From positions 8,893-72,892 of the forward strand of contig JBGFSC010000025.1 in assembly GCA_041694815.1 (NCBI GenBank): DNA of 64,000 nucleotides, written 5' to 3'. The notes beneath the pieces are model-generated. The model ran no database searches. It saw only the letters and a program-made list of their open reading frames with translations, and was not told the DNA's origin. Below, in pieces: positions 1-64,000 of this stretch. The stretch comes from Elusimicrobiota bacterium (GTDB lineage: Bacteria > Elusimicrobiota > Elusimicrobia > UBA1565 > JACRDR01). Position 1 is the first letter of the stretch. Each line of letters opens with the position of its first letter. A program made the position numbers and the translations under genes.

Positions 1-3000
1 CGCGCGAACGGGCGCTGGCCCAATTCTCGACCCCCTACGACCCGGATTTCCCGACCCCCGAGGAGCGCCCACGGCCCGAGGCGAAACCCGCCTTGCCCGT
101 CTACGACGAGGGGGCCGAAGAGGCGCCCGCCCCCACCCTCCTCCTGCCCAAAACCCTCGGGCCGTTCCTCCTCCTCGATCGTCCCGACGCCTCGCGCCTC
201 TTCGAGCGCGAGGTCTCGACCCGGCCGGCGGACCTTGCGCAGACGCTCGCGAAGCTAAAGGCCTTCCAGGTCAGCCAGGAGCGCTGGAACAAAATGCGCA
301 TCGACCGAGAATTGGGGCTGTTGCCGAGCGAGTTCGAGGAGGAGATCGCCCCGCTGCCCCCGAGCGAGATATTCGTCTCCACCGACCACCCCAAGCCCCC
401 GCCGCCCGAAGTCGAGTTGCCCAGCTACGGCACCAGCCTCGCCATCACGGGCCGCAAAGTGGTCGGTTTTGCCTTCAGCGAGAAGCGCTTTCTCAACGAA
501 CAAACCACCACGGGGCGGCCCAAGAGCCTCAACCTCATCGACATCACCCAACAGCTGCAGCTGCGCATGCAGGGAAAGGTAGGCCCCAAGATCACCGTCA
601 ACGTCGACTACGATGACACCAAGATCAACAAGCAGGACATCTCCGTCGTCTACACCGGAGACCCCAACGAGGTGGTCCAAAACGCCTCCTTCGGCGATAT
701 CGACCTATCGTTGCCGGCCACCGAGTTCGTCAGCTATAACAAGCAGCTCTTCGGCATACGGGCGGACATCAAGTGGAAGGGGCTCAAGAGCAGCTTCATC
801 GGCAGCCGTACGAAGGGAACGACCAAGTCCAAGCAATTCATCGGCAATTCCCAATTCGTCTCCACCGACATCCTCGATACCAACTACATCCGACGCGTCT
901 ATTACGACGTAGCTTTCGGCGATCCCACGCGGCTGCCAATCCGCGCCGGGACCGAGCGGGTGTACCTCGCTCAGAACGACCCCAAGGCCGTCAATACGAA
1001 CTCCCTAACCTTGAGCGCAGACGACCTCGGGGTGCCCACCTCCAGCTTCACGGGGACCTTCACCCAACTGGCGCCGGGCCAGGATTACACGATCGACTAT
1101 ATTCGCGGCATCGTGACCTTCCGCCTAGCCGTGCAGCCGCAATTCGTCGTCGCCATCGACTATATCGACGCGACGGGGGCCCCACTCTCCCAGCAGACAT
1201 CCTCCGCGAAGTCCGGGGGGACCGGGCTGGCCAAGCTCATCAAGACCTTCGGGGACGTCCCCATCGTCTCCTCGACCACCGAGCAGGGCTACAACCGGGA
1301 ACTCAAGACCTTCTATTCGCTGGGGCAGAACCAGGTGATCCGCGACAACGGCCGCGGAAACTTCATCCTGAAGGTGCTCGACCCCAAGCGCAACGAGGTA
1401 GGGCCCGACCTCGTGCCGGCGCAGAAATACCCCGACACGATCGAGGTGGACTTCGAGAACGGCCTCTTCCGGCTCCAACAGCCCTTCGGCCTTAGCGTCT
1501 CCTCGCCGATCCCGGACCCCGACATCTACGCGCCCAATCCGATCTCCAAGAGGCTCATCCACGCCGAGTTCTCTTTCCGGGTGAGGACCTTCTTCCTAGA
1601 GCCCAACCTGGTACTCCAGTCGGAGGTAGCGCTCATCGACGGGGTGCGCCTGGTCCGCAACGTGGATTACTTCATCGACTACGATTCCGGCTTCATCACC
1701 TTCTTCAACGACGAGCGCATCAGGCCGCAATCGATCATCGACATCAGCTACGAGGTAGCCCCCTTCACCGGAGTGACGACCGAGAGCATCCTGGGCGGGC
1801 GCGTCTCGTACGATTTCGGCTCCCACTGGTCGGTGGGCTCCACCGTGCTCTACCAGGCGGGCTCCAAGCCGCCCACGGTTCCCAGCGTCAACGACCTAGC
1901 CAAGAGCCTGCTCATCTACGAGGGCGACAGCCAGCTCAAGGACCTGCGCCTGCTCAAATGGCTCAAGGCCACCTTCCAGGTCGAATACGCGCGCAGCCAT
2001 GAGGACCCCAACCTCTCGCGCTACGCGTTGATCGACAACATGGAGGGCATCAAGCAGACCGACGTAGCCTCGACCTTCGCGACGAATTGGCAGATCGCCG
2101 CCAACCCGACGCAGGGTCCCGCCGACCCCCTGGCCTTGAACTGGATCACCGAGGACGTCACTACCCTGCAGATTAATCCGAACGCCCAGGCCACTCCCTC
2201 GGACAACACGAAGGTGCTCAACTTCCAGTACGACTTCAACGTCAGCGCCTCGACCGAGGTGTCCTTGGTCTACGTCTTCTCCCCCACGGGGCTGGACTTC
2301 TCGCAGAAGCAGCTACTGGAGGTCATCATGCTCGGTGATGCCTCCAACAACGAAATCAACTTTACCCTCGGGGGCATCGATGAGAACGCCGACGGCACCG
2401 GTGCCTTCCGCACCGAGGACGCCAACAACGATGGCATCCTGCAGGCCACCGAGGACATTGGCTTCCTCTACGCGCCCCTCGGGAAGAACTCCAGGCGGTA
2501 CGGGGCGGGCAACGGACGCATCGACAGCGCAGACCTCAACAAGAACGGGCGCATCGACCCGGCCGACACCTCGGGCGACAGCTACGGCTACAATTTCTCC
2601 GCCCTGACCCCCGTGCACGCCAACCTCTTCGATACGACGACCAACTCGACGCGCACGGTCATCGACTTCGGAGGCACCACCTGGCATACGTTCCAGATCC
2701 CGCTCAACATCTCCAGCGCCACGGCGACGCGCTGGACGGCCATCAAGGAGCTGCGCATTTCGATCCGCCGGCGTCCCGGGGGCGCGGCCAGCGGCGTGCT
2801 CAAATTCGCCCGCCTGGCCGTCGTGGGGAACTCATGGCAGCGCGGCCAGGCCGGCGACCCGTTCACCGGTGCGGGGGCCAAGGGCAATGAATCCCTCTCG
2901 GTGACCGCCGTCAACAACGTCGACAACACGAATTACGTGCCGATCTACAATTACGGCGGCGACGCGCAGTCGACCTTCAACGATCTCTACGGCTCCCTGG

Positions 3001-5426
3001 GCAATCTGCAGCAGCAGAGCAACTCGAAGAATGTCCAGGAACAGTCCCTCCAACTGCTCTGGGGCGAATTGGCCGCAGGCACCACCGTGTTCACGAAAAG
3101 GGTCTTCCCCCGTTCGATCAACATCAGCCAGCACCGCAAGTTCAACTTCCTCCTCTACGGCAACGCCGATCCCAACAACGTCGACACGACCGGCAACCGC
3201 GTCTTCTTCCTGCGGGTCGGCTCCGACGCGAATTTCTTCGAGGTACGCATCCCCATCGACTTCGTCGGCTGGCGGCGCTTCACCATTGACCAGATCGACA
3301 CCACCGGAGGCCAGATCGCAACGGGCTGGACGATCGGGGACCACGCCACGCCACGTACCGTCGTCTTCTCCACCGGGGCGCCGAACCTCCAGCAGGTGGG
3401 CTCTCTCATCGCCGGCCTCTACACCGGCGCCGGGGTTCCCACCAAGGGCGCGGTGTTTTTGAATGAGATCTACCTCGCCGACCCCATCACCCGCATCGGC
3501 ACGGCGCAGAAGATACAGCTGGACTTCGATGTGCCCGGCTGGATGAGCTTCGGAGGCAAATACCGCTCCGTCGACCGCAACTACATGACGCCGACCACCG
3601 TCATCTCCAACCAGGACAACCGGCAGGATACCGCCTACCTCAATTTCGTGCGGCTGCCCTTCTTCCCGATGAATTTCACCGTCGCCCGGCAGATCATCCA
3701 GACGCCCAACGTCGCGCAGACGGGCGATCTCTCCAACCTGGTCAACCTGCTCCAGTCGGGCAAGGTGACCACCTGGAACGGCACGGCCAACGGGGCCTTC
3801 GCCTACGGCGCCTACCCCCGCTTGAGCGTCGGCTACGTACGCGCCAGGACCGAATACGACCTGCTCACGCGCCTCGACGACCGCAACACCTACAACAGCG
3901 CGCTCAGCTACGCCGTGCCTCTCAACAACCGCTTCGTGCCCAAGACGCTCGATACCAATTTCAGCTGGAGCAAGTACTCCGTCTCCTTCGAGAACCTGGC
4001 CGTGCGCCGCTTCCCCGGCAACTTCAACACCGACGAATTCACGACGACCTACGGCGCCCGCCTGACCTTCACCCCATGGCTGGGGTCCTCCTTCAACCCC
4101 AATTTCAGCCGCACCCAAGTGAAGGAAAGCCGAAGCGACCTGACCACGGGGCCGGAGATCATCCTGCATTACCCCAAATCGATGAACCAGACGGTCGGGT
4201 TCTCGTCCAATTTCCGCTTCCTTTCGTGGTTCAATCCTTCCGTCAATTACACGCTCAACACCATCGAGAATAACGTGCTCACGCCATCGACGTTCATCGT
4301 CACCGGCTCCACCTTCAATTTCAACGTCGGCGACATCAAGACCATCAACCGCTCCGCCACGGGCGGGGTCAGCCTGCTGCTCAACATCTCCGAGATTTGG
4401 CGGACGACGCGACTATTTAGGTCCTTTAGCCTCGCCAACGGATATCAGCTGCAGGACGGCGACGTCTGGAACAACATCGAGAAGGAATACTCCTCGAAAA
4501 CCGATTTCTGGATCCGCACCCCCTTGAGGCCCCGTAACCGCGTGGCGACCCGCGCCACGCTGACCGAACGGGATACCTTCAATTCGACCCAGCGTTGGTC
4601 CCCCTTGGAGGCCTACGACATCCCGGGCCGCCCGGCCGCCTTCAAGACCTTGTCCTTGAGCAACAATTTCCTCAAGAGCATCCAGCGCACGGAGGTGACC
4701 GGCACGCCCTCGAAGACGATCGCGACGACGCTGCCCGACGTCGTGGCCTCCCTGTCCCAGGTCGAGCGCCTGCTCTGGTCCGAGCGCTGGATGGCCAACG
4801 GCCAGATCAACCTCAAGTACGCCCGCAGGACCACCGAGGTGGTCGCCACCAGCTTCTCCGAAGACGATTCGATGGGCGCCGACATGCGCGCCATTATCCG
4901 CAGGCGCTTCGACACCGCCTTCACCTTCAACATCCGCAACTCACAGAACAAGGATTTGCGCCTCGGCCTCGTCACGCAGCAGACCCACCACGAGGACGCG
5001 ACCTTACAGACCACCTTCGATATCGGGCACGTGCGCTTTACACCCAAGACGGATTACAGTTTGGACACCGCCCGGCAGGGTACGGGGGTGCAGACGCAGC
5101 ACCTGACGGTGATCACGCCCAGCATCCTGGCGCGGGCCGACCTGTCGTTGCCCCGAGGGCTCATGATGCCTTTCACGAACCGCACGCTGCTGTTTACCAA
5201 CCGCATCATCTGGACCAGCACGATCGCGATGGCGCTGCGCTCCTCGCCCGTGACGCAGGCCGACAACTCGAAGCTGCTCAATTTCAACACCAGCGCCGAT
5301 TACGAGATCGCCAAGAACCTGCGCATGACGCTCAACGGGGCCTTCTCGAGGCTATGGCACCGCTTCCTCAAGGAGGAGGACTTCATCTCCTATCAGTTCG
5401 GAACCACCCTGACGTTTCAATTCTGA
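1..5426 (+). CDS. Giant outer-membrane beta-barrel protein, SprA/Sov-like (type IX secretion translocon family); 5' end lies upstream of the window
   Basis: The reading frame is open from nt 3, with no stop before the TTG at 93, so the gene starts outside the window. It encodes more than 1800 aa with no TM helices and a beta-rich N/T/S/G/aromatic composition. Segments such as YNKQLFGIRADIKWKGLKSSFIGSRTKG resemble the SprA repeat as I recall it. The protein ends in an aromatic OMP-type terminus, LTFQF. PorV/PorQ-like and CTD-cargo genes occur elsewhere in the window. Confidence 0.65.
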   Translation, partial: RERALAQFSTPYDPDFPTPEERPRPEAKPALPVYDEGAEEAPAPTLLLPKTLGPFLLLDRPDASRLFEREVSTRPADLAQTLAKLKAFQVSQERWNKMRIDRELGLLPSEFEEEIAPLPPSEIFVSTDHPKPPPPEVELPSYGTSLAITGRKVVGFAFSEKRFLNEQTTTGRPKSLNLIDITQQLQLRMQGKVGPKITVNVDYDDTKINKQDISVVYTGDPNEVVQNASFGDIDLSLPATEFVSYNKQLFGIRADIKWKGLKSSFIGSRTKGTTKSKQFIGNSQFVSTDILDTNYIRRVYYDVAFGDPTRLPIRAGTERVYLAQNDPKAVNTNSLTLSADDLGVPTSSFTGTFTQLAPGQDYTIDYIRGIVTFRLAVQPQFVVAIDYIDATGAPLSQQTSSAKSGGTGLAKLIKTFGDVPIVSSTTEQGYNRELKTFYSLGQNQVIRDNGRGNFILKVLDPKRNEVGPDLVPAQKYPDTIEVDFENGLFRLQQPFGLSVSSPIPDPDIYAPNPISKRLIHAEFSFRVRTFFLEPNLVLQSEVALIDGVRLVRNVDYFIDYDSGFITFFNDERIRPQSIIDISYEVAPFTGVTTESILGGRVSYDFGSHWSVGSTVLYQAGSKPPTVPSVNDLAKSLLIYEGDSQLKDLRLLKWLKATFQVEYARSHEDPNLSRYALIDNMEGIKQTDVASTFATNWQIAANPTQGPADPLALNWITEDVTTLQINPNAQATPSDNTKVLNFQYDFNVSASTEVSLVYVFSPTGLDFSQKQLLEVIMLGDASNNEINFTLGGIDENADGTGAFRTEDANNDGILQATEDIGFLYAPLGKNSRRYGAGNGRIDSADLNKNGRIDPADTSGDSYGYNFSALTPVHANLFDTTTNSTRTVIDFGGTTWHTFQIPLNISSATATRWTAIKELRISIRRRPGGAASGVLKFARLAVVGNSWQRGQAGDPFTGAGAKGNESLSVTAVNNVDNTNYVPIYNYGGDAQSTFNDLYGSLGNLQQQSNSKNVQEQSLQLLWGELAAGTTVFTKRVFPRSINISQHRKFNFLLYGNADPNNVDTTGNRVFFLRVGSDANFFEVRIPIDFVGWRRFTIDQIDTTGGQIATGWTIGDHATPRTVVFSTGAPNLQQVGSLIAGLYTGAGVPTKGAVFLNEIYLADPITRIGTAQKIQLDFDVPGWMSFGGKYRSVDRNYMTPTTVISNQDNRQDTAYLNFVRLPFFPMNFTVARQIIQTPNVAQTGDLSNLVNLLQSGKVTTWNGTANGAFAYGAYPRLSVGYVRARTEYDLLTRLDDRNTYNSALSYAVPLNNRFVPKTLDTNFSWSKYSVSFENLAVRRFPGNFNTDEFTTTYGARLTFTPWLGSSFNPNFSRTQVKESRSDLTTGPEIILHYPKSMNQTVGFSSNFRFLSWFNPSVNYTLNTIENNVLTPSTFIVTGSTFNFNVGDIKTINRSATGGVSLLLNISEIWRTTRLFRSFSLANGYQLQDGDVWNNIEKEYSSKTDFWIRTPLRPRNRVATRATLTERDTFNSTQRWSPLEAYDIPGRPAAFKTLSLSNNFLKSIQRTEVTGTPSKTIATTLPDVVASLSQVERLLWSERWMANGQINLKYARRTTEVVATSFSEDDSMGADMRAIIRRRFDTAFTFNIRNSQNKDLRLGLVTQQTHHEDATLQTTFDIGHVRFTPKTDYSLDTARQGTGVQTQHLTVITPSILARADLSLPRGLMMPFTNRTLLFTNRIIWTSTIAMALRSSPVTQADNSKLLNFNTSADYEIAKNLRMTLNGAFSRLWHRFLKEEDFISYQFGTTLTFQF

Positions 5427-5465
5427 TGCTGAAACCCCGAGCCACGCGCCCAAAGCGCGGAACGA

Positions 5466-5515
5466 CGGTGCCAGGGATTGACTTTCGCCTAGGCGAAAGT
5501 CAATCCCTGGCACCG
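5466..5515. repeat. Perfect 50-bp palindrome (25+25) between the sprA-like gene and comF
   Basis: cGGTGCCAGGGATTGACTTTCGCCT / AGGCGAAAGTCAATCCCTGGCACCg. I reverse-complemented the left arm by hand and it equals the right arm with no mismatch. No U-tract follows on either strand. Confidence 0.9.
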
Positions 5516-5560
5516 CCAAAAAACAATGGAACTATTTCCCCGAAAACTCGTACTTGTATC

Positions 5561-6205
5561 ATGCGCTCCTGGCGGCGAGTCGCTCTCGATTGGATCGCCC
5601 CCCGGAGCTGCGCGGATTGCCGCATGGATCTCCCGCCTCCGCTGCAGGGGCCGCTCTGCGGCGCCTGCCTGCGCGCCCTAAGGCCTTGGGAGGGAACGAT
5701 TGAAGCGACCCCCTCGCTGCTCGGCGTCCAGGCGGCGTTCGCCTATAAGCGACCCCTGTCCCAACTCCTGTTCGCCTTCAAATACCGCGGCCGCCTCCAG
5801 GCGGGCGGGGCCTTGGCGGCCTGGATGGCCGGCACGTATCGCCAAAAGCCCGAGCTCCATGGGGCCGACTGCGTCGTGCCGGTGCCGCTGCACCCGCGCC
5901 GCCTTCGCGAACGCGGATTCAACCAGGCGGAGATACTGGCGGAGTCGGTCGCCCGGGCCGCGGGAGCCCCCCTACGGCGGGACTTGCGGCGGGTCCGCAA
6001 TACCGCCCCGCAATGGCGGCTAAACCGCGTCCAGCGCGCCGAGAACTTGCGCGGCGCCTTCGAGGCCCCCGCTCCGCTGCCCTACGCACGCGCGCTGCTC
6101 GTCGACGACGTCTATACCTCCGGCGGGACCCTGGAGGACTGCGCCAGGGCGCTCAAAGCGGCGGGCGTTTCGGCCGTCAAGGCCTACGTGCTCGCGCGGG
6201 ACTAA
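5561..6205 (+). CDS. comF: ComF family protein (amidophosphoribosyltransferase-like)
   Basis: N-terminal Cys pairs (CADC...CGAC), the FAFKYRG motif, VPVPLHPRRLRERGFNQAE, and the PRTase motif LLVDDVYTSGGT. The ATG at 5561 is in frame with the track ORF 4595..6205. The upstream part of that ORF overlaps the sprA-like gene and is rejected. Confidence 0.85.
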   Translation: MRSWRRVALDWIAPRSCADCRMDLPPPLQGPLCGACLRALRPWEGTIEATPSLLGVQAAFAYKRPLSQLLFAFKYRGRLQAGGALAAWMAGTYRQKPELHGADCVVPVPLHPRRLRERGFNQAEILAESVARAAGAPLRRDLRRVRNTAPQWRLNRVQRAENLRGAFEAPAPLPYARALLVDDVYTSGGTLEDCARALKAAGVSAVKAYVLARD

Positions 6206-8040
6206 CGGATGCCTAGCAGCTTCTTCCACCAAGGCGAAGGGCGGGATGCGGCCGCCTTGGGGATGGGGACATCGGCCGGCGGGGTATGAAAGGGAAGGGT
6301 GAACAGGAAGCTCGAGCCGCGGCCCAGGTCGCTGACCACCCACATCTGGCCTTTTTGCATGTGGATGAGGGCCTTGGCGATCGCCAGGCCGAGCCCCGTG
6401 CCTCCCACGTGCTTTTCGCCCGCGGCGATCTGGACGAATTTTTGGAATATCTTCTCTTGGTCCTCCTTGGCGATCCCGGGGCCGGTGTCGGTCACCGAGA
6501 ACTGGACCAGGCGCTCGCGCGCCTTGGGTTCGAGCCGCACGGAGATCTTGCCCCCCTTGGGAGTGAACTTGATGGCGTTGGAAAGCAGGTTGACGAGCAC
6601 CTGCACCGTCCGGCGGATATCGGCATGGATGGGCGGAAGGTTGGGCGGCGCGTCCAATGTGAGGGAGATACCCTTCTTCTGGGACCAGGGCTGAAGGCTT
6701 TCCACCGCCTCGCGCGCGATCCTTTCCGGGGCGACTGGCTCCGGGCGCACGCTCATCTGCCCCGATTCGATCTTGCCGAAATCCAGGATGTCGCGGATGA
6801 GGTCGGCCAGGCGGTCGGAGTTGCGCAGGGCGGTGTTGAACATGCGCTCGTCGTCGGGACTCAATTTGCCCTGGAACTGCCCCTGCAGGAGCTCGAGGGC
6901 GGCGCGGATGGCCGACAAGGGGGCGCGCAGCTCATGCGTGACATGCGCCACGAATTCCCGCTCCACCCGGGCGAGCTCCTTCTGCTTCGTGATGTCGGGA
7001 AGCACGGAAACCAACCCGACCGTCTTGCCCGCCTCGTTTTGGACGACGGCGGCGGAGGCCCGCAAGGTGCGCTTGGTCTCGTCGGTGCTCATCACCGAGA
7101 CTTCCTGGTTGATCGGTCGGTCCTGCGGGGCGTTGATCTCCGCGGCCAAAGCCATCAGATGCTCTTCCTTGACGTTGTCGGCCAGCGGCTTACCCGCCGC
7201 CTCGGCGAGCCGCTTGCCGTATATTTCCTCGGCCGCGGGATTCATCATCAGCACCTTGCCCTGCTCGTCGACGACGACGACGCCCTCGGCCATCTGCGTC
7301 AATACGGTCTGCGTACGTATCTGCTCGTTCTCGATCTGGGTTTTCTCGCGCCGGAGCCCCTCGGTGGCCTGCCGTACCTTGTCCTCGAGCTCCTGGCGAA
7401 TCCTCTGCAGGACCAGCTCGGTCAGCCGGCCCTGGTCCTGCGGGTCGACAGCGGAGGCCTTGACCAGCGCGTCGATGGTCTGCTCCAGCGTGGCGTTCTC
7501 CAGGCGTTCCGCCAACTTCTGCGCCTCGCCCGACGGCGCCGCGGCGGCGGCCGGCCGCTCCGCGGGCAGCGGCGCCTCGGGCTGCTGCCCGACCTTAGCG
7601 TAAATCGCCTCGTTGAGGCTGATATGCGTCAGCTGCCGCTCGGCCAAGAAAGCGGCCGGGTCGACGGCCTTGGCCTGCTCGGGGCGCAGTGCCGCCATCT
7701 CGCAGAGCGCCGACAATTCCGATACGGGAAGCCCGGGCTTGAAGCTGACGCTGGAGAGGCGATGCCGTGTGAAGAACTGGGTGATGGAGCTCGGAAGCTG
7801 CGAGGAGGCCCCGACCACACGACCGTTGGCGATAAGCTTCTCCTGGTCGATCGAAAAGGCGAGCTCCGACTGGACCTGGGCCAACAACTGCTGGAGCAGG
7901 GCATGGGACTGCTCGATCGTCGCCGCGACCGTGGGATGGCCGATCCGGTAGAGATTCATCTGGCTCAAGGCCTTGCCCAGGGCCTTCAAGGCCTCCAGGC
8001 AAAGAAACTCGAACGACCCGGCGGCGGGGGAGGCGGCCAT
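6202..8040 (-). CDS. Cytoplasmic PAS sensor histidine kinase
   Basis: H-box HVTHELRAPLSAI, a PAS-like segment (MAEGVVVVDEQGKVLMMNPAAEEIYG), and an HATPase with N-box LLSNAIKFTP and G-boxes DTGPGI / GGTGLGLAI. The start lies 2 nt after the stop of the upstream dehydrogenase gene. Its stop codon overlaps the comF stop (CTAA at 6202-6205). Confidence 0.9.
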   Translation of the reverse strand: MAASPAAGSFEFLCLEALKALGKALSQMNLYRIGHPTVAATIEQSHALLQQLLAQVQSELAFSIDQEKLIANGRVVGASSQLPSSITQFFTRHRLSSVSFKPGLPVSELSALCEMAALRPEQAKAVDPAAFLAERQLTHISLNEAIYAKVGQQPEAPLPAERPAAAAAPSGEAQKLAERLENATLEQTIDALVKASAVDPQDQGRLTELVLQRIRQELEDKVRQATEGLRREKTQIENEQIRTQTVLTQMAEGVVVVDEQGKVLMMNPAAEEIYGKRLAEAAGKPLADNVKEEHLMALAAEINAPQDRPINQEVSVMSTDETKRTLRASAAVVQNEAGKTVGLVSVLPDITKQKELARVEREFVAHVTHELRAPLSAIRAALELLQGQFQGKLSPDDERMFNTALRNSDRLADLIRDILDFGKIESGQMSVRPEPVAPERIAREAVESLQPWSQKKGISLTLDAPPNLPPIHADIRRTVQVLVNLLSNAIKFTPKGGKISVRLEPKARERLVQFSVTDTGPGIAKEDQEKIFQKFVQIAAGEKHVGGTGLGLAIAKALIHMQKGQMWVVSDLGRGSSFLFTLPFHTPPADVPIPKAAASRPSPWWKKLLGIR

Positions 8041-8042
8041 GA

Positions 8043-9353
8043 TCAGAGGCGGCTGAGCTTGGGGTTACGCACGCCGCCCAGGGCGTTGCGGGCGTCGAAG
8101 ACGCGTTTGGAGGCGCGCAGCACGCCCGCGTAATCCACGCCGGAATGGGCGGTGAGCACGGCCACCACGTCGCTTCCCTTGAGCGCCGCCTTGGTGAGCG
8201 GCGTCGAGCGCAGCGTCTTCCCCGCAAGCTCCAGCCTCGGGACGAAGCGGTCGTGGTAGCGCACCCTAGCCCCGTCGCGCAGCAACAGGCTAATCACGTC
8301 CAAGGCCGGGGACTCGCGCACGTCCCGCACGTCGGGCTTGTAGGCGACACCCAGGACCAGCACGCGGCTGCCCTTGAGCGCGAGGCTGTCCTCGTTGAGC
8401 AGCCCCGAGATGCGGCGGACCGTGTATTCGGGCATCGAGGCGTTGATGACGCCCGCCAATTCGATGAAGCGAGGCTCGAAATTGAGGGATTTCATCTTCC
8501 ACGCCAGGTAATGGGGATCGAGCGGTATGCAATGGCCCCCGATGCCGGGACCGGGAAAGAAGGGCATGTACCCGAACGGCTTGGTCGCGGCCGCCGATAC
8601 GATCTCCCAGACGTCCAAGCCCAGCTTATCGCACATGAGGGCGATCTCGTTAACGAGGCCGATGTTGACAGCCCGGAAAGTGTTTTCCAGCAGCTTGACC
8701 ATCTCGGCCGACTCGGCGCAGGAAACCGGCACCACCTTCTGGATGATCTGCGCGTATAACGCGGCGGCGCGTTCCGTACAGGCTGCGGTCAGCCCGCCTA
8801 CCACCTTCGGGGTATTCGCGATGCGGTATTGGCGGTTGCCGGGGTCGACCCTCTCCGGCGAGAAGGCCAAGTAGAAATCGGAGCCCACCCTCATGCCCTT
8901 TTTCTCGAGCAAAGGAAGCATCAGCTCGCGAGTGGTGCCGGGGTAGGTCGTGCTCTCGAGCACGATGAGCTGTCCCTTCTTGAGCCGCGGGGCGATCTCG
9001 CGGGAGGCGGCGAGGATGTAGCTGACGTCGGGCTCCTTGCTCTTGCGCAGCGGGGTGGGCACGCAAATGACGACGGCGTCGAGGCCCTTGAGGGAATCGA
9101 AACGCCCTGTGGCCTTAAATAACCCCGAGCGCACCAGCCCCGCCAACTGCCCGGACGGCACATCCGCCACGTGGGAGACGCCCCGATTGAGTGAGCGTAT
9201 GACGCCCTCGTCGACCTCGAAGCCGACGACCTCGAAGCCCTTTTCGGCGAACTCCACGGCGAGCGGCAGGCCGACGTAACCCAGCCCCAATATGCCGATC
9301 TTGGCGGTCTTATCCTCGATGCGGTCGAGCAAGGTGGGCATGAACTTTTTCAT
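8043..9353 (-). CDS. Nucleotide-sugar dehydrogenase, UDP-N-acetyl-D-glucosamine/mannosamine 6-dehydrogenase type
   Basis: Rossmann motif IGILGLGYVGLPLAVEFAEKG, catalytic region GPGIGGHCIPLDP, and a C-terminal UDP-binding domain. The start is taken at MKKF (ATG at 9353) rather than the longer track ORF. Confidence 0.85.
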   Translation of the reverse strand: MKKFMPTLLDRIEDKTAKIGILGLGYVGLPLAVEFAEKGFEVVGFEVDEGVIRSLNRGVSHVADVPSGQLAGLVRSGLFKATGRFDSLKGLDAVVICVPTPLRKSKEPDVSYILAASREIAPRLKKGQLIVLESTTYPGTTRELMLPLLEKKGMRVGSDFYLAFSPERVDPGNRQYRIANTPKVVGGLTAACTERAAALYAQIIQKVVPVSCAESAEMVKLLENTFRAVNIGLVNEIALMCDKLGLDVWEIVSAAATKPFGYMPFFPGPGIGGHCIPLDPHYLAWKMKSLNFEPRFIELAGVINASMPEYTVRRISGLLNEDSLALKGSRVLVLGVAYKPDVRDVRESPALDVISLLLRDGARVRYHDRFVPRLELAGKTLRSTPLTKAALKGSDVVAVLTAHSGVDYAGVLRASKRVFDARNALGGVRNPKLSRL

Positions 9354-9458
9354 TGTATGTAACCCGCAGGAGCGCGTCAATAATTCCAATCGGCGCGTCG
9401 TTTGCGCCGAGTCCGGTCGGACCCCCACGGGGTCCGACCGATCCGTCGGGGGCCAACC

Positions 9459-9487
9459 TTGAATCCTCCTTTCATAAGTCCTATGAT
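9459..9487 (+). promoter_or_regulatory. Sigma70-type promoter upstream of ugd
   Basis: TTGAAT - 17 nt - TATGAT, counted by hand, 18 nt upstream of the ATG at 9506. Confidence 0.5.
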
Positions 9488-9505
9488 GCCGTTGTCGAAA
9501 TTCTC

Positions 9506-10816
9506 ATGCAAAAACAAAACATTTGCGTCATCGGCAGCGGCTACGTCGGCCTGGTCACCGGTGCCTGCCTGGCCCATCTGGGGCACCGGGTCGTATGCGT
9601 CGATTCCGACCGCAAGAAGATCGCCGACCTCAAAAAGGGGCGCAACCCGATCTACGAGCCGGGCTTAGGTGAGCTCTTGGCCGAGGGGCTGAGGAAGGGA
9701 AACCTGAGCTTCGCGACGAGCGTCTCCGAGGGGATGAGCCGCGGCGGCCGCGCCCAGGCCATCTTCATCGCGGTGGGCACCCCGCCGCGCCCCAACGGCT
9801 CGGCGGATCTCTCTTTCGTGGAGTCGGTCGCCGAGGAGGTGGCCAAAAACCTGAAATCGTACGCGGTGATCGTCGACAAGTCGACGGTCCCAGTCGAGAC
9901 GGGCGAATGGGTGCAGAAGACGGTGCAGCGCTTCAACAAGTCCGGCACGCCCTTCGACGTCGCCTCGAACCCGGAATTCCTGAGCGAAGGCTCCGCGGTC
10001 CAGGACTTCCTGCAGCCGGACCGCATCATCCTGGGAGTCTCATCGACGCGGGCCGAGGCGGCGCTCCGCGCCGTCTACGCGCCGATCAAGGCGCCGATCC
10101 TGGTGACCGACGTCAAGAGCGCGGAGCTTATCAAGCACGCCTCCAACTCCTTCTTGGCGACTAAGATCTCCTTCATCAATGCGGTCAGCGTGCTTTGCGA
10201 GAAGACGGGCGCCGACGTCACCCGGGTGGCGGAGGGCATGGGCCTCGACCGGCGCATCGGCAAGTCCTTCCTGCGCGCCGGCATCGGCTTCGGGGGCTTC
10301 TGCTTTCCCAAAGACCTGGAGGCCTTCCATTGGATCGCCCAAAAGAAGGGCTACGATTTCAAATTGCTCGAGGCCGTGCGGGAGATCAACGAATACCAGA
10401 AGGACTGGGTATCCCGCAAGGTCGAAGAGGAGCTCTGGAACCTCGAGGGCAAGCGGGTCGCGGTGCTGGGGCTGTCGTTTAAGCCGCACACCGACGACCT
10501 GCGCTTCGCCCCGAGCCTCGAGATCATAGCCAAGCTCCAGGCGAGCAAGGTCTCCGTGACGGCCTACGACCCGGTGGCCATGCCTAAGGCCAAGCGCCTG
10601 CTCAAGGGCGTTCGCTTCGCCAAGGACGCCTATGACGCCGCCAAGGACGCCGACTGCCTCATCCTCGTTACCGAATGGCCCCAGTTTTCCGAGCTCGACC
10701 CGGCGCGGCTCAAAGCGATCATGAGGCATCCCATCCTGCTCGACGGGCGCAACCTGTTCAATCCCAAGAAATGGCGGGCGGAGGGCTTCACGTACCGCGG
10801 CGTGGGCCGCCCGTGA
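9506..10816 (+). CDS. ugd: UDP-glucose 6-dehydrogenase
   Basis: [38 protein letters not shown], and a typical UDPGDH C-terminal domain. The start is the ATG at 9506. Confidence 0.9.
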
Positions 10817-11742
10817 GGATACTCATCACCGGGGGCGCCGGGTTCATCGGGAGCCACCTCTGCGAGCGCTTCCTCAAGGACGGCGACACGGTGATCGCGA
10901 TGGACAACCTCCTCACCGGCCGCATCGAGAACGTCAAGCACCTCTTCGGTCACGAGCGCTTCACCTTCCATAAGCAGGACGTCACCCAGTTCATCCACGT
11001 GCCGGGCAAGGTGGACGCGGTGCTGCATTTCGCCAGCCCTGCGAGCCCGGTCGATTACATGCATTTCCCGATCCCGACGCTCAAGGTCGGCGCGTTGGGG
11101 ACGCACAAGGCGCTCGGCCTGGCCAAGGACAAGAAGGCCGTGTTCATGCTCGCCTCCACCTCGGAAGTCTACGGCGACCCGCAGGTCAACCCGCAGCCGG
11201 AGAGCTACTGGGGCCATGTCAATCCCATCGGGCCGCGCGGGGTCTACGACGAGGCCAAGCGCTTCGCCGAGGCCATGACCATGGCCTATTATCGCTTCCA
11301 CAAGATGCAGGTGCGCATCGCGCGCATCTTCAACACCTACGGCGAGCGCATGCGCATCGAAGACGGCCGGGCCGTGCCCAATTTCATGACCCAGGCGGTC
11401 AAGGGCCGGCCGATCACGATCTACGGCGACGGCCGACAGACCCGCAGCCTCTGCTACATCTCGGACTTGGTCGACGGCATCCACCGCCTGCTGCATTCCA
11501 AGGTCAACGCCCCGGTCAACCTGGGGAACCCGCAGGAGATCACGATCGCCCGGCTCGCGGAGACGATCCGCTCCCTCTCGGGCTCTCGCTCCAAGATCGT
11601 CCGCAAGCCGCTTCCCGTCGACGACCCCAAGCAGCGCTGCCCCGACATCCGGCTGGCCCGCAAGCAGCTCGGCTGGTCGCCGAAGGTTCCCCTCGAGACC
11701 GGACTGCGCAAAACGCTTGCCTACTTCCGCCAAGCCCTGTAG
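10813..11742 (+). CDS. uxs: UDP-glucuronate decarboxylase (UDP-xylose synthase), SDR family
   Basis: [14 protein letters not shown], the YDEAKR catalytic motif, and high overall similarity to UXS. The GTG start overlaps the ugd stop (GTGA at 10813-10816). Confidence 0.85.
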
Positions 11743-11755
11743 GTGCCAGGCATCC

Positions 11756-11782
11756 ACTTTCTACACTTTCTCAACTTTCTCA
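11756..11782. repeat. Three tandem 9-bp repeats (ACTTTCTAC ACTTTCTCA ACTTTCTCA)
   Basis: Read directly from the sequence, 14 nt after the uxs stop codon. Confidence 0.8.
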
Positions 11783-11841
11783 GGCCTTAAGTATTTTTTG
11801 CAGCGTGATAGCTTTTTTGTCGACAACCTGACACCCGTTCT

Positions 11842-11875
11842 TTCGAAAAGAAAGACCCCGGTTTCCCGGGGTCTT
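11842..11875 (-). terminator. Rho-independent terminator (minus strand)
   Basis: The minus-strand RNA reads AAGACCCCGG-GAAA-CCGGGGUCUU followed by UCUUUUCG. That is a 10-bp GC-rich stem, a GNRA tetraloop and a U-tract. On the plus strand no U-tract follows. Confidence 0.8.
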
Positions 11876-11900
11876 GGGTAGTTCAACTCGCTGACCGTCA
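11842..11900 (-). ncRNA. Candidate ~55-60 nt small RNA (promoter to terminator unit)
   Basis: A near-consensus promoter sits immediately upstream (11907-11935, minus strand) and the intrinsic terminator at 11842-11875 is about 25 nt downstream of the predicted start. There is no start codon or ORF in between. Confidence 0.35.
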
Positions 11901-11906
11901 ACGAGG

Positions 11907-11935
11907 AATATAATAGACGTCCCGTATTTTGTCAA
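11907..11935 (-). promoter_or_regulatory. Near-consensus sigma70 promoter on the minus strand
   Basis: The minus strand reads TTGACA - 17 nt (aaatacgggacgtctat) - TATATT, counted by hand. It lies in the 224-nt gap between the stop of the Cys-rich gene (12099) and the terminator. Confidence 0.55.
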
Positions 11936-12098
11936 TCGTTCCGGCTGTGGGCCCGAAGTAGTTCGACTCCCACGAGCTGACAATAGAACTGACACTTGGA
12001 CCCAGGGGCTTCAAAATTGTCGGTCAAAATGTCAGCCGCACGACCGCAGGGCCTGAGTGCTTCCGAAAGGCCCTATGTTCTGGCCTTTGAGTTTGCCG

Positions 12099-12716
12099 TC
12101 ACCAGTGATCATGGCTCGTCCCGATCTCACATTTCCCATACGACCAGGCGCTCCCGCCCTCGCAACGATAGCCTTGCGGGCAGTCGCCGGCGCTGTGGCA
12201 GCCGCCGCTGCTGCCCCAGGGATCGGAGCTCTTGCCGGCCTCGCATTTCCCATACGACCACGAGCTGCCGCCCTGACACCGGTAGCCTTCCGGACAATCG
12301 CTCGCGCTGCGGCAGCCGCCATTGCCCCAGCTGTCGGAGCTTTTGCCGGCCTCGCATTTCCCGTACGACCACGAGCTGCCGCCCTGGCATCGGTAGCCCT
12401 CCGGACAATCGCTCGCGCTGCGGCAGCCGCCGCTGCTGCCCCAGGGATCGGAGCTCTTGCCGGCTTCGCATTTCCCATACGACCACGAGCTGCCGCCCTG
12501 GCATCGATATCCTTGGGGGCAGTCTTCGGCGCTGCGGCAGCCGCCGTTGCCCCAGCCATCGGAGCTCTTGCCGGCTTCGCATTTCCCATACGACCACGAG
12601 CTGCCGCCCTGACACCGGTAGCCTTCCGGGCAATCGCTCGCGCTGCGGCACCCGCCGCCGGCCGAGGAGATGCCAGACTGCGCGCCGAGAATCAAAATGA
12701 CGATCAAGTTCATCAT
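12099..12716 (-). CDS. Secreted cysteine-rich tandem-repeat protein (5 x 37/38-aa four-Cys modules); no family recognised
   Basis: The SD AAGGAGG lies 7 nt before ATGATG at 12716. A hydrophobic signal-like N-terminus (MMNLIVILILGAQSGISSA) is followed by five copies of C-x5-C-x5-C-x10-C (CRSASDCPEGYRCQGGSSWSYGKCEAGKSSDxWGxxGG). Confidence 0.8.
   Translation of the reverse strand: MMNLIVILILGAQSGISSAGGGCRSASDCPEGYRCQGGSSWSYGKCEAGKSSDGWGNGGCRSAEDCPQGYRCQGGSSWSYGKCEAGKSSDPWGSSGGCRSASDCPEGYRCQGGSSWSYGKCEAGKSSDSWGNGGCRSASDCPEGYRCQGGSSWSYGKCEAGKSSDPWGSSGGCHSAGDCPQGYRCEGGSAWSYGKCEIGTSHDHW
12110..12650. repeat. Tandem DNA repeat with alternating 114/111-bp units (225-bp super-unit)
   Basis: The GCATTTCCCATACGACCACGAGCTGCCGCCCTG core recurs at about 12129 (variant), 12243, 12354, 12468 and 12579. 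The spacings are 114, 111, 114 and 111 bp. Confidence 0.9.
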
Positions 12717-12899
12717 AGTCACACCTCCTTACTTACGAGGATTTATAGCCGGTAAAGCCCAGGCGCCAGGACAGGAAGACCTAACCGCCTCCAAGGCCCT
12801 TGGTCCTATATTCTTTCAGCTTCCCGTTATTGAAAATTTAACAAGGTACAGCTACCCTTTTGGAGTTGCCGCGAATACTTTTTATTAGGGAAGGCTGAC

Positions 12900-15800
12900 A
12901 TGGACGAACCCCAAATGGACCCCTCCGCCGTCACCGACGTCGAGACGGCGCGGCTCGCCCTGCGCTGGGCCTTAGAGCGCATCCATCTCCTCCAGGAGGA
13001 GTCCGGCAAGGCCAAGGAAACAGCCAAGGACGCCCTGGAAAAGCTTCGCCTAGCGGGCGAGGCCCTGGCCCAGAAAGACGAGACCCTACGACGCTGGCAA
13101 AACACGCTCAAGACCTGGGAAGCCAATCTCCGAGACCACCAGAGCATGGAGGAAACGATCCGAGAGCGCCTGCGCAAGGAGCTCATGGTCGAGGAGGACG
13201 CCCGGCAGCAGGAGGCGCGCAACCAGCTCCTCAAGCAGATCGACTCGCTCAGGCGGGAATTGACGGAGCGCGAGAGCGCCATCGGGCAGCTCAAGCGCGA
13301 CCATATCGACGCGCTCCGGGACGTACGCCGCCAGATGGAGAAAGAGGCCGAGAATCTGCTCCGCCACCAGGAGAAGGCCTTCGAGCAAACGAAGGCCGCC
13401 ATACTGGAGCGCGTCAAGGTCCAGGAGGAGAGCCTGCGGGCCAAGGAGCAGGACTTAGAGCGCCAGCAGCGCATGCTCGACGAGAGGGTCTCGGCCCGGG
13501 AGCTCGAGATCCGCAAGAATTACCAGGGCCTGGAGGCGGAGCTCGAGCGGCACGCTCGCGAGGCCCTGGCGCTCCAAGAGAAGGAGCTCAGGGCCGATTA
13601 CGCCAAGCGGGCGCAGGAACTGGAAGCCTCCTACAAGAACAAGGTCGAGGCCGAATGGGGACACTTCCACGAGAAGCTAGAAGCCGAACGCCGGCTCATG
13701 GAGCAGCATTACCGCGAGAAGGAGGCCAAGCTCGATCAGGCCGTTTTGTTGCGCAACCAGGACATACAGGCCCATTACCAGCAGACCGAGCAGGCCCTCA
13801 TCGCCAAGTACCAGGCGATCCAGGATCAATTGATCGCCAAGGAGAAGGAGCTGTGGGCGGCCCATCGCAAGCAGCTCGACGAATCCCTGGCGAAGAACCG
13901 CAACGAAGTCGAGGAGCAGCGGCGGCAGCTCGAGCAGGCCTACCTGCAGAAGCAGGCGGCCCTCAACGCAGAGCGCCAAGAGCTGCGCGAAGCGCTTTCG
14001 AAAAAGGAGGCCGAATTCGCGGCGCGCCACGAGGCGCTGGTCCTGGAATACCGGGCCGTGGAGGAGAAGCTGCGCTCGCAGCTGGAGGAGGAGCGCGCGG
14101 CGATGGAGACACGCCTCAAGGAACGGGAGCTCGAGCTCGAATCCCGACAACAGCAGCTGCTCGAGCAGTCACGGGCCAAGGAAATCGAGCTCCGCGGCCA
14201 CCTGGAGGCCGAACGCGCGCAGTTGGAGCAGCATTTTAAGGCCAAGGAAGCAGAACTGGACCGGCGCCTGGCCTCCGCCGAAGCGCAACTGGAATCCCGG
14301 ACCGCCGAGTTGGAGGCGGCCTACCAGGAGAAAGAAAAGGCCTTGCGCGCGAGGCAGGCGGAGGAGGAATCGGAGGCCGCCAAGCGCTGGACGCAGCGGG
14401 AGCGCGAGCTCCTCGCCGAGCAGCAGAAGATCCTGGAGGCCGTCCGTGGCGAGGCCCGCTCCGAACTCGACGCCGAGCGCAGGCATTTGGAGGCGCTGCT
14501 TTCTCAGCGCCAGGCCGAGTGGTCCGAGACGATGGCCGCCCAAGAGGCCCAGCTGCGGCAGAATCTGCAGGAGGAGCAGGCCCGCTGGCTCGCCGCGCAG
14601 CAGGCGCTCTACGAGGGACTGCGAAAGGAACTCGCCGCGAAGGCCATCGAGGAATCGGCGGCATTGCGCCGGCAACATGACCAACAATTGGGCCGCGAAC
14701 TGGAGGCGCTGCAAAAACGCCACGCGGACGAGCTCGCGGCGGCGGAGAAAAAGCTCAAGGAGCGGCTCCAAGCCGCCTTCGCCGAGAAGGAAAGGCGACT
14801 CCTGGAGGCCTTCGAGCTCCAGGAGGCCGAGCTGCGAGCGGAACTCGCGGAGAGGGACGCGGGCTACCGCGCGGCGCATGAGCGCGCCTACGAGGAGAAG
14901 CGCCGCGCCCTGGCCCAGGAGTTTTCGGAGCGCGAGCGCGAGCTCGAGTCTCGGCTCACCGCGCGCGAAGCTCAGTCCCGCGAGGCCTGGGCCAAGCGGG
15001 AGGCGGAGATATTGGCGCAGCGGGACGCTCTGATCGCCAACGAGCGCGCGCGCCTAGAGCACGAGTTCAAGCAGAAGCAGTCCCTGCTGGAATCCGAACG
15101 CATGCGGGCCCAGGAGGAGCAGTCCGCCCGGATACGGGAACTGGAGTCCGGCTACAGCGAGAAGCTGCGGCGCATGGAGGAGGACTACCAGCGGAGGCAC
15201 GAGGAGCTCGAGGCCGCCCGGATCCAGATGGTCCTGGAGAACCGCAACCGCGAGGCGAAGATGGAGGAGAGGATCCAGGCCCGTGAGGCGGAGCTCAAGC
15301 GGGCTTTCGACGCCCGGAAGGCCGAGTTCGACGAGAAGGAAGTGCAGATGCAGGCCCGCTGGATACAGCGGGAAGCAGAGCTGAGTGAGGCGCTCTCCGC
15401 CCGCGAGGCGGCCTGGATGAAGGCGCAGCGTGACTCCATGTCCCGCGAGCAGCAGGTGGCCGACGCCGCCAAGCAGCAGGAATGGCAGGCCAGGCGCGAG
15501 GAGCTGGAGTTGAGCTACCAAGAGCGCGCCAAGATGCTCGACGACGCCGCGCGCGCCAAGCAGCGCGAGATGGAGGAATTCCTGCTGCGCAAGGAGAAGG
15601 ACCTCATCCTCGCCTACGAGGAGCGGGTATTCAAGGCCAGGACCGAGCTCGACGCCGCCTACCAATCCCGCGAGGAGGCCTTGGAGCTCAAGCACCTGGA
15701 GCTCGAGCGCAAATTGACCGCGAACTGGGTCTCGCGCGAGACGGCTTGGAAGCAGCAGAAGACCGACATCATGGACCGAGAGATCGCCGCGCTCCGACAG

Positions 15801-16172
15801 GATTTCATCCAGAAGGAAGCCGCGCTGAGCGCGCGCGTGGCGGAGCAGGAGAGGGTCCTGGCCGAGCGCAAGAAGGAGCTCGAGGAGAAATACGAGTGCC
15901 TGCAGCGCGAGGCCCAAGAGGCGCTCGGGCAGGAGCGCTCACGGCAGAACCTGGAGCTGCTCGAGAAGGAGCAGGCTCTCATCGAGCAGTACCAGAAACG
16001 CGAGGCCGAAATGGTCGGCGATTACAATCACAAGCGGGCGGAGATGGCCTCGCTTTACGAGGAAAAACTACGCCGCCTGGCCGCCGAGCGCGCCCAATTG
16101 CAGAAGGATTACGAGAAAAAGATTTTGGACCTCGCCGAACGGGGCAAGGATCAGCCTCGGGCGAAGGACTAA
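12900..16172 (+). CDS. 1090-aa coiled-coil protein (E/R/A/K/Q/L-rich, no enzymatic motif, no signal peptide)
   Basis: This is the only long ORF in the region. It has an ATG with a GGGAAGG SD 6 nt upstream, and uninterrupted helical low-complexity sequence with almost no Pro or Gly over more than 1000 aa. Confidence 0.85.
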   Translation: MDEPQMDPSAVTDVETARLALRWALERIHLLQEESGKAKETAKDALEKLRLAGEALAQKDETLRRWQNTLKTWEANLRDHQSMEETIRERLRKELMVEEDARQQEARNQLLKQIDSLRRELTERESAIGQLKRDHIDALRDVRRQMEKEAENLLRHQEKAFEQTKAAILERVKVQEESLRAKEQDLERQQRMLDERVSARELEIRKNYQGLEAELERHAREALALQEKELRADYAKRAQELEASYKNKVEAEWGHFHEKLEAERRLMEQHYREKEAKLDQAVLLRNQDIQAHYQQTEQALIAKYQAIQDQLIAKEKELWAAHRKQLDESLAKNRNEVEEQRRQLEQAYLQKQAALNAERQELREALSKKEAEFAARHEALVLEYRAVEEKLRSQLEEERAAMETRLKERELELESRQQQLLEQSRAKEIELRGHLEAERAQLEQHFKAKEAELDRRLASAEAQLESRTAELEAAYQEKEKALRARQAEEESEAAKRWTQRERELLAEQQKILEAVRGEARSELDAERRHLEALLSQRQAEWSETMAAQEAQLRQNLQEEQARWLAAQQALYEGLRKELAAKAIEESAALRRQHDQQLGRELEALQKRHADELAAAEKKLKERLQAAFAEKERRLLEAFELQEAELRAELAERDAGYRAAHERAYEEKRRALAQEFSERERELESRLTAREAQSREAWAKREAEILAQRDALIANERARLEHEFKQKQSLLESERMRAQEEQSARIRELESGYSEKLRRMEEDYQRRHEELEAARIQMVLENRNREAKMEERIQAREAELKRAFDARKAEFDEKEVQMQARWIQREAELSEALSAREAAWMKAQRDSMSREQQVADAAKQQEWQARREELELSYQERAKMLDDAARAKQREMEEFLLRKEKDLILAYEERVFKARTELDAAYQSREEALELKHLELERKLTANWVSRETAWKQQKTDIMDREIAALRQDFIQKEAALSARVAEQERVLAERKKELEEKYECLQREAQEALGQERSRQNLELLEKEQALIEQYQKREAEMVGDYNHKRAEMASLYEEKLRRLAAERAQLQKDYEKKILDLAERGKDQPRAKD

Positions 16173-16236
16173 AGGCCTAGTCCCGTAAGGCCTTTCGGCC
16201 CAGGCGTCAATCCTCCCGTCCGCCTATACTGTAGGC

Positions 16237-17472
16237 GTGAAACGCATTTTACCACCTATTCTTTCGCTTTTTCTCTTTTCTGCCTCCATGGCTCAGAATC
16301 CGTCAGAAGGGCTCAACCAGCTCTTCGACGGCTCTTCCAGCCGAGGCCTGCTCGACGATTTCATTAAGAAGGACCTGGTCAAGGAAAAGCTGCGCCTGGA
16401 GGATTACAGCGTTTACGGAGTCGCCTATAGCCCCGATGGAACGAAATTCGCTACGGGCGGCGGCGACGGCATGGTGCTTCTCTGGGACGCGGTAAGCGGC
16501 AAGCTCCTTCGCTCCTTCATGGGCCATCCCGGACATCCGACTGCCTCCTGCTCCGCAAGCGTATGCGCGTCGGCCCCGCCCAAAGGCGAGGCGATCCGTT
16601 CGATCCAGTTCAGCAAGGACGGTTCCTGGCTCATGACCGCGACCTTCGGGGAAGTATCCCTTTGGAACCCTCAGACTGGCGAGAAAGTATCCCATCTCGA
16701 TCCCGAGCACTTCGTCATAGGCCAGGCGGTTTTAAGCCCCGATGCGTCTCGTATCTTGTTGCGGGACGATGTCAGGGGACCCGGGGTTTTCGATACGCGC
16801 ACCCAAAAACAATTAACGGACCTTCGAAAACCTTTCCGGAATATCGTCGCGGCCTCTCTAAGCCCGGACGGGCTCAAACTCCTGACGGCCGCAAATACCA
16901 GCGAGTGCGGGATAATCTGCGACTGGATCGGCATCGCCAAGGAGCTTCATCCACGTTGGCCCATAGGAAATGTCAAGGAACGGTCGATCAAGGGTGGAGG
17001 CCGGCTGGCGGGCGCATGGTTCAGCCCGGACGGATCGAAACTGCTCACCAACAATTTCTCCGATTACCGATTCACACTTTGGAATACAGCGGACTGGCAA
17101 AAAATTACCGATCTTAAAGACCTCCGAGGGCCCATCGAATCGGCCGTGTGGAGCCCCGACGGCTCGAAGCTGCTCATCATCGGCTTCGAGGATCCGATCA
17201 TTTACGACGTGCATAGCGGCACGCCATGGATCGCATTGCCCGTCGGCCGGACCCTATCGGGCGCCTTTTCCGAGGACGGCAGCCGCTTGATCCTAACCGC
17301 CGCGGACCGCAGCATCCGCATGTGGCGGATCGGGATGAACGCGGAGGACGAGAGGGAGTTGGCGAAAAGCTACTCCGGTCCCCTGTCGCAACAGGCCTCG
17401 ACCTCCTCGGCGCCCAAGGGAAGCGCCGAGGAACGCTTCAAGATCGACTGGGGATTGTTCCTTAAGCCTTAG
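16237..17472 (+). CDS. Secreted WD40 beta-propeller protein
   Basis: Signal peptide MKRILPPILSLFLFSASMAQ. WD repeats are present (VYGVAYSPDGTKFATGGGDGMVLLWDAVSGKLLRSFMGH; several SPDGSKLL...W blades). The start codon is GTG. Confidence 0.85.
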   Translation: MKRILPPILSLFLFSASMAQNPSEGLNQLFDGSSSRGLLDDFIKKDLVKEKLRLEDYSVYGVAYSPDGTKFATGGGDGMVLLWDAVSGKLLRSFMGHPGHPTASCSASVCASAPPKGEAIRSIQFSKDGSWLMTATFGEVSLWNPQTGEKVSHLDPEHFVIGQAVLSPDASRILLRDDVRGPGVFDTRTQKQLTDLRKPFRNIVAASLSPDGLKLLTAANTSECGIICDWIGIAKELHPRWPIGNVKERSIKGGGRLAGAWFSPDGSKLLTNNFSDYRFTLWNTADWQKITDLKDLRGPIESAVWSPDGSKLLIIGFEDPIIYDVHSGTPWIALPVGRTLSGAFSEDGSRLILTAADRSIRMWRIGMNAEDERELAKSYSGPLSQQASTSSAPKGSAEERFKIDWGLFLKP

Positions 17473-19249
17473 GCAGAACCAGGAAAAATTCGCAGCCGCG
17501 GCCCACGCTCGATTTGACCCCGACGCGCCCGCCGTGCGCCTCGACGACGTTCTTGACGTAGGCGAGACCCAGGCCCATCCCGTCGACCTGTCCCGTGAAA
17601 TCGCCGTCGACTTGGTAGAATTTCCTAAACAAGCGCGGGTGCTCTTCCTCGGGAATACCGGGCCCGTTGTCGACGACCGATATCCGCACGCCGCCGTCCT
17701 CCTCGGCAGCGTGAATATCCACCCGCCGGTCTTCTTTAGGGTTGAACTTGATCGCGTTCTCGATGAGATTGCGTACCGCCTCCTTGAGGCGGTAGAGGTC
17801 GCCCAAAAACGGCGGGGCCGCGCGCAGGGCGGCGGCGTCGAAGCTCACGCGCGCCTTTTTTTCCGCGGCGTAGTCCTCCGCCGCCTTGCAGGCCTGCTCG
17901 ACTAAGGCCTGCACCTCCGAGGGCTTCTTGTCTAAGACCAGCATCTCCGGATTGTAGACGGAGGCGAAGAAGAGCAGCTTGTCGACCATCGCGTTGAGCT
18001 TCTGCTGCTGGTTGACGAGCGATTGCAGTATCTGCCTTTGCGGCCCCTTGAGACCGGTCAGCTCGGCCAGGAGTATGTCGAGGTAACCCATCGACGCCAT
18101 CAAGGGGGTGCGGACCTTGTGAGAGATGAGGGATAAGACGCTGCGCGCGAGCACCTCCTCGCGCTTTTCCGAAGTCGCGTCGCGGAACACCCATAGGAAC
18201 CCGGCCGAGGCGGCCTGCGGGCCCAGGCGGTCCCGGGTCCCCGCCAGGATCAGCAATTGGGGCTCCTTGCGGCTGAACTCGAAATTGGCGCTGCGGCCAT
18301 CGGCCCGGAAAAGCTCGTCGATGGGCGTTCCCTGGAACCGGGAAAGGGCCTCTTGGATCGTCTTCGGCGCCGACTCCACGGGCGACGCCGAAGAATCGCC
18401 GAAGCCGAAGAGGCGGCGCGCCGTCTCGTTGAGCAGCAGGAAGCGCCCCTCGGGATCGGTCAAGGCCATGCCCTCGTGCGTCTCCGAAAATAGGGTCGTC
18501 CATTTTTCCTTTTCTTCCTTAATGGCGGCGAAGGCGAGCGCGTTGGCCACGGCCATCTCGTTGAAGGCCCGAGCGAGCGTGCCGATCTCGTCTTGGCTCC
18601 TCCATTCCACTTGAGCGCCAAGGTTTCCCCGCCCGATCTCGCGCGCGGCGGAAGCGAGCAGCGGCAAAGGGCGCGTGATCCAGCCCACGATCATCACCGT
18701 TCCTACCACCGCCGCGAGAATGGCGACGGCGGTGATTACGAGTATCTGCCGCTTCGAGGAGCGCAGCGCCTCCTCGACCGAATCCCGGGTGAAGCCCATG
18801 CGCACGGTCCCCACGCGGCGCTCGCGCACGGCCACGGGAACCGCCAGGTCGAAATACTCGACGCCGTCGGCCGCGCGGTACTGCTGCAGCAGGCTGCCGC
18901 GGCTGGCCCTGGCCTTCAAACCCTCGGCGGTTTGGTCGATCTCGCCCACGTGGGCCGGATCGGAATGGGACATGATCTTGCCGTCGGTATCCATTACCTC
19001 GGCATAGACCACCCCCTCCTCATTGAGCAGCTCCTGGACGGTGAAATGCAGGGCGAAGGGCTCGAGTTTCGGGAAGATCGCCTCGCGGCAGGAGCGCGAG
19101 AAGGCCTCGGCCCGCACCCGCATTTGCCCGATGAAGCCCAGCCGGGCATTTTCCAGGATCCGATGCGCCATCAGTCCGATCACCCCCAAAACCAGCAGGG
19201 AGCTCAAGAGCGACAATTTGAACGCGATGCTGCGCAAGGGGTTCTTCAT
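17462..19249 (-). CDS. Membrane sensor histidine kinase (periplasmic domain-TM-HAMP-PAS-HisKA-HATPase)
   Basis: Two TM segments, a HAMP domain (ITRPLPLLASAAREIGRGNLGAQVEWRSQDEIGTLARAFNEM), the H-box LISHKVRTPL, and an HATPase (NLIENAIKFNP, DNGPGI, GMGLGLAYV). Its start overlaps the stop of the upstream gene (TGATG). Confidence 0.9.
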   Translation of the reverse strand: MKNPLRSIAFKLSLLSSLLVLGVIGLMAHRILENARLGFIGQMRVRAEAFSRSCREAIFPKLEPFALHFTVQELLNEEGVVYAEVMDTDGKIMSHSDPAHVGEIDQTAEGLKARASRGSLLQQYRAADGVEYFDLAVPVAVRERRVGTVRMGFTRDSVEEALRSSKRQILVITAVAILAAVVGTVMIVGWITRPLPLLASAAREIGRGNLGAQVEWRSQDEIGTLARAFNEMAVANALAFAAIKEEKEKWTTLFSETHEGMALTDPEGRFLLLNETARRLFGFGDSSASPVESAPKTIQEALSRFQGTPIDELFRADGRSANFEFSRKEPQLLILAGTRDRLGPQAASAGFLWVFRDATSEKREEVLARSVLSLISHKVRTPLMASMGYLDILLAELTGLKGPQRQILQSLVNQQQKLNAMVDKLLFFASVYNPEMLVLDKKPSEVQALVEQACKAAEDYAAEKKARVSFDAAALRAAPPFLGDLYRLKEAVRNLIENAIKFNPKEDRRVDIHAAEEDGGVRISVVDNGPGIPEEEHPRLFRKFYQVDGDFTGQVDGMGLGLAYVKNVVEAHGGRVGVKSSVGRGCEFFLVLPKA

Positions 19250-21474
19250 CAGTACAAGACGGCGATCTTAAAGCGCTGGGTGTCGCTGCGGCCCGCATAG
19301 GCCTTGCGGATCTGGGCGATATACCCGCCGGGCGCCACTCGGCGGCCCGCGTCGTTGGAGCCGTTCCAAGTCCACACCTGGTTGCCGGCCGCATCCACGC
19401 GCCGGGACTCCTCATGCACCAGATCCCCTTGGAGAGTGTAGATGCGCAAGGTGACGTCGGCGGCCTCCTCGAGCGAGAAGCCGATGTTCGTGGGGCCCGT
19501 CTGCGGATCGAATGGATTGGGCCAGTTATAGGGCTTGGAAATCCGTGCCGCTTGGGCCGGCACGAAGACGCTCACGGGAGGGCTCGAATCCGAGAAGCTG
19601 CTGCTCAAATCGGCGTTGCTCTGCGCCCGGACCCTGGCGTAGTAGGTCCGCCCCGTCGCCAGGCCGGCCACCGTATAACTCAAGACGTTGCCGACGTTGA
19701 CGCTCGCGAAATCCGCGGTACCCGGGATGGTGCCGATCTCGAAGACGTAGTATTGGATGCCCGAAGCGCTACTGGCCGCGCTCCAACGGAAGGTGGCGGT
19801 GCCGTCATAGGAAAAAGGGCTGTCCGCTCTGGGTGCGCCGGGAGGCTGCGGCGGCACGGTGCTCGTCGCGATCGAAAAGGTCTGCGTGAAGGGGGTTCGG
19901 ATGCCGTCCGAATTGACGGCGCGCACGCGCAGGTAATATACGGTTTCCGGGGTCAGGCCGCCGGGCGAGGAGGACAGGCCCACGACGAAACCCGTCTGCG
20001 CCGCGGCGCTGAAATCGGAGACGGTCGACAGCCACACCTCGTAGGTGGTCGAGGAATGGTTTGGCGGTGAGCCCGGGCCCCAATTGAAGGTCAGGCCCGT
20101 CTGCTGCACCGCGCTAAAGGTCGAGACCCCCGAGGGCGGGCCCGGCGTGTTGGCCAGGGTGTGGGTTGTAACGACCAAAGATGGCAAGCTGTCTCCCCAA
20201 TCCGTGAAGGCGGTGATAAAGCGGGAATAGGTGGTGTTCGGGAGCAGGCCCTCTTCGATCACCGACGACACGGTGCTCAGGACGCTTTTTTGCGGGGAGG
20301 GCAACGGCGGCAGAGAGGAGGAGGCATGGACATGGAATTCCCGTATCCCCGAAACGCCATCCCCCCAGGCGAGCGAAGAATTCCAACTCCACGTGATCGA
20401 GGTGATAAACACGGGGCCGACCGCGACGTTAGAGGGCGAGGACGCGATGATGCCGAAGCTGATCGTCCCGGTGGAACCGTTGTTGACCGTACCCGTGGAT
20501 TCGAAATTCCCCGTTCCTCCGCCCTTGCCCCCGACGAATCCTATCGCCGTCGATAAGATGATGGAGAAGCTCGAGGGAGAAACGTAATATAACTTTATCC
20601 GCCCCCCGGCCCCGCCCCCACCGGGATTGAGAGTGCCCCCCGCAGGAGTTTGAACATGGCCGCCGTTGCCTCCTTTCGCGGAAAGAGAACCGGAGCCGCC
20701 AAACCAGGCGTATCCCGGCGCGCGAATGACAATGCCCCCGCCCCCGCCGCCGCCCCCGCCCCCCGGATGATTGCCGACATTTAAATCCGTAGCCGAGGCT
20801 CCGGCGGCTCCGTCGGCCAGAACGCTTCCGTTGCCGGCGAACGTAATAGAACTTGCCTCCAAATAAACGCTGGCACCACCCGGTCCGCCCGCGCCGCTCG
20901 AGGCATTGGCATTATCGCCGCCCCCTCCGCCGCCGCCGCCGGAACCCATGGCGGCATCGTCGCGGGAAATCGGCAAGGTTACCGTTCCACTTGAAAAATA
21001 CGCGGCACCCCCGGCCCCTCCCCCACTCCCCCCGCCTTGGCCACCGGAATTGCCGTACCCTCCGCCGCCGCCGCCCTTATACAAAGCGCCGCCGGCGCCC
21101 GCCCCCGACGGCCCAGCCCCAAGTCCCGTCGAACCGCTACTGCGTACGCCAGCGGCCCCGCTGGCCCCTCCGCTGCCACCGACAGTTCCGCCCCCGACTC
21201 CATTGATAGTGCCGAAAATCGATACCGTGGAGGCATAAATGACAAGCGGCGTGCCCTGATAAACGAAAACCGTTGTCCCCACGCCGATGGAGAACAAGCG
21301 TACGTTGGAGAATGTGCCTTGCAAGGTGTCGCCATTGCCGCACGTTTCGGCGGCTCCGCATACCGCCGAACCGTCGCAGATCAAATCCAAGCCCCCACAG
21401 TCGCGGCCCGCGATGATGGCCGCCTGCGCGGGCGGGCGCGCCAACAGCAAGAACAGCGAAAGCCAGGCTGTCAT
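19249..21474 (-). CDS. Secreted glycine-rich beta-helix-like / fibronectin-III surface protein with a FlgD-Ig / T9SS-type C-terminal domain
   Basis: Signal peptide MTAWLSLFLLLARPPAQA. The Gly-rich region contains runs of 6, 8 and 10 consecutive Gly alternating with short hydrophobic strands. FN3-like segments follow (PSNVAVGPVFITSITWSWN...; PPQPPGAPRADSPFSYDGTATFRWSA...). The C-terminus is NWPNPFDPQ...VTLRIYTLQGDLV...WTWNGSNDAGRRVAPGGYIAQI...FKIAVLY. Confidence 0.85.
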   Translation of the reverse strand: MTAWLSLFLLLARPPAQAAIIAGRDCGGLDLICDGSAVCGAAETCGNGDTLQGTFSNVRLFSIGVGTTVFVYQGTPLVIYASTVSIFGTINGVGGGTVGGSGGASGAAGVRSSGSTGLGAGPSGAGAGGALYKGGGGGGYGNSGGQGGGSGGGAGGAAYFSSGTVTLPISRDDAAMGSGGGGGGGGDNANASSGAGGPGGASVYLEASSITFAGNGSVLADGAAGASATDLNVGNHPGGGGGGGGGGIVIRAPGYAWFGGSGSLSAKGGNGGHVQTPAGGTLNPGGGGAGGRIKLYYVSPSSFSIILSTAIGFVGGKGGGTGNFESTGTVNNGSTGTISFGIIASSPSNVAVGPVFITSITWSWNSSLAWGDGVSGIREFHVHASSSLPPLPSPQKSVLSTVSSVIEEGLLPNTTYSRFITAFTDWGDSLPSLVVTTHTLANTPGPPSGVSTFSAVQQTGLTFNWGPGSPPNHSSTTYEVWLSTVSDFSAAAQTGFVVGLSSSPGGLTPETVYYLRVRAVNSDGIRTPFTQTFSIATSTVPPQPPGAPRADSPFSYDGTATFRWSAASSASGIQYYVFEIGTIPGTADFASVNVGNVLSYTVAGLATGRTYYARVRAQSNADLSSSFSDSSPPVSVFVPAQAARISKPYNWPNPFDPQTGPTNIGFSLEEAADVTLRIYTLQGDLVHEESRRVDAAGNQVWTWNGSNDAGRRVAPGGYIAQIRKAYAGRSDTQRFKIAVLY

Positions 21475-23300
21475 CGTGGGGATATTTTCAAGGCGGCGTC
21501 GACTTTTTCCTTGAGTTTCCGGGCGTTCTCATCGGCGGGATCCAAGGCGAAAATCTCGTTGAGCCTGGCCTGGGCTTCCTCGTAGCGGGCCTTGAGATAA
21601 CCGTCGACGGCCATATAGTACTTCTTCTCGATCTGCTTGCGAACCTCCTCCGACAACGGCGCCTTAAGCGTCCTCTGCAACTCGGAGATGCGGGAGCGAA
21701 CCTCCGTGTTTTGCGGGTCCTCCGACAACACGGCGTCGTAGGCGGCCAAGGCCTTGCCGACCTGCCCCGCGACCATCCAGCGTTCGCCCTCCTCGATCTT
21801 GGCCCCGATGAATCGCGTCCTGAGGCCCTCGACATCGCGCGCGGCCCGCGCCAGTTCCGGATCGCCAGGGACCAGCTTGGCGGCGCGCTCCGACTGCTGC
21901 AGCGCCTCGCGATAGCGGCCCTTCTCCGCCAAGGCCCTCGCCGAGGCCATGGCCGAGCGCGCCTGCTGGCGGGCGCGCTCGCGCCTTGCCCGCTCGGCCT
22001 CGGATTCGACCTGGCCCAAGGCGCGCTCGATCGCGGCGGTCGCCTCCCTCGCCTCGCGATGGCCGGGATCGACGTCGAGCACGTTCTTCCAGTAGGAAAG
22101 GCTGGCCACGAGATTGCCCCGGCGCTGCTGCTCGCGAGCCAACAACGCCATTCGCTCGGCGATCTGACGGTTGACGGCCTCCTCCACCTGGGAAAGCACC
22201 TCGCGTAGCCGCCGGCCGATGGAAAGGTCGTCGGGGTCCCAAAGCATCGCCGCCTCGAGGTCGCTGACAGCCTTGGAGTAATTATTGCGTTCGAGAGCCG
22301 CTTCCGCCTCCGCGCGGTAGGCCCGGGCCAGTCGCTTGGCCTCCTCCCGAGTCAGCTTCTGGATGCCGCGCCGGATGATTTCCTGGAGCTCCTCCGGGGT
22401 CTGGCCGAAAGCCAAGCGCAAGCTCATCTGATGGCTCAGGCCCAGATCGTGCAGCAAAATGGCGTAATCTACCTGCGTGTTGCCCCAGCGGAAACCCACC
22501 CCGGTCGAGATTCCCTTCTCCTGCATGCCGAGCCTGAGGGCGGCCATGCGTTCGCGCCAGAACTCCACCCCCCCTGAAGCCGAAGGCGACTGTCCCTCGG
22601 TGGAAGCGATCCTCGCGGCCGCGACCCAATGGAAACCCTGCGGCGATCCTCCCTCGTAGGCGGCGGAGCCGTCGAAGCGCCGCGGATACGAGATGGATTG
22701 GGAGATGAATCGGATCTCGGGCGCCACCGCGTTTTGATACAGGAGTCCCACCCGCAGGCGCGCCAGTGGCCGCGCCTGCGCTCCCAAATCGGCGCCCCAG
22801 CCCCCGGCGTTGGCGGTGTCAATCGTCTCGCGCACCCCTTTAAGGGCGAAACCGAGGCTCGTCGGGAAAAACGCCTTAAAGGCCTTGCCCCAAGCGCCAA
22901 TGAAGGCGGTTTGGGAAACGGAAAAATTACCGGGGCTGTCGGAGGGGCCCGAGCGCCGCTCGAACCCCCCGGAGGACTGCAGGAGGTATCCGGCGCCGAA
23001 CGCGCCCCATTTCTGGGTGGGGATCGCCGCGGCGGCGACGTCGAAGGCCGTATCTTCGAACAGGATCACATGCGTCGCCGTCAGCTCCGGTTTCTTCAGC
23101 GAGGCCAGGCCCGCCGGGTTCCAATAAATGGAGGAGGCGTCGTCGACGACGGCGCCGAAGGCTCCGCCGAGCGCCGACGCGCGGGCCCCGAGCTCCTGCC
23201 GGAGGAAGGCTCCCGGCTGGCCGGCGCTCGCGGCCGCCCGCGCCGATAAGGGCGTGCCGACCGACAATACGAACATCAATAAGGAAAATGTATTCCTCAA
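21471..23300 (-). CDS. PorV/PorQ-like outer-membrane barrel fused to a C-terminal TPR array
   Basis: The N-terminal motif GAFLRQELGARASALGGAFGAVVDDASSIYWNPAGLASL matches the PorV/PorQ family signature as I recall it. The C-terminal ~300 aa are TPR-like (YSKAVSDLEAAMLWDPDD, LSYWKNVLDVDPGHREA, YREALQQSERAAKLVPGD, ALAAYDAVLSEDPQN, YEEAQARLNEIFALDPADE). The start is uncertain: TTG at 23300 gives a good signal peptide (MRNTFSLLMFVLSVGTPLSARA), and alternatives are ATG at 23276 or TTG at 23354. The stop overlaps the next gene's start (ATGA). Confidence 0.8.
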   Translation of the reverse strand: MRNTFSLLMFVLSVGTPLSARAAASAGQPGAFLRQELGARASALGGAFGAVVDDASSIYWNPAGLASLKKPELTATHVILFEDTAFDVAAAAIPTQKWGAFGAGYLLQSSGGFERRSGPSDSPGNFSVSQTAFIGAWGKAFKAFFPTSLGFALKGVRETIDTANAGGWGADLGAQARPLARLRVGLLYQNAVAPEIRFISQSISYPRRFDGSAAYEGGSPQGFHWVAAARIASTEGQSPSASGGVEFWRERMAALRLGMQEKGISTGVGFRWGNTQVDYAILLHDLGLSHQMSLRLAFGQTPEELQEIIRRGIQKLTREEAKRLARAYRAEAEAALERNNYSKAVSDLEAAMLWDPDDLSIGRRLREVLSQVEEAVNRQIAERMALLAREQQRRGNLVASLSYWKNVLDVDPGHREAREATAAIERALGQVESEAERARRERARQQARSAMASARALAEKGRYREALQQSERAAKLVPGDPELARAARDVEGLRTRFIGAKIEEGERWMVAGQVGKALAAYDAVLSEDPQNTEVRSRISELQRTLKAPLSEEVRKQIEKKYYMAVDGYLKARYEEAQARLNEIFALDPADENARKLKEKVDAALKISPR

Positions 23301-23347
23301 TAGACCAGCTTCTCGGCGCCCGCATATTGTTAAGGGCCCGCGCCGAA

Positions 23348-23388
23348 TTGTCAAGGCGTGACAAAAATCCCATTGACAAAGTTTGACA
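23348..23388. promoter_or_regulatory. Candidate operator cluster in the divergent intergenic region
   Basis: An inverted repeat TTGTCA-aggcg-TGACAA (23348-23364) is followed by the direct repeat TTGACAaagtTTGACA (23373-23388, 10-bp period). Confidence 0.4.
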
Positions 23389-23421
23389 TGGGAACCATCC
23401 TATAGGTCGCATCGGAGGCGC

Positions 23422-24096
23422 ATGGCCCGGATACTGAGCATCGAAGATGACGCCGAGCTGCAGCATCTCATCGGCCTGACCCTGCACGGCAACGGCTACG
23501 AGGTGCATTACGCCTTCACCGGCAAGGAAGGGTACGAAAAAATCCTTTCCCTCCATCCGCATTTGATCATCCTCGACCTCATGCTGCCTGTCATGAACGG
23601 CATCGAGGTCATGAAGGCCCTCAAGGAGAACAAGAGCGTGACCGATATTCCGGTCATCGTCATCACCGCCTTCGGCGACGAAGTCAGCATGCTCGAGCAC
23701 TCGGTCAAGGCCCTGGGCGCGGTGGAATACCTGCGCAAGCCGATCGAAATGCCCCGTTTGCTCAGCCATATCAAGCGCGTCTTAGAATCCCACCCTACAC
23801 GCGAGAAGCCTAGCGCGGAGCTAAGAAAAGGAGCGGTTCGGGCCGACCCCCGTTTTAGGACCGTGTGGATCGACGATCGCTTGGTCGCGACTCTATCGGT
23901 CAAGCGCTTCGAGCTTCTCAAGGCTCTCATGGAACAGGATGGAGAAATAAAAAAGGATGAATTGTTAAGCAAAATTTCAGATGGAGAGAGCTCGATGTTC
24001 GCTCTCGAAAAGACCATACAACGGCTGCGGGAAGATTTAGGGACAGAAAGCAGAAGGATACAGACCACCTTCGGCGGCTACGAATTAATTGGCTGA
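23422..24096 (+). CDS. OmpR/PhoB-family response regulator
   Basis: GGAGG SD 4 nt before the ATG. The receiver domain has EDD...LIILDLMLPVMNG...VIVITA, and a C-terminal winged-helix follows (FRTVWIDDRLVATLSVKRFELLKALMEQDGEIKKDELL...GGYELI). Confidence 0.9.
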   Translation: MARILSIEDDAELQHLIGLTLHGNGYEVHYAFTGKEGYEKILSLHPHLIILDLMLPVMNGIEVMKALKENKSVTDIPVIVITAFGDEVSMLEHSVKALGAVEYLRKPIEMPRLLSHIKRVLESHPTREKPSAELRKGAVRADPRFRTVWIDDRLVATLSVKRFELLKALMEQDGEIKKDELLSKISDGESSMFALEKTIQRLREDLGTESRRIQTTFGGYELIG

Positions 24097-24176
24097 CAAC
24101 GCCTGACACCATAGGCCTTGATTGTGACGGCAGGCCCCCTTATTCTACCTATTAGCGTTTCTGACAAGACGCTGAC

Positions 24177-27100
24177 ATGCCTCCATTACGAACGCTTAAA
24201 GGCATTCTTTTGTGCGCGGCGTTGGCCCTGCCGGCCAAGGCCGAGTCCGCGTTTTCCTCACTCACGCCTTTGCCCGACGGCTATTTCGGGCATAGTCTGG
24301 CGGCCGCGCACGGCTTCTTATACCACTGCGGTGGCCTAAGCTCCAGCAACGGCATTGGCGACGGGGACAAGGTTTATTACGCCAAAATATTGGCCCCGGG
24401 GAAGATCGGACCTTGGCTCCAGGGCCCTGCCTTGCCCGAGCCTGCGTTTTTTCACGCCGGCGCCGCCTGGAACCGGACATTGTACGTGCTGGGGGGCTAT
24501 CATTTCCGAGACGGCTTCACGGTATCCGGCTCCGTTTACTACTCGAATCTCAACGAAGACGGCAGTCCGGGACCGTGGCACGCGACGGCCTCGCTGCCCG
24601 AAGGATTATTCCTCCACAGCGCCGCCGTATGGAACGGCACGCTGTACTTGACCGGTGGCTGGAGCGACGGCGGCCTGCTCAACAGCGTTTATTCGGCGGC
24701 AATCCGCGAAGACGGCAGCCTAGGTCCCTGGACTCCGCAAACGCCCCTGCCGCAAGGCGTCTACGCGCATACCACCGTGCAGGACGGGACGATCTATGTG
24801 ATCGGAGGGGCGATCCAAAACGGCACCCAGATCCACAACGGCGTCTATTTTTCGAAGATCAAGGCCGACCGCAATTTGTCCGAGTGGCAGAGCGGCACGC
24901 CGTTGCCCGAGGCGATAGCCAATCATATCTCGGCCGTCATCGGCGGCCGCGTCTATGTCGCCGGAGGCTGGACCGGCGCCCAGCCGACCGACGCGGTCCG
25001 CACGGCGCCGATACTCGCCGACAAATCCCTCGGCGACTGGCGCGAGGAGTCGCCGTTGCCGGTTAAGCTGTACTACCACGCCGGCGCCTCCGCGGACGGA
25101 GTACTCTACCTCAGCGGAGGCAATGACACCAATCAGCCAGTAAGCGCCGTCTACTCCTTCGTCGCGCCGGCGCCGCCCCCGCCGCCGCCAATCGCCGATC
25201 GCCTGCCTCCGCGCACGAACCTGGAGGTCGGCACGCCCCTGTTGGCCTCGGCCCCTCCGATCATTTCTCCTGAGACATTGCTGTCGCTCAGCGCGCAAGA
25301 TGATCGTGATACGGTAGGTGACGGCCTGGGCCTCGGCGTGCAGTCCTCCCAATTCTCGATCGACGGCGCCGCCTTCGCCGAGTACGCCTCCCCCCTATCG
25401 ATTGAATCCGACGGCGCACACGAATTACGGTATTTCAGCGTCGACAAGGCCGCCAATTCCGAGCCGGTGAAGGCCTGGGCCTTCCAGGTCGACGCGACAG
25501 CGCCGCAGACGACCCTACAGGTGGGCAGCCCGGTGATCTCGCTCTTCGGGATCGATCTCATCTCGACGAAGACCCCGCTGACACTCTCGGCCGTCGATCC
25601 CGTGGTCAATGGAACGGCCTCCGGGGTGGACATCATCCGCTACAGCCTCGACGATGGAACCGAGACGACCTATGCCGGCCCATTTTCCCTCCCGGAGGGC
25701 TGGCATACCCTGAGCTTCGGCGCCACGGACCGTATCGGCCATCGCGAAGGCCGGCAAACGGCGACCTTGCTCGCCGGCTCCCTTCTGGAAGACTCCATCG
25801 CCGGAATCGATTCGATCCGTCTCTCGGGCGGCGCCTCGTTGACGGGAACGGCGCGGACCAACGGGACCTTGACCCTCGAGGGTCGCTCGACGGTCAACGG
25901 CGACGCCTATGCGATGGCGGCCAGCGTCACGGGCAAGAGCGAAATCAAGGGGACCCTGCGCCAAGGGGCCGCGACCCTACCCTCCTCGTTGGACCTAACG
26001 GCGTTCCGCGCCTGGGCCGAGGCGCATCATGACAACGCACGGATCGCCGATCATCTCGCGGGCGGGACTCTCGCGCTCGATGGCAAAACGCGGCTGATCC
26101 TGCCGTCCGGCAGCTATTTCCTCTCGGGGCTCAAGCTCTCCGGCGGCGCGGAGCTGGAAATGTCTGGAACCGTGCACATTTTCCTCACGGGAGCTCTAGA
26201 CATCAGCGGCGACGGCGCCTTGAACGCCTCGGGAGACGCCAATTCGCTATGGATTTTCTCCGACCACGGCCAAGCGTCGATCGCCGGGAAGGGCCGCGCC
26301 GCCCTCCATCTCTACGCCCCGAACGCGGACATATCCATCACGGGTAGCGGGCAGATGGCGGGGCGCCTGCTCGGCAAAAGCGTCTTTCTCGCCGGCCGGG
26401 CCAGCCAGCCCTCGATGACGGCTCTGGCACCAGTCGAGCATCGCCCGGGCGCCGCCCAAAAAATTCGCGCCCCCAAACCGGTCGCCAAAGCCTCCTCGGC
26501 CGCTTCCTCGGTCAAGGCCTCGGCGCTGCCGGCGCTGCGCTTTGGCGACGGCTCGGCCTTCTCCCTCGTCCACGCCGGCGGCAGCGCCGTACGTTCCCAT
26601 CTGCGGCACGGGGTGGTCATTCCCGAGGGAGCCCTCCGAGCCCCCTCCGTAGCCATCTCCGTGGCTAAGGAAAACGCCGCCGCCGCAGAGCTCGAGCGCC
26701 GGCGCGCGGCGATGTCCGCGCGCTCCCTCGTCGAAGTGGGATCTCCAGTTTCCTACGGCCCGGAAGGGACTCGCTTCTCCAAGCCGGTCACCTTGGAGCT
26801 GGCCTACGAGCGCGCCCGACTTCCGGCGAATGTTTCCGAGAACCAACTGGCCGTGCATTACTGGAATCCGGCGACCGGCCAGTGGGAGGCACTCCCCTCG
26901 CAGGTGGACGCGCAGGCCCAGATCGTGCGCGCCCAGACGGATCATTTTTCGACCTATCAATTGTTGGCGGGCGGCAAGCCCTCCGCCTCCTCCTCCGGGC
27001 TCAGCCTCGGCGAGACCTACGTATTCCCCAACCCCGCGCGGGGCGGCGAGTCCCCGAAATTCCATATCGAATCCTCGGCCGACGCCGTGGATATCCGCGT

Positions 27101-27278
27101 TTTCGACGTATCCGGCGAGGTGAAGTACAACGTCAGCATCGGCAATCCGCCGGCGTCGCTCGAGCACACCTGGGACATCTCGGGGGTGGGAAGCGGCGTC
27201 TACTCCTACGTCGTGACCGCCCGCAAGGACGGGCAAGGGGCCCTGCGTAAAACCGGCAAACTGGCGGTGATCAAATGA
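24177..27278 (+). CDS. Secreted Kelch-propeller / beta-helix surface protein with a T9SS-type C-terminal sorting domain
   Basis: Signal peptide LLCAALALPAKAES. There are at least 6 Kelch-like blades (HxxAxxNGxLYVxGG...GPW). Two Ig-like modules are present (FSIDGAAFAEYASPLSIESDGAHELRYFSVDKAAN; IRYSLDDGTETTYAGPFSLPEGWHTLSFGATD), then a bactofilin-like beta-helix stretch. The C-terminus is YVFPNPARGG...VDIRVFDVSGEV...GVYSYVVTARKDG...GKLAVIK. Confidence 0.85.
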   Translation: MPPLRTLKGILLCAALALPAKAESAFSSLTPLPDGYFGHSLAAAHGFLYHCGGLSSSNGIGDGDKVYYAKILAPGKIGPWLQGPALPEPAFFHAGAAWNRTLYVLGGYHFRDGFTVSGSVYYSNLNEDGSPGPWHATASLPEGLFLHSAAVWNGTLYLTGGWSDGGLLNSVYSAAIREDGSLGPWTPQTPLPQGVYAHTTVQDGTIYVIGGAIQNGTQIHNGVYFSKIKADRNLSEWQSGTPLPEAIANHISAVIGGRVYVAGGWTGAQPTDAVRTAPILADKSLGDWREESPLPVKLYYHAGASADGVLYLSGGNDTNQPVSAVYSFVAPAPPPPPPIADRLPPRTNLEVGTPLLASAPPIISPETLLSLSAQDDRDTVGDGLGLGVQSSQFSIDGAAFAEYASPLSIESDGAHELRYFSVDKAANSEPVKAWAFQVDATAPQTTLQVGSPVISLFGIDLISTKTPLTLSAVDPVVNGTASGVDIIRYSLDDGTETTYAGPFSLPEGWHTLSFGATDRIGHREGRQTATLLAGSLLEDSIAGIDSIRLSGGASLTGTARTNGTLTLEGRSTVNGDAYAMAASVTGKSEIKGTLRQGAATLPSSLDLTAFRAWAEAHHDNARIADHLAGGTLALDGKTRLILPSGSYFLSGLKLSGGAELEMSGTVHIFLTGALDISGDGALNASGDANSLWIFSDHGQASIAGKGRAALHLYAPNADISITGSGQMAGRLLGKSVFLAGRASQPSMTALAPVEHRPGAAQKIRAPKPVAKASSAASSVKASALPALRFGDGSAFSLVHAGGSAVRSHLRHGVVIPEGALRAPSVAISVAKENAAAAELERRRAAMSARSLVEVGSPVSYGPEGTRFSKPVTLELAYERARLPANVSENQLAVHYWNPATGQWEALPSQVDAQAQIVRAQTDHFSTYQLLAGGKPSASSSGLSLGETYVFPNPARGGESPKFHIESSADAVDIRVFDVSGEVKYNVSIGNPPASLEHTWDISGVGSGVYSYVVTARKDGQGALRKTGKLAVIK

Positions 27279-28183
27279 GGGGCCTGGGGCCGGCGTTTCT
27301 GGCGCTCCTGCTTCAGGCCGGCACCGCCCGAGCGGCCGAGACGGCCTCTTTCCTCAAACTTACGCCCGGCGCGCGCGCCGTCGGACTTGGCGACGCCTTC
27401 ACCGGCGCGGCCGACGATTTGAGCGCCCTGCACTTTAATCCCGCGGGACTGGCCCAACTTAGCTCGAGAGAGGCCGGCTTCACCCATGCCGAGCTCTTCC
27501 AAGGCGCTCGATTCAACGCTTTGAGCTATGCGCACCCGAGCGGCCGCGGCACCTGGGCCGCCGGCCTGCTCCATCTCGCCCAGGACGGCATCGAGGGCCG
27601 CGATTCCAACCGCAATCCCACCGGCTCCTTCGGCGCCTCCGATACGGCCGTCCAATTGGGCTACAGCCGGGGCATCGGCGGGCGCTCCGTCATGGCGGGC
27701 CTTTCGGTCAAATATATCGAGAGCCGCCTGGCCGACGCCTCCGCCCGGACCGTCGCCTTCGATCTGGGCTATTTGCAGCGCGTCTCGGGGCCGCTATCCT
27801 TGGGCGCCGCCGTGCTCAACCTCGGGCCGGGCATGCGCTACCTCGACGAGACCCAGAGCCTTCCGCTCTCCGTGGCTTTCGGCGCGGGCCTGCGGCTGAT
27901 CGGCGCCATGCTGCTGACGGCCGATTACCGGCAGCGTCCCGAGACCGGGAAATCCTCCATCAGCGTGGGCACCGAATACACCGTATTCTCGTCGCTGGCG
28001 CTGCGGGGCGGCTATCTGTCTAGGATGCAGAGCCCCTCGGCCGGCGGGGGCTCGGCGCTGGGTACCCAGGGGCTCGGGATGGGCTTCGGCGTCAAAATGC
28101 GCCGCGGCAGCCTCGATTACTCCTTTTCCCCCTACGGCGAGCTGGGGCATGCCCAGCGCATCTCGCTTTCGTCGCGTTTTTGA
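27275..28183 (+). CDS. PorV/PorQ family outer-membrane protein
   Basis: The signal peptide is followed by SFLKLTPGARAVGLGDAFTGAADDLSALHFNPAGLAQL. The protein is beta-rich over 302 aa and ends ISLSSRF. It overlaps the upstream cargo gene by ATGA. Confidence 0.8.
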   Translation: MRGLGPAFLALLLQAGTARAAETASFLKLTPGARAVGLGDAFTGAADDLSALHFNPAGLAQLSSREAGFTHAELFQGARFNALSYAHPSGRGTWAAGLLHLAQDGIEGRDSNRNPTGSFGASDTAVQLGYSRGIGGRSVMAGLSVKYIESRLADASARTVAFDLGYLQRVSGPLSLGAAVLNLGPGMRYLDETQSLPLSVAFGAGLRLIGAMLLTADYRQRPETGKSSISVGTEYTVFSSLALRGGYLSRMQSPSAGGGSALGTQGLGMGFGVKMRRGSLDYSFSPYGELGHAQRISLSSRF

Positions 28184-28190
28184 ACGAAAA

Positions 28191-28219
28191 TTGACAGTCC
28201 CGGCGGCTTCTGTTATACT
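28191..28219 (+). promoter_or_regulatory. Consensus-like sigma70 promoter placed for a leaderless bcp mRNA
   Basis: TTGACA - 17 nt - TATACT, then 6 nt (gccttc) before the GTG start at 28226. Confidence 0.6.
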
Positions 28220-28225
28220 GCCTTC

Positions 28226-28696
28226 GTGCCAGCCAAAACGGCCGAACTTTCCGTCGGCGACCCCGCCCCGGACTTCTCCCTTGTCGACGAGCAGGGCCAG
28301 ACCCATTCCCTGGACGGTTACCGGGGGAAAACCGTCATCCTATATTTCTACCCCAAGGACATGACCTCCGGCTGCACGGCGGAGGCCTGCGATTTCAGGG
28401 ACAATTACAATAAATGCGCCCGCAAAGGGGCCTCCATCCTCGGCATTAGCCCCGATGACGCGAAGAGCCACTTGAAATTTGCCCAGAAGTACAAGCTTCC
28501 CTTCCCTCTGCTTTGCGACACGGAAAAAGCCATGTGCAAGGCCTACGGAGTGTGGAAGGAAAAGTCCATGTACGGCCGCAAATACATGGGCGTGGAGCGC
28601 TCCACATTCGTCATCGCCCCCGACGGGCGGTTGAAGCAGGTCCACCGCAAGGTGAGCGTTCCCGGCCACGTCGAGGCCGTGCTGGGAGGGCTTTGA
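28226..28696 (+). CDS. bcp: Peroxiredoxin Bcp (thiol peroxidase)
   Basis: VGDPAPDFSLVDEQG...GKTVILYFYPKDMTSGCTAEACDFRD. The start codon is GTG. Confidence 0.9.
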   Translation: MPAKTAELSVGDPAPDFSLVDEQGQTHSLDGYRGKTVILYFYPKDMTSGCTAEACDFRDNYNKCARKGASILGISPDDAKSHLKFAQKYKLPFPLLCDTEKAMCKAYGVWKEKSMYGRKYMGVERSTFVIAPDGRLKQVHRKVSVPGHVEAVLGGL

Positions 28697-29145
28697 TGCC
28701 CGCGCCGCAAAACGCCGCGCGCCGAGCCGCCCTCGTCAAGGGCGCCTCGAAGGCCAAGATCAAGGCCTTGGTCAACCTCTCGGCCTGCACGGGGTGCGAG
28801 GTCTGCATCGCGGTATGCCCCGTTCCCGACTGCATCGAGAAATTCGGCGAGGATCCCACCAATTTCGGCGTCTACGTCAATTACGACATCTGCATCGGCT
28901 GCCAGCTCTGCGCCAAGGACTGCCCGTGGGATACGATAAGGATGGTACCGACGCCAAGCGTAGCGGGACATCAAACCTCGCTCGATTCCCAGCCTAACCA
29001 TGAGCACGCCGTGTTCCAGCGGCCGGAGCTCGTGCCCGAGGAAATCCGCGGCTTCGTCGACAAACCGCCCTTTTCCGACCCCGCGGCGGCTCCGCTCTTC
29101 CAAAAGCAGAACCCCCAAGTCCCCAACATAATGGGCCCGAAGTAG
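28696..29145 (+). CDS. 2x[4Fe-4S] ferredoxin-domain protein with a Pro-rich C-terminal tail
   Basis: CTGCEVCIAVCP and CIGCQLCAKDCP motifs. The ATG overlaps the bcp stop (TGATG). Confidence 0.85.
   Translation: MPAPQNAARRAALVKGASKAKIKALVNLSACTGCEVCIAVCPVPDCIEKFGEDPTNFGVYVNYDICIGCQLCAKDCPWDTIRMVPTPSVAGHQTSLDSQPNHEHAVFQRPELVPEEIRGFVDKPPFSDPAAAPLFQKQNPQVPNIMGPK
29035..29120 (+). repeat. 86-bp direct repeat, copy A (inside the ferredoxin 3' end)
   Basis: Identical to 31768-31853 except for one position (gctCttcc vs gctTttcc), compared by hand. The wider 225-nt colinear homology is 28921-29145 vs 31654-31878. Confidence 0.9.
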
Positions 29146-29310
29146 GCCCACGTTGCCCCACGTCCCGTCTTTTCTCATGTGGCCCCACGAGGAGTGGCGG
29201 GGGCGAATTCGTGCCTGCAACGGAGTGCTGGCATTGAGGGACCCGAAGAAGATTCAAGGTTTTGATCAGGAGTTGGCCCAGATTTTGAAGGAACGGTTTC
29301 CCTTGGAGCC

Positions 29311-30864
29311 ATGAGGGCGTTGCTTTGCGCTGCCGCGCTCATTTTCGGAGAGCCGATCCTGGTCCATGCGGTCGCCATCGATGTCCATCTGCATGCCTTC
29401 AGCGGGAAATCCTGGGGCAAGCGGGTCACGGGGCCGGATATCATCCGAGAACTGGATGCCGCCGGAATTGATCGCGGCATCGTCATCTCGGCTGGGTATT
29501 TCGGTGGCTTCAGGAGCCTGGTATTCGGTAGGTCTCGCAAGAAAGTCGAATTGGAGAACGATTATATCGCGGAGTTGGTTAAGGCCCATCCTTCGCGGCT
29601 GGCCGGCGCATGCGGTGTCCACCCATTCGATGAATGGGCTGAAGCGGAGTTGCTGCGGTGCGCCAAGGAGCTTGACTTCAGGGCAGTGAAGGTCCATCCC
29701 AATGCGCAGCGGATCGATATCATGGATGAGGAGCAGAGGTCCAAGCTGCAAGGATTCCTCGCCAGAGCGGGGCAATTGAACATGGTAGTGCTCATGCACG
29801 CCTATGGGAAGCCTTTGGAGTTCAACAAGGAGCTTTACAGGATGGCGGCGACAATGCCGGAAACGGCATTCGTATTTCTCCATGCCTTTGGGAGTGACTT
29901 GACGGCGATGGTGCGTGAGGTCTCGCAAGGCAGGCTGCCCAAGCCCGCCAACATCTTTATCGACATAAGCGGCACGGTGCAGGAAGCAAAAGGCCAGAAG
30001 GCGCTTGCCTCGGCTATTCGGGAGCTTGGGGTCGACCGCATCCTTTTCGGCTCAGACTTTCCGGTTTTCAAGCCGGCGGCCGGCCTGGAGGTGTTGCGGA
30101 AGCTGCCGCTCACACCGCGAGAGATCGAGCGAATTCTATCGAACGCGGGCCCTTTCTCAGTTCGACGAATTTCAGGCGCTTCCTGGAAAGCCTTCTCGGA
30201 CCGCATGACCGATCTATTCCGCGCCGGGAAATACGCGGAGGCCGCTCAGGTCGGCGAAAACGCGGTGAAGGCGGCCGAGGACTCCTTGGGTGGCAACGAC
30301 CTAAACGTGGCCGGCGCTCTTGAGCGTCTGGCCATGAGCTATTTCGCCCAAGGGAAGTTCGCGGAGGCAACCCCGGTGGCGCGTCGGGCGCTCTTGATCT
30401 ATGAATCCAAAGTTGGAAAAAACGCCCGCGAGATCGTGGACCCAGCGAAGATCCTTGGCGCGATCTATCTTATGCAGGGTGACCTAGACCAGGCCGAGCC
30501 GCTCCTTGAGCGCGCCGTAAGGATGTCCCGCAAATTTTTCGGAAAGCGGCACGTCGAGACGGCCAAGCAGCTCGGCAACCTGGGTGCGCTCTACATGGCC
30601 CGGAAAAAACCCGCGAAGGCGAGGCGCCATTTCGAGGAGGCGCTGGCGATTTGGGGCGATAAGCCTGACGCGGTCTATGGGGCGATGACCATGGTTAATC
30701 TTGGCAAGATTCGCGCGGATGATGGCGACTTGGACGGGGCGGATGCCCTATTTCGGAAGGCTTTGGCCCTGCGCGAGCAGGCCTTCGGCCGGGAGCATCC
30801 TCAGACAAAAAACATCGCGGACAGCTACGCCCAGTTTCAGCAGAAGGGAGGGCTCGCGCCCTAA
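29311..30864 (+). CDS. Amidohydrolase-2 (TIM-barrel metal hydrolase) fused to C-terminal TPR repeats
   Basis: IDVHLH metal motif, FGSDFPVF, and a signal-like N-terminus. The C-terminal half carries TPR_10/12-like repeats (ALERLAMSYFAQGKFAEA, NLGALYMARKKPAKARRHFEEALAIW, NLGKIRADDGDLDGADALFRKALALRE). Confidence 0.8.
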   Translation: MRALLCAAALIFGEPILVHAVAIDVHLHAFSGKSWGKRVTGPDIIRELDAAGIDRGIVISAGYFGGFRSLVFGRSRKKVELENDYIAELVKAHPSRLAGACGVHPFDEWAEAELLRCAKELDFRAVKVHPNAQRIDIMDEEQRSKLQGFLARAGQLNMVVLMHAYGKPLEFNKELYRMAATMPETAFVFLHAFGSDLTAMVREVSQGRLPKPANIFIDISGTVQEAKGQKALASAIRELGVDRILFGSDFPVFKPAAGLEVLRKLPLTPREIERILSNAGPFSVRRISGASWKAFSDRMTDLFRAGKYAEAAQVGENAVKAAEDSLGGNDLNVAGALERLAMSYFAQGKFAEATPVARRALLIYESKVGKNAREIVDPAKILGAIYLMQGDLDQAEPLLERAVRMSRKFFGKRHVETAKQLGNLGALYMARKKPAKARRHFEEALAIWGDKPDAVYGAMTMVNLGKIRADDGDLDGADALFRKALALREQAFGREHPQTKNIADSYAQFQQKGGLAP

Positions 30865-30885
30865 GTTGAAACGAACACTGGACAA

Positions 30886-30907
30886 AATATAACCTATCTG
30901 TTATATT
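30886..30907. promoter_or_regulatory. Inverted repeat (probable TA operator)
   Basis: AATATAAC-ctatct-GTTATATT, ending 4 nt before the toxin ATG at 30912. Confidence 0.5.
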
Positions 30908-30911
30908 ATAA

Positions 30912-31250
30912 ATGAGCTTCCTGAAGATATGCTACTACCCAGAAGGCAAGTCAGGTCCAGTCAAGGACTTCTTGGACGAATTGGCGGCACAGCGTCTAGG
31001 GGCTTATGTAAAGCTGGCCCTAGATTTGGAGATCCTGGGAGCCGAGGGCCTAAGGTCGAAGCAAATTACGATACGGCCCTTGGGCCAGGGCTTATGGGAG
31101 CTCAAGAGGTTGTTTGAGGGAATGCAGTACCGGATATTCTTCTGCGTGGAGAAGGGATGCGCTTGGCTCTTGCACGCGATCGAGAAGAAAAGCGCCAAGA
31201 CGCCGTTGGATGATATGAGGCTGGCCAGAAAACGAATGAGGGGAATATGA
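30912..31250 (+). CDS. Type II toxin, RelE/HigB superfamily (Gp49-like)
   Basis: 112 aa, with ...VKDFLDEL...IRPLGQGLWELKRLFEGMQYRIFFCVEKGCAWLLHAIEKKSAKTP. It overlaps the downstream HTH gene by 4 nt. Confidence 0.8.
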   Translation: MSFLKICYYPEGKSGPVKDFLDELAAQRLGAYVKLALDLEILGAEGLRSKQITIRPLGQGLWELKRLFEGMQYRIFFCVEKGCAWLLHAIEKKSAKTPLDDMRLARKRMRGI

Positions 31251-31597
31251 GAAAGGTAACTCAAAGCGGATTCGACGCCCATCTTCAGGAGATGCTGGCG
31301 AAAAACCCCAAATTAGCCGAGGAATACGCCAAGCAGTTCGCGGAGCTTCCCCTGCCTACGCAGCTCTCGGTCATGCGGCGCAGGAAGTGGCTGTCGCAGA
31401 AGGCAGTGGCCAAGGCGCTCCGCGTCAAACAGCCGCATGTGGCCCGTATGGAGAGTCCTGGCCACGATCCCAGGCTATCCTCAGTTGTCAGCCAGGCCAG
31501 GGCCCTTCATTGCCATTTGATGGTGGTCCCAGATGAGCTTCTGGCGAAGGTCGCCCATCTCGTGGCTGCTGAGCAACAGGTGTATGGGAGCCGCTGA
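31247..31597 (+). CDS. HTH (XRE-type) antitoxin, HigA-like
   Basis: 116 aa with the HTH LSQKAVAKALRVKQPHVARME. The toxin-first gene order is typical of HigBA-type pairs. Confidence 0.75.
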   Translation: MRKVTQSGFDAHLQEMLAKNPKLAEEYAKQFAELPLPTQLSVMRRRKWLSQKAVAKALRVKQPHVARMESPGHDPRLSSVVSQARALHCHLMVVPDELLAKVAHLVAAEQQVYGSR

Positions 31598-31878
31598 TGG
31601 CCTGTGGTAGCAAAACTGCAACCGAAATGGAGCTAGTGTCGATGAGAACGTATTGTCCGTTGGACACCATCAGGATGGTGCCCACCGCAACTGTGTCCGG
31701 ACACACCACAAGCCTAGACTCCCAACCCAACCACGAATACGCTGTCTTCTCGCGCCCTGACCTCGTTCCCGAGGAAATCCGCGGCTTCGTCGACAAACCG
31801 CCCTTTTCCGACCCCGCGGCGGCTCCGCTTTTCCAAAAGCAGAACCCCCAAGTGCCAGGGATGATGTCGCCAAAGTAG
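31597..31878 (+). pseudogene. Truncated duplicate of the ferredoxin 3' end
   Basis: Residues CPLDTIRMVPTATVSGHTTSLDSQPNHEYAVFSRPDLVPEEIRGFVDKPPFSDPAAAPLFQKQNPQVPGMMSPK parallel the last 75 aa of the 28696-29145 protein. Only the last Cys of the cluster motif remains, and the first 19 codons are unrelated. The ATG overlaps the antitoxin stop. Confidence 0.7.
31768..31853 (+). repeat. 86-bp direct repeat, copy B
   Basis: See copy A (29035-29120). The copies are 2733 bp apart and differ at 1 position. Confidence 0.9.
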
Positions 31879-31915
31879 TTCGGAACCCGTCGAAATTCTT
31901 CTATCAGAATTCTTC

Positions 31916-31944
31916 TTGACAAAATGTAATGCATACCATACAAT
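31916..31944 (+). promoter_or_regulatory. Consensus-like sigma70 promoter of the XRE operon
   Basis: TTGACA - 17 nt - TACAAT. It is preceded by the direct repeat gAAATTCTTCtatcaGAATTCTTC. Confidence 0.6.
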
Positions 31945-31967
31945 CGATTATGTAAGGCTTGCTTTAT

Positions 31968-32177
31968 ATGTCTAATAAGATCCGTAATCAAGTGCGCGAG
32001 CTGCGTACGCGCGCCGAACTAACCCAAGAGCAGTTGGCTTGGAAGGTGGGCGTGACTCGCGTAACAATCAACTGCCTCGAAAACGGCGTCTATCTACCCA
32101 GCATTGAGCTCGCACTCAGACTGGCCCGCTTCTTTCGGCGTCCGGTGGAGGAGATCTTTATAATGGAGGAACAGTGA
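31968..32177 (+). CDS. Small XRE/Cro-family HTH regulator (~69 aa)
   Basis: LRTRAELTQEQLAWKVGVTRVTINCLENGVYLPSIELALRLARFF. The ATG at 31968 is chosen over the TTG at 31959. Confidence 0.85.
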   Translation: MSNKIRNQVRELRTRAELTQEQLAWKVGVTRVTINCLENGVYLPSIELALRLARFFRRPVEEIFIMEEQ

Positions 32178-32842
32178 TGAAAAAAATCGCTCTCAAGGTT
32201 CGCAATCTCACCCTGCTTTACCTAAAGTGGGCATGGCCTATTTTGCTGACTGATATCGCCCTTGAAACCTGGGCTGGTCCGCCGGCCGCGCCTTGGCGCT
32301 CCTTCCTCAACAGCGCCGCCTTCATATGGATACTTTGTTCTCCGATCGCACCGCTTACATTCCTATTCGACCGCGATCGTCGCGAGCGATTTATGGCGCG
32401 TCTATGCGGGCTGCGTGAAGGGGATGAGCGTGAGCGCGCGGTAACTGGCGAAGCGGCGCGTGCGACCCTCCTATTTGGCCTATCTTTACAGACAATTCTC
32501 CTGGTTCTGAGCTTGGTCAGCGTGCGTTTGTCCTGGGACCCCGGCGCGGCGAAAGGAGAGAAACACGGGCTGTTGTCGGTGGGAATGGGGTTTTCGTCAT
32601 CGCGTCATCTTGACCCATTTGGAACTCCTCCAGAAAAGCGACGGGCGACTCTCAGTCTCGGCGCGGTTGATCCTAAGGAAAGCGAGATTGATATAGCCGG
32701 CGGCTTCCTTTTGGCGCCGTCTACGTTCCCGGTGCTAGCGCTTATCATCTTGATCCAATTGGCGGCCTTTAAGGTTTTTGCCATGCGCCGGTATGAAGGG
32801 ATCGAATTGGTAGAATACCTAGCTCACGCGCGCAAAAAATGA
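32174..32842 (+). CDS. Hypothetical membrane protein (partner of the small XRE regulator)
   Basis: It overlaps the regulator gene by ATGA. Several hydrophobic segments are present (WPILLTDIAL, AAFIWILCSPIAPLTFLF, LLFGLSLQTILLVLSLVSV, FPVLALIILIQLAAF). Confidence 0.6.
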   Translation: MMKKIALKVRNLTLLYLKWAWPILLTDIALETWAGPPAAPWRSFLNSAAFIWILCSPIAPLTFLFDRDRRERFMARLCGLREGDERERAVTGEAARATLLFGLSLQTILLVLSLVSVRLSWDPGAAKGEKHGLLSVGMGFSSSRHLDPFGTPPEKRRATLSLGAVDPKESEIDIAGGFLLAPSTFPVLALIILIQLAAFKVFAMRRYEGIELVEYLAHARKK

Positions 32843-33435
32843 GCCCGGCCAGGCCGTTAAGCGATGGGCCGCGCTTTTTGCCGCTCACGCCGGCGCGCTG
32901 GCCGGATTTAGAAGAGCTCTTCGGCGAGCGCGGAGCCTGCGGAGGCTGCTGGTGCATGTGGTGGCGCCTGCCCAGATCCCAGTGGACGGCGCAAAAGGGC
33001 GATAAGAACAAAAGGGCCTTCAAGAGTATCGTCGCTGCGGGAGAACGCCCCGGCATTATCGCGTACGTAGGTGGACAGCCGGCGGCATGGTGCGCCGTAG
33101 GCCCCCGTCAAAGCTTTCCGGGCCTCGAACGGTCCCGGACCCTCAAGCCCCTCGATGATAAGCCGGCCTGGGCCGTGACATGCTTCTTCGTGAGCAAGCC
33201 CTTCCGGGGCCGAGGCTTGAGCGTCAAGCTACTGGAAGCAGCCAAAAACTTCGTGCGGGAAAGAGGCGGCCGCATCCTGGAGGGCTATCCCATGGAACCA
33301 AAGTCCGGCCGCCTGCCCGAGGCCTTCGCGTGGACCGGCCTCGCTTCGGCGTTCCGGAAGGCGGGTTTCAAGGAAGCGGCGCGCCGGGGCTCTCGCCCTA
33401 TCATGAGATGCCATTTGCTTACATTCCGGCCATGA
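32839..33435 (+). CDS. GNAT-family N-acetyltransferase
   Basis: N-terminal GACGGCWCMWWR motif and the acetyl-CoA motif FFVSKPFRGRGLSVKLLEAA. It overlaps both neighbouring genes by ATGA. Confidence 0.75.
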   Translation: MSPARPLSDGPRFLPLTPARWPDLEELFGERGACGGCWCMWWRLPRSQWTAQKGDKNKRAFKSIVAAGERPGIIAYVGGQPAAWCAVGPRQSFPGLERSRTLKPLDDKPAWAVTCFFVSKPFRGRGLSVKLLEAAKNFVRERGGRILEGYPMEPKSGRLPEAFAWTGLASAFRKAGFKEAARRGSRPIMRCHLLTFRP

Positions 33436-33824
33436 AGGCAAAGCTGCTCTTCGTATGCGTCGAGAACGCCGCTCGCAGCCAGATGGCCGAGGGCTTCGCC
33501 AAACATCTCGGCAAGGGTCAAATCGACGCCTGGAGCGCTGGCTCCAAACCCTCCGGAGAAATCAATCCCGCGGCCGTCGAGGCCATGAAAAGCCATGGGA
33601 TCGACATCAGCGGACAACGCTCCAAGGGCCTTTCGGAATTGCCGAAGCTGCCATGGGACTACGTGATCACGATGGGCTGTGGCGACGCCTGTCCATTGAC
33701 ACCCTCGAAAGCCAGGCTCGACTGGAACATCCCGGACCCGAAGGGACGGCCGCCGGAAGAAGTCTTGCGCATCTCAAAACAAATCGAGGAGCAGGTGCGC
33801 CTCCTTCTAGCACGGATGGCCTAA
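33432..33824 (+). CDS. arsC: Arsenate reductase, LMW-PTPase (thioredoxin-coupled) type
   Basis: CX5R(S) P-loop LFVCVENAARSQMAEG and the downstream Cys pair MGCGDACP. Confidence 0.8.
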   Translation: MKAKLLFVCVENAARSQMAEGFAKHLGKGQIDAWSAGSKPSGEINPAAVEAMKSHGIDISGQRSKGLSELPKLPWDYVITMGCGDACPLTPSKARLDWNIPDPKGRPPEEVLRISKQIEEQVRLLLARMA

Positions 33825-33853
33825 AATCCCTTTTTGATATAATTTTCTTTTCC

Positions 33854-35536
33854 ATGACGGCCCGCGATTTAGGCGTCCATATCGCGCTGGCGGCCCTCTA
33901 CTTCGCGGCGGGCAAGCTTGGCTTAAGCCTAGCCTTCATCCATCCCAGCGCCACCGCTGTCTGGCCTCCGACGGGAATCGCGCTCGCGGCCCTGATCCTC
34001 ATGGGAAGGCGTTTCTGGCCGGGAATTTTCGCCGGCGCCTTCATCGTCAACGCCACGACGGCCGGCAACGCCGCCACCTCGCTGGGCATCGCCGCGGGAA
34101 ACACCCTCGAGGCCCTATTGGGCGCGGCCGTGATCGAACGCTTCGCCGGTGGAAGGGAGGCCTTCGATTCCCCGAGGCGCTTTTTCAACTTCGTTTTGGC
34201 CGGTACCGTTTGCCCGGTCATCAGCGCCACCATGGGAACCGGCAGCCTCTGGCTGGGCGGGTTCGTCCCTCACGCCGAATTCCTCTCCGTTTGGACCACC
34301 TGGTGGCTGGGCGACGTGTCGGGAGCGCTGCTCATCGCCCCGCTGATCATACTATGGGCCAATGAGCCAACACTCTCCTGGAGACCACTCCAATGGTTTG
34401 AAGCCGCCTTGATCCTGGCGGCGACAGGGGCGGTCGCTTGGATCGTGTTTTGGAACCCGCCCTTTTTTTCCTTGGCCTACCTGAGCGTCCCCATCCTGGT
34501 ATGGACCGCTTTTCGCTTCGGCAGGCGCGAAACGGCGGTCGTGCTCTGCCTGCTGCTCGGCCTGGCCCTAGGGGCGACGCTCAACGGACGCGGGCCATTC
34601 GCCGCGGACACGCCCCACCACTCGCTGCTGCGCCTGCAACTGTTCATGGCCATCATCGCCCTGACCAAGATGAGCCTGGCCATCATCATATGGCGGAACC
34701 TGCAGGTCGAGAACGCGCTGCGGCGGGCGCATGAAGAGCTCGAGGAACGCGTGAGGCAACGTACGCAGTCACTGCGGGAAAAATCGCTGGCACTGGAGCG
34801 CTCCAACCAGGACCTGCGCGAATTCGCCGCGGCCGCCTCGCATGACCTCCAGGAGCCCCTGCACAAGATCGCTAATTTCATCGAGCTTTTCCGCCAGAAA
34901 TACTCCGGGAGGATAGACGCGGAGGCCGACCAGATTATCGGCTACGTGGTTGATGGCGCCTCGAGGATGGAGCGCCTCATCCGGGACCTGCTAAACTATT
35001 CGCGGGTAGGGCAGGCCGAGCTGGCCATGGCTCCTGTAGACATGAACGAGGCCTTAGACCAAGCCGAATCGAGCCTCGAGATATCCATCCGCCAATGCGG
35101 CGGGCGGGTCACGCGCGATCTACTGCCTAAAGTGCTGGCCAACGAGACCCATATGGTACAGCTGTTCCAAAACCTCGTAGGGAACGCCATTAAGTTCCGG
35201 GCGGAGCAAGCGCCCCTCGTCCACGTTTCCGCGAGGCACAGAAACGGGGAATGGATATTCTCGGTGTCGGACAACGGGATCGGGATAGAGCCCAAATACG
35301 CCGAGCGCATCTTCGGCATATTCCAACGCCTGCACCCGCGCTCGCGCTATGGGGGCACAGGAATCGGCCTGGCCTTATGCCGCAAGATACTCGAGCGACA
35401 CGGTGGAAAAATCTGGGTGGAATCCGAGCCTGGGAAAGGCTCGACCTTCCGCTTTACCCTGCCTTTTTCGGGGTCTTCGCCGGCGGGCTCGCGGGCGCTT
35501 GCGCCGGCTTCGCCGTCTCCGGACGCTGGGCGATAG
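33854..35536 (+). CDS. MASE1-domain membrane sensor histidine kinase
   Basis: The N-terminal 300 aa are polytopic MASE1-like (AALYFAAGKLGLSLAFIHPSATAVWPPTGIALAALI...). H-box AAASHDLQEPLHKI and an HATPase (NLVGNAIKF, DNGIGI, GGTGIGLALC) are present. Confidence 0.85.
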   Translation: MTARDLGVHIALAALYFAAGKLGLSLAFIHPSATAVWPPTGIALAALILMGRRFWPGIFAGAFIVNATTAGNAATSLGIAAGNTLEALLGAAVIERFAGGREAFDSPRRFFNFVLAGTVCPVISATMGTGSLWLGGFVPHAEFLSVWTTWWLGDVSGALLIAPLIILWANEPTLSWRPLQWFEAALILAATGAVAWIVFWNPPFFSLAYLSVPILVWTAFRFGRRETAVVLCLLLGLALGATLNGRGPFAADTPHHSLLRLQLFMAIIALTKMSLAIIIWRNLQVENALRRAHEELEERVRQRTQSLREKSLALERSNQDLREFAAAASHDLQEPLHKIANFIELFRQKYSGRIDAEADQIIGYVVDGASRMERLIRDLLNYSRVGQAELAMAPVDMNEALDQAESSLEISIRQCGGRVTRDLLPKVLANETHMVQLFQNLVGNAIKFRAEQAPLVHVSARHRNGEWIFSVSDNGIGIEPKYAERIFGIFQRLHPRSRYGGTGIGLALCRKILERHGGKIWVESEPGKGSTFRFTLPFSGSSPAGSRALAPASPSPDAGR

Positions 35537-36128
35537 CATCGACGGTAAATTTGGCTCCCTTGACCTCACGATCGGAAACGCGCTCCAAGTACTTGCACGT
35601 CTCCACGTCGAGCCGTATGCGGTCTCCCTCCTCTATGAACTGGGGGACCATGACGGTAAAGCCGTTCTCGAGAACGGCTTCCTTAAGCGTCGAATCCGAG
35701 CCTCGAAGGCCGGCGCCGGTGCTCGAGACCGTCAGCTCGACGACCGGCGGAAAGAGCACGGATAGCGGTTTGTCCTCGTAGAATTCCAGCTCGCAGACGT
35801 CGTTTTCCTTCAGGAACGGAGCCGCCGGTCCCACGGCATGCTTCGGGATGATGATCTGATCGTAGGACTCGGGGTTCATGAAGCAGAAATTATCGCCGTC
35901 GCGGTAGAGCATCTGCATCTTGGTTCGCGTGACTGAGATGTCTTCGATCTTGTCCTCTGGATTCAGGCGTCGCTCGATTACGTGGCCGGTGGTCAGATTG
36001 CGCAGCTTGGCGTGTACCATTGAGCCGGCCTTGCCGCCGCCCGCGTGTACGAGCGATTCAACCACCTTGTACAATTCCTTCTCGAAACGGATCACGTTGC
36101 CCATCCTCAAAGTAGACGCTGCGATCAT
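35454..36128 (-). CDS. efp: Elongation factor P with a ~38-aa Pro/Ala/Lys-rich C-terminal extension
   Basis: GGAGG SD. The protein shows EF-P architecture, with the loop HAGGGKAGS carrying the conserved Lys and the C-terminal OB motif VMVPQFIEEGDRIRLDVETCKYLERV. An extra tail follows: SDREVKGAKFTVDAIAQRPETAKPAQAPASPPAKTPKKAG. Confidence 0.85.
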   Translation of the reverse strand: MIAASTLRMGNVIRFEKELYKVVESLVHAGGGKAGSMVHAKLRNLTTGHVIERRLNPEDKIEDISVTRTKMQMLYRDGDNFCFMNPESYDQIIIPKHAVGPAAPFLKENDVCELEFYEDKPLSVLFPPVVELTVSSTGAGLRGSDSTLKEAVLENGFTVMVPQFIEEGDRIRLDVETCKYLERVSDREVKGAKFTVDAIAQRPETAKPAQAPASPPAKTPKKAG

Positions 36129-36175
36129 AAGACCTCCAGTGGATGCCTGGCACCATTATAAAATATAACGCTTCG

Positions 36176-37246
36176 ATGACTCTTTACGGGCTGCTGCGGT
36201 ACTTCCTGAAACTCGGAGCCGTAGGCTTCGGGGGCCCCGTACCTCTCGTCGGCTACATGAAGCGCGACTTGGTGGATGAACGGCGCTGGTTCACCGAGGA
36301 CGATTTCAGGCAAGGGCTGGCCCTCTCTAAACTTTCGCCCGGGCCTTTAGCCACGCAGCTAGCGATGTACTTCGGATACGTCGCCGGCGGCGTGCGAGGA
36401 GCCACCGGTGTGGCGATCGCCTTCCTGCTGCCCTCGTTTTTGATCGTCCTGGCCCTGGCCAAGGTCTATACTGCCTACGGGGGATTGGCCTGGATGCGCG
36501 CCCTCTTCTACGGCGTCGGCGCCGCCCTCGTCGGAGTCATCGCCCGTTCAGCCTACCGCCTTACCACCACCGCCCTGGGAGGACGACGCCTATTGTGGGC
36601 GCTCTACGCGACAATGGCATTGAGCACGATCGTAACCCGAAGTGAACACATTATCCTGTTCGTGATGTGCGGGCTCGTTTCCCTGATGGCCTACGCCTCC
36701 CCGGGTTTTTCGGCTCGGCCACGCGAGGCGGCGCTGCCTTGGTTGATCCTTCTATACTTCGGGAAGGCGGGCTTCGTGGTCTTCGGCAGCGGATTAGCCA
36801 TCATTCCCTACCTTTACGGCGGCGTGGTCGAGCAATACGCCTGGCTTACCCCCGAGCAGTTCCGCGACGCGGTGGCCGTGGCCATGATCACCCCGGGACC
36901 AGCGCTCATTACCGTGGCCTTTATCGGTTACCTGGTCGCGGGGTTGTCCGGAGCACTGCTCGCCTCCCTCGGCGTGTTCTTGCCCGTCTATTTGATCGTG
37001 GTGCTTTTCGCTTCCTGGTTCAGGCGGCATGCGGAGCATCCCCGGCTCAAGGCTTTCGTCGACGGGGTGACCGCGGCGGCGCTGGGGGCGCTGGCGGGCG
37101 GCGTCGCGCTGCTAGCCCGGACTTCGTTGACGGACCCAAGCACCGTATTCATCTGCGCCCTAACGGTACTCGTATCGGCAAAAAGCAAATTGCCCGACCC
37201 TCTCCTCCTGGCGTTGGCCGGAGCGGCAGGATTGATTATTTATTAA
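36176..37246 (+). CDS. chrA: Chromate transporter (CHR family)
   Basis: FLKLGAVGFGGPVPLVGYMKRDLVDERRWFTEDDF...SKLSPGPLATQLA, and a second half with FGSGLAIIPYL...AMITPGPALI. The start could also be the ATG at 36143. Confidence 0.85.
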   Translation: MTLYGLLRYFLKLGAVGFGGPVPLVGYMKRDLVDERRWFTEDDFRQGLALSKLSPGPLATQLAMYFGYVAGGVRGATGVAIAFLLPSFLIVLALAKVYTAYGGLAWMRALFYGVGAALVGVIARSAYRLTTTALGGRRLLWALYATMALSTIVTRSEHIILFVMCGLVSLMAYASPGFSARPREAALPWLILLYFGKAGFVVFGSGLAIIPYLYGGVVEQYAWLTPEQFRDAVAVAMITPGPALITVAFIGYLVAGLSGALLASLGVFLPVYLIVVLFASWFRRHAEHPRLKAFVDGVTAAALGALAGGVALLARTSLTDPSTVFICALTVLVSAKSKLPDPLLLALAGAAGLIIY

Positions 37247-37262
37247 CGGAATTGCCCTTAAC

Positions 37263-38033
37263 TCAGGCGGGGGCCAGCCGCTCGAGCAGCTCCATGACCC
37301 TCGGCTCCCGCCCGCGCAGCACCCTTCTCAAGCGCTCATCGAGCGCCGCCCAACGGGCGTCGCCCGCCGGCCAGCCCGCCACCTTCCTGAGCCGGCGCAA
37401 TGTCGCGGGGTCTCCGAGGCTCTCCAGGGGAATGCGCGCCCATAGCTCGCGCGCGCGCTGAAAATCGCCGCGCTCGTAAAAGATGTTGCCCAGGTAGGAA
37501 AGCGCCTCGACATTGGCCGGATCGATGTCCAGCGCCCGGTACAGGATACGGATGGCGGCGGCGGCCCGGCCGAGGCGGTGATTGCAGACCCCGAGGCCTA
37601 TGAAAGCCCGCGCGCAGCCGGGCTGCCAACGGGCGGCCAAGGCGTGGCAGCGCGCGGCCTCCATCAGCAGTCCGTGCTTATAAACAGTTTGGCCCAAACG
37701 GTTGGCTAACTCCGAGCTGGGTTCCGTCCTCAAGGCCTGCCGAACGCAATCGACGGCCGCCTCGGCGCGTCCAAGGTTTAGATACGCCTCGGCCAGGCCG
37801 TGCAATAGATCACCGCCACCGCCGTGCCTGGCGTAGAGATCCTCCAGGATGGAGCAGGCCTCCGGATAATCCCCCATGTTGAGATGGCCCATCGCGGCCC
37901 CCAAAAGCAGGTCGCGGTCGCCGGGAAAACGAACGGCCCCTTCTTGAAAACAGCGCAAGGCTCGGGCAAAATCGCCGCGGCCGTAAAACGTCAAACCCTC
38001 CTCCTCGTACTGGTCGCTGGTCTTGCATTCCAT
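37263..38033 (-). CDS. TPR-repeat protein
   Basis: The GGGAGG SD precedes MECKT (ATG at 38033). Successive TPR units follow (FYGRGDFARALRCFQEG, GHLNMGDYPEACSILEDL, AYLNLGRAEAAVDCVRQALRTEP, GNIFYERGDFQRARELW). Confidence 0.8.
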   Translation of the reverse strand: MECKTSDQYEEEGLTFYGRGDFARALRCFQEGAVRFPGDRDLLLGAAMGHLNMGDYPEACSILEDLYARHGGGGDLLHGLAEAYLNLGRAEAAVDCVRQALRTEPSSELANRLGQTVYKHGLLMEAARCHALAARWQPGCARAFIGLGVCNHRLGRAAAAIRILYRALDIDPANVEALSYLGNIFYERGDFQRARELWARIPLESLGDPATLRRLRKVAGWPAGDARWAALDERLRRVLRGREPRVMELLERLAPA

Positions 38034-38206
38034 GGCGGCCTCCCGATGTTCGAGCGCCTTTTGGGCGCCTGTATCGACCTTTCTGTTGCTCAATTCTCTG
38101 GAAACAAAGACCCCGGTCCTGCATGCACGATAGCCGCACGGACTAGGGTCTGCTCGCTCCGGAATCAACCGTTCCGGCCCGACATCTTTAGTATGGCAGC
38201 AGCGCG

Positions 38207-39664
38207 CTACTTTGTCAAGGACTTCGGCGAGAGCCGAAATATGAGCGTTTGGGCGTCCTCGTGCACCACCGGATATCGACGGTAAAAGAAGGAAGCGATC
38301 GGCGATTTCCTATCCAGAAAAGGGCCCTTTTTCTCGGTGAACAGGAATTTCGCCCCGCGGGGAATGAGCTCCTCGACCTTGTACAGGCTGCCTTCTCCCA
38401 GCTCCTCGAGATCCCACGCCCAGCCGCGGCGCCCCAAATAAAACAGGGGGACCGAGGAGGCACGCTCGTTGCAGAAGAACAGGTCTCCGGGGGCGCTGAT
38501 GCGATCGGTGACGGGCTTGAGGGCCAAGAGATACGGGAAATTGATACGGTACCAATGCCCGATCCGGAAGGCGGCGTTGACCGGCATCGCGGCGACGAGC
38601 AGGAAAAGCAGCCAGCGGCGAGTATCCTTGTATCGCTCCAGTAGGCGGTCGAACCCCAAGCCTATGATCGCGGCGTTGACCGGGACCCAGGACAGGGCCG
38701 TATATTCGTGGTGGAAGGCGTAGCCCCCGCAGGCCAAAAGGCCCGCCAATACGCAGGCCCACCACGCCCCCAAAAACCAAGGCCCGGCCGCGACCAAGGT
38801 CCAGGCGCCAGCGGCAAAGAAAAGCGCGCCGGGATACGTCCAGCTGAGCTCGACCTGCCTGGAGAAGAGCTGATAGAAAAAGAAATAAGGGAGCCGCTCA
38901 TAATTGAGCAAGTTCCAATAAGCGCTGCCCTTGGTGGGCACGACATAGACGCCCAAGCTGGCGTACTTATACCAGGCGAATACCAGCAGCGGGACCACGA
39001 TCAAGAACGACCAAAATCCCGCCTGGCGCAGACAGGCCGGCCCTCTCCGGGCCCAAGCCAGCGCCGCCACGACGCCCAGCAGGTAAGCGTAGGGCAGCTT
39101 ATGGCCTATCGCTAATATCGCGGCGGCCGCGGCGACGGCCCACAACAAGGGTCCGTAGCCGGCGAGCCAGCGGTCGAAGGCCCACAAGCAAGAGACCACG
39201 CACAGCAAGGCGAAGGCCTCGGGCTGCACCGTCCTTCCGAAGAAAATCTCGACCGGCATTAGACCAAAGAAGATAGAAGCCCAAAAAGCCGCGCGGGTCG
39301 GCAGCCATCCCAAGGATGGGCCCGATTTCTCCAAAAAGCGGAAAAGAACGACGGCCGTCAGCGCCGAAAAAAAGGTGGATAGCAGCCGGCCCCAGATCTC
39401 GCGAAGCCCGAAGAGCGGCCAGAACAGGCCCACAAGCCACATATACACCGGCATCTCGGTGGCCGCGCGACCGCTGTCGGCGCCGCGCCAATCGATGCGC
39501 GGGCGCAGCAACGGCAGGCCATCCTCGTGGAAGTTTTTCGCGATCGCCGCCGTGTTCGCCTGCCGGTGGTAATGGTAATCCAGCACGGGGGCGGAGATAC
39601 CCTTGAGGTGGGGAACGACCGAGGCCAGCAGTATGGCGGCGTAGAGAAGCCATCGCTGCGGCAT
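38207..39664 (-). CDS. Polytopic membrane glycosyltransferase, GT39/ArnT-PMT-like
   Basis: About 12 predicted hydrophobic segments. The N-terminal loop HRQANTAAIAKNFHEDGLPLLRPRIDW is typical of ArnT/PMT_2-type enzymes. The start is taken at MPQRW (39664). Confidence 0.65.
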   Translation of the reverse strand: MPQRWLLYAAILLASVVPHLKGISAPVLDYHYHRQANTAAIAKNFHEDGLPLLRPRIDWRGADSGRAATEMPVYMWLVGLFWPLFGLREIWGRLLSTFFSALTAVVLFRFLEKSGPSLGWLPTRAAFWASIFFGLMPVEIFFGRTVQPEAFALLCVVSCLWAFDRWLAGYGPLLWAVAAAAAILAIGHKLPYAYLLGVVAALAWARRGPACLRQAGFWSFLIVVPLLVFAWYKYASLGVYVVPTKGSAYWNLLNYERLPYFFFYQLFSRQVELSWTYPGALFFAAGAWTLVAAGPWFLGAWWACVLAGLLACGGYAFHHEYTALSWVPVNAAIIGLGFDRLLERYKDTRRWLLFLLVAAMPVNAAFRIGHWYRINFPYLLALKPVTDRISAPGDLFFCNERASSVPLFYLGRRGWAWDLEELGEGSLYKVEELIPRGAKFLFTEKKGPFLDRKSPIASFFYRRYPVVHEDAQTLIFRLSPKSLTK

Positions 39665-39809
39665 GCGAAAGTTTCGCAATTTCTCCGGATAGGGTCAAGC
39701 CGGGCCGCCTTGACCCACCAGGTCAAAAATAACAGAATATCCAGGTTTTATGAGCACTTTTGAAATCGGCTCGCCCGAACATAAGCGCCTGCCAAGGAGA
39801 CAAAACCCG

Positions 39810-40478
39810 ATGATTCGATTAGGTCTGACCTTTCTGCTCGTCGCCCTGACTGCGCCCGTGAAGGCGCAGGAAGCCGAACCGAAAAGCGAGGATCAGAAGG
39901 TCTTCTACCTGCTGGGTGCCTCGTTGGGGCAGAACCTATCGATCTTCTCTCCATCGAGAGCGGAGCTCGGCTTCGTCAAGCAAGGGCTCGATGATTACAT
40001 CGAGGGCAAGAAGCTCAAGGTCGATCCCGCCGTCTATAATCCCAAGATACGGGCCCTGGCCGAGAAACGGCAGGCCTCGAAGGCTGCCGTGGAAAAAAAG
40101 AAGGGCGCCGAGTACGCCGCCGCGGCCGCCAAGGAGAAGGGCGCGGTGAAGGAGAAGTCGGGCCTGGTTTTCATCCCGCTCGTGGAGGGAAAAGGGAACA
40201 GCCCGAAGGCCAGCGACCGCGTGAAGGTCCATTACGAGGGCACGCTGGTCGATGGAACGGTTTTTGACAGCTCGGTCAAACGCGGCACGCCGGCCGAGTT
40301 TCCCTTAGGCGGCGTTATCCCGTGCTGGACCGAGGCGGTACAGAAGATGAAGCCCGGAGGGAAGGCGAAGCTGATCTGCCCTTCCTCGATCGCCTACGGG
40401 GACTCCGGCCGCCCGCCTCAGATTCCCGGCGGAGCGACCCTCGTATTCGAAGTGCAGCTGCTAGAAATCCTTAAGTAG
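39810..40478 (+). CDS. Periplasmic FKBP-type peptidyl-prolyl isomerase (FkpA/Mip-like)
   Basis: AAGGAGA SD. Signal peptide MIRLGLTFLLVALTAPVKAQ. The FKBP core is VKVHYEGTLVDGTVFDSS...FPLGGVIPCWTEAVQKMKPGGKAKLICPSSIAYG. Confidence 0.9.
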   Translation: MIRLGLTFLLVALTAPVKAQEAEPKSEDQKVFYLLGASLGQNLSIFSPSRAELGFVKQGLDDYIEGKKLKVDPAVYNPKIRALAEKRQASKAAVEKKKGAEYAAAAAKEKGAVKEKSGLVFIPLVEGKGNSPKASDRVKVHYEGTLVDGTVFDSSVKRGTPAEFPLGGVIPCWTEAVQKMKPGGKAKLICPSSIAYGDSGRPPQIPGGATLVFEVQLLEILK

Positions 40479-40592
40479 AATTCCAAAAACGGCGACTTTT
40501 ACGCGCCTCGGGCGCGTGACTCGCCGCGCTTCGCGCGACGAGTTCGAGGTTCCTCACGAGAATTCCGCGCTCAAAGCGCGCAGAAGCTGCCG

Positions 40593-41501
40593 TTAACCCA
40601 GCTGCTTGAGGGCTTCGATGCGCTTGTCAAGCGACGGATGGCTGGCGAAGAGCCGCGCGAGGATTCCCGGCGAGCCCCCGTTGATCTTAAAGCTCGCCAA
40701 GGCGGCCTGCCGGTTGTCGACGACGTCCTTGTATTCCTTCAAGGACTCCAGGGCGTGGATCATGACCGGGGCACCCAGCATGGAGGCCGAGCCGCGATCG
40801 GCGCGGTACTCGCGCACGCGCGAGAAATAATAGACCATGGGGGCTGCCAGCAGCATGAAGACGGTCTCGAAAAGCGAGATCAGCATGTACTGGGCGAAAT
40901 AACCCAGCCCCCCGCCTCGCCCTTCCTGGTCGCGGCTGCGCAGCATGTTGTCGATGGCGAAGGTGGCCACGCGGGCCGCGAAAATCACGAAGGTATTGAC
41001 CACGCCCTGGATCAATGTCATCGTCACCATGTCTCCATTGGCGATATGGGAGACCTCGTGGCCGAGCACGCCTTCCACGGCGCGCCGGTCCATGGCGCGC
41101 AGAAGCCCGTCGGAAACGGCAAGCAGCGAACGGCTGCGGCTCGGGCCAGTGGCGAAAGCGTTGACCTCGGGGCTATGGTAGATCCCTATCTCGGGAAGCT
41201 TCGAGAGCCCCGCGCGGCGGCAGAGATCGGAGACCGTCGCCACCAGGAACTCCTCCTCGACTCCCCGCGGACGCTCGGGGTCGATGAGCTCCACCCCCAT
41301 CATCTGCTTGGCCGTCCAGCGGGAGAGCTGCAGGGAGATGAAGGCGCCCGTGAAGCCGAAAACGGCGCACATCACCAGCAGGGCTCCGTAATCGATCCCC
41401 TGGGCGCTCAGGTAGGGCCGCAGGCCCAGGAGATGGACCACGAGATTAATGGTCAGGATGACCAGCAGGTTGACGGCGATAAACAGGAATATCCTTTTCA
41501 T
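40593..41501 (-). CDS. htpX: Zinc metalloprotease HtpX (M48)
   Basis: GGAGGAGA SD. The N-terminus MKRIFLFIAVNLLVILT, the HEVSH zinc motif and four TM segments are present. Confidence 0.9.
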   Translation of the reverse strand: MKRIFLFIAVNLLVILTINLVVHLLGLRPYLSAQGIDYGALLVMCAVFGFTGAFISLQLSRWTAKQMMGVELIDPERPRGVEEEFLVATVSDLCRRAGLSKLPEIGIYHSPEVNAFATGPSRSRSLLAVSDGLLRAMDRRAVEGVLGHEVSHIANGDMVTMTLIQGVVNTFVIFAARVATFAIDNMLRSRDQEGRGGGLGYFAQYMLISLFETVFMLLAAPMVYYFSRVREYRADRGSASMLGAPVMIHALESLKEYKDVVDNRQAALASFKINGGSPGILARLFASHPSLDKRIEALKQLG

Positions 41502-41555
41502 GTCTCCTCCGGTGTGATTACATTGTAGAAAAAACGGCCTCGCCCGTCGAGTCGT

Positions 41556-41584
41556 TTGCAATTTGGCGGCGGCGGGGCTACACT
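41556..41584 (+). promoter_or_regulatory. Sigma70-type promoter placed for a leaderless transcript
   Basis: TTGCAA - 17 nt - TACACT, then 6 nt (ggggcc) before the ATG at 41591. Confidence 0.5.
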
Positions 41585-41590
41585 GGGGCC

Positions 41591-42436
41591 ATGGGCTTAA
41601 GCGAGTCAGAGATCCGCTCCCTGATCAGCCTCTTGGACGAGGAAAATCCGCAGGTGGCGGCCGCCGTACGCAGCCGGGTGCTGGATCTCGGGGAGGAGGC
41701 TATTCCCTATCTCGAGGAGGCGCACGACCGATGGGGACCCCGCATGCGTCATACCCTCGACGGCCTACTTTCCGAGATTCGATTCCAAGACCTCGCCGCT
41801 CGTTTTAAAAGGATGGCGGCCGCCGCGCAGCCGGACTTGGAGACCGGGGCCTTCCTGGTCGCCCGGCTGGGCCGGCCCACGCTCGAGGAGTCGCGCTACC
41901 GCCGCTGGTGCGATGCCGCCGCCGCGACCGTCGGAACCGAGGGCCCCATCGAGTCGGTGCTCCACCGGCTCAACGAACGGCTCTTCGTCGACCTTCGATT
42001 TCGTGGCAATACCGCCAACTTCTACGATCCCGCCAACAGCTTCATCGACCAGGTCATCGACACGAGGCTGGGGATTCCGATTAGCCTGTCGGTGCTCTAC
42101 CTGCTCGTCGCCCGCCGCCTGGGCCTGCCGCTGGAAGGCGCCGGTCTGCCCGGGCATTTCATGGTGCGTTGCGAGGTCTCGGGGACCCCGCTCTTTATCG
42201 ATGTATTCCATCAGGGCCGATTCCTGACCCCCGCGGAATGCCGCCAATTCCTGCTGCGCTCCGGCTACGAGTTCCGGGAGGAATTCCTACAGCCGACCCC
42301 GTCGAGGGAAATCCTGGCTCGGATGCTGCGCAACTTGATCTCCATCTACCAGAAGAGCGGGCGCGGCGCGAAAGCCGAGCAGGCCTCGAGCCTGGTCGAG
42401 ATATTGCTGACCGGTGGCGCCGCCTCCGGCGCATAA
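41591..42436 (+). CDS. Transglutaminase-like/TPR protein of the SirB1 (YchA) type
   Basis: FYDPANSFIDQVIDTRLGIPISLSVLYLLVARRLGLPLEGAGLPGHFMV, followed by a C-terminal TPR-like region. Confidence 0.7.
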   Translation: MGLSESEIRSLISLLDEENPQVAAAVRSRVLDLGEEAIPYLEEAHDRWGPRMRHTLDGLLSEIRFQDLAARFKRMAAAAQPDLETGAFLVARLGRPTLEESRYRRWCDAAAATVGTEGPIESVLHRLNERLFVDLRFRGNTANFYDPANSFIDQVIDTRLGIPISLSVLYLLVARRLGLPLEGAGLPGHFMVRCEVSGTPLFIDVFHQGRFLTPAECRQFLLRSGYEFREEFLQPTPSREILARMLRNLISIYQKSGRGAKAEQASSLVEILLTGGAASGA

Positions 42437-42441
42437 CGAAG

Positions 42442-43062
42442 GTGGTCCATGGGGCTATATTTCTCTACGGCCTGCTGGCGCTGCTGCTGGGAGGCTGCTC
42501 GTTGAAGCCCTACGCGCCCGCCGAGGAGAAGATGGTCGACATCCGCGAAGTCCGGCCGGACATTCTCATCGACATTCGCTACGCCACTCCGGATAATTTC
42601 ACGAAACAGGCGCTCTATCCGGCCAACCGCTGCATGCTGCGCGAAAGCGTCGCCGGGCATCTCGCAAGGGTGCAGGAGGAGCTCACCGCCGCCGGACTAG
42701 GGCTGAAGGTGTGGGACTGCTACCGGCCGCTCTCGATCCAGAAAAAATTATGGGACCTGGTGCGCGATCCGCGCTACGTCGCCGATCCCAAAAAGGGCTC
42801 GCGGCACAACCGGGGCGCGGCCGTCGACGTCACCCTGGTGGACGCCTCAGGCCGCGAACTGGAGATGCCCTCGGCCTATGACGATTTTTCTCCCCGGGCC
42901 CATCGAGATGGGGCCTTGGCGACGCCCGCCGCCCGCGAGAACAGCCGGCGGCTGGAGCAGGCGATGGTCCGGCACGGATTCGTAGGTCTCGAAAGCGAAT
43001 GGTGGCATTTCGACGCGGTCGACTGGCGGCGTTTCCCCTTGTCCGACGTCCCCGTCCCATGA
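42442..43062 (+). CDS. ddpX: D-alanyl-D-alanine dipeptidase (VanX/DdpX, M15D), lipoprotein-like N-terminus
   Basis: DIRYATPDNF, SRHNRGAAVDVTL and EWWHFD motifs. LLLGGC is a lipobox-like sequence. The GTG start is uncertain. Confidence 0.8.
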   Translation: MVHGAIFLYGLLALLLGGCSLKPYAPAEEKMVDIREVRPDILIDIRYATPDNFTKQALYPANRCMLRESVAGHLARVQEELTAAGLGLKVWDCYRPLSIQKKLWDLVRDPRYVADPKKGSRHNRGAAVDVTLVDASGRELEMPSAYDDFSPRAHRDGALATPAARENSRRLEQAMVRHGFVGLESEWWHFDAVDWRRFPLSDVPVP

Positions 43063-44132
43063 GGGGGCGTCCCTCGAAGATCGTCCATATCCGCGTTCGC
43101 GCGCTCGACGCGCCGATGTCGGAGCCTTTCGAAATCGCGGGGGGGTCGCAGGCACAGGTCCGCAACGTCCTAGTCGAGGCGACGCTGCAAGACGGCTCGG
43201 TCGGCTGGGGCGAGTGCGCCCCCTTTGCCTCCTTCAACGGCGAGACGCAGGCCTCAACTCTGCGCGCCGTGCGGGCGGAGGGGCCAGCCCTGGAGGGGAT
43301 GGACGCCTCCGCCTTCGAGCCGATCGCCCGGCGGCTTGAGCGGCGCCTGGAGGGGGCGGCGCGGGCGGGCCTGGAGATGGCGGTGCTCGACGCCTGGGCG
43401 CGGCAGCGGCGCATACCCCTCTGGATTTATTTCGGCGGCCGCGGCCACACGCTCGCGACCGATATCACGATCCCCATCACGGCGCCCCCCCAGGCGGCCC
43501 GGGCGGCGCGGCGCATTTGGGCCCGTGGCGTCGGCACGATCAAGATCAAGGTCGGCAGGGATCTCGACGAGGACTTCGCCCGAGTGAGGGCGGTAAGCGC
43601 CGCGGCCCCGAAGGCCGCGCTGATCCTCGACGCCAATCAGGGGTATTCGGCGAAAACAGCGCTCCGACTGCTGCGCTTGCTTTCAGGCAAAGGCATCCGT
43701 CCCGCACTTTTCGAGCAGCCCGTCTCCAAGGATGACTGGCAAGGACTGGCGGCGGTTTCCAAGCACGGCGGCATTCCCGTCGCCGCCGACGAGACCGTTT
43801 CGAGCCGCGGCGACGCCTACCGCATGGCGCGCCTGAAGGCTGCCTCCGTCATCAACATCAAGCTCATGAAATACGGCATCCACGAGGCGCTCGATATCGC
43901 CCGCATCGCGCGCGCCGCGGGCCTGGGCCTGATGATCGGCGGCATGATCGAGTCGTACCTGGCGATGGGCTGCGCCGCGCACTTGGCCGCCGGGCTCGGC
44001 GGCTTTAGCTTCGTGGACCTCGACACCCCCCTCTGGTTCGCCCGCAACCCGATGCGCGGCCTTTCCCTGCGGCCCGGCGGGCTCTACCGGCTCTCCGGTG
44101 TTCGCGCGGGCATCGGGGTCCGGCCAAGGTAA
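43059..44132 (+). CDS. Dipeptide epimerase (L-Ala-D/L-Glu epimerase type, enolase superfamily)
   Basis: KIKVG, LILDANQGY, FEQP and VAADE motifs, and the INIKLMKYG pattern of MR/MLE enzymes. It overlaps the dipeptidase gene by ATGA. Confidence 0.8.
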   Translation: MRGRPSKIVHIRVRALDAPMSEPFEIAGGSQAQVRNVLVEATLQDGSVGWGECAPFASFNGETQASTLRAVRAEGPALEGMDASAFEPIARRLERRLEGAARAGLEMAVLDAWARQRRIPLWIYFGGRGHTLATDITIPITAPPQAARAARRIWARGVGTIKIKVGRDLDEDFARVRAVSAAAPKAALILDANQGYSAKTALRLLRLLSGKGIRPALFEQPVSKDDWQGLAAVSKHGGIPVAADETVSSRGDAYRMARLKAASVINIKLMKYGIHEALDIARIARAAGLGLMIGGMIESYLAMGCAAHLAAGLGGFSFVDLDTPLWFARNPMRGLSLRPGGLYRLSGVRAGIGVRPR

Positions 44133-44145
44133 CGGCGCCTCGGCC

Positions 44146-44194
44146 TTGACAGCGGGGATTCAGACAGGGTACAATTACTTACCGGTCGGTAAGT
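44146..44194 (+). promoter_or_regulatory. Promoter plus palindromic operator of the TetR gene
   Basis: TTGACA - 18 nt - TACAAT. It is immediately followed by ACTTACCG-gt-CGGTAAGT (44177-44194), which ends 1 nt before the ATG. Confidence 0.6.
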
Positions 44195-44195
44195 C

Positions 44196-44804
44196 ATGAA
44201 AACGCCCAATAGAAGCGCCCGAGAGCGCATACTAGAGGAAGCCGAGCATCTCATCCACGTGCACGGCTACCGCGGCACCAGCCTCGAGGAGATCGCGCGG
44301 CGCTGCCGCATGACCAAGGCCAATCTGTTCCACCATTTCCGATCGAAAGAAGACCTGGGCCTGGCGGTGCTCGACTACAAGATCGCCTGCTACCGGCGCT
44401 GCCTCGACGCCGCCTTCGGCCAGGCCCGCGGCGCGGAGGAGGCGATCGCCGAGCTTTTCGCCCAAACGGCGCGCTTTCATCGCGGCAATGGGTGCAGGGC
44501 CGGCTGCTTCATCGGCAACATCGCCCTCGAGATGAGCGACATCAACCCCCGCTTCCGCGAGCGCGCGGCTGCCTTCTTCGAGGATTGGGTGTCGCGCGTG
44601 GCCGCCGCCCTCGAGAACGGAGGCCAAACGGCTGGCCGCGCCGCGCGCGCCGCGGCCGAGACGATCCTTTCCCTATATGAAGGCGCCACCATGCTCGCGC
44701 GCGCCAGCCGCGACCCCGCGGTATTGGACCGTGCGAAGGAAAGCGCCTTACAGATACTACGGTCCATTCCGGAAAAAAAGGAGGTGAGCGTTCATGGGAC
44801 CTAA
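44196..44804 (+). CDS. TetR-family transcriptional regulator
   Basis: The N-terminal HTH is RILEEAEHLIHVHGYRGTSLEEIARRCRMTKANLFHHFRSKEDL. Confidence 0.9.
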   Translation: MKTPNRSARERILEEAEHLIHVHGYRGTSLEEIARRCRMTKANLFHHFRSKEDLGLAVLDYKIACYRRCLDAAFGQARGAEEAIAELFAQTARFHRGNGCRAGCFIGNIALEMSDINPRFRERAAAFFEDWVSRVAAALENGGQTAGRAARAAAETILSLYEGATMLARASRDPAVLDRAKESALQILRSIPEKKEVSVHGT

Positions 44805-44914
44805 AACCCCCTGTGGTTGCTAACGCGAAAGAACCGTGACGGGGGCCGCGCCCGCGACCCCCGTCATACTTTTTGCAGTTGTGGGCCGATACGAAATGTC
44901 GTACGCTACCCTGG

Positions 44915-45433
44915 ATGAGCCGGCCGGCCTGGATAAGGGGGCTTTTGCTGACGGGCACGCTGGGCGCCCTCGTGTACTGGAATTGGGAACCCGCGGACTC
45001 CGGCCGTGCGAGGGAGGGCTCTCCGGCGCCTTCCTTGCATCTTAGGGACGTAGCCGGGCAAAGCATAGCCCTGCCGCGCGGCAAGGTGGTGCTGCTGGAC
45101 TTTTGGACCACCTGGTGCGCCTCCTGCACGGAGGAATTGCCGCAATTGCGCGAGCTCTATCGAAAGTTCCGCGGGCGCAATTTCGAACTACTGGCGGCCT
45201 CGCTGGATGAGGACGGTAAGCGCGCCCTCATCCCGTTCATCGCCCAACAGAACGTGCCCTGGCCAGTCGCGCTCGCTGATTCCGGCGCCGCTGCCGCCTA
45301 CGGCGTCTACGGCCTGCCGACCAAGATACTCATCGACGAGCGGGGGATCGTCTCACGCCGCTACGTCGGCCCCATCGACGCCGGCGTCCTAGAGCGCGAC
45401 ATCGAAAATCTACTGTCAAGGAGAAAAGCATGA
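44915..45433 (+). CDS. TlpA/ResA-type membrane-anchored thiol-disulfide oxidoreductase
   Basis: VVLLDFWTTWCASCTEELPQL (CxxC). An N-terminal anchor is present. The start could also be the TTG at 44873. Confidence 0.8.
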   Translation: MSRPAWIRGLLLTGTLGALVYWNWEPADSGRAREGSPAPSLHLRDVAGQSIALPRGKVVLLDFWTTWCASCTEELPQLRELYRKFRGRNFELLAASLDEDGKRALIPFIAQQNVPWPVALADSGAAAAYGVYGLPTKILIDERGIVSRRYVGPIDAGVLERDIENLLSRRKA

Positions 45434-46407
45434 TCCGGCGACTATTGCCCTGCTGCGCCGTCCTTCTCGCCCCGCTCGCCCAAGCGGCGGAGCTCGACGA
45501 GAAGGCACTTTATAAGCACATCCAGAAGACCTTCAACGCGCCGGCCGAAATCGAGTTCTCCCTCAAGGGCCTCGCCCCATCGAAAATCCCCGGCTTCCTG
45601 GCTGGTGAACTGCAATCTAGCTACCGCGGCAACACGCGCAACCAACCGATCCTGGTTTCCTCCGATGGGAGGCATTACGTGCTCAGCGACATCTACGAGC
45701 TCGAGCCCTCCAAGCAGTTCAAGGATCTCTCGGCCTCCCGACCCGCGGAGGGGATTCCCGCCGTGCACGTCAGCTCGGACCTCAAGTACTTTTTCATGGG
45801 CGACTTGCGGGACTTGAGCGTCGATCCCGACGCCGTGAACATGTCCAAGATCCAACTCTCGGGAGCCTTGAGCCGCGGCTCGAACTCGGCGCCGGTCACC
45901 GTCGTGGAATTCTCGGACCTCCAGTGCCCTTATTGCCGCAACGCCCACATGGCACTCGAGGAGAATCTGCTCAAGACTTACGGAAAGAAGGTCCGCTGGG
46001 TCTTCAAGCATTTCCCCCTCACCTCGATACATCCCTGGGCCTATCCGGCGGCGATCGCCACCAGCTGCGCCGCACTCCAGAGCCAGGAAGCGGCCTGGAA
46101 GCTCGAGGCTCTGATCTTCCAGGACCAAGAGAAGCTCAACACCTCCAACTTCAAGGAGAAGGCCCTAGAACACGCGAAAAAGGTGGGCCTCAAGGCGCAG
46201 CCGTTCGAAAACTGCTTCGACAAGCAGGAGACGAAACCGGCCGTGGAGGCCGACATGCAGGAGGCCCGGAACCTCCAGGTCAATTCGACTCCGACCTTCT
46301 TCGTCAACGGCCGCCAGATCGCGGGCTTCCGCAATTTCGACAGCATCAAGACGCTCATCGACCAGATGCTATCCGAGAAAGACGCCGAGAAATCCAAGGC
46401 CCGTTAG
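45430..46407 (+). CDS. DsbA-family thioredoxin-fold protein with an N-terminal extra domain
   Basis: Signal peptide. VTVVEFSDLQCPYCRNAH...FKHFPL...VNSTPTFFVNG. It overlaps the TlpA-type gene by ATGA. Confidence 0.85.
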   Translation: MIRRLLPCCAVLLAPLAQAAELDEKALYKHIQKTFNAPAEIEFSLKGLAPSKIPGFLAGELQSSYRGNTRNQPILVSSDGRHYVLSDIYELEPSKQFKDLSASRPAEGIPAVHVSSDLKYFFMGDLRDLSVDPDAVNMSKIQLSGALSRGSNSAPVTVVEFSDLQCPYCRNAHMALEENLLKTYGKKVRWVFKHFPLTSIHPWAYPAAIATSCAALQSQEAAWKLEALIFQDQEKLNTSNFKEKALEHAKKVGLKAQPFENCFDKQETKPAVEADMQEARNLQVNSTPTFFVNGRQIAGFRNFDSIKTLIDQMLSEKDAEKSKAR

Positions 46408-46448
46408 CCGTTGTTCTAGACATCTGCCCGAGGGATGTGGTATGATGG

Positions 46449-46471
46449 TTATTGAAATTAAGTTTCAATAA
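46449..46471. promoter_or_regulatory. Candidate Fur box
   Basis: An AT-rich perfect inverted repeat, TTATTGAAA-ttaag-TTTCAATAA, ends 7 nt before the feoA ATG. A fur-family gene closes the same operon. Confidence 0.55.
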
Positions 46472-46477
46472 TCTCGA

Positions 46478-46711
46478 ATGAGCCTCGAAGAGCTGCGCGA
46501 GGGCGAAAGGGCTTTTTTTGTGGGGTACGACCCGAATTTTTCGGCGCGCTGGCGCCGCCGGTTCGAGGACTTGGGCTTGCTGCCCGACACCCCCGTCGCC
46601 TGCGAACGCCGGGCCCCGTGGGGAGATCCGATCTCATTCCGCGTCCGGGGCACGCTGCTATGCCTGCGCCGCGACGAAGCGCGGCTCATGCGCGTGCGGC
46701 GCGCGCCGTGA
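46478..46711 (+). CDS. feoA: Ferrous iron transport protein A
   Basis: 77 aa with a FeoA SH3-like pattern (LREGERAFFVGY...LEDLGLLPDTPV...ISFRVRGTLLCLRRDEA). Confidence 0.85.
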   Translation: MSLEELREGERAFFVGYDPNFSARWRRRFEDLGLLPDTPVACERRAPWGDPISFRVRGTLLCLRRDEARLMRVRRAP

Positions 46712-48606
46712 CCCCGGCGGCCGCGCCCGAATTGGAAAAGACCGCGACCATCGCCTTGGTCGGCGCTCCCAACAGCGGCAAGACCACGTTGTTCAACGGC
46801 ATTACGGGCCTGCGCCAAAAGGTGGCGAATTATCCCGGCGTCACCGTCGAAAAGAAAGAGGGGTGGCTGAATTCCGGAGGGCGCTTGCTGCGCCTCCTGG
46901 ATCTGCCCGGCATCTACAGCCTCGAGGCGCAGACCCCCGAAGAGCTCGTCGCCTGCTCGATACTCTCCCCGGGAAGCTCCTACGAACGAAGGCCGGACGC
47001 CCTCTTAGTCGTCCTGGATGGAAGCGCCTTGGAGCGCTCCCTGGCCCTGTTCGCCTCGCTAACCGCCCTGGGGCTTCCCATGGCCTGCGTCTTGACGATG
47101 TCCGACGAGATCAAGGCGCGCGGCGGAAGGCTTGACGAGGGCGCCCTCGCCGAAGCCCTCGGGGTGCCCGTCGCCGCCGTCGTCGGCCATCGGGGCATCG
47201 GATTGGAGGGCGTGCTGCGCATGGTCGACGGCTGGAAACGATGGCCCGTCGCCGCCGCGCTCGAGCAGCCGCCCAGCGCCGAAAGGCGCTACGGCTGGGC
47301 CATCGGCGTCTTGGCCCGGTCTTTCGGCGGGCGCATGAGCGAGGATTCCCTGACGCGGCGCATCGACCGCTGGGTGCTGCACCCCCTCGCCGGGCCGGCC
47401 CTGTTTTTGCTCGTCATGGGCCTTTTCTTCCAATCGATTTTTTCCTGGGCCCAGCCCCTCATGGAAGCCCTCTCCTCGGCGGTCGACGCGGCCGGCGTCA
47501 TGGCCGCCGCCTTGCTTCCCGCCGGGATTTGGCGCGGGGCCGTGGTCGACGGGCTCATCCGCGGCGTCGGCTCGGTGGTGGTCTTCCTTCCCCAAATCAT
47601 GATCCTGTTCTTCCTCTTATTCCTGCTCGAGGACGTCGGCTACATGCCGCGAGCGGCCTTCTTGATGGACCGCATCATGGGCTGGGCCGGCCTCCAAGGC
47701 CGCTGCTTCGTGGCGCTGCTTTCCTCCTACGCCTGCGCGGTTCCGGGCATCATGGCGACCCGCTCGATTCCCTCCCCCCAAGACCGGCTGGCGACCATAC
47801 TCGTCGCGCCATTTATGACCTGCTCGGCCCGCCTGCCGGTTTACGCCTTGCTGATCGGGGCGTTCGTCCCGGACCGCCCGGTGCTGGGGCCGATGCGCTC
47901 CCAAGGGGTGGCGCTCTTGTCGCTCTACCTCATCGGGAGCGCCTCGGCCTTCGCGGCCGCCTGGCTGCTGCGCTCGAAACTGCTCATCGGCGACGCGACG
48001 CCCTTCTACATCGAGCTGCCCCCCTATCGTTTCCCTTCGCTTAAGAGCGTCTCGCTCGCCATGCTGGACCGGGCGAAGTTGTTTTTGCGCCGCGCCGGCA
48101 CGATGATACTAGCCGCCAGCCTTGGCGTCTGGTTCCTGCTCCATTTTCCCCGGCCGCCGCAGATGGATTCCCTGAGCCCGGACGCCCGCATGCAGCATAG
48201 CCTCGCGGGGCGCATCGGGAAGGCACTGGAGCCGGTGTTCGCCCCGCTCGGCTTCGATTGGAGGATCAACGTGACGGTCTTGGGGTCGCTGGTCGCGCGC
48301 GAGATGGCGGTCTCGACCTTAGCACAGATCTACGCGGTCGAGGTCGAGCAAGGGGACGCCCCCCTCCGGCGCGTCCTGCGCGAAGGACGGGGCCCCGACG
48401 GTCGGGCCCTCATGACTCCCGCGACCGCCTTGGCCCTATTGGCCTTCTTCATCTACGCGCTGCAATGCACCTCGACGCTGGCCGTCATCCGAAGGGAAAC
48501 CAACGGCTGGCGCTGGCCCGCCTTCGCCTTCGCCTATATGTTGGCCTGCGCCTGGATCGCCGGGAGCATCGCCTACCGCGTCGGCGCCGCCATGGGATGG
48601 AGCTGA
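46708..48606 (+). CDS. feoB: Ferrous iron transporter FeoB
   Basis: G-domain IALVGAPNSGKTTLFN...YPGVTVE...DLPG, plus a polytopic C-terminal permease. The GTG start overlaps the feoA stop (GTGA). Confidence 0.9.
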   Translation: MTPAAAPELEKTATIALVGAPNSGKTTLFNGITGLRQKVANYPGVTVEKKEGWLNSGGRLLRLLDLPGIYSLEAQTPEELVACSILSPGSSYERRPDALLVVLDGSALERSLALFASLTALGLPMACVLTMSDEIKARGGRLDEGALAEALGVPVAAVVGHRGIGLEGVLRMVDGWKRWPVAAALEQPPSAERRYGWAIGVLARSFGGRMSEDSLTRRIDRWVLHPLAGPALFLLVMGLFFQSIFSWAQPLMEALSSAVDAAGVMAAALLPAGIWRGAVVDGLIRGVGSVVVFLPQIMILFFLLFLLEDVGYMPRAAFLMDRIMGWAGLQGRCFVALLSSYACAVPGIMATRSIPSPQDRLATILVAPFMTCSARLPVYALLIGAFVPDRPVLGPMRSQGVALLSLYLIGSASAFAAAWLLRSKLLIGDATPFYIELPPYRFPSLKSVSLAMLDRAKLFLRRAGTMILAASLGVWFLLHFPRPPQMDSLSPDARMQHSLAGRIGKALEPVFAPLGFDWRINVTVLGSLVAREMAVSTLAQIYAVEVEQGDAPLRRVLREGRGPDGRALMTPATALALLAFFIYALQCTSTLAVIRRETNGWRWPAFAFAYMLACAWIAGSIAYRVGAAMGWS

Positions 48607-48610
48607 TCGG

Positions 48611-49081
48611 ATGCCGGAATTGACCTATTTCGACCGCAATGGCCGGGCCGACTACGCCGAGCGCCTGCGCTCCGCCTTCCGGAAGCATCTCGAAAAAAAC
48701 GGCCTCCGCCTGACCTCGCAGCGCCGCCGGATACTCGACTTCATGCTCCGCACGGAACGGCACGTCAGCCTCCAGGAGATTTACGAGGCGGTGCGCAAGT
48801 ATGGCATCGGCCGCGTTACCGTTTTCCGCACGCTCAAAATGCTCGAGCAGGGGAGGCTGGCCGACCGCATCAGCAACGCGGCCGGGGGCTCGCGCTTCGA
48901 AATCAGGCTCGAACGCCCCCACCATGACCACCTCATCTGCATCGCCTGCGGAAGCATCCAAGAAGTCCGTTGGCCGCAGCTCGAACAAATCCAGGAGAAG
49001 GCCTGCCGAGACAGAGGATTCGAGATATCCTGGCACCGGCACGAGATATTCGGGCGCTGCAGCCGCTGCAGGCCACGCTGA
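48611..49081 (+). CDS. fur: Fur-family metalloregulator
   Basis: LRLTSQRRRILDFMLRTERHVSLQEIY..., HHDHLICIACGSIQEV, and a C-terminal CSRC. Confidence 0.85.
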   Translation: MPELTYFDRNGRADYAERLRSAFRKHLEKNGLRLTSQRRRILDFMLRTERHVSLQEIYEAVRKYGIGRVTVFRTLKMLEQGRLADRISNAAGGSRFEIRLERPHHDHLICIACGSIQEVRWPQLEQIQEKACRDRGFEISWHRHEIFGRCSRCRPR

Positions 49082-49102
49082 CCCCCCGGCCCGGAAACGA
49101 TT

Positions 49103-50323
49103 TTGTATAATCGGCCGGTGCCGAACGCTTCCCGCGGCAAAAATATAGCCTTCCTGCTCTCGGCCGCGGGGATATGCTTTCCCTGGCTTCTCGCGCGCCT
49201 GGGAGGCGCCGCATTCCCCCAGCCGTGGGCCGTATTTATTCCCGGACTTTGCATCCTAGGTTCCGCCTTCCTGTTGACTTGGGCGGCCGAGGCCGCGGAG
49301 GTCGATATCCCGCAAGGGATCGCCATCGCGCTCTTGGCGCTCATCGCCGTGCTTCCCGAGTACGCGGTCGACGTGTATTTCGCGTGGATGGCGGGCAAAC
49401 AGCCCGAATACACCGCCTACGCGACCGCCAACATGACCGGCGCCAACCGCCTCCTCATCGGCGTAGGCTGGCCCTCCGTGCTGGCGGCCTCCTGGTGGAA
49501 ATACGGCAAGCGCGCCATCCACATCAGCCAAGCCAACGCGGTGGAGCTCGTCACCTTGCTGGCCGCCACCCTCTACGCCTTCGCCATCCCGCTTAAATCC
49601 ACCCTCTCGCTCGTCGATACCGCGATCTTCTTCCTGTTCTTCTGCCTATACGCGTACCGTTCGGCGCAGAGCCACGGCGAGCCGCCCGAGCTCGAGGGCC
49701 CGGCGGAGCTCATCGGACGCATGCCGACCGCCCAAAGGCGCGCGGCGATCATCGCGATGTTCCTCTTCGCGGCCGTCGCGATCTGCCTGTCCGCCGAACC
49801 CTTTGCCGAGGGCATACTGGACGCGGGGCGGCATTGGGGCATCGAGGAGTTCATCCTCGTGCAATGGCTCGCCCCGCTCGCCTCGGAGGCTCCGGAGTTC
49901 ATCGTGGCGCTTCTGTTCGCGCTCAAAGGGAAGGCGGCGACGGCGCTGCGCGCCCTGGTTTCCTCGAAGGTCAACCAATGGACGCTGCTGGTCGGCATGC
50001 TTCCCTTGGCCTTCTCGCTATCGAGCCAAAGCCTGGCTCCGATGGCCTTAGACGCCCGGCAGACGGAGGAGATATTCCTGACGGCCGCTCAATCGCTGTT
50101 TGCCCTCGCCGCGCTCATGAACCTGGAGTTCACGATCAAGGAAGCGGTGGCCCTTTTCGGCCTCTTTACGATCCAGCTGGTCTTCCAAAGCCCTCAAGCC
50201 CGATTTTTGTTCGCCGGCTTTTACCTCGCCGGGACCGCGCTGCTTCTGGCGACGCAGCGCCAGCGCTTGAGCCGCCTGCGCGAGCTGGTGCTCTACGCCG
50301 TAAAACGCCAGAATGAGTTATAA
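49103..50323 (+). CDS. Na+/Ca2+ exchanger (CaCA) family membrane protein
   Basis: Two alpha-repeat-like regions (WAAEAAEVDIPQGIAIALLALIAVLPEYAVD and WLAPLASEAPEFIVALLFALKGK) and about 10 TM segments. The TTG start is uncertain. Confidence 0.7.
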   Translation: MYNRPVPNASRGKNIAFLLSAAGICFPWLLARLGGAAFPQPWAVFIPGLCILGSAFLLTWAAEAAEVDIPQGIAIALLALIAVLPEYAVDVYFAWMAGKQPEYTAYATANMTGANRLLIGVGWPSVLAASWWKYGKRAIHISQANAVELVTLLAATLYAFAIPLKSTLSLVDTAIFFLFFCLYAYRSAQSHGEPPELEGPAELIGRMPTAQRRAAIIAMFLFAAVAICLSAEPFAEGILDAGRHWGIEEFILVQWLAPLASEAPEFIVALLFALKGKAATALRALVSSKVNQWTLLVGMLPLAFSLSSQSLAPMALDARQTEEIFLTAAQSLFALAALMNLEFTIKEAVALFGLFTIQLVFQSPQARFLFAGFYLAGTALLLATQRQRLSRLRELVLYAVKRQNEL

Positions 50324-50336
50324 TTTAATCCCTAAC

Positions 50337-50408
50337 GCGCCCATAGCTCAAAGGATAGAGTGTTGGCCTGCGAAGCCGAAGATCCAGGTTCGATTCCTGG
50401 TGGGCGCA
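50337..50408 (+). tRNA. tRNA-Arg (anticodon GCG by manual folding)
   Basis: Cloverleaf: acceptor GCGCCCA/TGGGCGC, D arm GCTC-AAAGGATA-GAGT, anticodon arm TTGGC-CTGCGAA-GCCGA, T arm CCAGG-TTCGATT-CCTGG, discriminator A. No CCA is encoded. Confidence 0.85.
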
Positions 50409-50604
50409 ATTCTTTTCTTGCGGAATCGCCACGCCTCGCTCGGCCGCCCAGCGGCAGAACCGTAGGCCTCCGTCCGAGATTCCGCTAAAAATAACTGTTG
50501 TAATAATGTCCACGATATGTAATAATAAAAAGGCTTGACCAACGCCGCGCGCCGGTACTAGACTACATCGACTCCACATCCCGCAAAAAGGAAACGGCAA
50601 AAAC

Positions 50605-51264
50605 ATGGACCAGAAAACCTTCACGACGTTCCAAGTCGCAAAGATCGCGGCGGTATTTCCAACGACCGTCATCAACTGGATCAATAAGGGAAAGCTGCCC
50701 GCGCATCGCACGCCCGGCGGTCACCGTCGCGTGCAGCTCGCCGACCTGCTGGCCTTCCTGCGCAAGTACAACATGCCCATCCCCGCCGGCCTCGACACCG
50801 GCGTCTGGGAGCGCAAGAAGGTGCTCGTCGTCGATGACGACCCGGTGGTCGGCACGATGTTGCGCAAGGCCTTCGGCAAATACCCCGAATTCTTCGACGC
50901 CCGGGAAGTTAGGGACGGCGTCGAGGCCCTGGTCCTCATCGGAAAATGGATGCCCGACCTGGTCATTCTCGACGCCGTGATGCCGGTCGTAGACGGGATG
51001 AGGGTCTGCGCCTCGCTGAAGGCGGACCCGCAGACTAGCGGCATCAAGATCATCGCCGTCACGGGCAAGAAGCTCTCCGACTCCCAACGACAGTACCTCC
51101 AGTCCAACACCGATGGGTATTTCAGCAAGCCGCTCGATCTCCTTCAATTGCTCGGCACCGCCGCCAGACTACTCAAACTACCAGAGGACCGCATCCATCA
51201 TGACACCCCCCGAGTTCGAAAAGACCACCGCCATAAAGCTGCTTCTCAAGTATCTTCAAGCTGA
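50605..51264 (+). CDS. Response regulator with an N-terminal excisionase/MerR-type HTH (HTH_17-REC)
   Basis: FTTFQVAKIAAVFPTTVINWINKGKLPAHRTPGGHRRV, followed by the receiver domain VLVVDDDP...DLVILDAVMPVVDG...IIAVTGK...FSKP. Confidence 0.8.
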   Translation: MDQKTFTTFQVAKIAAVFPTTVINWINKGKLPAHRTPGGHRRVQLADLLAFLRKYNMPIPAGLDTGVWERKKVLVVDDDPVVGTMLRKAFGKYPEFFDAREVRDGVEALVLIGKWMPDLVILDAVMPVVDGMRVCASLKADPQTSGIKIIAVTGKKLSDSQRQYLQSNTDGYFSKPLDLLQLLGTAARLLKLPEDRIHHDTPRVRKDHRHKAASQVSSS

Positions 51265-52954
51265 GAACGTCGAGTATATTTTCGGGGTCCCCGGCGGACC
51301 CTTGATGCCGCTTTACGAGGCGATGTTCGACCTAGGCTCGCCTCGTCCGGTGCTCGCCAAGCACGAGCAAGGCGCGGCCTTCATGGCGGATGGCTACGCC
51401 CGCGTCTCGGGAAAACTGGGTGTCTGCTGCGCCACCACGGGGCCCGGGGCAATCAACCTGATGACGGGCGTGGCGAGCGCGTACGCCGACTCCATCCCGA
51501 TGCTCGTCTTGACCGCGCAGATCGCCACCGGAGCCTTCGCCAAGGGCGCCGTGCAGGAAAGCACGTCGCACGGCGTCGACATCGTCGAGATGTTCAAGCC
51601 CATCACCAAGATGAGCACGATGCTCGTCAGCAGCGAGAAGATGCCAGACATGATTCGATTAGCGATCCGCACGGCGATGACGGGGCGTCGCGGCCCGGTC
51701 CACCTTAACCTTCCGGCCGACCTGGTCAAACGCCTGGTCAAGGCCCACGTCGTCCCGCCTGCCCATTACCACGCCTCGGCGGCCCCCTTTGACCGCGAGG
51801 CGGTCAAGCTCGCCGCCCGGAGACTGCTCAAGGCCAAGCGGCCGGGCTTGCTCTTGGGCAGCGGTGTCAATCTCTCGCGGGCTCACGCCGAGGCCAGGGC
51901 CATCGCCGAACGGCTTTCCATCCCGGTCGCGACCTCGCCGAAGGCCAAAGGCGCCTTTCCCGAGGATCATGTCCTCTCGATGGGGGTATTGGGATTCGCC
52001 GGTTCTCCCCGCGCCGACGCCTATTTCATGGGCGGGGAGGTCGACGTGCTGCTCGTCGTGGGAAGCAGCCTGGGTGAGTTCTCGACGCATACCTGGGACG
52101 CCAAATTGCAGCCCTCCTCGGCCTTGATCCACATCGACATCGACCCCAAGGAGATCGGCAAGAACTACCCGACGGCCATCGGCATCGTCGGCGACGCCAA
52201 GGCGAGCCTCAAGGAATTGGGATTCCAGATCGAGCGGGAAATCCGCTGGCTGGAGCAATTTTCCCCGCCCTCGCCGGATTCCATCCGCGAATTCAAGGAA
52301 CGCCACCCGCGTTGTCTCAAGCCTGAGCTGTTGCTCTCCGACGCGGTTCCCATCAAGCCCCAGCGCTTGATCCACGAGATGCGCCAATGGCTGCCGGAGG
52401 ATACCCTCTTGTTCGTCGATATCGGCAACTGCATCGCCTGGTCCGTCCATTATTTCCCGATCACCGTGCCCGGAAGCTTCCAGCTCAACCTCGGCATGGC
52501 GTCGATGGGGCACGCGGTCGCGGCCGCGGTGGGAGCCAAGCTCGCCGCGCCCGAACGGCCGGTGGTCGCCTTCGTGGGCGACGCCGCCTTCGCGATGAAC
52601 GGCATGGAGATTCATACCGCCGTCGATCACAGCGTTCCGGTGGTATGGGTCGTGGCCAACAACGGATGCCACGGCATGGTCTACCATGGGGAGCGAGCGC
52701 AATTCGGCGGCAAATTCGTCTCCTCGAAGTTCCGCAAGCCCCTGGATATCGCCGCTATCGCGGAAGGCATGGGTGCCCTCGCCCTGCGGGCCGAAAAGCC
52801 CGAAGACCTTCCCAAAGCCTTTAAAACCGCCCTCGGGACCGGGCGCCCCGTCGTCATCGACGCCCGCATCGATCCCGAGGAATCCCCGCCCATGCGCCTA
52901 CGCATCGAGGCTCTGGATAAATTCTTCGCCGGCTCCGTTGAGGCGGTCGCTTAG
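51200..52954 (+). CDS. Thiamine-diphosphate enzyme, acetolactate-synthase-like
   Basis: N-terminal Pyr domain (YIFGVPGGPLMPLYEAM...HEQGAAFMADGYAR) and the ThDP motif GDAAFAMNGMEIHTAVDHSVPVVWVVANNG. The ATG at 51200 overlaps the 3' end of the upstream regulator ORF by 65 nt. Confidence 0.85.
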   Translation: MTPPEFEKTTAIKLLLKYLQAENVEYIFGVPGGPLMPLYEAMFDLGSPRPVLAKHEQGAAFMADGYARVSGKLGVCCATTGPGAINLMTGVASAYADSIPMLVLTAQIATGAFAKGAVQESTSHGVDIVEMFKPITKMSTMLVSSEKMPDMIRLAIRTAMTGRRGPVHLNLPADLVKRLVKAHVVPPAHYHASAAPFDREAVKLAARRLLKAKRPGLLLGSGVNLSRAHAEARAIAERLSIPVATSPKAKGAFPEDHVLSMGVLGFAGSPRADAYFMGGEVDVLLVVGSSLGEFSTHTWDAKLQPSSALIHIDIDPKEIGKNYPTAIGIVGDAKASLKELGFQIEREIRWLEQFSPPSPDSIREFKERHPRCLKPELLLSDAVPIKPQRLIHEMRQWLPEDTLLFVDIGNCIAWSVHYFPITVPGSFQLNLGMASMGHAVAAAVGAKLAAPERPVVAFVGDAAFAMNGMEIHTAVDHSVPVVWVVANNGCHGMVYHGERAQFGGKFVSSKFRKPLDIAAIAEGMGALALRAEKPEDLPKAFKTALGTGRPVVIDARIDPEESPPMRLRIEALDKFFAGSVEAVA

Positions 52955-52981
52955 CTTCTTCCCCCCGCGGCGCCCTCGTCC

Positions 52982-54457
52982 ATGATTAAAGTCTGCCTGG
53001 CCCTCCTATTGGCGATGCCGGCCGCCGCCGAGCAAAAACAAAAGCTCGTCGTCTGCGACGACGTACGCGATCCGCTGACCCTGGATCCGCACAAGCAATT
53101 TTCCGAGAAGAACCACACCATCGTCCAGCAGATATACGAAGGCCTTGTCCGCTTCGGGCCCAATGGCGAGATCCAGCCCACCTTGGCCGTTTCCTGGAAG
53201 AGGATGGACCCGCTGCGCATGCGCTTCAAGCTTAGGCCCGGCGTGCGCTTCCACAACGGCGAGCCCTTCGACGCGGAAGCGGTTCGGTTTTCCCTACAAC
53301 GCTATCAAGACCCCGCCACCGGCTTTCCGGGCCTCGGCTTTATTCAGTCTCTAGAAACCGTCAAGATCATAGACCCTTTGACCATCGATATTGTCACGCG
53401 GATACCCGACGGCCTCCTACTCAACCGCCTCGCCTGGCATATGCTCGTCGTACCACCAAGCTACGTCCAAGGCGGTCCGCCGGAGCTGCTTAGCGAGCGA
53501 CCCGTCGGAACGGGGCCCTTTCGATTCCAGCGATGGGACCGGGGGACCTCGATCGTCCTGGAGGCCAATCCGGATTACTGGGAACACGACGTTCCTAAAC
53601 TGAAATCCCTAGTCTTTAGATTCCTACCGGAAGAACAGCAATCTTCCGCTCTCTTTAATGGAGAGGTGGATTTGCTCACCAATCTTCCAGGCACGCGAAC
53701 CCTCGCCGTAAAACAGCATCCGCAACTCCAATTAATCAAGAAACCTATTTATTACACGACGGGAGCCTGCCTTAGGACCACGGATGGCCCTTTAGCCGAC
53801 AAACGCGTGCGCAAGGCCCTCAATTACGCCCTCAACAAGAGCGACCTGGTTCGATACGACGTTCTCGGCAATGGCGAGCCCTTGGGTGCCCTGACCTTCC
53901 CGGGAGAATTCGGCCATAATCCCTCGATCAAGCCGTACGCGTATGATCCGGCCAAGGCGCGCCGCCTGCTCAAGGAAGCCGGCTATGCCAGCGGTTTTAC
54001 TCTGAAAACCTTCCTAAAGGTGAACGCGGAACGGACGGGACGCATCATCGCCTCGCAACTCAAAAAGCTAGGGGTCATTCTCGACATCACCTTAGTTCCG
54101 GACGCGCTGCTAGTGGAATATCTGGGGCGGGAGAAATGGGATATGATCATCGGCGATGTGCCTGATCCCATGTTGCACCCGTTCTTTATTCAAGGGATAT
54201 TCATCTACTCCAAGTCCCCTTTCGCTCTGACCCGCGATAAGGCTTACGATGAGTTGCTCGAAAAAATGTCCCAGACTCTCGACCCAAATACCCAAGAAAA
54301 ACTCTGCCATGCCTTAGATAAATATGTTCATGACGAAGCCCTGAGCCTCTTCACGTACCAGCGGATCGGCACGTACGCGCTGCGCCGCGGCATTCGCTTC
54401 GTCCCGTATGTTTCGGGCATGCCTTACTTCTTCAATGTCACATGGGAGACACTGTGA
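52982..54457 (+). CDS. Family-5 (peptide/nickel type) ABC solute-binding protein, no cognate permease or ATPase nearby
   Basis: Signal peptide. LTLDPHKQFSEKNHTIVQQIYEGLVRFGPNGEIQPTLAVSWKRMDPLRMRFKLRPGVRFHNGEPF. Confidence 0.85.
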   Translation: MIKVCLALLLAMPAAAEQKQKLVVCDDVRDPLTLDPHKQFSEKNHTIVQQIYEGLVRFGPNGEIQPTLAVSWKRMDPLRMRFKLRPGVRFHNGEPFDAEAVRFSLQRYQDPATGFPGLGFIQSLETVKIIDPLTIDIVTRIPDGLLLNRLAWHMLVVPPSYVQGGPPELLSERPVGTGPFRFQRWDRGTSIVLEANPDYWEHDVPKLKSLVFRFLPEEQQSSALFNGEVDLLTNLPGTRTLAVKQHPQLQLIKKPIYYTTGACLRTTDGPLADKRVRKALNYALNKSDLVRYDVLGNGEPLGALTFPGEFGHNPSIKPYAYDPAKARRLLKEAGYASGFTLKTFLKVNAERTGRIIASQLKKLGVILDITLVPDALLVEYLGREKWDMIIGDVPDPMLHPFFIQGIFIYSKSPFALTRDKAYDELLEKMSQTLDPNTQEKLCHALDKYVHDEALSLFTYQRIGTYALRRGIRFVPYVSGMPYFFNVTWETL

Positions 54458-54822
54458 AACCCCGAAAAGCCGCGATATCGAGACTGACTCAATTTTCCCG
54501 CTCTTATTTTGGAGCGCTTGAGATCCGCCAGCTCAACGGGGACAAACCCTTCGGCCGCACCTCCGTAATTCACGAACATATGCCGCCCGGCTGCCGGCTT
54601 CCCAATATTTTCCACAGACGCACCGAGGAACTCATTGTGATACTTCGCGGACGCGTCGTTGGCGTGCTAAACGGGCGCCGCGTGATCCTGAGGGAAGGCC
54701 ATGTCGTGCGCCTTCCGCCCGGGACTCGGCATCAATTCAGTACCGGCAAGAAGGGCGCCGACTGTATTTCCATTTTCACGCCGCCGCTCTCGTTTAGGAA
54801 ATTGGACGTCGTGAAAGCATGA
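54442..54822 (+). CDS. Cupin-domain protein
   Basis: HEHMPPG...FHRRTEELIVILRGRV...LPPGTRHQF. The start is ambiguous: ATG at 54442, or GTG at 54454 overlapping the SBP stop as GTGA. Confidence 0.7.
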   Translation: MGDTVKPRKAAISRLTQFSRSYFGALEIRQLNGDKPFGRTSVIHEHMPPGCRLPNIFHRRTEELIVILRGRVVGVLNGRRVILREGHVVRLPPGTRHQFSTGKKGADCISIFTPPLSFRKLDVVKA

Positions 54823-57425
54823 CGATCAATCGAGGCATCAACCTCAACTGGTTCGACAAATCCATCGCGCGAAAGTTAGGGCGGCGCGTCATCCCGGCAA
54901 CCCTACTCATCATGCTGGCGGTGCAGGTTCTCTCCTACCAGCTGCTCAAGCAAGAGATACTTCAAGGCCTCGAAAAAGAACTCCACTTGACGGGAGTACA
55001 GTACTCCCGCGTCCTCATGGATTTATTTCGCCGTTTCTCCAACGATTTAGAAACCCTAGCGGAAAGCCCGCTGATCCCGGACTATTACAACAATGTGGAA
55101 TACCAGCTCAACGAGGAGGCCCGCGCGTACCGCCGCGAGATGCAGAAGTATTTCGCTAACTTTTACGAACGGACCAAGCTTTATTCGGGAATACGGTATA
55201 TCGACGCAAACGGGACTACGGTTTGCTCCGTCGGGTCGATAGGAAACCAGGATCACGAGATAGGCCTGCGCTACCGGAAGATCATTAGGGACTTAAGCGG
55301 AGAGCACAAGGGCATTCTGGAGCTCGCCTGCGACCTAAAAACGATCGAAAATATACTAGGTGGGATTCGCATCGGCCAAAACGGCGGCGGTTACCTGACC
55401 GGGCCTTCACGCGTCATCGGCCGCCCGGAGCTGGCGAAACTTTCGCTTACGGCCGAAGAGCCCGTTCCGGGTACCCCGTGGACCCTGGTCTTGGCCGCCG
55501 ATAAAGACGAATTCTTGCGCCCCTTGCAGCGCATACAGCGCGTAATCCTTATGATCGCCGTGAGCGGCGTCCTCCTGCTCCTAGTCGCCCTGATCACGGG
55601 CATCCGGAGGGGAATCGCGCCCCTCGAAGAGCTGCTTGAGGCGATCCGCCGCATCTCTAGCGGGCACCTCGAGCAGACCATCCCCGTGCGCGGCACCGAC
55701 GAGATCGCCGCCGTCTCGAAGGCCTTCAACGAGATGGCGCAGAACCTGCTGCGCAACAAGAACGAACTGCAGGACAAGATCGACCAGCTCCTGGCCCTGC
55801 AGAACCTAAACCACGCCATACTCCAGCGGGCCGACCGCGACGCCATACTGCGGACCTGCCTCGAGTCGGCCGTCCGGGGCCTGCATTTCGACCGCGGCAC
55901 CCTCTATTGGGTCGACGCCAACAGGCGCGAGCTGGTGGGGCATTGCGCCTTCAACATGCCGGGGGTCAGCGACGAGATGATGCGCTCCCGGCGGATGCCC
56001 CTTGATCGCAACGAGATCTTGGCGCATGTCGTGCGGTCGAACGAGCCCGTTTACGTCGATGACCCATCCCGCGACCCGCGCTGCATCCCTAGTTACGTCA
56101 ACGAAACCCGGACGCGGGCGTTCTGCGCCGCGCCTATCCGCGGCAAGCAGGCCGTGCTCGGCGTGATCGCCACCGACAACTTCTATACCGGACGCCCCAT
56201 CCAACCCGCCGACGTCGAAAGCCTCTCGCTCTTTGCGAACTCGGCGGGAATGGCGCTGGAGAACACCGAATTGACCGGGAAGGTCCACCAAGCCCAGGAG
56301 GCCCTCATCCACGCCGAGAAGATGTCGGCCATCGGCCAGCTCATTGCCGGCATCGCGCATGAGATCTCCAACCCGCTGGCCGCCGTCTCCGGCTATGCGC
56401 AGCTGGCGATGATGAGCGATCCCCCGCAGCAGCTCCGGGACGATCTGGACCTCATCCAAAAGAGCGCGCAGCGCTGTAAGAAGATTATGGACAATCTCCT
56501 TCTCTTCGCGCGCCGCGGCAAGCCCGTCCGCAAGGCCGCCTGCGTGAACGAGGCCTTAAGCAACGTGCAGGAACTGCTCCGCTATCGCCTTGAGCGCCGC
56601 GAGCGGGTCCGCCTCTCCATATCGCTCGATTCCTCCTCGCGCCCCGTCCTGGGAGACCTGCACCAGCTCGAGCAGGTATTCCTCAACCTCATCAACAACG
56701 CCTGCGACGCCATGCAGTCCGTCGCCGGCCCTAAGGAGCTCTCCGTGCGCTCGAGGCAGGTCGGCGCGCGGCTATTGATCGAGGTGGAGGACAACGGGCC
56801 GGGTATGCCCCCCCACGTCGTCGAGCGGATATTCGAGCCGTTCTTCAGCACGAAGCCGGCCGGGCGCGGCACCGGCTTGGGCCTGGCGATCGCCAAGCAG
56901 ATCATTGAGGAGCACGGTGGCATCCTGCGGTGCCACAGCGAGCCGGGGAAGGGCACGGTCTTCCAGGTGGAGCTGCCCACCGCGACGGAAACGGTCCCTC
57001 AGGCCAAAGAGGCGGCGGCGCCGCTGCCCCCTTGCCCCGGCAAACGGGTGTTGGTCGTAGACGACGAGCCGGCCCTGGCGGCCATGATGGCCGAGCTCCT
57101 GCGCCGGGACCGCGATCACGTCGACGTCGCCTACGACGGCTCCCGCGCGCTGGCGCTCATGGCCTCCAACCCGTACGACCTCATCATCACCGACCTGGCC
57201 CTAGGCGAGGTTCACGGCGATAAGATCGTCGAGTCCTGGAACTCCTCCCAACGCAACCGGGGAGCGAAGCTCATGTTGATCACGGGCGACATCTTCAACC
57301 ATTCCACCCAGGAGCTCGTCACGCGGTTTAAGGCCTCGCTTCTGCCTAAGCCGTTCGACCTGACCGATTTCCAACAGATGGCCCGCCAACTCCTCTCCAG
57401 CCAAAGCCCTTCCCGAACCGCCTGA
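54819..57425 (+). CDS. Hybrid sensor histidine kinase (extracytoplasmic sensor-TM-HAMP-GAF-HisKA-HATPase-REC)
   Basis: HAMP (RRGIAPLEELLEAIRRISSGHLEQTIPVRGTDEIAAVSKAFNEM), a GAF segment, H-box IAHEISNPLAAV, an HATPase (INNACDAM, DNGPGMP, GTGLGLAIA) and a receiver domain VLVVDDEP...DLIITDLAL. It overlaps the cupin gene by ATGA. Confidence 0.9.
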   Translation: MTINRGINLNWFDKSIARKLGRRVIPATLLIMLAVQVLSYQLLKQEILQGLEKELHLTGVQYSRVLMDLFRRFSNDLETLAESPLIPDYYNNVEYQLNEEARAYRREMQKYFANFYERTKLYSGIRYIDANGTTVCSVGSIGNQDHEIGLRYRKIIRDLSGEHKGILELACDLKTIENILGGIRIGQNGGGYLTGPSRVIGRPELAKLSLTAEEPVPGTPWTLVLAADKDEFLRPLQRIQRVILMIAVSGVLLLLVALITGIRRGIAPLEELLEAIRRISSGHLEQTIPVRGTDEIAAVSKAFNEMAQNLLRNKNELQDKIDQLLALQNLNHAILQRADRDAILRTCLESAVRGLHFDRGTLYWVDANRRELVGHCAFNMPGVSDEMMRSRRMPLDRNEILAHVVRSNEPVYVDDPSRDPRCIPSYVNETRTRAFCAAPIRGKQAVLGVIATDNFYTGRPIQPADVESLSLFANSAGMALENTELTGKVHQAQEALIHAEKMSAIGQLIAGIAHEISNPLAAVSGYAQLAMMSDPPQQLRDDLDLIQKSAQRCKKIMDNLLLFARRGKPVRKAACVNEALSNVQELLRYRLERRERVRLSISLDSSSRPVLGDLHQLEQVFLNLINNACDAMQSVAGPKELSVRSRQVGARLLIEVEDNGPGMPPHVVERIFEPFFSTKPAGRGTGLGLAIAKQIIEEHGGILRCHSEPGKGTVFQVELPTATETVPQAKEAAAPLPPCPGKRVLVVDDEPALAAMMAELLRRDRDHVDVAYDGSRALALMASNPYDLIITDLALGEVHGDKIVESWNSSQRNRGAKLMLITGDIFNHSTQELVTRFKASLLPKPFDLTDFQQMARQLLSSQSPSRTA

Positions 57426-57426
57426 A

Positions 57427-57915
57427 TCAATGCTTGCGTAATCGCCGCGGCCTGCCGCGCTGGACGGTCCCCGTCAGCTTGTCACGTAGCTCCGACATTT
57501 TCCCGCCAAGCTCGGTGAGGTCGATGCCGGCCCCTTCGGTCTGGGGCAGTATCTCGTTTTCCTCCACCTGGATGTGCTGGGTCACGTTTCTCATGAGGAT
57601 CCCGAACTTTTCCTGGTAGCGCTCGTCGAACCGAATGCCCCGTAGCTCCTCGATGATCCCATCGATGATCTGATGCTCCTCCTCGGCCTCGCCGATGAGC
57701 TCCTGGGAATCGACCACCTTCCGCGCGGCGGGGTAGAAGAGCTTCTCCTCGAGCTTGCTGTGCACCTCCAGCTCGCGTAGGGCCGCGTCCGCGGCCTCCT
57801 TTTTCTGGCGCCCCTCGGAGGTTTCAAAGCGCTTGAACAGCTCCTTGACCCGGCGATGGTCGTCGCGCAGCATGTCCGTCGCCGAACGCTCCACCACATG
57901 CGCTGTCTTAGCCAT
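57427..57915 (-). CDS. Hemerythrin (HHE cation-binding) domain protein
   Basis: DMLRDDHRRVKELF...EVHSKLEEKLFYPA...EEEHQIIDGII... Confidence 0.8.
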   Translation of the reverse strand: MAKTAHVVERSATDMLRDDHRRVKELFKRFETSEGRQKKEAADAALRELEVHSKLEEKLFYPAARKVVDSQELIGEAEEEHQIIDGIIEELRGIRFDERYQEKFGILMRNVTQHIQVEENEILPQTEGAGIDLTELGGKMSELRDKLTGTVQRGRPRRLRKH

Positions 57916-58000
57916 AATCGCCTCCCATGCTTGAAATATTGTACGCCGGGGCGGGTTTAATCCCGATGGAACGGACGTAACGTTTTTATGGCCCCCACAT

Positions 58001-59149
58001 ATGCGCCCAATGACATGCCGAATGGGTCTTGCGCGCGCGCAGATCCTGGCTTATACTCCGGAAGGCCCATCCTCACGCCGAGAGCCCGTGCCGATCCGAC
58101 GCTGGATTCTATTTTGCGCGGTCGCGACGCCGGTATACGCCGGTGTTGCGGAACGCGAGCAGCTCGAGTTCATCACCGTCAAGGGCGGCGAAACCCCTTG
58201 GACGCTGGCCAAGACCTACCTTAACGATCCCCAGCGCTGGCACGAGCTTTTGCCCTACAATCCCCAGTTAAGCGCCGATCCGACGGTGGTCTTAAGCGGC
58301 ATGACCCTGCGCGTGCCTACGCGCCTCGTCAAGCCGCATTTACGAGCCGCCTATCTCAGCTACATCGAAAGCGACGTCTTCTACAAGGCCCGCGGCAAGG
58401 AGGATTGGACCCCAGCCAAGGCGCGGATGCCCCTCTACGAAGGGGACATGCTCCGCACCGGGAGCATGTCGCGCGCCCGCATCAAGTTCCCCCTGGGATC
58501 GGTGCTCAACCTGGACTCGCACTCGGTCGTCGTGATCCGGCCCCAGCTCGAAGGCGACGGCGCCGATCTGCAGCTTGAGCGCGGGATGCTGCGGGCCATG
58601 CACTTAAAGCTCAAGGCCAGCGACGCGGCGATCACGCCCCGCACCAAAACGACGATTTACGAGGCCACGATCCGCGAGGATCGCTCCACAAAGGTAGAGG
58701 TCTTCAGCGGCGCCGCCGGGGTGAAGGCCGGCGGCCAGGAGCTCGACCTTGCCAAGGGCTATTTCGTGGAGGCCGCGGAGGGCAGGCTCGCGTCCCCGCC
58801 ACGGAAATCCCCCAAGGATACCGCGACGGAACTTCCGAAAATCAGCGCCAAATCGGCGCCGGCGAGCGTCCCCACCGATCTGGGCAAATTCAAGGTGGAC
58901 TTCCAATCACTCACCGTCGGGACCGCTCTGGCCGGCTTCCGCGTGCAGGCCTCCCCCTCCAAGGATTTCAAGCGCGTCGTCTTCGACAAGATCTACGACG
59001 TCGATGAGGAAATCCAGATACGCAAGGTCAGCCTCGAATCGGGGGTATACTGGTGGCGCGTCGCTCCCGTCGACCTATTGGGCGTCACCGGAGACTATTC
59101 CGAACCAAAGGCTCATTCCTTGACGCCCGCCGGCGGCGAGGAGCTCTGA
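58001..59149 (+). CDS. Secreted LysM + FecR-domain protein
   Basis: LysM (ITVKGGETPWTLAKTYLNDPQRWHELLPYNPQL...GMTLRVP), FecR-like (PLYEGDMLRTGSMSRARIKFPLGSVLNLDSHSVVVI) and a C-terminal FN3-like module. The true start may be the GTG at 58088, preceding the signal-like RRWILFCAVATPVYAG. Confidence 0.75.
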   Translation: MRPMTCRMGLARAQILAYTPEGPSSRREPVPIRRWILFCAVATPVYAGVAEREQLEFITVKGGETPWTLAKTYLNDPQRWHELLPYNPQLSADPTVVLSGMTLRVPTRLVKPHLRAAYLSYIESDVFYKARGKEDWTPAKARMPLYEGDMLRTGSMSRARIKFPLGSVLNLDSHSVVVIRPQLEGDGADLQLERGMLRAMHLKLKASDAAITPRTKTTIYEATIREDRSTKVEVFSGAAGVKAGGQELDLAKGYFVEAAEGRLASPPRKSPKDTATELPKISAKSAPASVPTDLGKFKVDFQSLTVGTALAGFRVQASPSKDFKRVVFDKIYDVDEEIQIRKVSLESGVYWWRVAPVDLLGVTGDYSEPKAHSLTPAGGEEL

Positions 59150-59153
59150 GCCC

Positions 59154-60011
59154 ATGTCGGGACTCGAGCAGGCCCTCGCCCCCGGCGCCTTGGCGCTCGG
59201 CGGCCTGGCCGCCATCTACGGGTTCGAAAAGCTCCGGCCGCTGCGGATGGAGCTGGAGCCGAAATTCCGCCGCAACGCCCGCAACCTGGCGGTGGCGGGT
59301 TTGAGCGCCGCCACGGTGCAGGCCTTGGAGCGGCCGCTAGTGATGCCCCTGGCCGCCTTGGCGCAGCTCCGCGGTTGGGGCCTGCTCGGGCTTTTCGAGC
59401 TGCCCCTCTGGGCCAAGACCCTCCTTGCCTGCGCGCTGCTGGACTACACCTTGTATCTCTGGCATATCCTCACGCATAAGACCGCGTTCCTCTGGCGCTT
59501 CCACCGGGTCCATCATGCCGATCTCGACATGGATGCTTCGACGGCCCTGCGCTTTCATTTCGGGGAGATCGCCCTGTCGGTGCCTTGGCGGATGACGCAG
59601 ATCGCCGTGATCGGCGTCTCCCCGGAGGCGCTGCTGCTCTGGCAGAAGGTGGTGCTGGCGGCCATCTTGTTCCACCATTCCAATCTCCGCCTTCCCGTCG
59701 CGCTCGAGCGCTGGCTGGGACTGCTGCTCGTCACACCCCGCCTGCACGGCATCCATCATTCGACGGTGGCCGACGAGCGCGATTCCAACTGGTCGAGCGG
59801 ATTGACACTCTGGGACCGCCTGCACGGCACGCTCCGCCTGGAGGTGCCGCAAGCCAAGATCATCATCGGCGTGCCCGAGCTGCGCGAAAGCGTAGACGTC
59901 CGTCTTTCCCGGCTCCTGCTGCTTCCCTTCGGGGCTAGGCCGCCCATGAAGCCGGACCCCCTCAGCCGGCCGACCGCTGAGCTGGGCCCCGCGGGCGCTC
60001 TCGCTCCCTAG
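59154..60011 (+). CDS. Fatty-acid hydroxylase / sterol-desaturase family membrane protein
   Basis: His boxes HILTH, HRVHH, FHHSN and HGIHH, with TM segments. Confidence 0.8.
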   Translation: MSGLEQALAPGALALGGLAAIYGFEKLRPLRMELEPKFRRNARNLAVAGLSAATVQALERPLVMPLAALAQLRGWGLLGLFELPLWAKTLLACALLDYTLYLWHILTHKTAFLWRFHRVHHADLDMDASTALRFHFGEIALSVPWRMTQIAVIGVSPEALLLWQKVVLAAILFHHSNLRLPVALERWLGLLLVTPRLHGIHHSTVADERDSNWSSGLTLWDRLHGTLRLEVPQAKIIIGVPELRESVDVRLSRLLLLPFGARPPMKPDPLSRPTAELGPAGALAP

Positions 60012-60025
60012 CCCTTACAAAAGTC

Positions 60026-60757
60026 TTATCTCCCGCCTTTGGCCTCACCCGTCATGGGGACGAAGCGCACGTCCATGCGCTTTTCCCTCAGCAATCCCGA
60101 ACGGGTCTTTCGTAGGAGCAAGAGCTCCTGAACCGAGCCGCCGCTAATTTCTGCGCCTATGGGGATGATCATGCGCCCGCCCTCGCCGAGCTGTTCGATC
60201 AGCGGCTTAGGGATGTGGTCGGGGGCGCAGGTGACGATGATGGCGTTGAAGGGCGCCTCCTCGGGCCAACCGCGGTAACCGTCCCCTATCCGGACTCTCA
60301 CTTTATCGTAACCGAGCCTTTTGAGGGTGCGTTCGGCCTGCCGGCCGAGCGGCTCGATGATCTCGATCGTGTAGACCTTGCGGGTGAGCTCCGCGAGCAC
60401 CGCGGCCTGATACCCTGATCCCGTGCCGATCTCTAGGACCTTGTCCGAAGGTTTCAGCTCCAGGGCTTGCGTCATGACGCCCACGATCAGGGGCTGCGAT
60501 ATGGTCTGGCCTTCGCCGATGGGTAGCGGGGTGTCGGCATAGGCGGCGGAGGCAAGCCCCGGCGGCACGAACTCATGGCGGTGGACGCGGCGCAGCGCGT
60601 CCAAGACGCGCCTGTCGCGCACGCGGTGTTCCGGGGAATAATTCGCGACGAGCTCCACCATCTTTTGGCGCTCTTTCGCGAAGGGGTCGGCCTTCGCCCA
60701 AGCCCCTCCGGCGCAGGAGAGCGCAAGCAGCAGCGCTAGAAAGACGGCTCGCGGCAT
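60026..60757 (-). CDS. pcm: Protein-L-isoaspartate O-methyltransferase with a signal peptide
   Basis: RHEFVP, GEGQTISQPLIVGVMTQAL, and the SAM motif VLEIGTGSGYQAAVLAEL. Confidence 0.85.
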   Translation of the reverse strand: MPRAVFLALLLALSCAGGAWAKADPFAKERQKMVELVANYSPEHRVRDRRVLDALRRVHRHEFVPPGLASAAYADTPLPIGEGQTISQPLIVGVMTQALELKPSDKVLEIGTGSGYQAAVLAELTRKVYTIEIIEPLGRQAERTLKRLGYDKVRVRIGDGYRGWPEEAPFNAIIVTCAPDHIPKPLIEQLGEGGRMIIPIGAEISGGSVQELLLLRKTRSGLLREKRMDVRFVPMTGEAKGGR

Positions 60758-60764
60758 ATGAGGA

Positions 60765-61667
60765 TTACTTCTTCGTATCCGGGAACTCTTCCCTGAGGTT
60801 GCCCAGCTCCGTATAGGGGATGCCGCGCACGTTCAGATAGAACGGGATCCATTCGGGATTATGGTTGAAGAGCATGGCCGCCGCTTTCCGCGGGGTCGCC
60901 TCCCAGCCGTAGCGGTCGACGACGGCGCGGTCGAGCACGCTCATGGCCTCCCCCACGCAGCTGCGGTCGATCAGGTTGAACATCTTCCGCAGGCCTTCCC
61001 GCGTCGCGGTGGCGAGGGCTTCCTCAAAGATCCTTTGTTTGGCCTCATGGGGGATGTCCAGCCGGTATTGGTCGACGCTGTGCAGGCTGCCGTGCTGCGC
61101 CGACATGATGGCCACGGCGTCCGGCATCGACATCATCCGATAAGACATCAGATGGTCTGAGCCCGTGTCTCCGCTCTGCCGTTGGCTAACCACACCCTTG
61201 GGCGGCGTGCCGTTGGCCGTGAAGATGAAATCGTCGAGCTCGACGGTCTGCCGCGGAAGGCAGGGCGACTGCTCGACCAAGAGGATCGGCTTCCTCATCC
61301 GAAAGCGGATCTGCCCATGGCCGTTGCCGTCGGGGATATGCTCGCGCTGAAGGATGACGTCTTCGACTCCGCCGGCCGGAAAGAAGGCGACCCAGAAACG
61401 CCGGACCCCTTCCCCTCTCCAACCGTGCTGGAAATTGGCCGCGACGATGCGGCCGTGCAGGGACCCGTAGGGCGCGGCCTGCGCCTCGTCCAAGCGCGAT
61501 GCCGAGCGGGCGTCGTCGGTGTCGATCGCCCGGCCCTTGTATTTGCCCCTGGGGATGATACCGTCTTCCTTGAACGGATCGGCGCAGGAGCCGCCCTCGG
61601 CGATATCCGCGGCACTTGCCGCGGGGGCGGCCAGGCAAAGCCACAAGGCGGCAGCCAAGGTCCTCAT
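60765..61667 (-). CDS. Secreted hypothetical protein
   Basis: Signal peptide MRTLAAALWLCLAAPAASA. It is a clean 300-aa ORF with no motif I can assign. Confidence 0.6.
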   Translation of the reverse strand: MRTLAAALWLCLAAPAASAADIAEGGSCADPFKEDGIIPRGKYKGRAIDTDDARSASRLDEAQAAPYGSLHGRIVAANFQHGWRGEGVRRFWVAFFPAGGVEDVILQREHIPDGNGHGQIRFRMRKPILLVEQSPCLPRQTVELDDFIFTANGTPPKGVVSQRQSGDTGSDHLMSYRMMSMPDAVAIMSAQHGSLHSVDQYRLDIPHEAKQRIFEEALATATREGLRKMFNLIDRSCVGEAMSVLDRAVVDRYGWEATPRKAAAMLFNHNPEWIPFYLNVRGIPYTELGNLREEFPDTKK

Positions 61668-61718
61668 GCCTGGAAGTATAACAGGGCTTTTCGGGACTTC
61701 AAGGGATCCTATGGAAAG

Positions 61719-61793
61719 TGGTGGGTGGTACAGGATTTGAACCTGTGGCCCCTGTCGTGTGAGGACAGTGCTCTACCGCTGAGCTAACCACCC
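61719..61793 (-). tRNA. tRNA-Val (anticodon CAC), CCA encoded
   Basis: The reverse complement folds as GGGTGGT-TA-GCTC-AGCGGTA-GAGC-A-CTGTC-CTCACAC-GACAG-GGGCC-ACAGG-TTCAAAT-CCTGT-ACCACCC-A-CCA. Confidence 0.9.
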
Positions 61794-61824
61794 GATGCGC
61801 TGATTTTAGCAAACTTGCGGCCGC

Positions 61825-62052
61825 TTAGGCCGGGCGATGATCCTCGGAGCAGGTGCAGCCCTCCGGACCGACCCGCGCGCTATGGACGGTGCCGGCGGGA
61901 ACCTCGAGCATGTCGCCGGCTTTAAGGCGGATCGTCTTGCCCTCGATCAGGAACTCGATGGAACCCTTGAGGCACTTTAAACTCTTATGGTACGGGTGCG
62001 CGTGAGGAGCGTACTTAGCGCCAGGACCGTTCGACCAAAGATCGTCCGGCAT
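61825..62052 (-). CDS. Small cupin-fold protein
   Basis: APHAHPYHK...GSIEFLIEGKTIRLKAGDMLEVPAGTVHSARV. The ATG lies 5 nt after the stop of the upstream paralog. Confidence 0.65.
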   Translation of the reverse strand: MPDDLWSNGPGAKYAPHAHPYHKSLKCLKGSIEFLIEGKTIRLKAGDMLEVPAGTVHSARVGPEGCTCSEDHRPA

Positions 62053-62057
62053 CAAAA

Positions 62058-62621
62058 TCACCAAAACCTAAAACGTTCCTCGGCTGTTTCCTCCGGCGAA
62101 TTGGCCGATGGCGGCGTCGCCCTCTTGAAAAGTCGCTTCCCCCATTCGTCCATCAGCCGCTTCCTCTCGTCTTCATAATTTAAGTCTCGGACGACAATAG
62201 TCGGGCTGGGGCCAAGGCCTTCCGTCCAGGCCTTAAATCGCCCGTCCGTACTCTCCGCCGCAAAGATACCTTGCATCATTACGATCTTTTCCTGACCGCA
62301 GGTAATGAAATAGCGACGAAAGTCCATTCCCGGCACCGAAAGTATTTCGATGGCATTACCCTCGAGCTCGAATGAATGCGACCACCCCCCAAGGGATATC
62401 GCTTTGATCCGTTCTAACTTTTTGATATCCCAAAAGGCCAGACTATGGCCATAATCCAAGGTCAGCAGCCAACCCTTGGAACTAAAGGCAATGCTGACGA
62501 AATTTTGCCGCCTCGGCTCGATTAACACTCGGTTGGGCCCCGTCGGCGGAGCTTCCATTCCAAAAACGAAGCCGCCTAAAACGAAAACAGCTGCAATCAG
62601 CACAAGCCTACGGACACCCAT
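62058..62621 (-). CDS. Secreted/anchored hypothetical protein, paralog A (WD-blade-like core, C-terminal ...EERFRFW)
   Basis: N-terminal hydrophobic segment RRLVLIAAVFVLGGFVFG. By-eye alignment with 62728-63300 gives about a third identity (IAFS...LLTL...FWD...FELEG..IEI...). Confidence 0.7.
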   Translation of the reverse strand: MGVRRLVLIAAVFVLGGFVFGMEAPPTGPNRVLIEPRRQNFVSIAFSSKGWLLTLDYGHSLAFWDIKKLERIKAISLGGWSHSFELEGNAIEILSVPGMDFRRYFITCGQEKIVMMQGIFAAESTDGRFKAWTEGLGPSPTIVVRDLNYEDERKRLMDEWGKRLFKRATPPSANSPEETAEERFRFW

Positions 62622-62727
62622 ACGTAGATTTTAACGGGTTTTAGGCCGTGCCGTCATGGGCCGTTCGGGCAAAGGCCGTGGGCCTTTCGACCCTTAGAAT
62701 TTCATGAATCCGGATTAGGCGAAAATT

Positions 62728-63300
62728 CTACCAGACTCGAAAGCGCTGATCAGCCGGCTCTTCCGGCCCAGTGCCGTCTGCTTGCTTGACCGTTTCCGAC
62801 AGTCTGCGCTTCCAAGCCTTCGTGAGACGCCTTCTTCTCGCTTCCAAGAGATTCTCGGACACCATCACGGTGGAGTGGTCTCCACTAAAGATAAGAGCGT
62901 CGACTAGGCCGTCCCGGCTTCTTGCGGTATCGTCGCCTTCGCGAAGCATGATCGCTTCCTTATTCCACCAGATTAAAAAGGGTCCATGCGACGTCCCTGA
63001 TAAACTCGGAACTATCTCGACCGTGGCCCCATCGAGTTCGAATGGACGAAACTTCTCCGCCATATAGGGCGGCGAAAAATGAACTTCCTTAAGAGGTTTC
63101 AATGTTTGCAGATCCCAAAAAACAATGCTCCCATGTTTATTAAGCGTCAATAATCGGTTGCTCGGGCTGAAAGCGATCGCCATGAAACCCTGATGTCGCG
63201 GCTCCAAGATGGCTAAATGCCGCATGGTCGGCAGCACCCCCTGAGCCCAGGAAGCGAAAACGGCTATGGTTAGAAGAACAGCGGTCACGGCATGGGGCAC
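62728..63300 (-). CDS. Secreted/anchored hypothetical protein, paralog B (C-terminal ...DQRFRVW)
   Basis: GTG start. Signal-like AVTAVLLTIAVFASWAQG. It is a paralog of 62058-62621. Confidence 0.7.
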   Translation of the reverse strand: MPHAVTAVLLTIAVFASWAQGVLPTMRHLAILEPRHQGFMAIAFSPSNRLLTLNKHGSIVFWDLQTLKPLKEVHFSPPYMAEKFRPFELDGATVEIVPSLSGTSHGPFLIWWNKEAIMLREGDDTARSRDGLVDALIFSGDHSTVMVSENLLEARRRRLTKAWKRRLSETVKQADGTGPEEPADQRFRVW

Positions 63301-63379
63301 GCCTTATTGTACTCAATGAGACGAAAGAGCACATGGGCCATAGGGGCAAGACCCATGGGACCTTAGGCTCGTAGTAGCC

Positions 63380-64000
63380 TTACGGGCTCGTTTCCTTTGG
63401 AAGCTTCATGAGATCGGCGATTACTCCGTTGATCTCGAAGAGACGAAGGGGACGCGGGTCCCGAGCTCCGGCGGCGATGCCGGGACCGGCGATATAGAGC
63501 GGGATGCGCTGGACCTTCTCTTGGGTGCCGCCATGTTCTCCCAGAAGGTCGAAGCCGACTCCATCGGCCAATAGCGCCACCAGGTCGGGCGCCGTCTCGC
63601 AGGCCATCGTATCCAATAATTCCTGATTATGCGCCTGCGCCCATTTTCTAAACGGTTCGGGCTGCCCCTGGAGCGTCGAACGGATCTTCTCGTAATGCCA
63701 GCCACCGGTTTCGGAAAGCGAATAGATCTCGACGACGCCTGAGACCTCCGCCAAAGCCGCGGCGACGGCGTCCCGGTTGGCGCTCGAGCGATCCTCGAGC
63801 CAGACGCGGATCATCGAGTCCTGCTCCGTCAGCCGCACCTTGCCGGCGCCGATGACGCGCTTGATCCAGAAAGGCGGCTCGATGGATTCGAGATTCTCGA
63901 CGCGCCCGGTGGCGCCGTCCTCGCCGTTTCCAAAATAATGGCGGCTTGTCTGCGCCCCGTGATCGGCGGTGACGACAATGAGCGTCCGTGAGAGCAGCTT
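63380..64000 (-). CDS. Alkaline-phosphatase-superfamily enzyme (type I phosphodiesterase/nucleotide pyrophosphatase-like); 5' part outside the window
   Basis: The frame stays open to nt 64000 (KLLSRTLIVVTADHGAQTS...) upstream of the internal GTG at 63838. The TADHG and GEHGG motifs are characteristic of this superfamily. Confidence 0.75.
   Translation of the reverse strand, partial: KLLSRTLIVVTADHGAQTSRHYFGNGEDGATGRVENLESIEPPFWIKRVIGAGKVRLTEQDSMIRVWLEDRSSANRDAVAAALAEVSGVVEIYSLSETGGWHYEKIRSTLQGQPEPFRKWAQAHNQELLDTMACETAPDLVALLADGVGFDLLGEHGGTQEKVQRIPLYIAGPGIAAGARDPRPLRLFEINGVIADLMKLPKETSP

Follow-up and report, generated by a model that had tools for sequence, protein, structure and literature searches.

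In the 64,000 bp stretch of an Elusimicrobiota contig that we analysed (the window), ORF 12099-12716 is translated as a protein that consists, beyond its leader, of five four-cysteine modules and nothing else, and this repeat is held by selection at the protein level, not only by recent duplication. The product belongs to a known architecture, the secreted cysteine-rich repeat protein, of which it is a rare example from bacteria, with a function that we infer. To our knowledge no bacterial protein of this class, with a four-Cys module or any other, has been characterised. Our best reading, offered tentatively and by analogy, is that it may be an exported, DsbA-oxidised, 'beads-on-a-string' multivalent binder with neither an enzyme domain nor an anchor.

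The gene is almost certainly real. The earlier note on this DNA had described a 205-residue product, and translation of the ORF returns the same protein (Table 1). The longest variant of the ORF begins at GTG 12722, which abuts the Shine-Dalgarno sequence directly, rather than at ATG 12716, which lies 7 nt past AGGAGG and is the credible start; a TAA in frame with the coding sequence (12731-12729) lies 5' of this ATG, and the Shine-Dalgarno sequence that had been claimed for the gene is where it was said to be. Translation in this frame is evident because the differences from unit to unit are almost all synonymous: they fall at codon positions 1/2/3 in the ratio 6/3/46, and pairwise codon differences number 42 synonymous and 6 non-synonymous in the sense frame, against 30:13 in the next-best frame. 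The sense frame thus has by far the best ratio, which speaks against the possibility, raised before, that another frame is the translated one. Four antisense or shadow ORFs (11996-12700(+), 12057-12755(+), 12032-12589(-) and 12127-12651(-)) have poor synonymous:non-synonymous ratios, and neither Shine-Dalgarno sequences nor homologues were found for them. A downstream intrinsic terminator had also been proposed; a strong hairpin is indeed present (10-bp stem, 7 GC, at 11875..11852 (-), followed by TCTTTTCGAA), although it lies well past the stop codon and not immediately after it. As previously noted, the gene is divergent from a giant coiled-coil gene (1090-aa ORF, 12900-16172). A consensus scan of the minus strand of the spacer between them detected no sigma-70-type site, and there is no Rfam match around the cysteine-rich gene.

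Table 1. Location of the cysteine-rich gene, its parts and its flanking signals in the window
Feature	Position	Strand	Description	Basis
Intrinsic-terminator-like hairpin	11842..11875	-	AAGACCCCGG-GAAA-CCGGGGTCTT, then T-rich tail; 224 nt past stop codon	
CDS	12099..12716	-	205 aa plus stop; leader, then five four-Cys modules	ORF list, translation
Module 5 (33 aa)	12102..12200	-	Divergent terminal unit	
Module 4 (38 aa)	12201..12314	-	Core matches module 1 at 97.8% of nt; linker is that of module 2	
Module 3 (37 aa)	12315..12425	-	31-codon core: protein identical to modules 1 and 4; 8 synonymous differences from module 1	
Module 2 (38 aa)	12426..12539	-	Of units 1-4, the only one whose core differs non-synonymously (S to E, E to Q)	
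Module 1 (37 aa)	12540..12650	-	CRSASDCPEGYRCQGGSSWSYGKCEAGKSSDGWGNGG	
Predicted Sec-type signal peptide	12660..12716	-	MMNLIVILILGAQSGISSA; aa 1-19, GGG next	Hydropathy, -3/-1 residues
Divergent intergenic region	12717..12899	.	183 bp, common to the cysteine-rich and coiled-coil genes	
Shine-Dalgarno sequence	12724..12729	-	AGGAGG, 7 nt 5' of ATG 12716	Direct sequence reading

Every module reads C-x5-C-x2-G-x2-C-x10-C, or more exactly C-x5-C-PxG-xx-C-x10-C, and the five follow the leader as units of 37/38/37/38/33 aa (aa 23-59, 60-97, 98-134, 135-172 and 173-205). The C-x5-C-x5-C-x10-C spacing reported earlier is found in 5/5 modules, the fifth being shorter than had been said, and the reported 20 Cys in ~180 mature residues become 20 Cys in 186 residues if the leader is cut after Ala19, or 20 in the 205 aa of the whole product (9.8%). 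The fifth module retains the four Cys, D6, P8, G10, Y11 and the S-x-W-x-Y loop; the chain ends 9 residues past the last Cys, and the mature protein has no other domain. Six-frame translation of the window shows this regular Cys pattern at no other place. In composition the mature protein has 1 aliphatic or Phe residue in 186, with 10.8% Trp+Tyr, 22.6% Gly and 19.4% Ser. Mean pairwise identity between units is 81%, and 87-97% among units 1-4; the 10-residue loop 3, QGGSSWSYGK, is constant within the protein, whereas among family members this loop ranges over 4-10 residues and varies in composition.

At the DNA level the units measure 111/114/111/114/99 bp, which agrees with the alternation of 114/111 bp described before, with a last unit of 99 bp. 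Tandem Repeats Finder reports a period of 111 (4.7 copies, 85% matches, score 752) and a period of 225 (2.4 copies, 87%, no indels, score 819). The 225 bp super-repeat proposed earlier is therefore detectable, but the array is a mosaic, in which unit 4 has a core nearest to that of unit 1 and the linker of unit 2. The cores of units 1 and 4 differ at 2/93 nt. Outside this pair of cores and the linkers of units 2 and 4, pairs of units show dS of 0.4-1.1 with dN about 0; for unit cores compared pairwise, dN/dS is 0-0.10 and dS 0.11-1.15. Recent duplication or concerted evolution, suggested by the earlier note, fits the unit 1/unit 4 cores and unit 2/unit 4 linkers only, whereas the high dS of the other pairs, with almost no non-synonymous change, points to long-standing purifying selection on all modules and not to homogenisation of the DNA.

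Export of the protein is probable, given a predicted cleavable leader. The h-region (LIVILILGA) has a mean Kyte-Doolittle hydropathy of 3.39 but, with only 9 residues, lacks the length to anchor the protein in a membrane; the residues at -3 (Ser) and -1 (Ala), in SSA before G, fit a cleavage site after Ala19. The n-region is atypical, with neither Lys nor Arg. Relatives carry canonical signal peptides at the equivalent position, and the alignment with one of them, P0006, is collinear from signal peptide through modules (BLASTP 7e-19). A lipobox ([LVI][ASTVI][GAS]C) is absent, Cys23 being preceded by G-G-G, and on this ground a lipoprotein reading was rejected. The earlier picture of a separately expressed gene for an exported protein built only of four-Cys modules is supported.

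The protein is nearly an orphan: 1.84 billion representative proteins yielded 16 weak matches, and searching with the di-module profile A3 recovered no more than five proteins. Nearest to it are secreted metagenomic proteins of small size, each with 3-4 modules (C.[WF]DSDC..GY.C..GEC.MGKWPDGG) that are shorter and lack the SSWSYG insertion; one relative bears the name 'EB module [compost metagenome]'. Across an alignment of 27 family modules, C1, C7, C13 and C24 are invariant, conservation of D6 and G10 is 90% or higher, and linkers are also conserved (GKWPDGG in relatives vs GKSSD.WG.GG here). There was no match in a word-indexed homology search with the full protein, no record in exact-sequence look-ups with three alternative starts, and no relative in back-translated scans of genome, metagenome and viral contigs; PDB sequence searches gave no match with the protein and nothing significant with the module profile.

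No family could be assigned in the earlier note, and we likewise matched no well-known family with a defined function, the formal Pfam matches being Lustrin_cystein and DUF7107 only. Lustrin_cystein (PF14625) scores 29.3 vs 27 bits when five partial stretches are added up, the best covering profile positions 19-43 of 46, and DUF7107 (PF23416) scores 27.0 vs 24.6 bits as the sum of five partial matches, the best of which (aa 82-116) comprises a linker and the next module at profile positions 18-47 of 48. Both share with Pfam EB (PF01683) and with our protein a periodic C...DC..G..C..G.C pattern, and relatives pass the EB and DUF7107 thresholds; the models are, however, 46-52 residues long with more Cys, and the window protein's matches, which barely exceed the whole-protein cutoffs of Lustrin_cystein and DUF7107, are partial and straddle module boundaries. 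We know of no defined function for any of the three, and a search for papers mentioning DUF7107 found none. Other candidates were rejected: Nodulin_late/NCR peptides (20.3 bits vs a cutoff of 30.4, the match covering the leader and first Cys pair only), Toxin_12, WAP and Squash (E above 0.2), and, as homologues, the eukaryotic CPAGYYC repeat proteins (P0004, P0005, P0014-16), which have a short motif only and a different periodicity.

The architecture is that of SCREPs (secreted cysteine-rich repeat proteins/peptides; Maxwell, Undheim & Mobli 2018, PMC6262176), in which, as is predicted here, a signal peptide precedes a 'pure domain repeat' [AAAAA], a highly pure array of small Cys-rich domains; the mature chain of the window protein is made of tandem cysteine-rich domains only. 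SCREPs are nevertheless an architectural class and not a homologous family, and their characterised members are animal toxins and inhibitors with ICK, Kunitz and WAP domains; many uncharacterised bacterial candidates were listed in the survey of the class (PMC6262176). NCBIfam TIGR04201 (Myxo_Cys_RPT, the Myxococcales Cys-rich repeat of the TraA stalk) and the MXAN_6627.5 MYXO-CTERM family are bacterial, with tandem C-x5-C-x5-C modules like the window protein, and extracytoplasmic, as it is predicted to be. The window protein matches MXAN_6627.5 weakly (E 0.05) and has no match to TIGR04201, a 22-residue repeat model with a cutoff of 25 bits, for which relatives score 25.7 (P0008), 24.8 (P0010), 17.3 (P0019) and 16.5 (P0006). 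TraA repeats lie between a PA14 head and a MYXO-CTERM anchor, whereas the window protein has neither, and it differs from the myxobacterial repeats in its Elusimicrobiota origin and its 10-residue third loop.

The modules are probably independent disulfide mini-domains. All five, and all relatives, fit the DDH consensus C-X4-19-C-X2-(G/P)-X2-C-X4-19-C (PMC3381931). AlphaFold2 predicts a beta-hairpin bearing C3 and C4 in every module, at a pLDDT of only about 70, with linkers below 50. The best Foldseek result for a single module is a two-disulfide MCoTI-II intermediate (rmsd 1.5 A over 27 columns; not significant), and neither Foldseek nor the PDB searches produced a significant fold or sequence match to a solved structure. 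In a module HMM, C1-C4 fall opposite Cys II, III, V and VI of the squash knottins; E-values for the knottin matches (0.18-4.6) make this a resemblance only. By analogy with the knottin pairs II-V and III-VI, the HMM alignment lends the only support to the DDH pairing C1-C3, C2-C4, which on balance we think the modules may adopt. The four-Cys consensus is shared with DDH peptides such as scorpion U1-LITX-Lw1a and sea-star KASH2 (PMC3381931, PMC11891777), and a hairpin with C3 and C4 is predicted here, but those are single-domain animal peptides with no detectable sequence homology to our five-fold bacterial tandem array. For the squash knottins (EETI-II, MCoTI-II, CMTI) and the MCoTI-II intermediate 2po8, CKQDSDCLAGCVCGPNGFC aligns with C..DSDC..GY.C..G.C, but the module lacks Cys I and IV, hence any knot, and the inhibitory loop before Cys II. 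A disulfide 'knot' needs six Cys in three disulfides, one of which threads the ring made by the other two; with four Cys per module, the 'disulfide-knot module' of the earlier note is ruled out.

A resemblance to Dickkopf/colipase, also suggested there, stands in part. The fit to the DDH consensus speaks for it, as do relatives near the Dickkopf_N threshold (19-26 bits; P0007 26.3 vs a whole-protein cutoff of 25) and the suggested Foldseek comparison, which lists Dkk1, Dkk4 and knottins, none of them significant; but the window protein itself has no match to Dickkopf_N (PF04706, a 51-residue ten-Cys profile) at E up to 10. Colipase, prokineticin and Dkk domains have been described as two DDH/ICK-like subdomains head to tail (bioRxiv 10.1101/485722; PMC6078440), with ten Cys and five disulfides including inter-subdomain bonds, and one module corresponds to at most half of such a domain. 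That the module is a true free-standing DDH and, with its relatives, the prokaryotic counterpart of the ancestral single subdomain behind ICK and colipase/prokineticin/Dickkopf, deployed as a five-valent lectin-like binder, is a long shot. Reports of single-domain DDH peptides are to date confined to arachnids and one sea star (PMC11891777), and whether the ICK and colipase/Dickkopf folds arose from a one-subdomain ancestor is still debated (PMC6078440); true DDH modules here would extend the scaffold to prokaryotes.

In the reading as a multivalent binder, the monocistronic gene would yield a Sec-exported protein of about 19 kDa with no enzyme domain or anchor; once the leader is cut off, an oxidase of the DsbA type in the periplasm would form the two disulfides of every mini-domain, five in all and ~25 residues long, which would fold independently on flexible Gly/Ser/Trp linkers. 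Each would be a predicted DDH, comparable to a knottin without its first disulfide or to a single colipase/Dickkopf subdomain, and five copies of the same loop would be presented for binding by avidity. This reading is suggested by the modules, loop 3 included, being kept identical at the protein level; all tandem cysteine-rich repeat peptides characterised so far, including the characterised SCREPs, act by multivalent avidity (PMC6262176). Oxidative folding would be possible because a secreted DsbA-like protein that has a CPYC site (45430-46407) and a TlpA-like WCASC protein are both encoded in the window.

The likeliest class of ligand would be an envelope or matrix glycan polymer, contacted via an invariant Ser17-x-Trp19-x-Tyr21 platform, and we regard a glycan ligand bound through this S-x-W-x-Y loop as a doubtful proposal, made by analogy with the hevein site (Ser19, Trp21, Trp23, Tyr30; PMC10136942). 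Hevein (CBM18) likewise places S-x-aromatic-x-aromatic on a disulfide-pinned strand before a Cys (Ser19/Trp21/Trp23 there, SSWSYGKC here; PMC10136942). It has eight Cys and a different fold, however, and shares with the window protein only the analogy of the S-x-W-x-Y motif. Tandem arrays of hevein domains are multivalent lectins. The window protein has no Pfam match to Chitin_bind_1 or any other carbohydrate-binding family, and, because its closest relatives lack SSWSYG, the proposed platform would be peculiar to it. A bacterial protein that consists solely of DDH modules, held uniform by selection, would also let multivalency be tested simply, in a natural case, among bacterial secreted cysteine-rich repeat proteins, and engineering could use it as a compact scaffold, aliphatic-free and pinned by disulfides.

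Other explanations must be weighed against the binder. It is unlikely that the gene encodes a polyprotein precursor, cut in its linkers to release identical 3-4 kDa two-disulfide peptides (toxins, antimicrobials or inhibitors) after the manner of plant tandem knottin precursors or arachnid DDH/ICK toxins. High repeat purity and strong purifying selection on every module would suit such a precursor, the scaffold class does serve toxins and protease inhibitors (with weak Pfam and PDB matches to Toxin_12, Squash and EETI/MCoTI), and the family-conserved linkers could be a processing signal; yet there is no dibasic or other recognisable cleavage motif, a peptidase, an ABC exporter and an immunity gene are all absent within 10 kb, a net charge of 0 per module and a mature pI of 5.9 set the protein apart from cationic antimicrobial peptides, and the squash protease-binding loop, which precedes Cys II, has no counterpart in the module. 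A passive structural role is doubtful too: the protein might be a spacer stiffened by disulfides, a filler of the envelope or an adhesive component of the matrix, comparable to the Cys/Gly/Tyr-rich matrix proteins of animals. Pointing this way are P0008 and P0010, which respectively reach and approach the TIGR04201 cutoff, P0007, which touches the TraA repeat region, the Gly/Ser/Cys/Tyr/Trp-rich composition and the marginal Lustrin_cystein match; for the TraA repeats a role as a rigid stalk has been proposed, and extracellular matrix typically contains Cys-rich proteins (PMC3325183). But the window protein itself fails to match TIGR04201, with neither a head domain nor a sorting tag or anchor it would leave a stalk nothing to act on, and its loop residues are fully conserved in all modules, beyond the needs of a spacer. 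Were the function as mundane as matrix filling, the result would merely annotate an orphan gene of an uncultured Elusimicrobiota lineage.

A metallothionein-like periplasmic protein, binding metal through thiolates or buffering redox with its Cys reduced, is very unlikely despite the 20 Cys, the Asp/Glu adjoining Cys (SDC, KCE) and the His-rich C-terminus (HDHW): a Cys density of 10% is far under that of metallothioneins, CxC and CxxC clusters are absent, no metallothionein family is matched, a DsbA-like oxidase is encoded, and the regular spacing, conserved Gly and predicted hairpin suit a disulfide scaffold. Hardly credible is a multi-core RiPP precursor or a double-glycine-leader bacteriocin precursor, which would account for repeated Cys-rich cores and a GGG directly before the first Cys; the leader is of the hydrophobic Sec type and not double-glycine, and the neighbourhood contains no radical-SAM enzyme, YcaO, lanthipeptide synthetase, C39 peptidase or ABC exporter. 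Finally, the repeat could be mis-assembled with a wrong copy number, or the ORF untranslated in its frame: the window probably comes from a metagenome-assembled contig, the near-identity of the unit 1 and 4 cores could lead short reads to mis-count copies, and no second copy of the gene sequence occurs in the collections searched. Such an artefact is highly improbable, since many synonymous differences tell the units apart, the frame is open across all of them with by far the best synonymous:non-synonymous ratio, divergence is greatest in the terminal unit, as natural arrays also show, the Shine-Dalgarno sequence, ATG and terminator are all placed properly, and homologues share the leader-plus-modules layout. 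A different copy number would alter the count and leave the nature of the gene as it is.

Relatives' gene neighbourhoods are heterogeneous and uninformative, and the adjacent coiled-coil gene, used as a synteny probe, found no match in genome or metagenome contigs; exact look-ups of the coiled-coil protein and of the UXS encoded in the window were likewise unsuccessful. The cysteine-rich gene is located at a synteny breakpoint, so the adjacent genes for UDP-sugar enzymes need not be functionally linked to it; its other neighbours encode histidine kinases and coiled-coil, WD40, fn3 and TPR proteins.

The DNA from 12099 to 12716 on the minus strand (hereafter the Cys-rich gene) does encode the 205 aa product quoted in the earlier note, a bacterial, probably secreted repeat protein rich in cysteine, with modules that resemble a disulfide-directed beta-hairpin (DDH), of known architecture and with a function that can only be inferred. 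Its layout is MMNLIVILILGAQSGISSA-GGG followed by modules of 37, 38, 37, 38 and 33 aa, each with the spacing C-x5-C-x5-C-x10-C, and the claimed pattern of five four-cysteine modules holds throughout in the sequence as assembled (20 Cys, 9.8% of the 205 aa); a six-frame scan found it nowhere else in the 64 kb. The Shine-Dalgarno sequence, intrinsic terminator and divergent orientation to the coiled-coil ORF (183 bp spacer) described previously were all recovered, and the adjoining UDP-sugar enzyme gene (UXS-like) is convergent. GTG 12722 is implausible as an alternative start, since it abuts the Shine-Dalgarno sequence. Between the stop and the terminator, ~30 nt upstream of the hairpin, lies a sigma-70-like near-consensus promoter (TTGACA-17-TATATT, 11/12 matches) whose transcript would be ~50 nt; the region has no Rfam match, and the site may be a chance match.

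Features of the window around the Cys-rich gene and elsewhere
Feature	Position	Strand	Remark
ORF of 1777 aa	93-5426	+	no Pfam match; conserved in L004 (~70% nt identity, 1780 aa)
GTGA overlap	10813-10816		UDP-glucose dehydrogenase stop, UXS-like GTG start
Hairpin, perfect 10 bp, GC-rich, with T-rich tail	11875-11852	-	224 nt past Cys-rich stop
Promoter-like site	11907-11935	-
Start ATG	12716	-	Cys-rich gene
Shine-Dalgarno AGGAGG	12729-12724	-	7-nt spacer to ATG
In-frame TAA	12731-12729	-	upstream of Cys-rich ORF
Coiled-coil ORF of 1090 aa	12900-16172	+	Glu/Ala/Arg/Lys-rich; no Pfam match
fn3+FlgD_ig (741 aa) beside TPR+UPF0164 (627 aa)	19249-23354	-
Kelch+DUF7305 (1033 aa) beside UPF0164 (302 aa)	24177-28183	+
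TlpA-like redoxin (WCASC) adjoining DsbA-like protein	44873-46407	+
DsbA-like protein	45430-46407	+	signal peptide, CPYC site

Third codon positions account for 14 of the 17 variable columns among repeat units 1-4, with pairwise differences of 6/3/46 at codon positions 1/2/3, and by the Nei-Gojobori method dN/dS between the 31-codon cores is 0-0.10, at dS of 0.11-1.15. When pairwise codon differences are counted in all six frames, the annotated one has 42 synonymous and 6 non-synonymous, the best antisense frame 30:13 and the others almost no synonymous changes, which answers the earlier concern that a different frame might be translated; the shadow ORFs that this high-GC DNA offers on both strands were dismissed on this ratio and the third-position bias. 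That the gene is an artefact, either a mis-assembled repeat or an ORF not translated in the annotated frame, is therefore highly improbable: what speaks against a collapsed repeat is that the units can be told apart, that the reading frame is preserved across them and that the terminal unit is the most diverged. Tandem Repeats Finder reports a period of 111 (4.7 copies, 85% matches) and one of 225 (2.4 copies, 87%, no indels). The length alternation behind the proposed 225-bp super-repeat is real, but its history is mosaic, as the core of unit 4 is nearest to unit 1 (97.8% nt) and its linker is exactly that of unit 2. Recent duplication or concerted evolution consequently covers only part of the array; elsewhere dS is 0.4-1.1 with the protein frozen.

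The sequence itself is new and very rare, close to an orphan. A word-indexed homology search, exact-sequence look-ups with three alternative starts, and back-translated scans of GTDB genomes, JGI metagenomes and IMG/VR all returned nothing. Exhaustive phmmer against 1.84 billion cluster representatives gave 16 proteins at E <=1e-3 (best 1.2e-8), five of them eukaryote-like CPAGYYC repeat proteins that have only a short motif in common and were rejected. The informative matches are small metagenomic proteins (P0006, P0007, P0008, P0011, later P0017-P0020) that combine a canonical signal peptide with three or four modules of the form C.[WF]DSDC..GY.C..GEC.MGKWPDGG and a short basic tail. P0006 is collinear with the Cys-rich protein from the leader through three modules (BLASTP, 7e-19), and the Cys-rich module is that of P0006 with six residues (SSWSYG) inserted into loop 3, the C3-C4 stretch, and 4-5 into the linker; another relative, P0001, has the same cysteine spacing but a basic third loop. 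In 27 modules of the family none of the four Cys varies, Asp6 and Gly10 are kept in at least 90%, and loop 3 spans 4-10 residues. Every one of these relatives is a singleton, annotated as 'hypothetical protein' or 'EB module [compost metagenome]', and their gene neighbourhoods have nothing in common. On contig L006 (1886-3647), P0007 closes a run of three adjacent genes for secreted tandem-repeat proteins, after one of 179 aa with D.S.TF.D.DG repeats and one of 250 aa with seven two-Cys repeats (CV..AY.ADGFDMT....WC); on L002 (263-2380), P0017 lies directly downstream of an isonitrile-synthase-type pair, PvcA-like (DIT1_PvcA) and TauD/PvcB-like. A distant relative, P0010, on contig L007 (71% GC) adjoins a 1265-aa type II topoisomerase-like gene (Pfam DNA_topoisoIV, weak TOPRIM_C match) that we read as eukaryote- or giant-virus-type, so the family is probably not confined to bacteria.

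In Pfam the Cys-rich protein scores 29.3 for Lustrin_cystein (cutoff 27) and 27.0 for DUF7107 (cutoff 24.6), whole-protein scores that in both cases add up five partial matches covering half of a model 46-48 residues long; NCBIfam gives only a weak match, to the MXAN_6627.5 MYXO-CTERM family (E 0.05). Relatives at or near threshold are spread across EB, DUF7107, Dickkopf_N and Lustrin_cystein, and reach the TIGR04201 cutoff. All these models evidently capture one periodic C...DC..G..C pattern, and we know of no defined molecular function for any of them. TIGR04201 was defined on a Cys-rich repeat in the stalk of TraA, a receptor of myxobacteria (PMC3325183).

The module fits exactly the DDH consensus C-X4-19-C-X2-(G/P)-X2-C-X4-19-C with its two mandatory disulfides (PMC3381931). 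AlphaFold2 models of the whole protein without alignment (pLDDT 62) and of one module with a 27-sequence alignment (pLDDT 71) both predict, in every module, a short turn over S-D-C and then a hairpin with C3 and C4 on separate strands, joined by disordered linkers. Foldseek matches were confined to small proteins rich in disulfides (ICK toxins, Dkk1, Dkk4, EETI-II), none significant, and the module profile found nothing significant among PDB sequences; the non-significant alignments repeatedly place C1-C4 on squash inhibitor Cys II, III, V and VI (CKQDSDCLAGCVCGPNGFC). Knottins pair these as II-V and III-VI, the C1-C3/C2-C4 pairing of the DDH. The earlier suggestion of a disulfide-knot module falls, four cysteines being too few for a cystine knot. 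Its Dickkopf/colipase likeness points to the right neighbourhood without establishing family membership: published work divides the colipase/prokineticin domain into a head-to-tail pair of DDH motifs (bioRxiv 10.1101/485722), and assigns Dkk CRD1 and CRD2 to the colipase fold, with subdomains that look like ICK proteins and may go back to an ancestor with one subdomain (PMC6078440). As a likeness to these families this is suggestive. The earlier observation is confirmed and its interpretation partly supported. The gene is of modest interest and not a surprise; if bacteria carry free-standing DDH modules, that would bear on the origin of the knottin and colipase/Dickkopf folds.

The N-terminal region carries a hydrophobic stretch of 9 residues, not long enough to anchor the protein in a membrane, together with a Ser-Ser-Ala↓Gly site, and it lacks both basic residues and a lipobox. 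The mature chain (186 aa, pI 5.9; 22.6% Gly, 19.4% Ser, 10.8% Cys, 10.8% Trp+Tyr) has a single aliphatic/Phe residue, so it must be disulfides and aromatic residues that keep its folded units together. Oxidative folding of such an exported protein is feasible, because the window encodes TlpA-like and DsbA-like proteins, extracytoplasmic thiol-disulfide machinery that could oxidise its 20 Cys. With a leader that is probably a secretion signal, it has just the layout of a 'pure-repeat' SCREP (secreted cysteine-rich repeat protein/peptide), a class for which UniProt mining yielded many bacterial members that are uncharacterised; the SCREPs that have been characterised all work through multivalent avidity (PMC6262176). 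Loop 3 may be the functional surface, presented in five copies, because it varies between family members and its S17, W19 and Y21 are invariant in the five modules, the diverged terminal one included. A glycan polymer would be the most attractive ligand, since S-x-W-x-Y just before a Cys mirrors the hevein chitin-binding site Ser19/Trp21/Trp23 (PMC10136942). Among rivals to this binding role, a passive stalk or matrix protein seems unlikely, and a polyprotein precursor releasing DDH peptides somewhat more so; we give little credence to a thiolate metal binder and hardly any to a RiPP precursor.

The window from 691 to 11727 is collinear with positions 1-10915 of L004, a contig from an Elusimicrobiota MAG (GCA_026388115.1, JAPLKK010000041.1), at 67-77% nt identity, both carrying in order a protein of 1780 aa in L004 and 1777 aa in the window, a phosphoribosyltransferase, a PAS kinase, two UDP-glucose dehydrogenases and UXS. 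This homology ends exactly at the UXS stop codon (breakpoint 11742); in the place of the Cys-rich gene, L004 carries an IS91-family (IS91/Y2) transposase, and L005, another relative, has unrelated genes beyond UXS. The Cys-rich gene is therefore lineage-specific and sits at a synteny breakpoint, which makes its closeness to UDP-sugar genes a weak functional clue at best. No relatives of the coiled-coil ORF were found in genome or metagenome contig collections. The UXS-like gene best matches Elusimicrobia/Elusimicrobiota MAG proteins (76-81% identity), and the GTGA overlap implies that it would be translationally coupled to the UDP-glucose dehydrogenase; given that GTG start, the 355-aa UXS ORF call is ~46 codons too long. 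Further along, the large fn3+FlgD_ig and Kelch+DUF7305 proteins are probably surface-exposed, and the two UPF0164 pairs may represent a recurring module of a surface protein and an outer-membrane partner.
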